Assembly (NCBI RefSeq): GCF_009914755.1 | Contig: NC_060940.1 | Source of the DNA: the human T2T-CHM13v2.0 reference genome, Homo sapiens | Length of the DNA stretch: 64,000 nucleotides | Direction: 5' to 3' (one strand) | Shown: one piece after another, positions 1 through 64,000 of the stretch | Position numbering within the stretch: the first letter of the stretch is position 1 | Layout: each line of letters opens with the position of its first letter | Program-made: the position numbers and the translations under genes | Notes under the pieces: model-generated | Databases searched by the model: none | Told to the model about the DNA's origin: nothing | The model's input: the letters and a program-made list of their open reading frames with translations, nothing else

Positions 1-2130
1 TCCTGAATGCAGGTTTCTGATGATGTCAGAAAGACTGTGCTGTTGGATTAGACAGAAAACTTCTAGGACTCTAATTAAAAGGCTGATGTGGTCATAAAGA
101 TTGCTAACCCAGTATGAAGCAAAACAAGAGTTAATTGCATGGACTGAGCTAATAGAGGACTGAACTGATTCTTTTGTGGCTTTTTTGGTTTGAAACATTG
201 CTGATTCTTTTTGTTGTTCAGTGTCAAATTTTTTTTCTCTTGAGCTATTTGTAGCCCTTAACAATTGAGTATACTCTTGTAAATAAAATTTAAAGCAGAT
301 TTCTTGCTGTCTGCTTGATTTCTCCAGAATTCAAAAACTATTTGCGAATATTCTTAACTTGTGGCAATATAGTTATTTGCATAAGTTCAATAAGAATGTT
401 TTCTTTTATAACAGCACATAATTGGAGGTACTGGTTTTTTGACCAAGGGTTTAACTGGAATGACATTTTTAGATATAAGCAGACTGCTTTGAGGAATTGA
501 GATTGACTTTATAGAGCTGATAAATGTCCCTTGGAAAGACTGGCCTCACACCTCTCTATGTAGTTCCTTTGCAGGATTCCTGACCTGTGCTAAGTAACGA
601 ATGTCACTTTCTGACAGGCCCAGGAATCTAAAGTTACTTTGAGACCTTGAGAGGAGAGGAATTCACCCAATTTGTACAGGTATCTGCAGGCACAGATACA
701 TTCTTGGCTGAGCTTGAGAGGCCTTTAAAAGTTGAATCTGAGATTCCTTTTGGGAAGTTCCAGCAAAGCCAACTTAAAAGAGCCTATATGGACAATAATT
801 CTTGCTGTACTTTATGCAAATAATCTGGCTAAGTATAATAAGACTAAAACTTAATTTGCAAATAAATTGGTCTTACCATGATTTGTCTTTGGTAGAGATG
901 GGGAACTGGCCAGAGAAAAATTATGTTTCAGAAGAAGACTGTAGTATACCTGTTATTACATTAACCTATGATTCCTGGGTGGCAACCTGGAGCTGCAGCT
1001 ATGCTGCATTCAGTTATTAAAGGTAAAGTTTACCAGTGGAATTTTTTGTTGTTGTTGTTTTAATTTTTTTTTACTTTTTTTCTTTTTAATAGAAAGCCAT
1101 TGCAAGAACCAGTGGAATTTAAAGATGGATCAAATTCCTGGGGAGTTGGATCACTGGATGCATAAGGAAATCCAAACTAATAAGGAAAAAGTGAAATATT
1201 CATTCCTTAGTTATTGTTATCTATAATAGCTAAAATTAAAGTAAGAGTGCTGGATTAAGCCTTGAGGCTGGACCAAGCTCAGATGTGGGTCTGAGTTTAG
1301 ATCACTAGCCTCAAAGCCACCCACAAAAGAGGTAGTTTCTGGTGCCTCTCAGACCTGTGGTTTCCAAGAAGGTAGTCAAGGTAGGGAAGGGCAAAACGAA
1401 GTAACTACTGAAGCCAAATGGTGTGATGTGAAGGAAGTGTTCCCTTTTGTAGACTGGTATCATCAGCTTCCTTGAGGCACCTTTCCTAATAATGGATTGT
1501 GAGAATAACTAATTTGGAAGCAGTGTCTTTTGTTTTAAATGCTGCAGAGTGGAAGAGCATGTCTGGTTAATGTAGGGCCCACAGCTCACAATTGAACAGT
1601 CATAGAAGGATATATAATTCAGACACACAGGAGGTTATTCCTGAGCGTGGACTGGATAAAAGTCACTGTAAGATCTGTTTACCCCAGATAAGTGGAACTG
1701 CCCAACTCCACTTATCAATGCCACCTGGAGCACCTCAGATGAAGCAGCTGATATGCTTTGTACACTAGCCATGGGGGCCTGGCTTTAAGAGGACAGGAAT
1801 TTTAATCTTACATTTTGCTTTTTGACCCTTGTGTTGCTTAAAAGGTTTTCAGGATTAATGAGTGCCTACCCACCGCCATTTCTATCTGGCCTAGAATGTT
1901 TAATTGAAAATCAGTCTTTTGATTCTGAGTCCCTTGGCCATAGAAGTGTCCCACTGAGAGATAGGATGGACCCAGAGCAGGCAGCCATACCACCCCAGCA
2001 ATGATATGGGACAAAATAAAAGCTTGGCTATTGATGCTGCCTCTGGCATATCTTGACCAAAAGGGGCCAAACTAAAAATAAAGTCCTAAGCCCGTCATTG
2101 ACTGAACAGACCCATTTGTGACCAAGGGAA
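1..2130 (+). mobile_element. ERV1 (MER4-group-like) degenerate internal sequence ending in a polypurine tract and the start of an LTR
   Basis: AT-rich non-coding sequence resembling MER4-group internal regions; AAAAGGGG purine tract near 2060 followed by an LTR-like start (aaactaaaaataaagtcctaagccc...gactgaacagaccc). Family assigned from recall; boundaries approximate. Confidence 0.5.
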
Positions 2131-2771
2131 CCCCAGTTGCCAGGAGACAAATCTTACTTGGGGAAAAGTCTTGCCCCTTGCCCTGCTGAAGATATGAATA
2201 CCCCAGAAATGGGTTGGCTCTTAGCCCCTTTGAAATACTGTACAGGAGACCATTTCTCCAGATTCCCTGATACTTGAGGATTTTTCCTCTCCAGAAAGAG
2301 AAGCTAGTTCATATATAAAATCATTAGGAAGTATGTTAACTAGTCTCTGAGTTTGCTTCTAACAGGTTCCAATTCCTTTTGCCTCTTTATTCTTTGAAAC
2401 TGGGGAACCAGGTCATGCTGAAGACCTGGCAGTCCCACCAGGCTCAAGACCAGCTGCAAGCACAATGGGTCAGCTCCTTTGCGGTGCTGCTGACCACCCA
2501 CCCATCCGTCAAGTTTGCCAGTGTTACCCATGGACTCACCGTACTGGAGTAAAACTAGTCCCTCTTGGATCCCTCTAGAGGAAACACTCATGGTTGTGTG
2601 AACCCTTCTACGGCCTTAAGTTAGTATTCAAAGCCCAGCCAAAGACCTGAAATAAGAAACCATACAGAGAACACAGAACTCTGAGTCTTCTCTTGGATTT
2701 CCCAAGGGATCCACTCCATATTCTGTGGCATTTTTAAAATTTTTATTATCTATGTTATTTTTTATTTTTAG

Positions 2772-3249
<478 letters not shown>

Positions 3250-3489
3250 GTTATCTATGTTATTAATCATCTTAGCATGGCTTGAAATGTTGCTCTAAAA
3301 CCAAGATAAAAGGACCCATATTACCATGTTCCATCAAGCTGGATGCCAGCCAGGCACTTGTGAGTACTTCAGCTATAGGCATGACGTTTTCGTTCTTCGT
3401 CATTATCCCACAATGCCCCTTCTCAGCGTGAAGCAGTCAGAAAGATTGAGGACCAGATTCTCTGTGACTGGAGAAAGGATAAATGGCTA

Positions 3490-3790
3490 GAGAGTCAGTT
3501 TTGAGCTCTGCAGATCACACGGCGGTATCTATCACAACAACTCAACTCTGCTGTTGTAGCCTGAAAGCCGCCATAGATAGCACATAAACACAGGAGCCTG
3601 GCTGTGTTCCAATAAAACTTTCATGTACACTGAAATTTGAATTTCATATAATTTTCACGTGTTACCGAATATTATTATTCTTTTGGGGTTTTTTCTAGTC
3701 ATTTAAAAATAACCACTCTTCTGAGCTTTCTGGCCATAAAAAATGGGCAGTGAGCTGGATTGAGCCTTCAGGTGTAGTCTGCTCCCTGGT
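3490..3790. mobile_element. MER58-like hAT-Charlie DNA transposon fossil
   Basis: Diagnostic 'caactcaactctgctgttgtagc...tggctgtgttccaataaaacttt'; related copies at about 21770-21950 and 56844-57070. Confidence 0.65.
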
Positions 3791-4407
3791 TTAAATAAAC
3801 TAAGTCTAGGGGTGGCTAGTCAAGCCCTCTGGGTTTGAATCCCACAATCCCACTTATTAGTGCTGGGGTCCTGGGCAAGTTACCTCTTGGAGTTTCACTT
3901 TCCTTATATGTAAAATGGGAGTAATAGTGGATCCTATCCGATTTGCCTGGTTTGAGAATTAGAATAGATGTAGGTGTCAACCCAGTGAGTGTCTGGGGCA
4001 TAGAAAGCACCTAGCAAATATGGCTGCTACTGTTGGCTATTATGAAGGCTCAAGTAGATCCCTACAGCCTTGGAGGAACCGTTTGTGATGTGGAGGTTTG
4101 ACGGTCTTGAGCTGTCTTCAGTCCACAGTTCAGTTAGATTGAATATGAGGCTGGAGGGTTTGGTGGTGCTGCCTTGCTTTCGTGCAGTTAAGTAGAACAT
4201 GGTATATCCACAGAATGGCTTACTGTGCAGCCATAAAAAGGAGGTAGAGGTGTATATTTGTGTTCTGACCTGTAAAGATGCTCCACATATCTGTCTAAAT
4301 GTGTACAGGTATGTGTGTATAATGCATGTACGTGTGGATATGTGTCATGTGTGCATATGTCCTTTGAAATCAGGGCTGTTCAGCCTTGGGTTGACATTTG
4401 GATCTAG

Positions 4408-4903
4408 AGTAGGCAGAAAAATGCTCTCCCCTCCCCAGTAATGTCCATTTCTGAATCTCCAGAACCTGTGAATGTGTTAGATTACATAGCAAAGGGGAAT
4501 TAAGGTTGGAGATGGAATGAAAGTTGCTAATCAGCATAAAGGGAGATTAGCGTGGATTATCCCCACAGGCCCAGTGTAATCACAGAGGTCCTTCATAGTT
4601 GCCCAGGAAGTCCGTGAAGACACAACTTTGGAAGAAAGGCACAGCATAAATGCTGCTGGCTTTGACAAATGCAGGAAGAGGCCAAGGAACATGGGCAGAC
4701 CCAAGAAGCTGGAAAAGGTGAGGAGGCAGATGCTCCCCTCACGTGTCCAGGAAGGCATTCATCAGCCCTGCTGCCACCTTGATTGTAGTGCAGGCAGATC
4801 TGGTTCGAACTTCTGATCTCCGGAAATGTGAGATAATCCATTTGTATTCTTCAAGCCATTAACTTTGTGGTGATTTGTTACAGCAACAACAGGAAACGAA
4901 TCC
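4408..4903 (+). mobile_element. MLT1-type MaLR LTR
   Basis: 'agaacctgtgaatgtgttagattacatagcaaaggggaattaaggttg...ttcaagccattaactttgtggtgatttgttacagcaacaacaggaaac' matches MLT1 LTR style. Confidence 0.7.
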
Positions 4904-5029
4904 CTTTGGAATGGGAATTGCTGTCCTATGCCTGACCCACCATCATATTTTGGAAGCACATTAATTTCCCAGGCCCATGGCGGAGAGGAATCTGCCTTAG
5001 GAGAAATCTTGCCCAAAGTCTCACCTGTA

Positions 5030-5535
5030 TCTGATTCAAATGAGACTCTGGACTCTTGACTTGGTGCTGGAACAAATGAAAACATTAAACCTGTTGGGAT
5101 GGAATGAATGTACTCTGCATGTGAGAGGACATGAATTTGGGGGGCTGGGGCAGAATGCTATGGTTTGACTGTGTTCCCCAAAGTTCATGTGTTGGAAACT
5201 TCATTCCCCATCCAGCAGTGTTGAGGGGGCGGATTTTTAAGAGGGGATGGGTCACGGGGCCCTGCCCTCATGAAAGCGTTAGTTATCGCAGGAGGGGTTC
5301 CTGATAAAAGAATAAGTACAGGCCCCTTCCCCTCTCTTCCTCTCCTGCAGGCAAGCATGCCCTCTTGCCCGTCCACCTTCCACCATGGGATGATGCAGCA
5401 AGAAGGCCCTCACCAGATGTGGGCCCCTTGACCTTGGACTTCCCAGCGTTGAGAACTGTAAGAATAAATCTTTGTTCTTTAGAAATTACCCAGTCTCAGA
5501 TATTCTGTTACAGCAGCACAAAACAAAGTGAGACA
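5030..5535 (+). mobile_element. MST/MLT1A-type MaLR: internal 3' end with PPT plus LTR (5156-5535)
   Basis: PPT 'ggggggctggggcagaa' then TG-start 'tgctatggtttg...' ending 'gagaca'; AATAAA at about 5463. Confidence 0.7.
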
Positions 5536-6675
5536 GAGGGTGTAGGGCAGGAAATTTCCTCACCCAATTCAGTGAAACTGTAAATTGGTAAAAAAAGGAC
5601 TTGAAAAGCCTGGCAGTGGCTATTCATAATGTGCAAACTCTGCACTAGCGATTCCTGCAAACATGCACATATACTTGTATTTGCTATAACACTGTTTAAT
5701 ATAAAAACATAGGCTGGGCACAGTGGCTCACACCTGTAATCCCGGCACTTTGGGAAGCTGAGGTGGGCAGACTGCTTGAGCTCAGTTCAAGACCAGCCTG
5801 GGCAACTTAAGCCCAGGAGTCTGAGGCTGCAGTGAGCTGTGATCGAGTCTCTGTACTCCAGCCTGGGCAACAGAGTGAGACCCTGTTTCAAAAGAAAACA
5901 AAACAAAACAAAAAATAAAAAGGCAAAAATCTAAGTGATTATCAGTAGGGAACAGATTAAATGGAGGGGAATTTCCCCTCTATTAAGATTAAATAGATTA
6001 AATAGAGGGGAATTTCCACAAAGGAGTACAATAAAGCAATTATAAATAACGATGCAGATCTGTATATGCTGACATGAAAAGAGCAAGTTACAAAACATGT
6101 ATGTTATTCACTATTTATTAAAATTACATAAATGTTTATATTTATAAACAAGTGGTAGAGACTCATTCATTCAACAGAAATATACTGAACTACAGGATAT
6201 AGCTGTTCAGTGTGTATGTACATTTGTTCAACAGAAATATGTTGAACCAAAAAAAAAAGAAAAGAAAGAGGAGGAGATGAGTCCATGTACTCCTCAGTTT
6301 ACTCATGAGCTCATTTACTGCACAAATGCAGACACTCACTACAAAAATGGCAAATATATATTTGCTACTGTTCAAAGCAAGAGCCCCTCTAAAAAGGCCT
6401 TCACTAGCTACTGGGAAGGCTACATTTGAGGCTACAATGAGCTATTAACCTGCCACTGCACTCCAGCTTGCGTAACAGGAGACCTTATTTACAAAAAAAA
6501 AAAAAAAAAAGAAGTAAATAAACAAGACTTTAATTACATTCGGCCCTAAGCACATACAGTAAAAATTCAGTGGATGCAGGTCTCAGGTGAGGTCAGCGAA
6601 GCATTATGCTCAGCATTTGATGTCCAAATCACAAACGGATCATGAAATACTTACATGTAGAAATAACTAAGACTT

Positions 6676-6981
<306 letters not shown>

Positions 6982-7654
6982 TTAATATAAAATATAGCTT
7001 TATATTGGGAAAGGCTGAAAAACTTAATTTCATAAGACAAACTAGAAAAAATAAAGCTTGACGAATATTTCCCATTTGTAAGTATTAGTCTTCTCTACAG
7101 GACAAGCTGAAACACATATTAATTTTTTAAAAGAATTAAGATTTTATTTACATGATTGATTAAAAGGGGTATGGGAATGTAGTTAAAACTAGTAAGAAGC
7201 CTTGAACTTGGGCTTAAAGTCACAGTTTAAATCTCAGCTCCACTCTTTCCTAGCAAGGTGACCTTGGGCACATTATCTTCTTTGAGCCTCAGTTTCCTCA
7301 TCTGCAAAAACGTGATAATAACAGCACTTAATTCACGAGTCCGCTGTGAGGACTGAATGAAACAACCCAAGCAAACCACTTAACATGCTACTAGGCACGA
7401 ACACTCAGCACACATTAGCAAACTTGTCATCTGCAACTTTGCAAACTCCTTGAATACTGGACTCGGAATGGCCCCATAATATCTCATCTATAATAACTAA
7501 CTTCAGTCTTCCATTCATTCACACATACAAAAACCATTTACTGCACATCTAGTCTGGGCCAGGTAACCTTCTCTATGCCCTGGGGATCAAGAAAGACACA
7601 TAAAGATTCAGATTATGAAATTATGAGAGGTCATTTTTTAAATGTTCAGGCAAA

Positions 7655-8589
<935 letters not shown>

Positions 8590-8590
<1 letters not shown>

Positions 8591-8880
8591 GCCAGGCACG
8601 TTGGCTCACGCTTGTAATCCCAGCACTGTGGGAAGCTGAGGCAGGAAGATCGCTTGAGCCCGGGGGTTTGAGACCAGCCTAGGCAACACAGACCCCAGAT
8701 CTACAAAAAAGACAAAAATTCACCTGGCTTGGTGGTGCACTCCTGTAGTACCAGGTGCTCGGGAGGCTGAAGTGGGAGGATCATTTGAGCACAGGAGGCA
8801 GAGGTTGCAGTGAGCCAAGATCCTGCCACTACACTGCAGCCTGGGTGACAGAGCAAGACCACGGTCTCCAAATAAATGAA
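8590..8880 (+). mobile_element. Alu (AluJ-like)
   Basis: Diverged Alu dimer motifs. Confidence 0.85.
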
Positions 8881-9815
8881 ATGCGAAAACCATTCTGAGC
8901 CTGCAGCCGCCAGATTTCCCCCCAACACCAGACTTTGCTGACCCCTGATCTATGTACAAGTGAAGTCCATTTTCCCATGAAACTTTAGTCCTTTTTAATC
9001 ACTTCCCAAATCCAAATTCTTCTTACTCAGAAGGGGGATTTCTGTGCTTTCCCAACTTGCATTTCAGAGGTTGAGAGACGATGGCTTTTCAAGACTTTGC
9101 CAAATTGCTCCTTTTCAATCCTTTCAGCCATTCTGGGGCCTTGAGAGCAGGGGCTCATCTTTCTACCACCAAGGGCACCCCCCACCCAAGGATAGCAAAT
9201 ATGTGGCCGAGGCGCCAACACTAACATCAAACATCAATGGCTCCCACTGCCCCTGGGCTCACAGGGCTGTTGGTTTTTGGTTTACAATTTCACATGAGAG
9301 ATCACTGTTCTGCTGGCTTTTATTACACTTGCACACTGACTGATACGTCAATTAAAATGAAAAAATGAAGCATGGAGAGAATTTTTAATGAACTCATTTT
9401 CAATGCTGGTTACCAGGAAATATCTGAATGCATTTTTGAGAAATAAGAGACTATGACTAATCTACCAAGAAATCTGAATACTGTATATAGGGTAACAACA
9501 TAAACATTACTGCGTGCAACGTGATTTGTATTCACAGTGAAATTACAGAGCCTAAGCCCACCCAGGGCTAGGCAATGGATTTCATTCTGCTGGGAATCTG
9601 ATTTTGTGCAACACTGTCACCTCCCGTTACAAGTATTTACAAAATCCACCTGAGCCTCTGAGCCCAGTTTGGATGCAATAGTTTGATTTCATAGTGAGCT
9701 GGAGGACTATTGAATGAGTTTTTAACTGTTTTGTCTCATTAGATTAGCTGTCTTCTTACATTTCTGGGGATGAATCTACAATCTACCTAATTGGATTTTA
9801 AAAATAAAGGACTCG

Positions 9816-10120
<305 letters not shown>

Positions 10121-11743
10121 AGGACCCTCTGAAACTTAAAAAAAAAATTGTTATACTTGCCACAAAGCAGTTTAAAAGTCATAAGAGAGTTCAAGAACTC
10201 TAAAGGAATGGTATTGGGAAAAAATTGTTCCCATGCATAACACTGAAAAGAAAAAGGATACTTATCAGGGGGAAATGATTCAATAGAAAATATTTTGGCA
10301 ATGGTGTGGGAAAAATAGGTCTAATAGTTCTATACTCTGAATTATTTCCCCAAATGATGGTATTTTGCCCACATATTTACAACTTCTCTAAGACATGGTA
10401 ATAACATTTATTTCTTACTTTAAACAACAGTAACAAAACCCTTCTCAATCTTAATCTTGATAATATTATTTCAATTCCAGTGACTAAGATGAACAGTTAC
10501 AGTTTACCCTAAATTGAATTGAGGTTTATAATTTTCCTGCACATGTAAGCTTATCCACGTGGCGTTTTGGTAGGTCAGTTGGTTTTTTCCCCTCTGGCAC
10601 ATGAAATGGAATCTATTTGCTATCCCTGCTCTAACCATGTGGACTGTCTCAAAGCTCCAGCAAAGATTCCTGCTCATGGCAAAGTCTGAAGGAAACTGCT
10701 TCTCCACCACCGACCACCTCAGTGGCCTCCCAGAAATTCCAAGTGCCTCATTCCCCAGCCTGCTCCGGTCACTCGTGGTACCTGCTTGGACCTGGAGGCA
10801 GCTGAGTTTGAGATATCAAATGTATTTAAGTAGGCAAAAGTATGTGAGAAAATTTTGTAAAATACTGTGATGCAGACAGTACATCCACATAGAGCTACTG
10901 CCTAAAGAGAAGGGAGCTCAGGAGGAGTCCAGTTTATTGCTCTGGTGAGGCAGCCAGGGGCTAGGAGGAGCTGAAAAGCCACAAAGAAAATCTAAAGCAA
11001 AAGTGCCCAAGGCCAGGCCACACAGGGTGGGGGGCTCCCTCCACACCTGGGCTCTGACTCAGTGCTGTGACTGATGGCTGCTCGGGAGGCGCGCAGCGTC
11101 TGAAGACAGGTTGTGCAGGCTCCCTTCCAAACTAGGTCAGCACGTTTGGACTTTGACAAACTCATCCCCATAAAAACAGGTTGTAAATGATCATTAAGTT
11201 CTCAGTCCAACTTACAAGGACTCATTTAGCTCACAGATTATCTAAGAGACAGCCCTGGCAGGGGCCTATTGAGTTTTCCGAGCCACTCAGAAAATTAGTG
11301 AAAAAAGATCTAGGAGGTAACGGTGGTTCTTAACCAGAGCTACATACGATGATCATGGGGCCTCTGAAAATAATACAGGTGATGCCACTTACATGAAATG
11401 GCCAGAAAACAGGACTCGATAGAGACAGAATCTATAGAGGTAGAAAGTAGATGAGTGGTTGGCCATGAAGCTGGAGGGTTAGGAACAGGGATTAACTTTA
11501 GAAGGGGCAAGAGGGCTCTTATTTGAGGTGATGAAAATGTTCCACAATTGGATAGTGATGCTGGTTACATAACTCTGTAAATTTACTAAGAATCATTTTG
11601 TATACTTAAAATGGGATAATGCCCTGATTCTAGGGCGGCCCAGAAGGAGCTCGGAAGTGCACGATTTAAATTGGCTTTACTCTCTTGCCCTCAGGCAGAA
11701 TAAACTCAGTGATAAGAAACAGAGTGATAAGAAATGACTCTGG

Positions 11744-12095
<352 letters not shown>

Positions 12096-13037
12096 CTAGA
12101 TGCTCACAGGTACGCTTTACTAAGCAACGTTACCTCCACTGTGAAATGGGAATACTCATAACCATAAAATAATAATAATAATAATGATACCACCACCATA
12201 GTGGTTGTTTAGGAACACCATGTTATGTACTTCATTTAATGTGTTTGGTGGCACCTAGTGAGGGTTCATGGAGTGTTAGCTATTCTGAGAATTACAACAA
12301 ATAATAACAACCTTCAGATAAATCCCAAGTCTTATCTAAGAATGACCTTTCCAAACTTATCAAGCTGTTGTAGCTTCTCTCTGGAAAAAGTGGCTGTTGA
12401 GCCCAGACCACACAAAGACAAAAAGCTAGTCAGACTTAGAGCAGGAGTAGCGCAGGACGTTCAATGAAAACACAGGATTGGTTGTGATAACACCGTGTGG
12501 GATGGCACCAAAGAGAATCACAGGCAAACGATAAACAGAAACTCAGGGACAGAATATGTGGAGAGTTAGTGAACCCTGCATCAGAAGCTAACGTCTTAAG
12601 CTGCTGGGCTTCCCACCACTGCTAATGAGGCTACAGAAACACCTGCACCAGCAGATCTCAGCTGAACATTCATAGATGAGCAAAAGCAAGTCCCCAGGTA
12701 TAAACCACATATCCTAGGACGGACTTCATCCAAGGTATTGAGGATCTCAGATCTTGGTTAATGTGGCCATTATTTATGGAGCTCACGCTAAATGTCAAGA
12801 AACGGGAAGGAATAAAAAGGAGGGACAAATGACACACAGTCCCCACCTTTGGGAGCTCATGGGAAAGACAGAGATGTCAACAGTCATCCTTGAGGAGAGC
12901 TCTATGGGGGCACAGATAGAAGAGCAATGAGCTGTGTGGCCAGGAAAGCAGGGAAACAGTCCAAGTGGACCTCAGATAAGTCAGGACAACTAAAGAGCAT
13001 GGGGAGAAGGGTTTGGGGAGGAGTGTGTACTCAGTAG

Positions 13038-13487
<450 letters not shown>

Positions 13488-14329
13488 TGATTGCAGTGTA
13501 TGAAAATCGGCCTTGTGTTTGGCACCAACTTGGTGCCTTGCAATCTACTAGGACCTTTATATACTGTGGCTGATGGATCCATTCATTAATGAAGCAATTG
13601 CTTGGGAGTTAAAACTCACTACCCTGCTGAGATCTGAAACACATGTGGAAAAAAGCCAGGTATAGGGATTGTACACGTAGGATACTCTGTGTGGTGACCT
13701 TCAATAACATGTAAAACTCAACCATGGAAACAGAGACAAGAACAAGGCTTGCTGGGGCAGAAGGGTGAAGGTGAATCTCAAAGGGGACAAGGAACTTTTT
13801 GGATGATGGAAATGTTCACTATCTTCCTTAGGGTAGTGCTTATGTGCAGGTGTAGACGTTTGCCAAAACCCACTGATTTGTACTCTTAAGATGGGTGTGT
13901 GGCACAGTGTAAATTTTTACCTCCATTTAACAAAGTAACTGTGGCATGAAAATCACAAGATGCAGAACACATATGGAGTGTACGGTGCCACTTAGAAAAA
14001 ATGAAAGGCAATGTTTTTCTTAACACGTACGCTCACACTCACACTCAGGGAAAAGCATCTGGGGTTTCTGAGCAGCTGTCCTGGTGGCTGGGTGGCAGGT
14101 GCTGCATGTGGCACAGAGGAAAGTCACTAATGCAGAGGGAGAGGGCGCCAACCCTGAGGGTGGGAAGGTGTGGGGATGAGCAGAGGCCCATGAGCACCAG
14201 TCTGGCCCTAGTGACGCCCCAGGCCAGGCCTGTGCATTGCCAGGCAGCATCCTACCCTTTGTGACCCTCTGAGTAGGCGCTGCCTAGCAACGCCTCATTG
14301 TGAATGTCTGTTTTAAAGACAGGGCCTCC

Positions 14330-14640
14330 GCCAGGCGCGGTGGCTCATGCCTGTAATCCCAGTACTTTGGGAGGCCAAGGTGAGTGGATCACGAGGTTGG
14401 GAGTTCAAGACCAGCCTGGCCAACACAGTGAAACCCCGTCTCTACTAAAACTACAAAAATTAGCCGGGCATGGTGGCACATGCCTGTAGTTCCAGCTACT
14501 CGGGGGGTGAGGCAGGAGAATCGCTTGAACCCGGGAGGCAGAGGTTGCAGTGAGCCGCGATTGCACTACTGTACTCCAGCTTGGGCAACAGAGAGTGAGA
14601 CTTTGTCTCAGTTAAAAAAAAAAAAAAATTTAAAAAAAAG
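14330..14640 (+). mobile_element. Alu with 15-bp TSD aaagacagggcctcc, about 80 bp upstream of the TRIP11-like ATG
   Basis: Identical TSDs at 14315-14329 and 14637-14651. Confidence 0.92.
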
Positions 14641-14733
14641 ACAGGGCCTCCCTGACTTGCCCAGACTGGACGCGAATCCCAGTGCACTGGATGCTTTTCA
14701 CGAAGGACAGCAGATCAGTTCTAAGATCCACCA

Positions 14734-17892
<3,159 letters not shown>

Positions 17893-18739
17893 TCACACTA
17901 TGGTTGCTTCTTGTGAGGCTGGGTGTTGGCCAGACTGAGGTTGTGTTTGAGGGATAGTTGAAGTAGTTTTATAATGCTTTCAGTGTTTTATAAGGAGCAG
18001 GTACTTTTGTATGCCTTCGGTAATTAAAATATTCATGTGTGTTAAGGATCAAATATTGTAAAATACACGAGTGTATAGTTGGTATATAAGAAAAACAGAT
18101 GAACAGCAGAAAAGCATAAGTTGCATAAAAATTAAAAAATTTAAAGTTCAGCATGAAGTGACTCACACCTATAATTCCAGCACTTTGGGAGGCTGAGGGG
18201 GATGGATAGCTTGAGCTCAGGATTTCAAGAACAACCTGCACAACATGAAGAAACCCTGTTTCCAAAAAAAAAAAAAAAATAGAAAAATTAGCTAGGTGTG
18301 CTGGTGGGCACCTGTAGTCCCAGTTACTCAGGAGGCTGAGGTGGGAAGGTCAAATGAGGCTGGGAGGTCTGGGTTGCCATGAGCCATGATCACAACACTG
18401 CAATCCAGCCTGGGCAACACGGTGACAGCCTGTCTCAAGAAACAAAGAAAAAAAAAGTAGAAGTTCTGTTTTTTGGCTATGTCCTACTCTTTTCCATTTC
18501 CCAGAAAACTATTATTGATCTGTATTTTTTCCAGATCTTTTAAAAATATGTGCATGTCTGTATTAATGATAGTATATTATTCTCTGATATGCTTTCTAAA
18601 AAAAAATCACTACACTTTGGAGATCTCTTAAAATGTGAATGACTCCATTTTATTCCTTTTAAAAGTAGAATTTCTTCCTATAGATATCCTCCAATTCATT
18701 TCAACAGCTCCTATTCATCAGCGTGTAAGCAGTTTGTGC

Positions 18740-20350
<1,611 letters not shown>

Positions 20351-20456
20351 CTTTTTATCCTTGCTCTTTACTAAGGACCTACAGACTGGTCTCCCCTCAG
20401 CCACATCTGACAGTTTCTTTCTTTCTTTTTTTTTTTTTTTTTTCTCATTTTTTTGA

Positions 20457-20564
<108 letters not shown>

Positions 20565-21408
20565 TGAGACTACAGGCATATGCCACTATGCCTGACTAAT
20601 TTTTGTATTTTTAGTAGAGACAAGGTTTCACCATGTTGCCCAGACTGGTCTTGAACTCCTGGCCTCAAGTGAACTGCCCACCTCAGCCTCCCAAAGTGCT
20701 GGGGGATTACAGGCGTGCCACCATGCCAGGCCTGAAAATTTACTGACAGGTTCTTAATAGACATTTGTTGACTGGAATTGGTAATTGAATAATTCAATTC
20801 ATAACTAAACAATTCCATAACAATTAAATAAACAAATGACACATACAGAAAACACATATAAAGAAATACAAATATAAGGACACATTCATTTCCACCTTAA
20901 TGAAAAAAATTTAAATAGCTAGCAAATTTTTAAAACATACGTAAGCAACTAAGGTGGTGGCAAAAGGCGATACTCATCACGTCGTGTATAATGACATGCA
21001 TTATAGTGCAGCATCGCTTTCTGGAGAATAAATTAAATGATAGCATTATCATCTTAGGAAATTTGGAATTACTGTCAAAAATAAATATTAATTTCCTATA
21101 AATGTAGGAATTCTAAACTCTACAGAATTCATTGGAAAAAAATAATTTAGGATAGAACAGATATAATCGTAACAATGGTGACTACCACATCAGACAGAAG
21201 TGACAGCTAGATGACAAAAGGGATAAATCCAGCTCAAACCAGCAAAGCCAGCTGGATGACAATTATGAGTGCAGGTGAGAAACAATGAGCACCTGATGAA
21301 GGTAACAGGAAGGACAGCCACAGAGAAGGAGAGACCGAGTCAAAAGATAACCAAGGAGGTAGCACGGCCAGATCACAGTAATAGCCAGGGTATAGAAGAC
21401 AGAGGAGA

Positions 21409-21756
<348 letters not shown>

Positions 21757-22323
21757 TCAATACCCTAGGGCAGGGGTCAGAATACTTCTTATTAAGGGCC
21801 AGAGAGTAAATACTATAGGACCTGTGAGTTGTATGGATCACTATTCCAACTAGGCAACCCTGTTGCTGTAGTGTGTGGCTGTGTTCCAATAAACCTTTTG
21901 TATAAAACATGCAATGGGCTGGATTTACCCTGCAGGCCAAAGTTTGGTGCCTTATGGACTAGGGGACAGGGGGAAATGAAGCCAATTTGAGGATGAAGTT
22001 CATGGGTTCAATTTCATTTTATTTTGAATTTTTTTTATAATAAAATGAAAGAATGGAGATGAAATCTCCCTCTGTTGCTCAGGCTGGTTTTGAACTCCTG
22101 GGCTCAAGCGATTGCCCCGCCTATGAGTTCAAGTTTAGCAGGTCATGTCAGCAGAGACATTCAAGACGGAGATGGCAGCATCACTCTAGGGATGAAGAGA
22201 TGCCAGCACTGGAAGCATAAAACAGAGTCATCAATCATGAGGTGACAGTTATGGAGCTGAGATGACCCAGGGAAAAGATCTCAAAAGAGAGGACACGAAG
22301 GACATCTTTCTGTCCCAATATAA

Positions 22324-22707
<384 letters not shown>

Positions 22708-22741
22708 TACAATCTAACCTTTTTAAACTCCTACTTTTACT

Positions 22742-22752
22742 ATATCTATATC

Positions 22753-22800
<48 letters not shown>

Positions 22801-22818
22801 CCTATCTATCTATCTATA
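22742..22818. repeat. (TCTA)n tetranucleotide microsatellite
   Basis: Directly visible tandem TCTA units with one CCTA interruption. Confidence 0.95.
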
Positions 22819-23085
22819 GAGAGAGGTGGGGTCTCGCTATATTGACCAGGCTAGTCTCAAACTCCTGGCCTCAAGTGATCCTCCCATCTTGGCCTCCCAG
22901 CATGCTAGGATTACAGGCATGAGCCACAGTGCCTGGCCACTAAACTACTTTTAAGGAGGGCTCCCATTTTTAAAGTGGGGCTTTCATTCCCTTTTCCAAG
23001 ATAAAAAAATTTAAAGTTTCAAATTTGTAGATAAGAAGGAAACTTCCCACTGGCCAGAAAATGAGGCAGGTCTAAAATAAAGTGA

Positions 23086-23346
<261 letters not shown>

Positions 23347-23958
23347 TGATCCACCCAACTTGGCCTGTCTAGGTTTTTTTATTATGAAATATTTTATACA
23401 CAAAAACCATACAGCATATATATGGGGTGTAATGAATAATTACAAAATATATGTATCCATCCACATCTCAAGAAGTAATTCATTACCAACAACACTGACA
23501 ACTTTTCATACCATCGGCATTAATCTGCAAATCAGAAGTAAAGCAGGCAGCCTGCAGCCAGATAAAACCTGCAGATTATGTTTTATTTGGCTAATACAGT
23601 GAGTTTCTTTTTTCTTTTTGGTTGCCAATATTTAAATATCAAGAAACTTCACATGGAATTCAGCATTCTGGAGTATCATTAAAAATGGAAGATGAGGCTT
23701 CACTACTCCCACATTCACCATGACAATACGTGGCCATGTTCCCCTTTGAATGAACACGTACTCACCGGTTCACTACAGTCCCCCCATTCCCTACTGTCCT
23801 ATACCCGCCTCCCACTTATTTATTTTACTGGCCCTTGCACTTGAGTTTGTGACCCCTGCTTATACAATATAACTGTGGTTTCCAACCTTTTGGAATATGG
23901 AAAATATTCTTTAAAGTAAAAAAATTTCACAGACTCTCAATAGGTACTTATACTAAGA

Positions 23959-24280
23959 CAGGTCCACAATCCCTATCTACCATTTTGAAATCCAAAAAGC
24001 TCTACAAAATAAGTTTTTTTTGTAACTTATTTGGCAACAAAAGTTGACCTGAGTCGACATGAAGCTATGTATAATCTTTACGCATCCATGAAGTGTGAAA
24101 ATATTCATACATTTTGCTATAGTAACAATAATATGTTTGACTATCGGGTGTTGTCCCAGAGCCCAGAGCATTATATAACCACATCATACGTGCATTATTA
24201 CTTTTAGAAAAATCTGAAACAATCTGAATTCTGAAAGTTATCTGACCCCAAAACTTCCAGATAAGAGACTGTGACTCTAT
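23959..24280. mobile_element. TcMar-Tigger non-autonomous element (MER46C-like)
   Basis: Imperfect terminal inverted repeats 'caggtccacaatccctatct' / 'agataagagactgtgactc'. Confidence 0.55.
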
Positions 24281-24304
24281 TGTACTTTTAATATCTAACT
24301 TTAA

Positions 24305-24688
<384 letters not shown>

Positions 24689-25955
24689 TGAGAAAGGGAA
24701 ATAGAATGATATAGGCAAAACATCCTGTTGTCTGACAAAAACATGTAAACTACATAATAAGGCCATGAAAGCTTAGATCGAAAAGAAGCTGCAATGACAC
24801 AGGATTTCTTTCCACCCCTGCTCTATGCAGAGGTTGATGGAATCCACTCAGACTGAAGCAAAGCGCACATTACCTACCCCTTCTCAGAAATACTGTTCAG
24901 AGTTCCCCTAGAAAAGGCAGAGTGAAGATCAGTGGGAGGAAAAGGACACAGTGGAGTGGGTGAGGGATGCAGAATGTTACTGCTGGCAACGTAAGGATAA
25001 GGTTTGTGATCATCAAATATAGGTAGGGCTGACTCGAGGAAGTGAGATGAGATTCATTCAATGCAGCAGCAGGGGACTGTTCTGGGACCAGCAGGTAGAG
25101 ACGCATTTTGACTCTGAGAATTCAGCGAGGTAGTGGGTCCTCGACTCCTGGAGAAGGTCATTAGATCTCTGTAATGAGAATTTACAGCTGTTTCAGAATG
25201 AGAAACCTGGGTTTAGGTCCATAGCTCTGTCATTTACTAGCTCGATGACCCCTTTAATCGCTGGCATCCTCTGTTAAATCAGGAATAAATAACATCACGT
25301 CTGAGGCTTGTTGTGAGAAAGGAGTGAGATAAATGTATGCAAAGCACCTAGCCCTGCACCTTCATAAGCACAGATGTTTAATAAACATTCATCCTTCCCT
25401 GGTGAAGAGGCAGCCCAGTTCCTGTACTCAAAATGACATGAGAGCCACCATTTAGAAGCACTGATACAGCCGGGTGCGGTGGCTCACGCTTATAATCCTA
25501 GCACTTTTGGAGGCCAAGGCGGGCGGATCACAAGGTCAGGAGATCAAGACCATCCTGGCTAACACAGTTAAACCCCGTCTCTACTAAAAATACAAAAAAT
25601 TATCCGGGCGTGGTGGCGGGCGCCTATAGTCCCAGCTACTCGGGAGGCTGAGGCAGGAGAATGCAACCTGGCACGCAGAGCCTGCAGTGAGCCAAGATCT
25701 CACCACTGCACTCCAGCCTGGGCGACAGACTCCATCTCCAAAAAAAAACAAAAAAACAAAAAACCCTGATTCAAGTTTCGCCTCAACCACTTAGTAGCTA
25801 TCTAATTTGGCAAGTTACGTTTTCTTCTTTCTAAGAAAGAAGTGATCATTGTCAGTAGGTGAGAACCAAGCCAGGAGGTTTAGCACAGCACTTTGTAAAC
25901 CAAACCACCATAGAAATGTTGATGAGTATTACTATTATACCTTTTAAAGATTTCA

Positions 25956-26360
<405 letters not shown>

Positions 26361-26932
26361 TTACAGGGAAAAATAAAATAACAGGAACTGTTAATTTCTG
26401 AGTCCTTCCAGACAAGCAGTTGCCAACCGGTGACCCACATATTTTGTTTAGTTCCATGGAGTGTAAGGGTAGTTGCTTAATGCAGATTTCAGGCCCTTCT
26501 TGAAAATTACAAAGGTGGTCCACACCGGGCCTAGAGCCACTTTGGTAGGTCCTGGTCCTCCAGGTCCCGTGAGATCCTCATCTGGCCCAAGTCACTGATT
26601 TTACTAGGTTGGCCCTCTAGGAGTTTGTGTTTATATCCTTGGCTTTCTAAAAACAACCATCTGGAAAAGCAGTTGGACCTCCAGAGGAAACTTCGATCAC
26701 TGAAGAAATCAATACCGCCTGACACACTCCCCACCAGAGCCTAGGCACTATGCTCTCTTAGTTATGTTCCTCAAATTCCTTCTGTTTGACACTTTCTCCT
26801 CATACCTTCAAGCTCCTCATCCCAGTGTATTCTTTTCTCCCTATTTGGGTTATCACTTCTCCCAAAATACCAACTGTATCCACCGGATTATCTGCATCTA
26901 AGGGTTTTTAAGAAACAGTAACTTATCTTTTA

Positions 26933-27227
<295 letters not shown>

Positions 27228-28149
27228 AGTAACTTATCTTTTTTCAGCAGGACTACGAACGAAAGGCCCACCATGACCTTTATTGCTTGCCTGATTACCA
27301 TCCATTCTCCCTGCCTGCTGGTGACAGTGCCCAAGTTTACCTTAGGGAACCAGCACTCCTCCACCTCAGTCCATATGGCTTGAGTGGTGCTCACTCAAGT
27401 CCATTTCTGGGGAAAGGTATAGGACCCAGAATAATTCAGAGCCGATCCTGGTACTCTGTCACAGTGACTGGGAGAAGAGTTTTCTTTCTCTCTGGGACTC
27501 GGAAGACTGGGAACTCTCCCAGTGGACTGTCTCTCTTTGGACCTGCCCAAAGAGTGAAACCCCTGGATGTAGCCAAATCTGCAGCCACACTACTCTTGGA
27601 CTCTTGTGATTACTTAGGAGACAACTAATTCCTATCTTTGCTTGAAGAAGTTTTAGGTTTTCTTTATGGCCAAGAGACCTAATCAATACAAGTAGTATTT
27701 GAAAGCAGTGTTTAAAGACGGATGACAAAGTCTCTGCTCAGATTTTTCATCTCTGGGTAGCTTTTGTTACCTCCCTCCATCTAATGACAGCTAGGTTTTG
27801 TTCAGTGCATTAGCTATCCCTCCATAAGCACACATCTTCCGTATATAAATTATTTTTGTTTGCCTATGTTTCTTTTCAAGCATTCAAGCAGTACCAAAGG
27901 AACATGGAGAAGTAGCTGTCTCCAAATCCAAGAGGAAGAAGACTTTTTAAACTGGCACAAGGTGTCTCCCAGTTCTAAATTTCTAAATGTCAAGAACTTG
28001 CAGCAGCAGTCAAGTTCCTAGGAATACTGGTTTCTGAGACTGCACCACCTCCGAATTCCCTCGCAGGCGTTCTGAAATTCACTAAGCAAATCCGACTGGC
28101 TTTCATATATCCCTTTATTTCTTGCTACCATGCACTTAAAGGACTCCCA

Positions 28150-28870
28150 ACAGCGGGTCAACCCGGAAAGTCTGACAATGCTGCCCCCCACAGCACAGCG
28201 CTCGGCACAGCGTTAGGGACAGAAGTCATCGGAGTTTTAGCACAGGGCAGCGGTCCCAGGCTGGCTGTGTCCTCCGGAAGAGAGGAGAAGCATCGGGTGT
28301 AGTCCTCGCAGGGCAATGCTCGCCGGGGTAGGGACAATGGGCAGGGGGCACCCGAGGGGTTGCTACAGAGGAGGCAGCGGCCCGTCCCAGATGGTCGCCA
28401 AGGACCAGGGGGCGATTGAGCGGCAGCGGGCGTCCCGCTGGCCTCGGGCTGGGCTGTGGTTCGGTCCAGAGCCGACCGGCCCATAGTCAGGTCGGCCACC
28501 TGCTGATGAGGTTGAACTGCTTCTTCAAGGCAGCGGCGGCGGCAGCCCGCGGGGCGCCGCCTGGCAGGTAGGGCTACACCCAGACGGCTCCTACATGGTT
28601 CACAGCTGAGGTGACCGGTGGCTGCGACGGCTGCTGTAGCTACCCGGGCCATTGACCTCGCTCTCTCGCGTCACTTCCGGCGCGCCGTCCACCCGCCCTC
28701 TTGGCCGACCGTTCGGGGCCGAGGCCAGTCGAGCCGAGTCCAGCTGGACCGATCGGAGCCGAGCCCAGACGAGCCCGATCTGGCAAAGATCGCGAGGACC
28801 AGGGCGCAGAGCAAAGTGGCCTCTGCGTGACTTTGCCCCAGCCCTTGGTACCTCAGGTTCAGCGACGCCA
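28150..28870 (-). promoter_or_regulatory. Second CpG island / probable promoter with an ETS-CRE composite motif
   Basis: CpG-dense; TCTCGCGTCACTTCCGG at about 28664-28680 (minus strand CCGGAAGTGACGCGAGA) combines GABPA/ETS, half-CRE and TCTCGCG elements; GC box CCCGCCC at about 28692. Confidence 0.75.
28477..28528 (-). pseudogene. Decayed duplicate of ARHGAP17 (RICH1) coding exon 1
   Basis: Minus strand: gccgccgccgctgcc TTG AAG AAG CAG TTC AAC CTC ATC -AG CAG GTG GCC GAC CTG ACT ATG GGC CG|gtcggc, i.e. (L)KKQFNLI-QVADLTMGR versus recalled ARHGAP17 MKKQFNRMKQLANQTVGR. 52 nt versus the expected 53; ATG>TTG and a 1-nt deletion. Confidence 0.8.
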
Positions 28871-29952
28871 TCCACCTGCCCTCTGGCAGATGGTGGCTGA
28901 GAGGTCCTTGAAACAGGCAGAACATATTAGCTATAATAGTCAAATATTTACCACATTGAAATTTAGTGGGATTCTCGTGTATTTTAAGGGTCCCCTCCAC
29001 TCTTCCAAATTCCAAGTCACGTGGTTTTCGTCTCCATCAGATCACTCGTGGTGTGGATCTTCAGGGAAGTTATGGGGAAAGGGAGACCAGCAGCCTGCCC
29101 CGTGGGTGGCCATCCTCCTCCCCACGGGAGTGCCAGGCAATCTCCCCAGTGCTGGGGTCCTCTCCTGGTAAGTTCATTTTGTTTAGGGTCCAGCTGGGGC
29201 CATTGAACCCCTTGACCAAATATGCAAGCAACACTGCGAAGCAAAGCCCAGGGTTGTCAGTTTGGGGTTTTCCATCGAGAGAGAAGTTGAACAACAAATG
29301 CCATTCCCTGTCCATTTTATTTTTTTCATCATCAGTGACTAGGCCACTGACTGCCAGGGATGTGCATTTCTTAGGGGTCAGAAGAACAGAGAGCAGCAGC
29401 AGCGCAACAGTGCCACAGGAAACATCACTACCCTTGCTAGAACAATTACTGTTAGGACACAGGCAGGGAGCCATTCCTAAATCTTCCTGGGGTGATGGGT
29501 GATGGTCTCCTTCCTTGCCACAAACAACATAAAGGATTGTTCCCATGACTGTGCTGGGGGCACACTTTCCTAACAGTGTCTCTATGGCTGTCCCAAGCAG
29601 CTAGTGATGGTCACAAGGCTAGACGCAGTGACCAAAGAGTTCTAATCTGAACATCAGTGAGTAGAACTCAAGCACCCACTGGTTAGGATGTTGTGTTGCT
29701 GCTGCCCCCAGGTGGGAGCCTCAGAGACCACGTGATGGACACACAGGCCACACCTGATGGCACCTACCAAGTTCAAGTGTGGCAAAAAAGAGAGCTCTGC
29801 TAATAAACTGAGCAACTTCCATTCAACTCCTGGGATTCATTCTGATTGGAACAACCTGGTTAGCCCTTCCCCCAATCCCCACCACCCTCTGAAGCATGAC
29901 AAGGTGATTTTGGGTGCCAATTGGCCAGACCTTGGCAAGTTTCCACCCCTAG

Positions 29953-31021
<1,069 letters not shown>

Positions 31022-31871
31022 TAACTTTTGGCCCACAATATTAATGTCCAAGAGCTTTTACACTTCCACAACTCTTCTCCTGACTTTGTCAAAAGATGCA
31101 GTCTAGTTGGCAGTGAACTTTCTCTGGCTGGGATATGGCTCAAAGACTACCCCAGCATTGTCTCTTGCATTAAGGTATCATTTAGCCTGAGATGGCTAAG
31201 CTTGCAATCTCCAGACTCCACGCTGTCATAAACTTTCAGATCCTCAACCAGGAACTTACATGGAATGAGCTGGCCCTGGAGGTCAGCTGGAAGATGGCCA
31301 AATTCCTCTGAATCACCAGCTATTTTGAATCAAAGGCTCATCCAACAACAAAAGTGTATAAACCCATCTGCCTCCGCCTTCTTCCAGTCACCCCCAGTCT
31401 CACTGTCCAGACCTGTGGGATTAACACCGTATAGTACTTGCTGTTAACACTTACTATCCACTAACACCCGTGGAATGTGGACACTGCTAAGCTGGGAGAT
31501 GATGCTTGTGCAATAGTTTGTATTACCCTTTTGGCAAAGGACCACTCCAAGAAAATGGTGTATTTTATCCCATCAGCATTCCCCCTGGCAAAGCTCTCCA
31601 CCCTTAGTCATTCCCCTCTTGTCATTTCTACTGTGGCTATCAATGAGATCTTGTGCCTCCATTAGAATACTGAGCTAGCATTTGATATTTGACCTCACTC
31701 CAAGGTGTGTATTCTGGGTTTCTGTTGTTGATTTTCTTTTTAAAAAAATGAGTGCAATTCAAAGTTCTTAAAGTATATCTGTTTCCTGCTTCCAACAACT
31801 GACAGATAACAAAATGGAATATACAAAGACATTTTTAATTTATAATGTATATTAAACATTATTATACATAT

Positions 31872-32007
31872 ACAACTTACAAGGGTTGCTTCTGGCTGGA
31901 TTCTCTGCCAATCGCCCGAACACTGAGGATTCTGCTAGTTGTTCTGCCCTGAGTTAATTATAGCTATAAAATTTCATCACCAGCAAGAAACCAGGCGACT
32001 TCCCCAG
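31872..32007 (+). repeat. Direct duplicate of the LCMT1 promoter-proximal segment 32916-33054
   Basis: Shared text gttgcttctggctggattctctgcc...tgaggattctgctag...gccctgagttaattatagctataaaatttc. Confidence 0.92.
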
Positions 32008-32474
32008 TACATCTTGAATTTATACATATATTTTGTACTAGATTTAGTACAAAATAAATCCAAAACATCTTGAATATGCCTCATAATGAAACAGACACAC
32101 GTGAACCCACTCCCACGTGAGAAACTGAGGATGTGTCTATGTGCTCCTTCCCTGCCTCTCCCTCCCCCTCTTGTGTGCTACCCTCCCGGCTCCCTAAAGA
32201 TCACCAATATCCTGATTCTTTTTTATTTTTTTTTCTCATGTCTTGCCTTCTCTGTACAGTATTTTACCATATATGTACGTTTCTCTAAACAACATTAGTT
32301 TTACTTGGTTTGAACTTTACAAAAGTGTTGTTAGACTTCCTTCTTTCACTGAACATCGTGTTTCTGAGATTCAGCCATTGATGCTGCTACCTGGTAGCTC
32401 TAGTTCATTTATGATCGCTGCTACATGGCTTCCTATTGTATTACTTTTCCACACACTACTTCCCTCACTACATT

Positions 32475-32797
32475 TCTTTTCTTTCTTTCTTTTATTTATT
32501 TGTTTATTTATTTTTTTGAGACGGAGTCTCGCTCTGTCGCTCAGGACGGAATGCAGTGGCGCCACATGGGCTTACTGCAACCTCCGCCTCCCGGGTTCAA
32601 GCGATTCTCCTGCCTCAGCCTCCTGAGTAGCCAGGACTAAGGCGGCCGCCACCACGCCCGGCTAATTTTTGTACTTTTAGTAACAACGGTGTTTCACCAT
32701 GTTGGCCAGGCTGGTCTCGAACTCCTGACCTCAGGTGATCGGCCCGCCTCGGCTTCCCACAGTGGTGGGATTACAGGAGTGAGCCACTACGCCCGCC
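32475..32797 (-). mobile_element. CpG-rich Alu bordering the LCMT1 promoter
   Basis: Full minus-strand dimer with many CpGs retained; TSD ccctcactacattt. Confidence 0.9.
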
Positions 32798-32999
32798 CCC
32801 CTCACTACATTTCGAAGGCAATTTTGGGGGCAAAGCCCTCAGCACAGTCGCTGGCAGAGTCAGCACACAACAAAATTTTGTAAAATTGAATGACACTGAG
32901 CCCGGACTGAATGTAACAACTTACACATGTTGCTTCTGGCTGGATTCTCTGCCCTTTGCCCGAACGCTGAGGATTCTGCTAGCTGTTCCGCCCTGAGTT

Positions 33000-33680
<681 letters not shown>

Positions 33681-34392
33681 CTTCATTTATTTAACGAATC
33701 GTTTCTGAGCTTTTGCTGTGAGCCAGGCAGGGGGCCAGCCTGGGTATCGTCGATGGGAGCAGGCCCCTGAGCCAGACAGACGAGGCCTTGGGCTTCTTGG
33801 AGCTAAACGCTGCTGGAAAGACAGACATGAAGCAAATAGTAGCTCCAGCCTCGATGGGTTACGAGGATGAGAGGTGTAGGTTCTCTCTCTTTTGTAGGTT
33901 GCATTCTTTAGGGGGTTGGTGTGATCCCTGTTGTGCACCTGAAACTCAGGATGACGAGGGGAAATAACCCACCCAGAGCCAAGTAATATCTCTTTGCAGA
34001 GCCAGTACCGCACTAAGTCTCCACTGTTAAGGGTGTGGTGGTGGGGATGGGGGCGTAGCCAGCAGAGGTACGTGTCAGAGAAAGAGAAAGCTTGAGGCTT
34101 GAATGTCCACCATTTATTCTTTCATTCAACAAAATTTTTTGAGACCTTACTTTGTGCCAGGCCTTTACTTTGCAGTGGTTAGTAGGAATTCGATGGTGGA
34201 AATACACCAAGAACAAGACAGACATGGTGTCAGACATACTGGAACTCACAGCTTTGTTGGAAAAGAGAGACAGGAAGCAAATAATTACCTATGAAATATA
34301 TAATTATGATTTTTTTGTGTTGAGTGCTGACAAATACGGCAGTGCCATTAGAGTTTGTAATTTTGTCAGTGATGTTTAAGGTGAGAAGAGTT

Positions 34393-34842
<450 letters not shown>

Positions 34843-35624
34843 TTAAACCTTGCACTTTTTATAGGTTCTTGGGGACTAAACTTTCAGAGCATGGATTCTG
34901 GAGCTAGACTCTGTCAAACTGAGCGTTGCCACTTACTGGCAGTATAAAGTCGGGGAAATTACTAAACTTTTCTGTGGCTCAGTTTCCTGATCTGTAAAAT
35001 GGGGAGTATAATAACGCATCATAGGTGGGTGTGGACAAAAATGATATTTAATATTAGTAGAGCACTTGGAGCAGTGTCTGGCATGTAGTCCATGTAAGTG
35101 GTGATTGATTAAATTAATAAATACACAAGTATTAAAGTCTTAGAGAGAGTCCCTTATGAAATTTGTGAATTTGAGTGGATTATACTCAGCTTTTTCTTCT
35201 GTGGCTTTCAGTTGCTATTGGCCACAGCTGTCTTGGCTCCTGGTAACTTCCACCTGCCGGGTTCAAGTGATTCTCCTGCCTCAACCTTCCAAGTAGCTGG
35301 GATCACAGGCACACACCACCATGCCCAGCTAATTTTTGCATTTTTAGTGGAGACAGGGCTTCACCACGTTGGCCAGGCTAGTTTCGAACTCCTGAACTCA
35401 AGTGATCCGCTCGCCTTGGTCTCCCAAAGTGCTGGGATTACAGGCATGAGCCACCCCACCCAGCCTAGTCTTTTCATTTTTAAAACAGTGATAATAAAGG
35501 TAACCTTTATGGGTGTCAGGATTAAATGAGATTATCGATGCAGAGGATCTGACACAAAGTGAAGCCCTCAGTAAATTATTATTGCTAGTTTTGACTTCCC
35601 TCCAGGCTGAATATTGTTTAGTTA

Positions 35625-35765
35625 AAGTTGCTGAATGTGCAGTAGCTATGAGTTAGGGTGGTTCCTGCTGCCCTGAGTGAGTTATAGCTATAAAATAAAA
35701 AGCCAGTCAGCCTTCTGGGTACCTGTAAATCTTTTACTTCTGTTTAGTTTGCTTCTTCCTTTGGT
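35625..35765 (+). repeat. Third, more diverged copy of the promoter segment
   Basis: gccctgagtgagttatagctataaaat (35670-35696) plus colinear ctgtttagttt...ttcct, as at 33110-33119. Confidence 0.7.
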
Positions 35766-36029
35766 ATAGAGTCCTTCTGCGGATAAGTAGGATGTTATCT
35801 GTCTCAGAGGATTGCTGTGCAGGTGAAATGTGGAGTGCTTGCAGCAGTGCTTGGCATACTGGAGGTGTTCAGAATTGGTAGTTAACAGTCATCACCACCC
35901 CCCTCATTGTCATCAAATCATTATCATCATTGTGATCCTGGACTTGTGGTATCAGAAGTTTTCTGGCTGGATATATTAGGTTTACACTAACTCCATTTGA
36001 CTCAATAGGTATCAATTGAGCACTTTTCA

Positions 36030-38130
<2,101 letters not shown>

Positions 38131-41100
38131 TGGAGGAGGTGTTAAAGAGATAAACTGGTAATCCTAGCACTTGGAGAAGCCAAGCGGATCACTTGAGCTC
38201 AGGAGTTCAAGACCAGCCTGGGCAACATGGAGAAACCTCCTCTCCACAAAAAAAAAAAAAAAAAATACAAAAAATTAACCAGTGTCGCGGTGCATGCCAG
38301 TAGTCCCATCTACTTTGGGGCTGGTGTGGGAGATCACTTGAGCCCAGGAGGTCGAGGCTGCAGTGAGCTGAGATTGTGCCACTGCACTGCAGCCTGAGTG
38401 ACAAAATGAGATCCTGTCTCAGAAAACAAAAAAAAGAGATAAACCAGAAACTGGGGTTTGCCAGGCAGAAGACAGTAGCAGGAGCAGAGGCATGGAGACT
38501 GGAGTAGAGTGGTGTATTAGGTGAACTTGACAGAGAGTAGGGAGTGGGTAGCAGGTTAGAATTTAGAAAGCTGCTCAGGCAGTGAATCGTGGAAGGTCCC
38601 AAGGAGTATGGGTTTTATCCTAAGGGATTTTGAGTGCAGAACTGATATGATCTTGGTTTGTGTTTTAGAAAAATTCCTAGCAGCTGTGTGGGAGAAGGGT
38701 TGGTGACACAAGGGACATCTTCCTCTCTTTTCCACAACCATAGCCCTTGCTTGGCTCTCCTGACTCACCTGATCTGTTGCAGTGCACTCTTACCTGCTGG
38801 CCAGGGTGATTGTCAGGATCGCAAATCTTATTCTGTCACTCACCTAAAAACCTTTTGATTCCCCATCAGCTGCAAGGTAAACATCTGCACTTTGTTGTGT
38901 GACATATATACTGTACCTTTTCATGATCTGCTCACTCTAGCCTGATAGGCCGCCGGCTGGACATCTCCACTTGGATGTCCCAGTATTACCTCCAGTTCAC
39001 TATTTCCAAAACTGCTTCATATCAGCTCCTCGTGTTCTCCCTGCCATTCCCAACCTGAAACTCAGTGAATGGTGCCATGGTTTATTCAGTTCACAAGTTA
39101 AGGCCTGGTGCGGTGGCTCACACCTGTAATCCCAGCACTTTCGGAGCCGAGATGGGTGGATCACCTGAGGTCAGAAGTTTGAGACCAACCTGGCCAACAT
39201 GGTGAAACCCCATCTCTACTAAAAATACAAAAATTAGCTGGGCGTGGTGGTGTGCGCCTGTAATCTCAGCTATTGGGAGGCTGAGATGGGAGAATCGCTT
39301 GAACTGGGGAAGTAGAGGTTGCAGAGTACTGGGATCGTGCTACTGCATTCCGGCCTGGGCGACAGAGAGAGACTCCGTCTCAAAAAAAAAAAAAAAAATT
39401 TGACATCATCTTGGAACTGCCCCTTTATTTTCCCTCTTGTGCAGTCACCCAGACCTGTTAACTTTTATCTGCTAAGTATTTAGGGGATGAGGGAATTATT
39501 TGGCTAAGTAAGGAAAGGAATCAACTTTCCTTAACCTCTGTTTCTGCCGTCTGTGATCTGAACTATGGTACTAGTCTCCCAAATGGGCTCTCCCGATCTC
39601 TGTTACCTCCCCGAAATCTGTATCTCACACTGAAGCCAGAGGTTTGTAAAAGGCCCATTTGATCTTGTCACTCCCTAGCTTAATGGCCTCCTGTTGCCAT
39701 TAGAAAAAGACCAGCATTTCTTACGTGGGCTATAGGGCCCAGCCTGCTCTGTGTACTTCCCCAGCCTCACTTCATACCACACTTCCCTCCCCCGTCACCG
39801 CCATCCTTTCAGTTCATCTAATATGCCCCATTTCTTCCATCCTCGGGGCCCTGGAGCATGCCATTCCCTCTGCCTGGAACGCTTCCTCCACCCTCCCTTG
39901 CCTGCTTAGTTCCACATTATCTCCTAGGTGAGTGCATTCACTCCACATTCTTTGTTGAGCGCCTGCTTCAGTTATGGAGGTGCTGTCCTAGACCCTGCCA
40001 ATGCAGAAGTGAGCCAAACACAGGATGCAGCTCTTATGGAGCATTGGTTCCTGGAGTGGGGGTGGGTAGGGAATAGCCAGGAAACAAATCAGCACAATAT
40101 GTGTCGTGTGAGATGGTGGGAGATGCAGTGGGTGTGTTGGAAGGAGTTGTCATCTGAGATGGGGTGGCTAGGGAAGGCCTCACTGAGGTCAGTGCAGAGG
40201 AAAGGCTTGCAGGGGGCAGGAGTGAGCCCTCTGGGTGTCTGGGGAAGCAATGTCCAGCAGAGAGAAGCAGGAGAGTAGAAAGGTCCTGAGGCAGGAGCCG
40301 GCCTGACCTGTTCCAGGAGCACCAAGACTAGGGTGAGGGATGGGGATGAGTGCAGGATAGATCTCGGAGAGCATGGGTGCAGGAGGCGGGGGCAGATGCT
40401 GCAGGTCACTCGAGGGAGGCTCTTGTAAGGACCCGACTTTTCCTCTCAGTGGGGTGGGAGCTGTTGGAGCATTTGGAACTGAAGAGTGAGGTGGTCTCAC
40501 TTGGTTTTAATAGCATTGCTTCAGCCTCTGTTAGGAGCAGACTGCAGAGTTAAGGACGGAGGCAGGATCAGTTAGTCGGCTGTGGGGGTGTCCCCTGTGA
40601 GACAGGCTGGTGCTTGGATCAGGATAGTGGTGATGGAGGTGCTGAGAATGTATCAGATTCTGGGTGCATTTTGAAGGTGGAGTTGATAGAATGTTCTGGC
40701 AGAGTGGATGTGGGGCAAGACTGAGGGGCCCAAGATGACTCCAAGGTTTTTGGCTTAGCTCAAATGTGGCTCACTCCAAGAGGCCTCTCTGACACTCACA
40801 GACAAGATCTAGCTTCTGTTAAATATTCTCGTAACACCCTGTTCATCTTCTTGGTGGTCATCGGCCCAGTTGTAATTTAGAAAGTGCCTAGTGTTCATCT
40901 CTGCCACTGGAATAGACGCGATACTGAGCACAGACCATTCCTACCTTTGCGCCACATGAGCTGTATTTGTCAGCTTGGCCACAGTGACGGGAACTGAGCG
41001 CACATGTTCAAGATTGTATTTCCTGATGAGGTCTTAACGTTCTGGTTTTCTATTTTACTGACTTTTAGTGGTCTATGTGTTCTAGAAAGCAGACCGGGGC

Positions 41101-41408
41101 TTATAAGGCTGAAATTTCATTGTGAAAATTATAGAACTTAATCTCATTTTCAGCTGCATGGAAAAATGTTCTCCCCTTTAGCAGGTCACAAGGTCTCTCC
41201 ACAAAGCCAAGTTTTTCCTCACGGCTTAGCCCAGGGCCTTTCCGGCATCCTGATGACATCTTCTTAGCTATGCCCCAGAGAGTAAGGTCGAGATTGTGAT
41301 CTGAAATATTTTCAAGGCAGGTGCTGCTTTCCATCCCCAGAGAAGACATGCCACTTCAGAGCTAGAACATTCTGTTAAACATAAATTAGCTGTAAAACTT
41401 GTCTATCA

Positions 41409-42999
<1,591 letters not shown>

Positions 43000-43041
43000 T
43001 TAATCACAGAAGAGTGAGTTCTTTTTTCTCCCCTTAATGGC

Positions 43042-43399
43042 TGTATTAGTTTGTTCTCATACTGCTATGAAGAAATACCTGAGACTGGGTAATTTATAAA
43101 GGAAAAAGGTTTAATTGACTCAGTTCCCATTGCTGGAGAGGCCTCAGGAAACTTAGTCATGGCGGAAGGCAAAGGAGAAGCAGGTACCTTCTTCAGAGGG
43201 TGGCAGGGTGGAGTGAGTGCTAGGAGGGGAAATGCCAGTCGCTTGTAAAACCATCAGATCTCATGACATGAGAACAGCATGGGGGAAACAGCCCCCATGA
43301 TCCAGTTACCTCCACTTGGTCCTGCTTTTGACATGTAGGGATTATGGGGATTACAATTCAAGGTGAGATTTTGGGTGAGGACACAGCCAAACCATATCA
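43042..43399 (-). mobile_element. MSTA/THE1-type MaLR solo LTR
   Basis: tgtattagtttgttctc...gagactgggtaatttataaag...acacagccaaaccatatca (TG...CA termini). Confidence 0.85.
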
Positions 43400-43849
43400 G
43401 TGGCATAGTAGGAGCATATTGTCCATGTCATTTCACAGAGATCTGCCTCATTGTTTTTAATGGCTGCACAGTGTTCTGCAGTTTCGTACTTTGGCCACTC
43501 TTCTGTTGTTCATCATTTAGGTGGCTCTGGTTTTTGCTCTGAAAATAGTGTTGTGATCAGCATTTTTGCACATGTGTGTGAATTTTCTTGTGAAATAGAT
43601 TCCCAGGGAGAAGTTTCTGCAAAATGCTTCTTGAAAGAGGTTATATCAGTTGTACCTACCCATGGTGAATGCAATGCTAATTATTCAGTAGTCTGTCTCT
43701 TTCCTTGTTTACCAGCTGCTGGGTAGAAAATAGGCTGTCTCTTTAATTTCTATCCTATAATCACTCATGAGGCTGAGCACTTAAAATCTGCTCATTGTCA
43801 CTGATATTTCTTATGTGAATCCTCTCTCCTGATGATGATGATGATTATT

Positions 43850-45475
<1,626 letters not shown>

Positions 45476-47078
45476 TGACTTCCAAAGGTTTTTAGTTGTA
45501 AATTGAGTCAGAGTTCCCACAACTTGTTTCGCAGGGGTAAGGATAGGTTTTTACCAGGGAATTACTGAGTATTCTTAGTCCATTTGAGTAGCTTTGCTCC
45601 AGGAGGGAAGAAGAAAAAGAAAGAATCCTAGGAAAGGACATCTGTCTCTCAAGAGTCCATTTCCTTTCATCAGGAAAGCAGTATCTTTTCAGGAAACTCT
45701 ACACAGTAGACCTGTTATTATAAAACAGTAAAACACTGAAAAAGTTTAAATTTTTAAACAACATGTTTTTCAGAATGTATCCTCATCTTTAAGCAACACA
45801 TGACTTACGTGTACATGTATACAGACAAACACACACACATCATTTAAGCAACTCAGGTGTTATGAGGGAAAAAACAAGTGTGTATGGGGGGCAGATTTAA
45901 ATCCAGGTGAGTAAATTTGAACACCTACATTAAACCTTCAGTTCTCTATGTTTATAGAATTAAGTTCCACAGCTGATGTAACTGACTTCAGTCTGTAAAG
46001 TCAAGCCTGCCTTGTAGGATCTTATGGGGGTTCCTATTTGTATGTATTCATATTTGGTCAAGCATTTGGAATAATGCCTGGCACATAGTAAGCACTTGGT
46101 GACTTGATTAAAGAAGTCAATGAGGCACCAGGCTTGATCCTTATAGGCCAGGTGAGCAGGGAGGCCCCTTTTCATTCTTTGATGCCTCAGATGAGGAAAT
46201 GCCTGTTGGAGGGGATTTCACACCTTTCAGAAGAAGGCCCCATTGTTCCAGTTGACGCTCGTGGAGACAGGTCTCAGTCAGTAAATGCTTCTTGAATGAA
46301 GCATTAGGTGGTTGGACCAGATCTGTCTTTCCCGTGGGAGGAAAGTGAGATGATTTTAGGTGTTACACAGATGCTTATCATTTTTGTAGTTAGCTATTTA
46401 TTACAGTGTTGTGTTAGAAAATGTTAGGCAGCACCTCAAACCTAAGTATTTTTAAAAAGTGAGTGATTTAAAGACACACTAAATTGAACAGGTGGCATGT
46501 GAATGTCATGGAAACTGAAAGCATTTATGGATTGAAAGAAGACTGGGAAAATCTTTGCGGTCTTTCCAAATCTGAGATGTTTGATTTTTTGAATCTAGGC
46601 TTTGAATATGAAATCAGGATATACAAATAGAAGTGATGTTCTCTGGGTTTTGGGAGCAGAGATGTGTAATGGAAATTGACAGGCAGAACTAGATGCACAG
46701 TGTCATGCAGGGTGCAGAGATAACAGTGTATTAACACTTTGGTGTCTGCTGTGGGCAGCCTTGCATGTGTATGTATTCTCTAACAAAATTGGGAACATCC
46801 TACACATACAATTTTGTGATTAGGTTTGTTCACCTGATACTATAACTCTGTGTTCAGTGTTCCTGCAGAGAAATCTTTGTGCCCATACTTGATTTTCTTA
46901 GGATTAAATCCTAGAAATGGGATTGTGTGGTCATTGTGTACGCATGTGTTTCAGGCCTTTTATACTTGTCATCGCAGTGCCTTGCAGTGTGATTGTGCCA
47001 GTTTAAGGTTCCGGCAGCTTGAGTGCCCTCTTCCCTATCCCTCTCCAAAGCCAAGCTAGATTAAATAATAGTTTTGTT

Positions 47079-47444
<366 letters not shown>

Positions 47445-49876
47445 CTATAAATCCTAAAACTTGCTGCTTGTCTCCCTTCAGAACTCCCATCAGCAGCGCC
47501 CGACAGCACTCTCCTCCTCACTGCCCAACACTGGGTGGCAAATCTTTTCATCTTGGCCACTCTGATAGGCTGGACAGTGAGGTCCTTCTTCCTAGGGCGC
47601 ATGGAAACCTGTTGCAGTCACCTGGGTTTGCGGAGTGGGAGGAGGAAAGTGTTAGGGGCACTAGGAGGTGGGAGCCGGTGGGAGTTGCTGGCTGGGTGTG
47701 TTTGCATTATGGACCCGTGCATCTCACCACTCTCTACCACTGTGCACCACTGTGACCACGGACAGGGTGCTCCTGAGGTCAGTCCCAGATGCCCTCCAGA
47801 CCCTGCGTCCTGAGCCTGCTTCTCCCTCTGGCCTCCTCCCCAGTTTCTTACTGTCCTCCGGCCTCCCTGCCTCCTCTCTGTACTGGAGGCTCAGGTGTGT
47901 TCCCCGAGTCTTTCTGCCTGCCCTTCCTTCTGTCTGGAATGCCTTTTGGACACCTGACTCTCCCATTCTCCAGGGCTCGCCACGGCCATCCCCTTCTGAG
48001 AGAGGCCTCCCCCGTGACCGTCTTCCTCTCTACGAGTCACTGCCTTCATTCCTCATCATCTTGTAATTATCTGCCTCTCCTTTCTCTCCTTGTTTACCAC
48101 TGTACCCCCAGTGCCTAGCACTTGGCAGACACCCACATGTTCCTTGGCTACTCTAGTCGTATTGAACAGTGTAAAGAATCTGGAGGTGAGAGGATAGAAC
48201 CTGCTCTTTATTATCCAAGAGTCCAGCAAGTTATGGCTTCCAGAGGGAGGCAAATTGATCAGGTTTTCAACAGAGCTGCTTAGCAGCGGGGCGAGTGCCT
48301 TCCTTGGGGAACTAGTAGTCAAGCAGTGACTTGATGTTGCTGCCTTGGTTCTTGCACGGGATGTTAGGGTTGATGAGATCATTTCTAAGGTCCCTTCTGA
48401 TCCTTAAAACTGTGGGATGAGTATTCTCATCTGTGGGTTGCTGGGCTACCATTCTTGTTTCAACTGCAGATGTAGCTTTTACCACTAGATGACACTATAT
48501 GATTTCTTTGAAATCAGTGTTTCCCAAACTGCCAACCACACAGAGGAAATACATTTTTCATTGCACTTACACCCTCAACACACACTTGAAACAAAAGTAG
48601 GCTGGGCACGGTGACTCACGCCTGTAATCTCAGCACCTTGGGAAGCGGAGGTTGGAGAATCACTTGAAGCCAAGAGTAAGCATCATAAATGTCTTAATCC
48701 TTACTATATGTAATGCATCCTATTTTTTATTTTACTTGGTTCAACATTTAAAAAAGTAATGCAGGTTTGCAAATGAATTGATTTTATTGTATTAATGGGT
48801 CATGACTAACTGAAAACCATTTTTTTAAGTATATTGTTATAAAACTGTGTGGGTATGCTGTTTTCCTTGGACAGTCTGGGCTTGTATAACAGATCGTGTC
48901 CATTAGTGAGTATTTTCCATGTTTCTGTGGTGAGTTGCTGCATGGAGCAGCTGAACATGTGCTTCCTTTTGGGTGTCTATGGATGGAAGAGGTTGGGAGA
49001 TTGTGCAGAATTCAACACTTATTGTAGTCAGGCCAGAGGTAAGCCTTAGTAGCAGATTTAAAGCTGTATTATTTACTTCTAGAAGCTGAGAGACATGACA
49101 CACCCATACCCTTAATTTCACCTTACTTAGCAGGCAACAAGAAATGGGGGCATTACTCAGGGTATCATTAGGATGCTTTGGGCTGCAAGTAACAGAAGCC
49201 TGACTCAAATTGGCTAAAAGGGTGAAGGCACTTATCTCACAAAATCGATGTTCAGAGGTAGAGCAGTCTGCAGGCCCACAGCAGCTGAGCATGGCCTTCG
49301 GGATCCCGCTTCTTTTCATGAGTCCTCAGTCATCCTAAAGCTGGTTCTACTCATGGTTGCAAGAAGGCTTCCTGTGCTAGATGAAGCCTTAATTCCTTGT
49401 AGTATAGACTGGCTAGAGAGAATTAAGGCTACTGTGGCATTTTCCACATTGTTTTGTTCGTGCTTGCTTTGTTCATTTCTTCCTAGTTTCCCCACTATGA
49501 CCTCCCTAAGAAGAGTGAAATGATTGGCACCTAATACAGAGTCAGGAGAAACACTTGGTTAATTCATGCTGTTTGTCAAGTGTTTCTAAGTCTCCCTTCC
49601 TCTGGGCACAGGCTTTTTCATTTAGTGGAATTAACTGACTAGCTCTGGCCATGAGTTTGCAGAGTGAATAAATGGCTGCACATCTTCTGTATGAAGCATG
49701 AAGTGAGGCTATTTGCTATGTAGGGTCCTGGGAAGTGAATTAGCAATATGAGGGAAGGGAGTGAGAAGGCCCACTGTGGAAAATGTGATGGGTGGTGTAA
49801 CGTGAACATAAAGATGAATGGATGGCTGCGTCTTCGCATGTGTAACAGGGCACTAAATGTGCACTTGGCCTTTTGA

Positions 49877-50089
<213 letters not shown>

Positions 50090-50193
50090 TGACCATCTCC
50101 CTCCCCAACAGCACCTCATCAGCTACCTGAGGTTTTAGGGGTTCATTCTTGAAGGAAGTCGTGGTGTGCTCCCTTTCCAGCTGTGCGCAAAAG

Positions 50194-50741
50194 TGCTTAT
50201 TTCCCCAGATCTTCACCAACACGGTGTGTTATAAACTTGTTTGCAGCCATAAAAAGGAATGAGATCATGTCCTTTGCAGGGACATGGATGAAGCTGGAAG
50301 CCATTCTTAGCAAACTAACAGAGGAACAGAAAACCAAACACCGCATGTTCTCACTCATAAATGGGAGTTGAACAGTGAGAACACATGACACAGAGAGGGG
50401 AACATCACACACTGGGGCCTGTCAGGGGTGGGGGGCAAGGGGAGGGAGAGCATTAGGATAAATACCTAGTGCATGCAGGGCTTAAAAATCTAAATGACAG
50501 GTTGATGAGTGACAGGCCCCAGTGTGTGATGTTCCCCTCTCTGTGTCATGTGTTCTCACTGTTCAACTCCCATTTATGAGTGAGAACATGCGGTGTTTGG
50601 TTTTCTGTTCCTCTGTTAGTTTGCTAAGAATGGCTTCCAGCTTCATCCATGTCCCTGCAAAGGACATGATCTCATTCCTTTTTATGGCTGCAAACAAGTT
50701 TTATAACACACTGTGTTGGTGAAGATCTGGGGAAATAAGCA
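50194..50741. repeat. Near-perfect inverted repeat: arms 50194-50424 and 50510-50741, 85-bp spacer
   Basis: Arms are reverse complements with one substitution and one 1-nt indel by eye; the ORF track gives matching peptides on opposite strands (50197..50412 - and 50522..50722 +). Confidence 0.97.
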
Positions 50742-50830
50742 TATATATATGGCATATATATACCTATGTAACAAACCTGCACATTCTGCACATGTATCCT
50801 GGAACTTAGAGTAAAAAAGAAAAAAAAAAG
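50243..50830 (+). mobile_element. 5'-truncated L1PA 3' end containing the inverted duplication
   Basis: ORF2 C-terminal AAIKRNEIMSFAGTWMKLE, G-rich 3'UTR tract, 'tacctatgtaacaaacctgcac' and an A-rich tail. Confidence 0.9.
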
Positions 50831-51576
50831 AACACAATATCTACTTCCACATTAAAATCACAATAGTTTTTGAAATTTTATTAAATTTAATTAATTCAAA
50901 AAAAAGTATTAATCTTCTTTAATCTGTCATGTGAAAAATGGTATCTTACTGCAATTTTAAAAATGTTTCTCCTATTTATAAGTGACGTTGAGGATCATTT
51001 TCATGTGTTTGAAGCCCATTTAAATATCTTTCACTGTAAACTGTCCCTATCAGGAATCACTTTTTTTTCCCCAATGAGAAAAATACATAAAGCTTTATTT
51101 TTCACATGTGTATTCCTACACTAATTGGATAAATATGGAGAAACTGCTTTATAGTACAGGTATGAGGAGGAGAGTCTCTTAGAATTTACATCAGACTTTT
51201 CCTCTGGTTGGTTGGTTGCCTATGGCTCATCTAGGTGTCTGGACTAATTATGTGGATTTAATTGGGTTTTTCTATAAGGAGACATTCCAAAGGCTTTTGT
51301 ATATTTCAGGCTGAGCATATCTTAGTTTTCACGCCTCTTGTCTGTGTATGTGAATCTTCCCTAAGGATGGAAATTGAGGATTTCTGCCCAGTTGCGCAGC
51401 TTGAGGGTTTTAAGTCTAGAGGACGTGGGTCTTTTACAGCTTTGTTGATGTTCCTCACTGTGGGTGGGAGGGAAAGTGTTGTGAGACCTGGTAATTCTCA
51501 GATGAGGGAGGGCTCAGAGGTGCTGACAGCAGTAGGCCTAGGCTTAGGAGATTTGGCCCTTAAGATTCTTCAACAG

Positions 51577-52170
<594 letters not shown>

Positions 52171-53867
52171 AGAATCTTCAGTAGATTTATTTTCCTCCCC
52201 GGCTCACAGTATGAGTAGTGTTGGCCATTTAAGTATTTATTTATTTTGAAGCTCGCACCAACAGGTAACTTGTTCCAGAACATAGCTAGAATATGGTTTC
52301 AGATGCCTGCCCCTTAGAAACTCCAGAGCGTAAAGAGAAGTCTGTATCTGGATGTGCATGTGCCATGTGCAACATTTGATTGGCAGCAGCCTGAATGTGT
52401 TAAGTCCCCAGTTTCTCTTTCCCAGACAGCAGAGTATGCAGGAAAGGTAGTCATTCAGCTCCATTCTGGCTTAGCAGTGTAAAGCCTGAGAGGGAAGAGA
52501 TGGAGAATTACTTTTTGATGCCTTATTTTAGTGTTAATGACACTATTAGGCTCTGCAGATAATTTCCATCAAGGAAGTCAAAGGCTTTGAGACAGGAGCC
52601 TGCCTTATTCTCAGCCAGATTGAGAAATTGACCAAATGACTATAATTCTTGTGTGTGCAGGGAATCTTGGCTCTCAAGTTGGATCCTGTAGGTGGGTTCT
52701 ATAAGAAATGCCAAGAAATTTTAAAGTGGTGGTTTCTGAAAACAAGGACATGCAATTTTATTTTGCATTCCCTCCCCTGCTTTTGAGGCAGATTTCCTAA
52801 CAAATGCTGCACAGGCAAAGACCCCCACCCCACGCCCTGGCGGCACCCCTCTCTTCTACCCTGTATTTGAACCTTTAGAATGCAGCCAGATTGGAGAGTG
52901 CCTCCCAAATGGTGTATGGTGAGGACATTTTTCCCCCAGTGTCCAATCCATCGCGGATGATATCTCTGTAAAATACAATAGAAATGATCTAGAAAAATAA
53001 AATGAAAATGACATACAATGTACAATTCCAAATCATTTATTAGTAGATTGAACAGACTTGAAATTTCTCTGTCAAATTGTAATAAAGTTTCTAAATGCTA
53101 TCAGATTTTTTTCTTAAAATAGTCACATACTGTTAACAGCCATGCACATACTTTGAGCAGCATAGTTTTAGAGCACAGACAGACCTTGTGATCTTTTCTT
53201 CTTTATTTCCATCTCCTTTTCCCCAACCCTCCACCCGAAAACTTAACAGTGGCGCAATCTTGGGCCACTGCAACCTCTGCCTCCTGGGTTCAAGCAATTC
53301 TTGTGGTCTATCCTCCCAAGAAGCTGGGATTACAGTTGTGCACCACCATGCCTGGCTAATTTTTGTGTTTTTAGTAGCAAGCCATTTTATTAGGCAGCAA
53401 TTTGCTGGTCTTCTCTGCGACCCCCATTTTACATAGAGACTAACCCATTCAGGGTGGAGGTGAAGGGAACAGGATAACAAATATAGCTTCCTTTGTGTTA
53501 ACATTCATCTGCTCAGTTTCCTGACCCATACTATTATTTTTCATATGATCTCACAATTTTCAGGTTTACCCGAGTCCAGAGTGGCTTTCATTATAGCCAT
53601 GAAAGGCACATTTCCAAGATGGACTTTAGACGTTTCAATGTAAAACACTTATTTTTCATACATAAAACTATAGCTCATTTTTTCAAAGGTAGTTAATTGC
53701 TTCATGAAATAGATTATACTTACCTTGGTTCAGATGCCTTTAACCAAAAAAAAAAAATTTGAAAGTTGCTGTTTCTCCCATAGAGTCTGCAGATTAACCT
53801 CTGACACTGCAGAAGGGCGCATGCTCTCTGTTTTGCTCTTCTCCTGGGGTGGGCTTCACAGGGATAA

Positions 53868-54077
<210 letters not shown>

Positions 54078-54238
54078 TAGATTTTTTTCGTTAGATTTTC
54101 ACCTAATTCGAAATGTAAACATATATTAAAAGTTATGCAGCGAAAGCCTGTCTCCCACCCCTGTCCCATCTGCCTAGATGCCCCTACGACTCTCAGTCCT
54201 GTTTTATCTCACCAGGGCCCTGGTGACAGATATTTTAG

Positions 54239-55567
<1,329 letters not shown>

Positions 55568-56088
55568 TCACTAATTGCATTTTTTTTTTGTAGGTTTGTA
55601 CAGATTTTGCTTGGTTCTTCTGTCAGGTCCGTCATGTGACAGTAATGGGAACGTGCATTTCTCCAGATTTTTTGCGGATGTTGACCAAGACCCACTTATC
55701 TGTTTTGTCCCCTAATCAGTTCACCTGATATGAAGGTCTTTGGTCATCAGAGCTCTCAACCCTTCTCTTATTGAAGTGAGAAATCAGTGACTTCAACAGA
55801 GTGTGGGTATTTCTTTGCCTCTGCATTCTCTTCTCAAGATATAATCACTAACATCATGAAGTGTTTTTACATATATGACCTCATGAATTAACACGAGAAC
55901 TCTGTAAGGGTGTTTTACACAGATGAGGGAAATGAGACTGCAAGATTGTCTTCCAGGATCCTGCAGCCAGAGGCTCTGGGGCAGGGATCAAGCATTGTTA
56001 TCTGCCCATTAAACTCCGGATTTCTTCCTCTTTCCCCTGCACACAGCCTCTGTGGTTTTTCAGGAGGGTGACCTTCCCTTTTCTGTAG

Positions 56089-56331
<243 letters not shown>

Positions 56332-57984
56332 TGAACTCCTGGCCTCAAGTGGTCCACCTGCCTTAGCCTCCCAAAGTGCTGAGATTATGGGTATGAGCCA
56401 CTATGCTCGGCTGACCTGTTGTGTTTTTGTAATGAGTTGTCCCATGGTGTGGTGTGAGGAACCAGAGCACAGTACAGTGTGAGAGAATGTGCTATGTCAG
56501 TGTTAACAGGCCGCTGGAGAGATCCTGCCATTGGACCTGAGACCCCGTTGACTTGTCACGCAATTTGTTTTTTTTCTCCCGTCTTGTAGATGGATTAATA
56601 ATTAATAAATCTGAGCCTCTTATTTATGAGCAAAGTAACCTGAGGCTTACGTACCCCTCCTAAGAAAAAGGCAGTCAGTCAGTAGTGAGGAAGGAAGACT
56701 GTATAGTGTCTGAAAGTTCTTTGTGGAAATGTTTTGGTTTTGATTGGTAATTATATTGGGCTGAAGGCCTTTTTTTGGTCTGAAGTTTCTTTTAAAATAT
56801 ATATATATATATATATATATAACATTTGTTTGCTTTTTTAGAGCAGGTGTTACAAACTGTAGCCCAGGGCCAAATCTGGCCCACAGCCTGTTTTTGTAAA
56901 TAAAGTTTTATTGGAAGGCAGCCACTCCCATTTGTTTGCATATTGTGCTTCAGCAGCCATATGACAATTATAACAGCAGAGTTGAGTAGTTACAACAGAG
57001 ACCATCTGGCCTGCAAAGGCTAAAATATTTACTTTCTGGCTCTTTACAGAAGCAGTTTGCCAATCTCTGTTTTAGAGGTATGTGTGTGTCTCTAAAAGTG
57101 TAGCGAAAACATTGTCTGTGGGTCTTAGTGTCTCATGCACCTTCCAGCCGGAATGGTTCCTAGGTTGCACCAGCAGAGGTTTAGCTGTGAGTCATGGGTG
57201 TGAGCTTATTCCATAAAATCTCAGGAGCCCAAGACTGTACAGTTAAAGACTCCCATCTGCTGGCAGTGAGCAGGAACAGGACAAAGAAGAGTTAGTCTTG
57301 TCACAAAAAAGGAATAAAGGGGCCAGGTGCAGTTGGTCACGCCTGTAATCCCAGCACTTTGGGATGCCGAGGTGGTTGAATTGCTTGAGCTCAGGAGTTT
57401 GAGACCAGCCTGGGCATCATGACAAAACCCCATCTCTACAAAAAATAAAAAAATCAGCCAGGCATGGTGGTGCACACCTGTGGTCCCAGCTACTTGGGAG
57501 GTGGAGGTGGGAGGATCACCTGAGCCCCGGAGGTCGAGACTGTAGTGAGCCAAGATCGTGCCACTGCATTCTAGCCTGGGTGTCCAAGCGAGATGCTGTC
57601 TCAAAAAAAAAAAAAAAAAAAAAAGGAAAGGAATAATGGGTGAGTGAAACCCTTTAAGGGGCCTCCATTTCTTGGTGTCTCCAGAATTCTGTTTCCATGG
57701 AACCAATGGATCCCTACAGCCTACTTTTCTCCATCTCCCTGTGGAGGGAAGCAGGGTCAATTTTGGCAGTCTGTGAGGTGGTCAGCCATGTCGAGTCCCC
57801 TTTGGGTGCCCCATTCCTCCTGCCCTGTGGCAGCTGTTCCCAGTCTCGGTGTCTTCCATACCAGTCAGTTGCATGCAGGCTATTTGGAGTGAAATATCAA
57901 AAGGGCCATCAAGAATCACAGAAGAAGAAGTTGAAGCATCACTTGTCACAGCCATTTTGCCCCTTTCTCAAGAAACAGGATATC

Positions 57985-58349
<365 letters not shown>

Positions 58350-58979
58350 CAGGATGTCTTTCTTAAGCGCTCCGGGTGTGCCTTTTGTAAGCTTTCTCTG
58401 CTCTGACTTCTTATTCAGAAGTTTTACAAGGTTCTAATGCATGGGAAAGCTCTTTAAAAAGGAAGAAGTCCCATAAGAGCTGCAGGGCACTATGCTGTCT
58501 TTCATTTATATACCTTTAATTGTTCTCATTGTCTTCTGGAATTTTAGGTGATCCTTAACTTCCCATATGCTGTCAGTAAAAGTTCTTAAAAGGTGTTGTA
58601 GAAATTGAAATTCCTAGTGAAAGTTATTTCCATATCCCCCTACCCATACCAATTCTCCTGCCTCAGCCTCCCGAGTAGCTGGGATTACAGGCACCTACCA
58701 CCATGCCCAGCTAATAGTTTGTATTTTTAGTAGAGACAGGGTTTCAGTGTTGGCCAGGCTGGTCTCGAACTCCTGACCTCAGGTGATCCACCTGCCTCAG
58801 GCTCCCAAAGTGCTGGGATTACAGGCGTGAGCCACTGCACCTGGCCCCCCTCAAGTATCTTGAAATAGCTTCTGCATAACCCTACCCAGCAGGCATGGGC
58901 TATACCTCTAAGTGTGATCAGCTCAGATTCATGAGCCCAAGTCTCCTTGGATGGCTTTTTCTTTTTTTTTCTTTTGTGA

Positions 58980-59278
<299 letters not shown>

Positions 59279-60017
59279 TAAATCCCAGCCTGGGTCCCCT
59301 GGGATTCCAGCAGAGGACTGGTCTTTATGTGGGAGGGTGCTGTATCTTTCAGCCCTGATGTTTGCTCTTAAGGGTCATTCACCTACTAGGATATGGTTGC
59401 TGGTGATTTCTGCCCCCATCATGCTGTCCACAGGAGGTCTGCTATGCCGCACTCACCCCCCCGGGATTCATCTGTCCCTCTATACCTGTGCTCCATCTCT
59501 TGTTACTGTCTCCATGAATGGTTCTCTTACCTGCCCAGTTGCTCCAGTCAGAAACAAGGTGTCACCCTAACTTTCCTTTTCCTCCATCCCATCCTCTACC
59601 AGCGAAGCCATCACCAGGTTCTGGATGTCAGCAGTCTTCTTTGTTTTAAAAAAGTAGTTCTGTATTTCTGGGATAAGTGGAGAGGGGGAGAGGCTGGGCA
59701 GGTGGGCCAGGCTATAGAGTGCCTTGTTTCTTGCTGAGTTTTAGCAGTGTGCAGAGCTGCAGAAGGCCACCTGCAGTAGATAGTGCAGTACACAGCAGCG
59801 TGCAGCTTTGAGACACCAGAGGGGGTGCTGGGACAGTCTGGGCTGGAGGTGACAGAGCTCAGGAGGAGTGGAGGGATTCCAGAGGCATCAGCAGGGCTGA
59901 AGTACTGGGTGGCTGGATAGCGAGGAGGGCACCGAGAGAACACTAGGATGATAGGATGATGTGTGCGTGACTGGGTAGGGAGGGTGTAGCTACCAAGCAA
60001 GCCAGGTGACCCAGGGC

Positions 60018-60070
60018 TGTGTGTGCGCATGTGCGTGTGTGTGTGTGGTTGTGTGTGTGTGTATGTGTGT
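60018..60070. repeat. Imperfect (GT)n microsatellite
   Basis: Directly visible. Confidence 0.9.
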
Positions 60071-60401
60071 CTTTCATATTTGTTTGACTGCAGGCCACAA
60101 GAAGAAATAAATGTTACATCCTGAGCCAGGGCCCCCATCTCTATACCTGTGTCTGTAACAATAAAGGCACACACGTGTTGATTCAAATGCTAGAGACCTC
60201 ATTTTAGGGTGCTGCTTTCCTTTGATCCCCGCCCTAGTTTCCTTCTTGCCCTGGCACCTTCTTTCCAGCACGTTGTGCAGTATTCAAAACGCAGTATACC
60301 TTCCCTTATTGTTACAGCTCACAAGCTCTTTGGATCCCCGTGTGATAATTTTACTAAGGTCAGGCCATTTCCTGTGAGCCCCACATGTATTGCCTCATTA
60401 A

Positions 60402-60581
<180 letters not shown>

Positions 60582-60869
60582 TAGCTACTTTTTGTATTTT
60601 TTGTAGAGATGAGGTTTCATTCACCATGTTGGCCAGGATGGTCTCGGTCTCTTGACCTTGTGATCCGCCTGCCTCAGCCTCCCAAAGTGCTGGGATTACA
60701 GGCGTGAGCCACGGGTGCCCGGCTTCTTCACTTTTCAAACAAGTAAATCCTGGCCCAGTGAGTTTACTGACTTTCCCAAGACCTTACAGCATGTAAGTGG
60801 TGGAGCTGGGGTTTGAGCCACTCCAGCTCCAAGAGTGCCTGTTCTTTAATCTATCATACTTCACTATCA

Positions 60870-61052
<183 letters not shown>

Positions 61053-61662
61053 TCAGAAAATAATACCCTTAATATATGTGATGCTTTTGATACTGGCTGT
61101 TTTAACCTATTTCACCCAAAAAATAATGCTCGTCAAAACCTACTACATTGATTTCCTGACCCTCCTAATGGAGCTCAAGCTGCCTTTTTTGTTGTTGTTA
61201 AATCGTTTAAACTTTTTAATTTTTTTGCATGGACAGGGTCTCGCTGTGTTGCCCAGGATGGCCTCAAACTCCTGGCCTCAAACGATCCTCCTGCCTCAGC
61301 CTTCTAAAGTGTTGAGATTACAGTCGTGAGCCACTGCACCTGGCCTCAAGCTGCCTTTTGAAAATACGGAGTATATTCTACTTCCAAAGCACCTCTCAGC
61401 TCCTCCCCATCATCCCAGCTGCCACCTGCTAGCTCAGGCTCCTTCCTGGACCTTACCTTCTTACCTGGCTGACTCCTCTGGCTTCCTGACTTTTTACCTT
61501 CATCTGTGCTTGCTTCCCTCAAATCTATTCTTGAGTAATTCGAAAAACACGTCTGCCCATATCAGTCCCCTGATTTAAAAATCCTTAAACACTCTATTGC
61601 TCTTAGGTGCCTAGTGCTTGATATGTGGAAGATGATCAGCACATGTAAGAGTAAAGAAATAA

Positions 61663-61764
<102 letters not shown>

Positions 61765-61988
61765 TAAGTGTGGCATGGCCAGAAGAACAAAAGCCAGCGA
61801 GAATTCAGATCCAGCTCTCAAGAGATGGCAGATCTGAATGCCAGAGACTTCACTTTAGGGTGTTGCCTTCCGTTCACTGCCCCCCACCAACTTTTTTTTT
61901 GCCCTGGCACTCATTCCAGCATGTTCTACAGTCTGCAAAATGCAATATACATTTCCTTATTACAGATCACAGGCTCTATGGCTCCCCA

Positions 61989-62450
61989 TGTAATTACAAT
62001 TAACACGAGGCCAACCAAATCTCCCAGACAAGGTTTTTGTTTTTGGGGCTTGTACTCAAGTACTAGGGAGACAGCAGAGGCACAAGGACTGTCTTGTTGG
62101 CTCCCTGAAGAGGCTTGCAGAGATGTTTTTATTAGCGAAACTTGGGAATTGACATCATGAGTAAGGTATGCAGGCTGGGCTGGGCAAAGCACATGAGAGG
62201 TAGGAGATGCGGGTCAGCGTATCTGGTTGCGCTGGTTCTCTTGGTTAATGGGCCACTTGGTGGTCTGGCTGGCGGCAAGAAGACTGTCAATCAGTTGTTC
62301 AGTGTTCCTTCCTGAGGTGGGATACTCCATAACCTTGGTTTCATAGTTAGATTTCCTAAGGCCAGTTCCTAGAACTTTAAGTAGAAGGCATGGTTAAGTA
62401 TTATGAAGAAGCAACCCCATTCCATTTCTGTTCTATCTCTATTTCCCCCT
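61989..62450 (-). mobile_element. ERV1 3' LTR with polypurine tract
   Basis: Minus-strand AGGGGGAAAT tract (62441-62450) downstream of env; minus-strand AATAAA at 62128-62133. Confidence 0.6.
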
Positions 62451-62599
62451 GAGAGATTTCACCCTCTATTCTTAAGGAGAAAGGGCTGAAGATCTCATCT
62501 TCTGAAGCGACTTCCTGCTGAACAGGGATGTCGTCCCTGCCTAACTTTAGGGGGTGGGGAAATCTCTCACTGGCTGTCCTAAAGACCTGTAGGGACTGG

Positions 62600-64000
<1,401 letters not shown>

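What the first reader, a model, noticed from the sequence alone, without database searches (positions are those of the whole stretch)
28150..28870. Orphan CpG island is a ghost of ARHGAP17 exon 1 and promoter, head-to-head with LCMT1
Seen: on the minus strand a (GCC)n leader precedes TTG AAG AAG CAG TTC AAC..., giving KKQFN...Q.A..T.GR and then a GT at the phase-2 position expected for ARHGAP17 exon 1. The start codon is mutated and one base is deleted, yet CpGs and an ETS-CRE motif persist. Known (recall): ARHGAP17 is the minus-strand neighbour upstream of LCMT1. Inference: the divergent ARHGAP17/LCMT1 5' unit was duplicated; this copy kept LCMT1 and lost ARHGAP17 coding, but the promoter stayed unmethylated and probably drives a minus-strand lncRNA or acts as an LCMT1 enhancer 4.7 kb away.
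Basis: partly seen in the sequence, partly recalled or inferred. Interest (0 to 1): 0.75.

Follow-up and report, generated by a model that had tools for sequence, protein, structure and literature searches.

The report
Ghost ARHGAP17 promoter beside LCMT1
An isolated CpG island 4.6 kb upstream of human LCMT1 is a decayed duplicate of the ARHGAP17 promoter and first exon, left by an old duplication, and a retrocopy on chromosome 2 shows that it once made a spliced RNA.

Summary
Window 28201-28900 is a CpG island (60 CpG, o/e 0.76). On its minus strand lie a GCC-rich leader, TTG AAG AAG CAG TTC AAC, a 1-base deletion, a GT at the exon-1 end and CCGGAAGTGACG.

It is a DNA-level paralog of true ARHGAP17 exon 1 and promoter, 91.6 kb upstream. 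The homology continues collinearly through about 8 kb of ARHGAP17 intron 1 on one side and about 22 kb of the LCMT1 5' region on the other. The reciprocal dead product is LCMT1P1, an unprocessed copy of LCMT1 exons 1-2 beside true ARHGAP17.

Three things are new:
- A third, inverted copy of the ARHGAP17 core promoter sits at the start of LINC02175.
- A TSD-flanked chimeric retrocopy on chr2 joins ghost exon 1, exactly at the predicted GT, to an exon at window 17389-17222. It keeps the ATG and the intact frame. So the ghost promoter fired and its donor was used in the germline before the start codon died.
- CpGs in the island are kept better than in flanking DNA.

Paralog divergence is about 0.14-0.16 and every Alu checked is private, so the duplication is old (tens of millions of years).

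Present activity was not tested here. This is a well-documented new member of a known kind.

The parts
28201..28900 (.). Orphan CpG island: 700 bp, GC 0.67, CpG o/e 0.76, 60 CpG
   Evidence: It is not a multi-copy repeat: a whole-genome search with 28400-28880 gave 3 candidates, all scored. There is no Rfam match in 26000-31000.
28669..28680 (-). It is kept at the aligned position in all three ARHGAP17-promoter copies.
   Evidence: unique in the window, 0.07 expected; the true copy has CTGGAAGTGACG and the third copy has CCGGAAGTGACG.
28477..28642 (-). Ghost of ARHGAP17 exon 1. Position 28642 aligns with the RefSeq ARHGAP17 start. The chr2 retrocopy begins at about 28628. The exon ends at 28477.
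   Evidence: In one search the 53-nt coding part differs from the true exon by 10 substitutions and 1 deletion.
28526..28528 (-). Dead start codon TTG (ATG in true ARHGAP17 and in the chr2 retrocopy). The 1-base deletion lies 19-22 nt downstream, in ATGAAG > AT-CAG.
28475..28476 (-). GT donor at the phase-2 position. It was created by a deletion of the original GC donor region and was used in the fossil transcript.
   Evidence: gaps of about 53 and 34 columns in the ghost after GGGCCGGT; the retrocopy junction ...ATGGGC(C/G)G|CCT... is reproduced without a gap.
20744..28388 (-). Paralog of the proximal part of ARHGAP17 intron 1 (chr16:25285231-25294603). LCMT1-AS1 exons 2 and 3 lie inside it.
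   Evidence: with the exon-1/promoter HSP, 17 collinear HSPs, 5410 aligned nt, p 0.16; non-CpG K2P 0.162.
17222..17389 (-). Second exon of the fossil ghost transcript (acceptor ttgccttgacAG|CC, donor CTCTGG|GTATGG). It lies beyond the end of the TRIP11-pseudogene annotation (14932-16702), inside the block that is paralogous to chr16:25298534-25307235.
   Evidence: 91.7% identity to chr2:195922149-195922281, against 82.7% for its chr16 paralog.
28969..51576 (+). LCMT1 upstream region, promoter, exon 1, intron 1, exon 2 and the start of intron 2. This is the functional copy of the duplicated LCMT1 5' block; its paralog at chr16:25309468-25340794 holds LCMT1P1.
   Evidence: 21 HSPs, 12074 aligned nt, p 0.138; non-CpG K2P 0.138.
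8879..13120 (-). Paralog of a distal part of ARHGAP17 intron 1 (chr16:25266934-25271788). At 85-94% identity it is younger or converted.
13741..20372 (.). Block holding the TRIP11 pseudogene LOC100421173. It is paralogous to chr16:25298534-25307235, which lies between true ARHGAP17 and LCMT1P1. Part of it is paralogous to an inverted piece at chr16:25352050-25352935.

Best explanation
The island is the inner, truncated copy of the ARHGAP17 5' end, left by an old DNA-level duplication of the head-to-head ARHGAP17/LCMT1 5' unit.

How the arrangement arose. The duplicated unit ran from inside ARHGAP17 intron 1 to LCMT1 intron 2. In such an arrangement the outer copies stay joined to their gene bodies: ARHGAP17 on the left and LCMT1 on the right. 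The two inner copies are dead ends: LCMT1P1, and this ghost of ARHGAP17 exon 1.

What happened to the ghost afterwards. It kept a working core promoter, made of a GC box and CCGGAAGTGACG about 25-40 nt upstream of the start site. It kept firing in the germline. Its first exon, then still carrying ATG and an open frame, was spliced from the GT at 28476 to a new exon at 17389-17222. One such RNA was retrocopied to chr2. Only later did the ATG become TTG and one base drop out.

Inferred, not shown. Transcription-factor occupancy has kept the island largely free of germline methylation. Today it most likely behaves as a weak unannotated promoter or promoter-like enhancer inside LCMT1-AS1 intron 1, 4.6 kb from LCMT1.
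For: Shown:
1. Collinear same-strand homology to ARHGAP17 intron 1, exon 1 and promoter, and to the LCMT1P1 block.
2. The exon-1 alignment, with ATG>TTG and a 1-base deletion.
3. LCMT1P1 begins at the exact paralog of the LCMT1 start. It keeps exon 1, intron 1 and an exon-2 copy.
4. ARHGAP17 exons 2 and 3 lie at about chr16:25258600 and at chr16:25256837-25256938. That is outside all duplicated blocks, and the window has no ghost of either.
5. The chr2 element:
   - 86-87% identical to ghost exon 1, against 77.5% to the true exon.
   - 91.7% identical to window 17351-17222.
   - The intron is removed exactly at GT/AG.
   - It carries the changes CTC, GTG, CTG and ATG found in the ghost but not in the true exon.
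   - It retains the ATG and the frame.
   - It has a poly(A) and the target-site duplication AGAATATTACA.

6. CpG density and retention:
   - All five duplicated promoter copies still have CpG o/e 0.72-0.82, against a background of 0.28.
   - CpGs shared between paralogs: 21 of 54 in the ARHGAP17 islands against 53 of 315 in non-island blocks. Fisher p = 7e-4.
7. The third promoter copy sits at the annotated start of LINC02175. So a copy of this promoter of roughly similar age is transcribed (plus the hub table).
8. The hub table lists RefSeq enhancer features at 28048-29049.
Against: - No present-day transcript starts at the ghost in the RefSeq table I was given.
- No expression, CAGE, chromatin or methylation data could be consulted.
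- Since retroposition, ghost exon 1 has changed as fast as its chr2 retrocopy: 7 against 7 private changes. The island is also among the more diverged blocks, with p 0.23 over 28476-28740. So there is no sign of sequence-level constraint.
- CpG retention in the ghost (21 of 41 true-copy CpGs) is lower than in the functional LCMT1 promoter (30 of 35).
- The chr2 copy also still has CpG o/e 0.59 over 150 nt. CpG density over such short stretches is therefore a soft indicator.
- The order and number of duplication events is unresolved.
Confidence: 0.85

Rival explanations
1. Inert relic. The island is a neutral leftover. Residual factor binding or its GC-rich composition keeps CpGs, but it has no transcript or enhancer role that matters today.
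For: - Private changes since retroposition are equal in ghost exon 1 and its chr2 retrocopy, 7 against 7.
- Divergence in the island core is high (p 0.23).
- The start codon and frame are lost.
- The hub table lists no RefSeq transcript starting there.
Against: - Island-level CpG density persists after K of about 0.16. CpG retention is 2-3 times that of flanking DNA.
- The 10-nt core GGAAGTGACG is invariant in all three copies.
- The hub table lists three RefSeq enhancer features.
- The sister copy drives LINC02175.
Confidence: 0.35
2. Maintained regulatory element. The ghost is kept by selection as an alternative promoter for a minus-strand lncRNA (for example an unannotated LCMT1-AS1 first exon) and/or as an LCMT1 enhancer.
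For: - The hub table's enhancer features.
- The conserved GC-box and CCGGAAGTGACG layout.
- The GT donor is intact, as are the downstream acceptors: 17390/17389, and LCMT1-AS1 exon 2 at 25168 per the hub table.
- CpG maintenance.
Against: No test of selection could be made, because no other primate genome is on hand. The substitution rate in exon 1 looks neutral.
Confidence: 0.35
3. Chance resemblance, or a relic of a paralog (ARHGAP44, SH3BP1) or of a repeat, rather than of ARHGAP17.
For: None found.
Against: - The homology extends collinearly over more than 8 kb of ARHGAP17 intron 1 and over the LCMT1P1 block.
- The genome-wide search with the island returned only itself, the chr2 retrocopy and true ARHGAP17 (3 candidates, 3 scored).
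Confidence: 0.01
4. All three copies arose in one complex event: direct, inverted, direct (a DUP-TRP/INV-DUP-like fold-back), rather than in successive duplications.
For: - The direct LCMT1P1-side copy ends at chr16:25340794 (= window 51576). The inverted copy begins at chr16:25340793 (= window 39783). The breakpoints abut.
- Three-way distances are inconsistent between segments.
Against: - In 4 of 4 LCMT1-intron-1 segments the inverted copy is closer to the proximal copy (84-91%) than to the window copy (77-86%).
- Its ARHGAP17-intron pieces are 76-91% identical to the proximal copy.
- Both points fit a later second event or gene conversion.
Confidence: 0.25

Closest known systems
LCMT1P1 (RefSeq transcribed pseudogene): the reciprocal product of the same duplication
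   Same: It is an unprocessed, truncated 5' copy (promoter, exon 1, intron) of one member of the ARHGAP17/LCMT1 pair. It retains a CpG island with o/e 0.72.
   Different: LCMT1P1 is annotated and transcribed and still has its ATG. The ARHGAP17 ghost is unannotated as a gene or pseudogene, has lost its ATG and frame, and carries only 53 nt of former coding sequence.
LINC02175 promoter (third, inverted ARHGAP17-promoter copy)
   Same: It has the same core: GC box and CCGGAAGTGACG, an exon-1 remnant, and a 700-bp island with 60 CpG.
   Different: It is inverted. It keeps the original AG|GCGAGT donor region and lost the ATG-proximal part. It has an annotated lncRNA starting 4 nt 3' of the motif. 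The ghost in the window has none.
Orphan CpG islands that mark unannotated promoters (concept recalled from the literature, not read here)
   Same: A CpG island away from any annotated start site, with promoter-type motifs.
   Different: Here the origin is explicit: a duplicated housekeeping-type promoter. Past promoter use is documented by a retrocopy.
Chimeric retrocopies made by LINE-1 template switching (PMC13174262 and PMC2104539; only the first lines of the abstracts in the search listing were seen)
   Same: The chr2 element is Alu + cellular RNA copy + repeat 3' end + poly(A) inside a single target-site duplication.
   Different: The middle part is a spliced lncRNA from a ghost promoter. 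The family of the 3' repeat was not determined. The junction lies within 2 nt of the exon-2 donor, so splicing into a repeat-derived exon is not excluded.
Segmental duplications as catalogued (at least 1 kb and at least 90% identity; threshold recalled)
   Same: An intrachromosomal duplication tens of kilobases long that creates partial gene copies.
   Different: Substitution identity is about 84-86% (70-82% with indels). That is below the usual threshold, so it would be absent from standard tracks. Only 8879-9814 reaches 94%.

Membership tests
Unprocessed (DNA-level) partial duplicate of ARHGAP17 | Homology extends beyond the exon into the promoter and intron, collinear with the parent | tested here: met
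   window 20744-28740 matches chr16:25285231-25295093 in 17 HSPs.
Unprocessed (DNA-level) partial duplicate of ARHGAP17 | Disabling changes relative to the parent | tested here: met
   ATG>TTG, a 1-base deletion, and a stop after 13 codons. Exons 2 and 3 are absent.
Unprocessed (DNA-level) partial duplicate of ARHGAP17 | Parent is ARHGAP17 rather than ARHGAP44 or SH3BP1 | tested here: met
   Intron and promoter homology is to chr16 ARHGAP17 only. The genome search found no other locus except the derived chr2 retrocopy.
CpG island (recalled criteria: at least 200 bp, GC at least 0.5, o/e at least 0.6) | Length, GC and o/e thresholds | tested here: met
   700 bp, GC 0.67, o/e 0.76.
CpG island, unmethylated in the germline | Direct methylation state | not testable with these tools
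   Indirect evidence only: CpG sharing of 21/54 against 53/315 in flanks, p = 7e-4.
Bidirectional promoter with LCMT1 (head-to-head starts less than 1 kb apart; definition recalled) | Distance below 1 kb between divergent start sites | tested here: not met
   The distance is 4.6 kb today. It is about 2 kb after removing insertions private to the window copy (gaps: 2102, 327 and 147 bp).
Active promoter of a minus-strand RNA | A transcript whose 5' end maps just downstream of the core motifs and whose first exon is spliced | tested here: inconclusive
   Met for the past: the retrocopy's 5' end is at about 28628 and the splice is 28477 to 17389. Present-day transcripts were not testable, and the hub's RefSeq table has none.
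Enhancer | Reporter or perturbation evidence | not testable with these tools
   The hub table lists RefSeq enhancer features at 28048-28549, 28550-29049 and 28554-28753. I could not see their assays or targets.
Processed retrocopy (the chr2 element, not the ghost) | Intron loss at splice sites, poly(A), target-site duplication | tested here: met
   Junction at CG|GT...AG|CC. Poly(A) at L018 about 6432-6440. AGAATATTACA on both sides.
Catalogued segmental duplication (at least 90% identity) | At least 90% identity over at least 1 kb | tested here: not met
   The A block has p 0.16 and the L block p 0.138, counting substitutions only.

The most novel reading that the evidence does not exclude
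The ARHGAP17 core promoter has been copied three times in this 100-kb interval. All three copies remain live, co-regulated ETS/CREB-type promoters: ARHGAP17, LINC02175 and this unannotated one. The ghost would be maintained because it feeds ARHGAP17-type regulatory input into LCMT1, as a promoter-like enhancer and/or as an alternative LCMT1-AS1 start. That would make the locus a dated natural experiment, with a retrocopy 'time stamp', on how a coding first exon turns into a lncRNA or enhancer element.
Probability: 0.25. Interest if true: 0.55.

Novelty: new member of a known kind. Interest (0 to 1): 0.4.

Why it matters
It explains an otherwise anonymous CpG island and set of RefSeq 'enhancers' next to LCMT1. 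It also ties four annotations to one old rearrangement of the ARHGAP17/LCMT1 head-to-head pair: LCMT1P1, LINC02175, the island, and part of the LCMT1-AS1 body.

The chr2 retrocopy is a rare fossil. It shows the state of a decaying first exon (ATG and frame intact, new donor in use) part-way through its decay. This gives an ordered series: coding exon 1, then the first exon of a spliced non-coding RNA, then an orphan CpG island.

Practically, it warns that reads, probes and motif-based promoter calls for ARHGAP17 exon 1 have two paralogous targets nearby. It also offers a clean target for CRISPRi tests of promoter-derived enhancers.

Tried and rejected
- **Shared Alus as an upper age bound.** Three candidates were examined (window 25448-25819, 21393-21706, 38158-38435). 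All proved to be independent insertions, either in opposite orientation or at different target sites with their own duplications. No shared Alu was found.
- **Branching order of the three copies.** Three-way alignments gave inconsistent closest pairs. The order is left open.
- **Locating ARHGAP17 exon 2 with a Pfam BAR (PF03114) scan of the genome.** There was only a weak hit to a later exon. I used an ARHGAP44 exon-3 peptide read from the genome and two recalled 5-residue motifs instead.
- **A local source for the 1.16-kb repeat that follows the ghost exons on chr2.** No match in chr16:25228001-25422000. ORF listing was uninformative. The repeat family is undetermined.
- **An AQP8 relic between ARHGAP17 and LCMT1,** prompted by the strepsirrhine AQP8_2 described in PMC13163493 (section 2.5 read). 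Of 3405 blastn hits, 0 were low-copy. The tblastx output was dominated by repeat-linked statistics and is not interpretable.
- **Structured RNA or tandem repeat as the nature of the island.** No Rfam match. TRF found only a 12-bp repeat of 2.5 copies at 28193-28222.
- **Earlier findings of this scan** were not open to the session.
- **Literature.** I searched 'LCMT1P1 / LINC02175 / LCMT1-AS1' (19 papers, of which I saw only the listing; by title and abstract mostly cancer lncRNA-signature studies, none about the locus's origin). I also searched 'ARHGAP17 + LCMT1 + segmental duplication' (2 papers), 'ARHGAP17 + LCMT1 + promoter' (3 papers), and 'orphan CpG islands + duplication + pseudogene + lncRNA' (6 papers). 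None describes this duplication or the ghost.
Full report
**1. The observation**

The finding's span (window 28150-28870) has GC 0.67, CpG o/e 0.78 and 63 CpG. A sliding scan puts an island at 28201-28900. The only comparable island in the window is the LCMT1 promoter at 33151-33700.

The minus strand reads GCTGCCGCCGCCGCTGCC, then TTG AAG AAG CAG TTC AAC CTC AT-C AGC AGG..
- The frame from TTG gives LKKQFNLISRWPT*.
- The frame after the missing base gives QQVADLTMGR.
- The true exon gives MKKQFNRMKQLANQTVGR.
- GT follows GGC CG at 28476-28475.
- CCGGAAGTGACG lies at 28680-28669 and is unique in the window (0.07 expected).
- The island is not a tandem repeat, has no Rfam match and is not a multi-copy repeat.

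**2. What it aligns to**

The hub places the window at chr16:25358001-25422000, with the ARHGAP17 start at window -63009, which is chr16:25294991 on the minus strand.

A whole-genome search with 27000-29500 returned 53 matches in all. Besides the window itself, only two were not Alu-type hits to the first 250 nt of the query:
- chr16:25294073-25294603 (79%, E 1.8e-115), equal to window 27868-28388.
- chr16:25294830-25295093 (71%, E 3.8e-22), equal to window 28476-28740.

Both are on the same strand. Reading that locus shows the true exon 1 with its (GCC)n leader, its ATG, and CTGGAAGTGACG about 28 nt upstream of the RefSeq start. The 53-nt coding part differs by 10 substitutions and one deletion.

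The first part is not met. The second part turned up something unexpected (section 5).

**3. Extent of the duplication**

I fetched chr16:25208001-25358000. I then compared it with the window by blastn and kept only low-copy HSPs (73 of 6318).

Collinear blocks on the same strand:
- Window 20744-28388 equals chr16:25285231-25294603 (ARHGAP17 intron 1, proximal part).
- Window 28476-28740 equals exon 1 and promoter.
- Window 28969-51576 equals chr16:25309468-25340794.

The last block carries the LCMT1 upstream region, promoter, exon 1, intron 1, exon 2 and the beginning of intron 2.

Its upstream paralog contains LCMT1P1. The annotated start of LCMT1P1 (chr16:25311354) aligns exactly with the LCMT1 NM_016309 start (window 33271). 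That paralog keeps the ATG. Its block also has an exon-2 copy with both splice sites.

ARHGAP17 exon 3 lies at chr16:25256837-25256938. I found it with the ARHGAP44 exon-3 peptide read from chr17 (E 4.6e-10); the best window hit had E 1.1. Exon 2 lies at about chr16:25258600 (from recalled 5-residue motifs). Both are left of every duplicated block, so only exon 1 was copied.

With an exon 1 that ends in GGC AG and an exon 2 that supplies the last base of the Arg codon, the true intron 1 has a GC donor, AG|GCGAGT.

After removing insertions private to the window copy, the ghost and the LCMT1 start are about 2 kb apart. This fits an ancestral head-to-head pair. Adjacency of lcmt1 and arhgap17 is reported for teleosts (PMC3525417, passages seen) and for primates (PMC13163493, section 2.5 read).

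**4. Age**

Substitution divergence:
- ARHGAP17-side block: p 0.16 over 5410 nt; non-CpG K2P 0.162.
- LCMT1-side block: p 0.138 over 12074 nt; non-CpG K2P 0.138.
- Block-to-block variation is strong, 0.04-0.29.

Each copy carries many private Alu-sized insertions, at least 10 in the 8-10-kb ARHGAP17 block. The three candidate shared Alus proved to be independent insertions.

With recalled neutral rates of 1.2-2.2e-9 per site per year, K of about 0.15 gives roughly 35-60 million years. This means early in anthropoid or primate history. It cannot be pinned down without outgroup genomes.

The identity is below the usual 90% threshold for catalogued segmental duplications.

**5. A fossil transcript on chr2**

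A genome search with only the island (28400-28880) returned three places: itself, true ARHGAP17 (71%), and chr2:195921972-195922123 at 86%.

Structure of the chr2 locus:
1. A full Alu with its A-tail.
2. A copy of ghost exon 1 from about window 28628 to 28477.
3. Joined to it without a gap, a copy of window 17389 to about 17222, minus strand. It is 91.7% identical to the window, against 82.7% to that segment's chr16 paralog.
4. A 1.16-kb high-copy repeat ending in poly(A).

The whole element is flanked by AGAATATTACA on both sides.

In the window, the junction corresponds to CG|GT at 28477/28476 and to ttgccttgacAG|CC at 17390/17389. An 11-kb intron was therefore removed at canonical sites.

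The copy carries CGC>CTC, CTG>GTG, CAG>CTG and GTG>ATG, the changes found in the ghost but not in the true exon. It still has the ATG and lacks the 1-base deletion.

Three conclusions follow:
- After the duplication, the ghost promoter was active in the germline. The RNA's 5' end lies about 40 nt downstream of the motif and about 14 nt from the position equivalent to the ARHGAP17 start.
- The start codon and frame were lost only afterwards.

Timing. Ghost against retrocopy gives p 0.12 and non-CpG K2P 0.09. In exon 1, 25 changes are shared against the true copy, and 7 are private to each. Retroposition therefore happened at roughly half the age of the duplication.

The single target-site duplication around Alu + RNA copy + repeat fits the chimeric retrocopies ascribed to LINE-1 template switching (PMC13174262 and PMC2104539; only the first lines of the abstracts in the search listing were seen). 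Because the last junction lies within 2 nt of the exon-2 donor, splicing into a repeat-derived exon is not excluded. No such repeat lies in chr16:25228001-25422000.

**6. A third copy**

Between the LCMT1P1 block and the window lies an inverted partial copy.
- chr16:25340793-25344163 equals window 39783-37511.
- chr16:25345614-25346337 equals window 29771-28872.
- Next comes a third ARHGAP17 promoter and exon-1 remnant, on the plus strand. It has CCGGAAGTGACG at L016 8472-8483 and ...GTGAAGCAGCTAGCCGACCAAGCC..AAG|GCGAGTGCC.
- Inverted pieces of distal ARHGAP17 intron 1 follow.

LINC02175 is annotated to start at chr16:25346487, which is 4 nt 3' of that motif. This copy is also a 700-bp island with 60 CpG.

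The direct copy ends at chr16:25340794 and the inverted copy starts at chr16:25340793. This suggests a fold-back junction.

The inverted copy is closer to the proximal copy than to the window copy in 4 of 4 LCMT1-intron-1 segments. It is closer to the window copy in the intergenic piece. Three-way distances disagree between segments. I therefore leave open whether this was one complex event or two events.

The block holding the TRIP11 pseudogene is also present in several copies, at different relative positions.

**7. CpG maintenance**

All five duplicated promoter copies keep island-level CpG, against a background of 0.28:

| Copy | CpG o/e |
|---|---|
| True ARHGAP17 | 0.82 |
| Ghost | 0.76 |
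| LINC02175 copy | 0.75 |
| LCMT1 | 0.79 |
| LCMT1P1 | 0.72 |

At aligned positions, the paralogs share (Fisher tests):
- 21 of 54 CpGs in the ARHGAP17 islands.
- 30 of 50 CpGs in the LCMT1 islands.
- 53 of 315 CpGs in non-island blocks.
- Fisher p = 7e-4 and p = 7e-10 for the two island classes against non-island blocks.

The ghost keeps 21 of 41 true-copy CpGs. Bulk DNA keeps about 0.28-0.30. Functional LCMT1 keeps 30 of 35.

This fits long-term, perhaps partial, protection from germline methylation. It is not a direct measurement.

Against any sequence-level constraint: the island core is among the more diverged blocks (p 0.23 over 28476-28740), and ghost exon 1 has changed as fast as its retrocopy.

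**8. How it most likely works now (inference)**

A GC box and an ETS/CRE-type composite site remain intact about 25-40 nt upstream of the former start site. Factors of that kind are broadly expressed; this comes from recall, and I identified no factor here.

Their occupancy would keep the island unmethylated. It would also give low-level divergent initiation, and/or promoter-like enhancer activity towards LCMT1 4.6 kb away, or towards LCMT1-AS1, in whose first intron the island lies.

The support is indirect. It consists of the CpG data, the three RefSeq enhancer features in the hub table, and the fact that the sister copy drives LINC02175.

I put about 0.35 on a role maintained by selection, about 0.35 on a biochemically active but dispensable relic, and the rest on a silent relic.

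**9. Known or new**

The kind is well known: a partial gene duplicate whose promoter survives as an orphan CpG island or lncRNA promoter. LCMT1P1's name shows that annotators recognised half of this duplication.

I found no paper that describes the duplication, the ARHGAP17 ghost, the origin of LINC02175 or the chr2 retrocopy. Supplements and subscription journals were not searched.

My verdict is a new, unusually well documented member of a known kind. Interest is moderate, 0.4.

Noticed in passing
L016 8280-8880 (chr16:25346280-25346880; window -11720..-11120): A third, inverted copy of the ARHGAP17 core promoter and an exon-1 remnant. The annotated LINC02175 start lies 4 nt 3' of its CCGGAAGTGACG motif. 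Downstream, the lncRNA runs through inverted paralogs of ARHGAP17 intron 1.
   Followed up: partly
L018 4678-6440 (chr2:195921678-195923440): A tripartite chimeric retrocopy inside one target-site duplication (AGAATATTACA). It consists of a full Alu, spliced ghost exons 1-2 with an intact 55-codon ORF (MKKQFNLMKQVANLTMG...), and a 1.16-kb high-copy repeat with poly(A). The repeat family was not determined.
   Followed up: partly
L011 6829-6830 (true ARHGAP17 exon 1 end) and window 50085-50086: Both parent genes use GC donors: ARHGAP17 intron 1 (AG|GCGAGT) and LCMT1 intron 2 (AG|GCAAGT). The dead paralogs have GT at these positions (the ghost through a deletion, the LCMT1P1-side exon-2 copy through a C>T difference).
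   Followed up: no
window 24740-25448 (LCMT1-AS1 exon 2 at 24878-25168): This is the best conserved stretch of the duplicated ARHGAP17 intron 1 (91% identity over 24740-24924; non-CpG K 0.07-0.10, against about 0.16 for the block). It overlaps an LCMT1-AS1 exon. It could be a conserved intronic element of ARHGAP17, or a converted tract.
   Followed up: no
L016 286-950 (chr16:25338286-25338950): A CpG-rich 450-bp stretch (GC 0.74, o/e 0.63), next to a 41-bp tandem repeat. It lies in a 2.2-kb insertion private to the LCMT1P1-side copy. It looks like an LTR12-type LTR by recall only.
   Followed up: no
window 8879-9814 and 3499-4903: Further pieces of ARHGAP17 intron 1 are copied into the left part of the window. 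Their divergence is much lower (94% for the direct piece, 82% for the inverted piece), which points to later duplications or gene conversion.
   Followed up: no
chr16:25343019-25343303 and chr16:25343876-25344163 (window -14981..-13837): A small internal palindrome (92% identity, inverted) within the inverted LCMT1-intron-1 copy.
   Followed up: no

What the first reader, a model, noticed from the sequence alone, without database searches (positions are those of the whole stretch)
50194..50741. About 230-bp near-perfect hairpin with a G4-motif loop, 110 nt downstream of the weak GC donor
Seen: arms of 231 and 232 bp differ by about 2 positions; the 85-nt loop begins GGGGTGGGGGGCAAGGGGAGGG. The inverted copy includes about 49 bp of non-L1PA flank and is inserted into the L1 3'UTR, which resumes after a small fold-back (tatatatg-g-catatata). 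It is therefore a post-insertion template-switch duplication, not L1 twin priming. Known: such closely spaced near-identical inverted repeats are unstable, and long perfect dsRNA is a substrate for ADAR, Dicer/Drosha and PKR. Inference: recent or gene-converted, perhaps polymorphic, able to flip the spacer, and able to modulate exon-2 splicing or yield endo-siRNAs.
Basis: partly seen in the sequence, partly recalled or inferred. Interest (0 to 1): 0.75.

Follow-up and report, generated by a model that had tools for sequence, protein, structure and literature searches.

The report
Young fold-back hairpin in LCMT1 intron
A 231-base stretch of LCMT1 intron 2 (part old L1 element, part neighbouring DNA) was copied backwards and re-inserted 85 bases downstream, giving a near-perfect hairpin that looks like a recent copying accident of a known type, with no sign of a function.

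Summary
The arms are 50194-50424 (231 nt) and 50510-50741 (232 nt), with an 85-nt spacer, one mismatch (G:U in RNA) and one 1-nt indel. The RNA fold is -493 kcal/mol (z = -42).

- **Left arm:** 48 nt of pre-L1 intron DNA, then 183 nt of a 5'-truncated old L1 (last 42 ORF2 codons, stop, 53 nt of 3'UTR).
- **Spacer:** the next 85 nt of the same L1 3'UTR. Its G4 motif is an ordinary L1 feature, present in 23 of 29 other copies.
- **Right arm:** sits inside the L1 3'UTR between a 2-nt (TG) and a 4-nt (AGCA) microhomology. Seven nt of TA filler follow before the L1 resumes.

An old paralogue 68 kb upstream has the flank without the L1, so the flank predates the L1. The duplication is therefore not twin priming. 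Both arms share 9 substitutions and 2 indels private to this L1 and differ at no L1 position. The copy is thus far younger than the L1, roughly 2 My (0.05-12), unless gene conversion keeps the arms alike.

Best reading: a microhomology-mediated fold-back template switch, probably neutral. Editing, siRNA, splicing effects and polymorphism could not be tested here. It is a long new member of a known kind.

The parts
49993..50084 (+). LCMT1 exon 2; the intron begins GCAAGT at 50085 (GC donor), 109 nt before the hairpin
   Evidence: Hub annotation; sequence read
50194..50241 (+). Left arm, part 1: 48 nt of intron DNA that predates the L1
   Evidence: Collinear with the L1-free paralogue L002 up to 50241. 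L1 homology starts at 50242 in 11 of 12 alignments. Holds both arm differences
50242..50424 (+). Left arm, part 2: 183 nt of a 5'-truncated old L1. Last 42 codons of ORF2 (50243-50368), stop TGA (50369-50371), first 53 nt of the 3'UTR
   Evidence: Translation. Match to ORF2p residues 1232-1273 in solved structures, E 1.3e-13. 87-90% identity to 12 other L1 copies. 100% complementary to 50510-50692
50425..50509 (+). Spacer / loop: 85 nt of L1 3'UTR in ancestral (forward) orientation. The G4 motif at 50425-50446 directly abuts the end of the left arm
   Evidence: 91-93% identical to 39 other L1 copies. G4 motif present in 23 of 29 copies at the same place
50510..50741 (-). Right arm: reverse-complement copy of 50194-50424 inserted in the L1 3'UTR. 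TG (50510-50511) and AGCA (50738-50741) are microhomologies shared with the interrupted L1 sequence GTG-C-AGCA
   Evidence: Other L1 copies read GTGCAGCA at this point in 20 of 29. Only the locus itself spans either junction in the genome searches
50742..50748 (+). 7-nt filler TATATAT in place of the 7 L1 bases (AACCACC in 16 of 29 copies). With 50749-50762 it forms a 10+1+10 palindrome
   Evidence: TATATATATGG found in 0 of 29 other copies
50749..50829 (+). L1 3'UTR resumes (ATGGCATATATATACCTATGTAACAAACC...) and runs to the poly(A)
   Evidence: other L1 copies match from 50749 on at 98-100%
50830..50910 (+). About 80 nt between the L1 poly(A) and the resumed ancestral sequence, ending in A8. 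It is a piece of an interspersed repeat and probably a 3' transduction carried in with the L1
   Evidence: Absent from paralogue L002. Copies of the repeat on C3 and C9 at 92% and 88%. The transduction reading is inference

Best explanation
**History.**
- An old, 5'-truncated L1 3' end inserted in sense orientation into LCMT1 intron 2.
- Much later, a growing DNA 3' end inside the L1 3'UTR (ending ...GAGTG, 50511) left its template. This happened either at a stalled replication fork or at a resected break.
- It re-annealed through 2 nt (TG on CA, 50423-50424) to DNA of the same polarity 87 nt behind it, immediately next to the L1 G-rich tract.
- It copied backwards through 183 nt of L1 and 48 nt of the upstream intron flank.
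- It returned to the original template through a 4-nt microhomology (AGCA), with a 7-nt TA filler.

**Class.** In the four-point template-switch model this is a 3-2-1-4 event.

**Product.** A 231/232-nt inverted repeat with the 85-nt L1 stretch as a single-copy spacer.

**Consequence (inferred).** In LCMT1 pre-mRNA it must fold into a 231-bp stem with one G:U pair and one bulge. The stem is removed with the intron and is a likely nuclear ADAR substrate. I judge it a young, selectively neutral or slightly harmful structural mutation, not a functional element.

**Shown versus inferred.** Shown: the anatomy, the order of events, the microhomologies, and that the copy is young relative to the L1. 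Inferred: fork versus break, a role for the G4, and all RNA-level consequences.
For: 1. **The repeat is real** and far beyond chance.
2. **The flank predates the L1.** Paralogue L002 carries window 50137-50241 and then, after its own Alu, window 50919-51300, with no L1 between. L1 homology starts at 50242 in 11 of 12 alignments.
3. **The insertion point lies in the 3'UTR.** ORF2 ends at 50371.
4. **The junctions show microhomology.**
   - In 29 other L1 copies the sequence runs ...GGTGCAGCAAACCACCATGGCA... (GTGCAGCA in 20 of 29).
   - The window has GAGTG[232-nt inverted copy ending AGCA]TATATAT-ATGGCA.
   - This gives TG and AGCA microhomologies and the loss of about one L1 base.
5. **Timing relative to the L1.**
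   - The L1 part of the arm has 9 substitutions and 2 indels that differ from at least 10 of 12 other copies. All are present in both arms, and the L1 parts of the arms differ at 0 of 183 positions.
   - The spacer is equally diverged, with 4 substitutions and 1 indel in 85 nt.
6. **Absolute age.** One substitution in 2 x 231 nt gives about 2.2 My (95% 0.05-12) at 1e-9 per site per year, or 4.3 My (0.1-24) at 0.5e-9.
7. **Fit to the known mechanism.**
   - 3-2-1-4 events that create single inverted repeats are one of the two majority patterns in great apes (PMC7954356, passages).
   - Template switches create thousands of intronic hairpins in primates (PMC10710096, abstract).
8. **A second case.** A smaller event of the same design sits in another L1 3'UTR (L041: 46-nt arms, 98%, 160-nt spacer).
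Against: - No orthologous pre-event sequence (ape or other human haplotype) could be examined, so the ancestral state is inferred from other L1 copies and from a paralogue.
- At 232 nt the copied piece is much longer than catalogued short-range events: median 12, maximum 128 in 1,503 gold-standard events, though that search was limited to about +/-100 nt (PMC7954356).
- Gene conversion between the arms could keep an older duplication looking young.
- The direction of the one substitution is ambiguous. Paralogue L002 has A, like the right arm. The chrX family copy L004 has G, like the left arm.
- A fork and a break-repair origin give the same product.
- The 'neutral' verdict rests on the absence of evidence for function, not on a test.
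- The G4 hot-spot idea got no support: no other place in the genome has the 14-mer before the G tract followed within 300 nt by its reverse complement.
Confidence: 0.8

Rival explanations
1. Break repair, not replication. A double-strand break in the L1 3'UTR was resected. The left 3' overhang snapped back on itself through TG/CA next to the G-rich tract and was extended for about 230 nt. It then joined the other end through AGCA (synthesis-dependent microhomology-mediated end joining, the pathway usually ascribed to polymerase theta).
For: The same junction features fit: 2-nt and 4-nt microhomologies, almost no loss of L1 sequence, and a short filler. Resection would expose exactly the strand that served as template. 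Large human inverted duplications with a single-copy spacer are ascribed to fold-back of a broken end (PMC3907307, abstract).
Against: From my own knowledge and not checked here, templated insertions of this repair pathway are usually a few to a few tens of nt, so 226 nt would be long. Nothing in the sequence separates this from a fork-based switch.
Confidence: 0.3
2. Insertion-time event. During L1 integration, second-strand synthesis primed from the upstream target DNA folded back and copied the new L1 plus 48 nt of flank. The arms have since been kept identical by gene conversion.
For: The top strand at integration is continuous from flank into L1, so a fold-back at that moment could include the flank. 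Closely spaced inverted repeats can convert each other. No target-site duplication was recognisable, which hints at an untidy integration.
Against: Copies of this L1 family differ from one another by about 9% (mean identity 0.908 among 12 copies; window against them 0.904). Two arms of insertion age should therefore differ at roughly 20 positions, yet only 2 are seen. The model needs conversion sustained over tens of millions of years.
Confidence: 0.07
3. A functional hairpin. The stem is kept perfect by selection because it yields small RNAs, or a hyper-edited dsRNA, that regulates LCMT1 exon-2 splicing or other targets.
For: The stem is near-perfect and lies in a transcribed intron 109 nt from a GC donor. 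Template-switch hairpins in introns have given rise to at least 18 human miRNA genes (PMC10710096, abstract).
Against: - The only Rfam match is a plant miRNA family at 28.9 bits against a gathering score of 85.
- A 231-bp stem is far from the roughly 35-bp miRNA design described in PMC10710096.
- The stem does not include the donor.
- Perfection is explained by youth.
- No paper links LCMT1 to such an element.
Confidence: 0.05
4. Assembly artefact: a chimeric fold-back read built into the assembly.
For: Fold-back chimeras occur in long-read libraries. No second assembly could be consulted, and the junction pattern was absent from the two public collections scanned, which are not human.
Against: - The arms are not identical: there is one mismatch and one indel.
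- There is an 85-nt single-copy spacer.
- Both junctions use microhomology.
- The L1 continues in register after the insert.
- An artefact would more likely give a spacer-less perfect palindrome that breaks collinearity.
Confidence: 0.02

Closest known systems
Short-range template-switch mutations (four-point model of Loytynoja and Goldman 2017, PMC5453318; great-ape survey of Walker et al. 2021, PMC7954356), event type 3-2-1-4
   Same: A fragment copied in reverse complement from nearby sequence of the same locus. The switch points are ordered 3<2<1<=4. The result is one perfect inverted repeat with a spacer and a net insertion. Either an intra-strand or an inter-strand switch is possible, because point 2 lies before point 1.
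   Different: The copied fragment is 232 nt, against a median of 12 and a maximum of 128 in the great-ape gold-standard set. Those surveys looked only within about +/-100 nt. The pre-event sequence is inferred here, not observed in a sister species.
Template-switch-generated RNA hairpins and de novo miRNAs (Monttinen et al. 2022, 2023; PMC8794818 seen in a search listing only; PMC10710096 abstract read)
   Same: A single mutational event creates a perfectly paired stem inside an intron of an expressed host gene.
   Different: The stem is about 6-7 times longer than a miRNA precursor. There is no evidence of processing and no Rfam family.
Fold-back inverted duplications with a disomic spacer (Hermetz et al. 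2014, PMC3907307, abstract read)
   Same: An inverted copy separated from the original by a single-copy spacer that marks the fold-back loop, with short homology at the boundary.
   Different: Those are kilobase- to megabase-scale and terminal, and pass through a dicentric chromosome. This one is a 232-nt interstitial insertion that returns to the original template.
L1 twin-priming inversion
   Same: An L1 3' end with an adjoining L1 segment in the opposite orientation.
   Different: As I recall the model, twin priming inverts the 5' part of the L1 itself, contains no flanking DNA and arises at insertion. Here the inverted part duplicates the direct part, carries 48 nt of pre-L1 flank, lies inside the 3'UTR, and shares all private mutations of the direct copy.
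Long, highly paired endogenous dsRNAs (dsRNAscan survey, PMC11838218, section 10 read)
   Same: An intramolecular, more than 96% paired dsRNA formed by LINE sequence. Such structures are mostly made by inverted LINE elements.
   Different: At 231 bp it falls below that survey's 300-bp 'long' class (2,018 cases). It belongs to the 31,017 highly paired ones among 5.13 million predictions. It comes from one L1 folded on itself, not from two inverted insertions. It is intronic, so it is not expected in the cytoplasm.

Membership tests
Template-switch mutation, four-point type 3-2-1-4 | A fragment that is the reverse complement of adjacent sequence of the same locus | tested here: met
   230 of 231 aligned positions complementary, plus one 1-nt indel
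Template-switch mutation, four-point type 3-2-1-4 | Switch points ordered 3<2<1<=4 on the ancestral sequence, with return to the original template | tested here: met
   Point 3 = 50194, point 2 = 50424, point 1 = 50511, point 4 = the L1 AGCA directly after point 1. The ancestral L1 sequence was taken from 29 other copies
Template-switch mutation, four-point type 3-2-1-4 | Pre-event state seen in a closely related genome | not testable with these tools
   No ape or second human genome is held. The paralogue L002 only shows the state before the L1
Template-switch mutation, four-point type 3-2-1-4 | Short range and short length, as catalogued (median 12 nt, maximum 128 nt) | tested here: not met
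   The copied fragment is 232 nt, compared with PMC7954356. This limit belongs to the surveys, not to the mechanism
L1 twin-priming inversion | Inverted segment made of L1 sequence only, formed at insertion (features as I recall them) | tested here: not met
   48 nt of pre-L1 flank lie in the inverted copy. The arms are identical in the L1 part although the family is about 9% diverged
Known structured RNA or miRNA family (Rfam 15) | Score at or above the family's gathering threshold | tested here: not met
   Only MIR2118 at 28.9 bits against a gathering score of 85, E 0.0048
Long, highly paired dsRNA / candidate MDA5 ligand (PMC11838218 definition) | More than 96% of nucleotides paired | tested here: met
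   The stem is continuous except for one bulge
Long, highly paired dsRNA / candidate MDA5 ligand (PMC11838218 definition) | Longer than 300 bp and present in a cytoplasmic transcript | tested here: not met
   231 bp; both arms lie in intron 2 between annotated exons at 50084 and 53920 (hub annotation)
ADAR-edited intronic inverted repeat | Clusters of A-to-G mismatches in RNA reads | not testable with these tools
   No RNA data available. No paper holds both LCMT1 and 'editing sites'

The most novel reading that the evidence does not exclude
The hairpin is specific to the human lineage and perhaps still polymorphic. Its 231-bp intronic dsRNA is hyper-edited or diced and measurably changes use of the GC donor of LCMT1 exon 2. 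In addition, the folded L1 3'UTR G-quadruplex set the fold-back point: the left arm ends at 50424 and the G tract starts at 50425. That would make L1 G4s occasional seeds of inverted duplications.
Probability: 0.06. Interest if true: 0.6.

Novelty: new member of a known kind. Interest (0 to 1): 0.3.

Why it matters
- **As an example of the mechanism.** This is a clean, fully resolved case of one template-switch event creating a very long near-perfect hairpin (231 bp) inside an expressed human gene. It is about twice as long as the longest event in the great-ape catalogue. It suggests that searches limited to +/-100 nt miss the long tail of this process.
- **As a test case.** If the allele proves to be human-specific or polymorphic, it would be a natural experiment on how cells handle a near-perfect intronic dsRNA next to a GC splice donor.
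- **Otherwise.** It is an ordinary, probably neutral, structural mutation. The G4 in its loop is simply inherited from the L1.

Tried and rejected
- **Two independent inverted L1 insertions:** rejected. The arms share 48 nt of non-L1 flank and all 11 private L1 changes.
- **Twin priming:** rejected for the same reasons.
- **Known RNA family:** only a sub-threshold plant miRNA hit.
- **Structure inherited from elsewhere in the genome:**
  - In the junction-spanning searches only the locus itself covers either junction.
  - The 40 other matches listed for junction 1 (40 of 681 candidates scored) cover only one side of it.
  - The 39 others for junction 2 (40 of 414 scored) also cover only one side.
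- **L1 G4 as a recurrent fold-back hot spot:** the 14-mer before the G tract followed within 0-300 nt by its reverse complement occurs only here. This was an exact-match search, so older decayed cases would be missed.
- **How rare such L1 hairpins are:**
  - A 16-mer from the ORF2 end occurs 8,921 times in the genome.
  - It is followed within 300 nt by its reverse complement at only 2 loci: this one and chr2.
- **Independent confirmation of the junction:** the junction pattern has 0 matches in genome contigs and in viral contigs. This was expected, because neither collection is human.
- **Target-site duplication of the L1:** none recognisable.
- **Polarity of the two arm differences:** L004 then showed that the substitution is ambiguous. 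Only the 1-nt deletion is assignable to the left arm.
- **Literature:**
  - LCMT1 with 'inverted repeat': 0 papers.
  - LCMT1 with hairpin and intron: 1 unrelated paper.
  - LCMT1 with 'editing sites': 0 papers.
  - Two looser searches listed no paper that mentions LCMT1.
- **Sources not available:** The supplementary tables of the dsRNAscan preprint (PMC11838218), which might list this hairpin, were not opened.

Full report
**1.

The window contains one inverted repeat. The left arm is 50194-50424 (231 nt), the right arm 50510-50741 (232 nt), and 85 nt lie between them. The inner 192 nt of the arms are 100% complementary.

The outer part holds the only two differences. One is 50223 G opposite 50712 T, which is a G:U wobble in sense RNA. 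The other is one extra base in an A3/A4 run.

Fold energies:
- As RNA, 50150-50800 folds at -493.1 kcal/mol. Twenty shuffles averaged -189 (z = -42.5) and none folded as well.
- As DNA, the 548 nt fold at -300.7 kcal/mol, z = -43.5 over 100 shuffles.

The 64-kb window has 113 inverted pairs of at least 80 nt within 5 kb. Of the 25 longest shown, the other 24 are 73-88% complementary with spacers of 608-4432 nt. This repeat is of a different kind from the usual inverted Alu pairs.

**2. Anatomy**

L1 boundaries:
- Twelve other L1 copies align to the window over the full stretch. In 11 of the 12 the alignment starts at 50242, and in one at 50240.
- Window 50243-50368 translates to 42 residues followed by TGA.
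- Those residues match residues 1232-1273 of L1 ORF2p in solved structures (E 1.3e-13).

This gives the following parts:
- **Left arm:** 48 nt of non-L1 DNA, the end of ORF2, and 53 nt of 3'UTR.
- **Spacer:** the next 85 nt of that 3'UTR, in forward orientation.
- **G4 motif:** the spacer's GGGGTGGGGGGCAAGGGGAGGG motif is found at the homologous place in 23 of 29 other L1 copies. It is inherited from the L1.

In the other 29 copies the 3'UTR continues ...GGTGCAGCAAACCACCATGGCACATGTATACC (GTGCAGCA in 20 of 29; AACCACCATGG in 16 of 29). The window reads GAGTG, then the 232-nt inverted copy ending ...ATAAGCA, then TATATAT, then ATGGCATATATATACC... to the poly(A).

What this shows about the junctions:
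- The first two bases of the insert (TG) and its last four (AGCA) could come from either the L1 or the inverted copy. Both junctions therefore carry microhomology.
- Only about one L1 base is lost.
- Seven L1 bases are replaced by seven bases of TA repeat (TATATATATGG occurs in 0 of 29 other copies). This could be a second tiny switch onto the adjacent (TA)n, or slippage.

**3. Order of events**

A paralogous segment lies 68 kb upstream on the same chromosome. It is collinear with window about 45766-51576 at 76-89% identity.

In the paralogue, the sequence matching 50137-50241 runs on into the sequence matching 50919 onward. Only an Alu with its own target-site duplication lies between them. 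The paralogue has no L1.

So 50194-50241 existed before the L1 arrived, and a copy that contains it must postdate the L1 insertion. This excludes both twin priming and two independent L1 insertions.

Between the L1 poly(A) and the resumed ancestral sequence lie about 80 nt (50830-50910) that end in A8. This stretch matches an interspersed repeat on chromosomes 3 and 9. It is most simply read as a 3' transduction. I found no clear target-site duplication.

**4. Age**

Private changes in this L1:
- In the L1 part of the arm, the window differs from at least 10 of 12 other copies at 9 substitutions and 2 indels in 183 nt.
- In the spacer it differs at 4 substitutions and 1 indel in 85 nt (alignment-edge columns excluded).
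- All 11 arm changes are present in both arms, and the L1 parts of the arms do not differ at all.

Family divergence: mean identity among the 12 copies is 0.908, and the window against them is 0.904. Arms as old as the insertion should therefore differ at roughly 20 sites.

Absolute estimate: one substitution in 2 x 231 nt gives about 2.2 My (95% 0.05-12) at 1e-9 per site per year, or 4.3 My (0.1-24) at 0.5e-9. That is about 4% of the divergence the L1 itself has accumulated. Gene conversion between the arms would make this a lower bound.

Polarity of the two differences:
- The 1-nt deletion is on the left arm, because both L002 and the chrX relative L004 have four positions there.
- The substitution is ambiguous. 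L002 has A, and L004 has G at what is a CpG.

**5. Mechanism**

The structure is what the four-point template-switch model calls a 3-2-1-4 event (PMC5453318, passages). Together with its mirror type, it is the majority pattern in great apes and creates a single inverted repeat (PMC7954356). Point 2 precedes point 1, so either an intra-strand or an inter-strand switch is possible.

At 232 nt the copy exceeds the longest of 1,503 gold-standard events in that survey (median 12, maximum 128). That survey searched only about +/-100 nt.

A resected break with snap-back synthesis would give the same product. Large human inverted duplications with a single-copy spacer are explained in that way (PMC3907307, abstract). 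I cannot separate fork from break.

A possible role for the G4:
- The left arm ends at 50424 and the G tract begins at 50425.
- An L1 G4 motif strongly blocks polymerases delta and epsilon in vitro, and RPA does not relieve the block (PMC12038398, passages).
- A folded G4 on the single-stranded template could explain why priming occurred at the first free bases beyond it.
- This is inference from one coincidence. An exact-match genome scan for the same arrangement at other L1 copies found only this locus.

A broader scan used a 16-mer from the ORF2 end. The 16-mer occurs 8,921 times in the genome. It is followed within 300 nt by its reverse complement at two loci only. The second locus, on chromosome 2, is a 46-nt inverted insertion into another L1 3'UTR with a 160-nt spacer. 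It is a smaller event of the same design.

**6. What it does**

LCMT1 is transcribed through the element in the sense direction. The pre-mRNA must therefore be able to form a 231-bp stem with one wobble pair and one bulge, starting 109 nt after the GC donor of exon 2. The predicted fold leaves the donor outside the stem.

How it compares with known dsRNAs (PMC11838218, section 10):
- In a genome-wide prediction of 5.13 million dsRNAs, 31,017 are more than 96% paired.
- Only 2,018 are also longer than 300 bp, and these are mostly inverted LINEs.
- This stem falls in the first class and not the second. Being intronic, it should not reach the cytoplasm.

Nuclear ADAR editing is likely on general grounds, but I could not test it.

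DNA fragility should be modest. In yeast, widening a spacer from 12 to 100 bp lowered repeat-induced recombination 300-fold (PMC10164571, passage).

Rfam has no family for it: the only hit is MIR2118 at 28.9 bits against a gathering score of 85. The paper library has nothing on it.

I conclude that it is most likely a young, neutral structural mutation.

**7. Verdict**

Its account of the origin is supported, and its functional ideas remain open. The feature is a long, well-resolved new member of a known class of mutation. Presence or absence in apes and in other human haplotypes is the decisive missing datum.

Noticed in passing
window 45766-51576, against G000:C16:25330439-25340794 (window -27561 to -17206; loci L038, L039, L002): An old partial duplication of LCMT1 (end of intron 1, the alternative exon 47482-47644, exon 2, start of intron 2) lies 68 kb upstream. 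It is collinear at 76-89% identity and broken up by Alus. No gene is listed there in the hub's table. It served here as an outgroup that lacks the L1.
   Followed up: partly
L041:1477-1728 (G000:C2:123710276-123710527): Another L1 3'UTR carries a 46-nt inverted copy (98%) of its own ORF2 end, 160 nt downstream, in place of a few L1 bases. It is a smaller event of the same design as the LCMT1 hairpin.
   Followed up: partly
window 50830-50910: About 80 nt between the L1 poly(A) and the resumed ancestral sequence, with an ATTAAA and an A8 tail. It matches an interspersed repeat on chromosomes 3 and 9 (L036 92%, L037 88%). It is probably a 3' transduction. No target-site duplication of the L1 was recognisable.
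   Followed up: partly
window 50085-50090: The intron 2 donor is GC, but the site reads AG|GCAAGT. By the consensus as I recall it, this is optimal at every other position, which is typical of functional GC donors, so 'weak' may overstate it.
   Followed up: no
window 50190-50238, against L004 (G000:C23:46139601-46139650): The 'unique' flank in the arm has an 88% match on chrX. It may therefore belong to an old, low-copy interspersed repeat and not be strictly unique sequence.
   Followed up: no
window 50911-50930: TTAATCTTCT is followed by TTAATCTGTC, where the paralogue has a single TTAATCT. This is a small tandem duplication at the 3' edge of the L1 insertion site.
   Followed up: no
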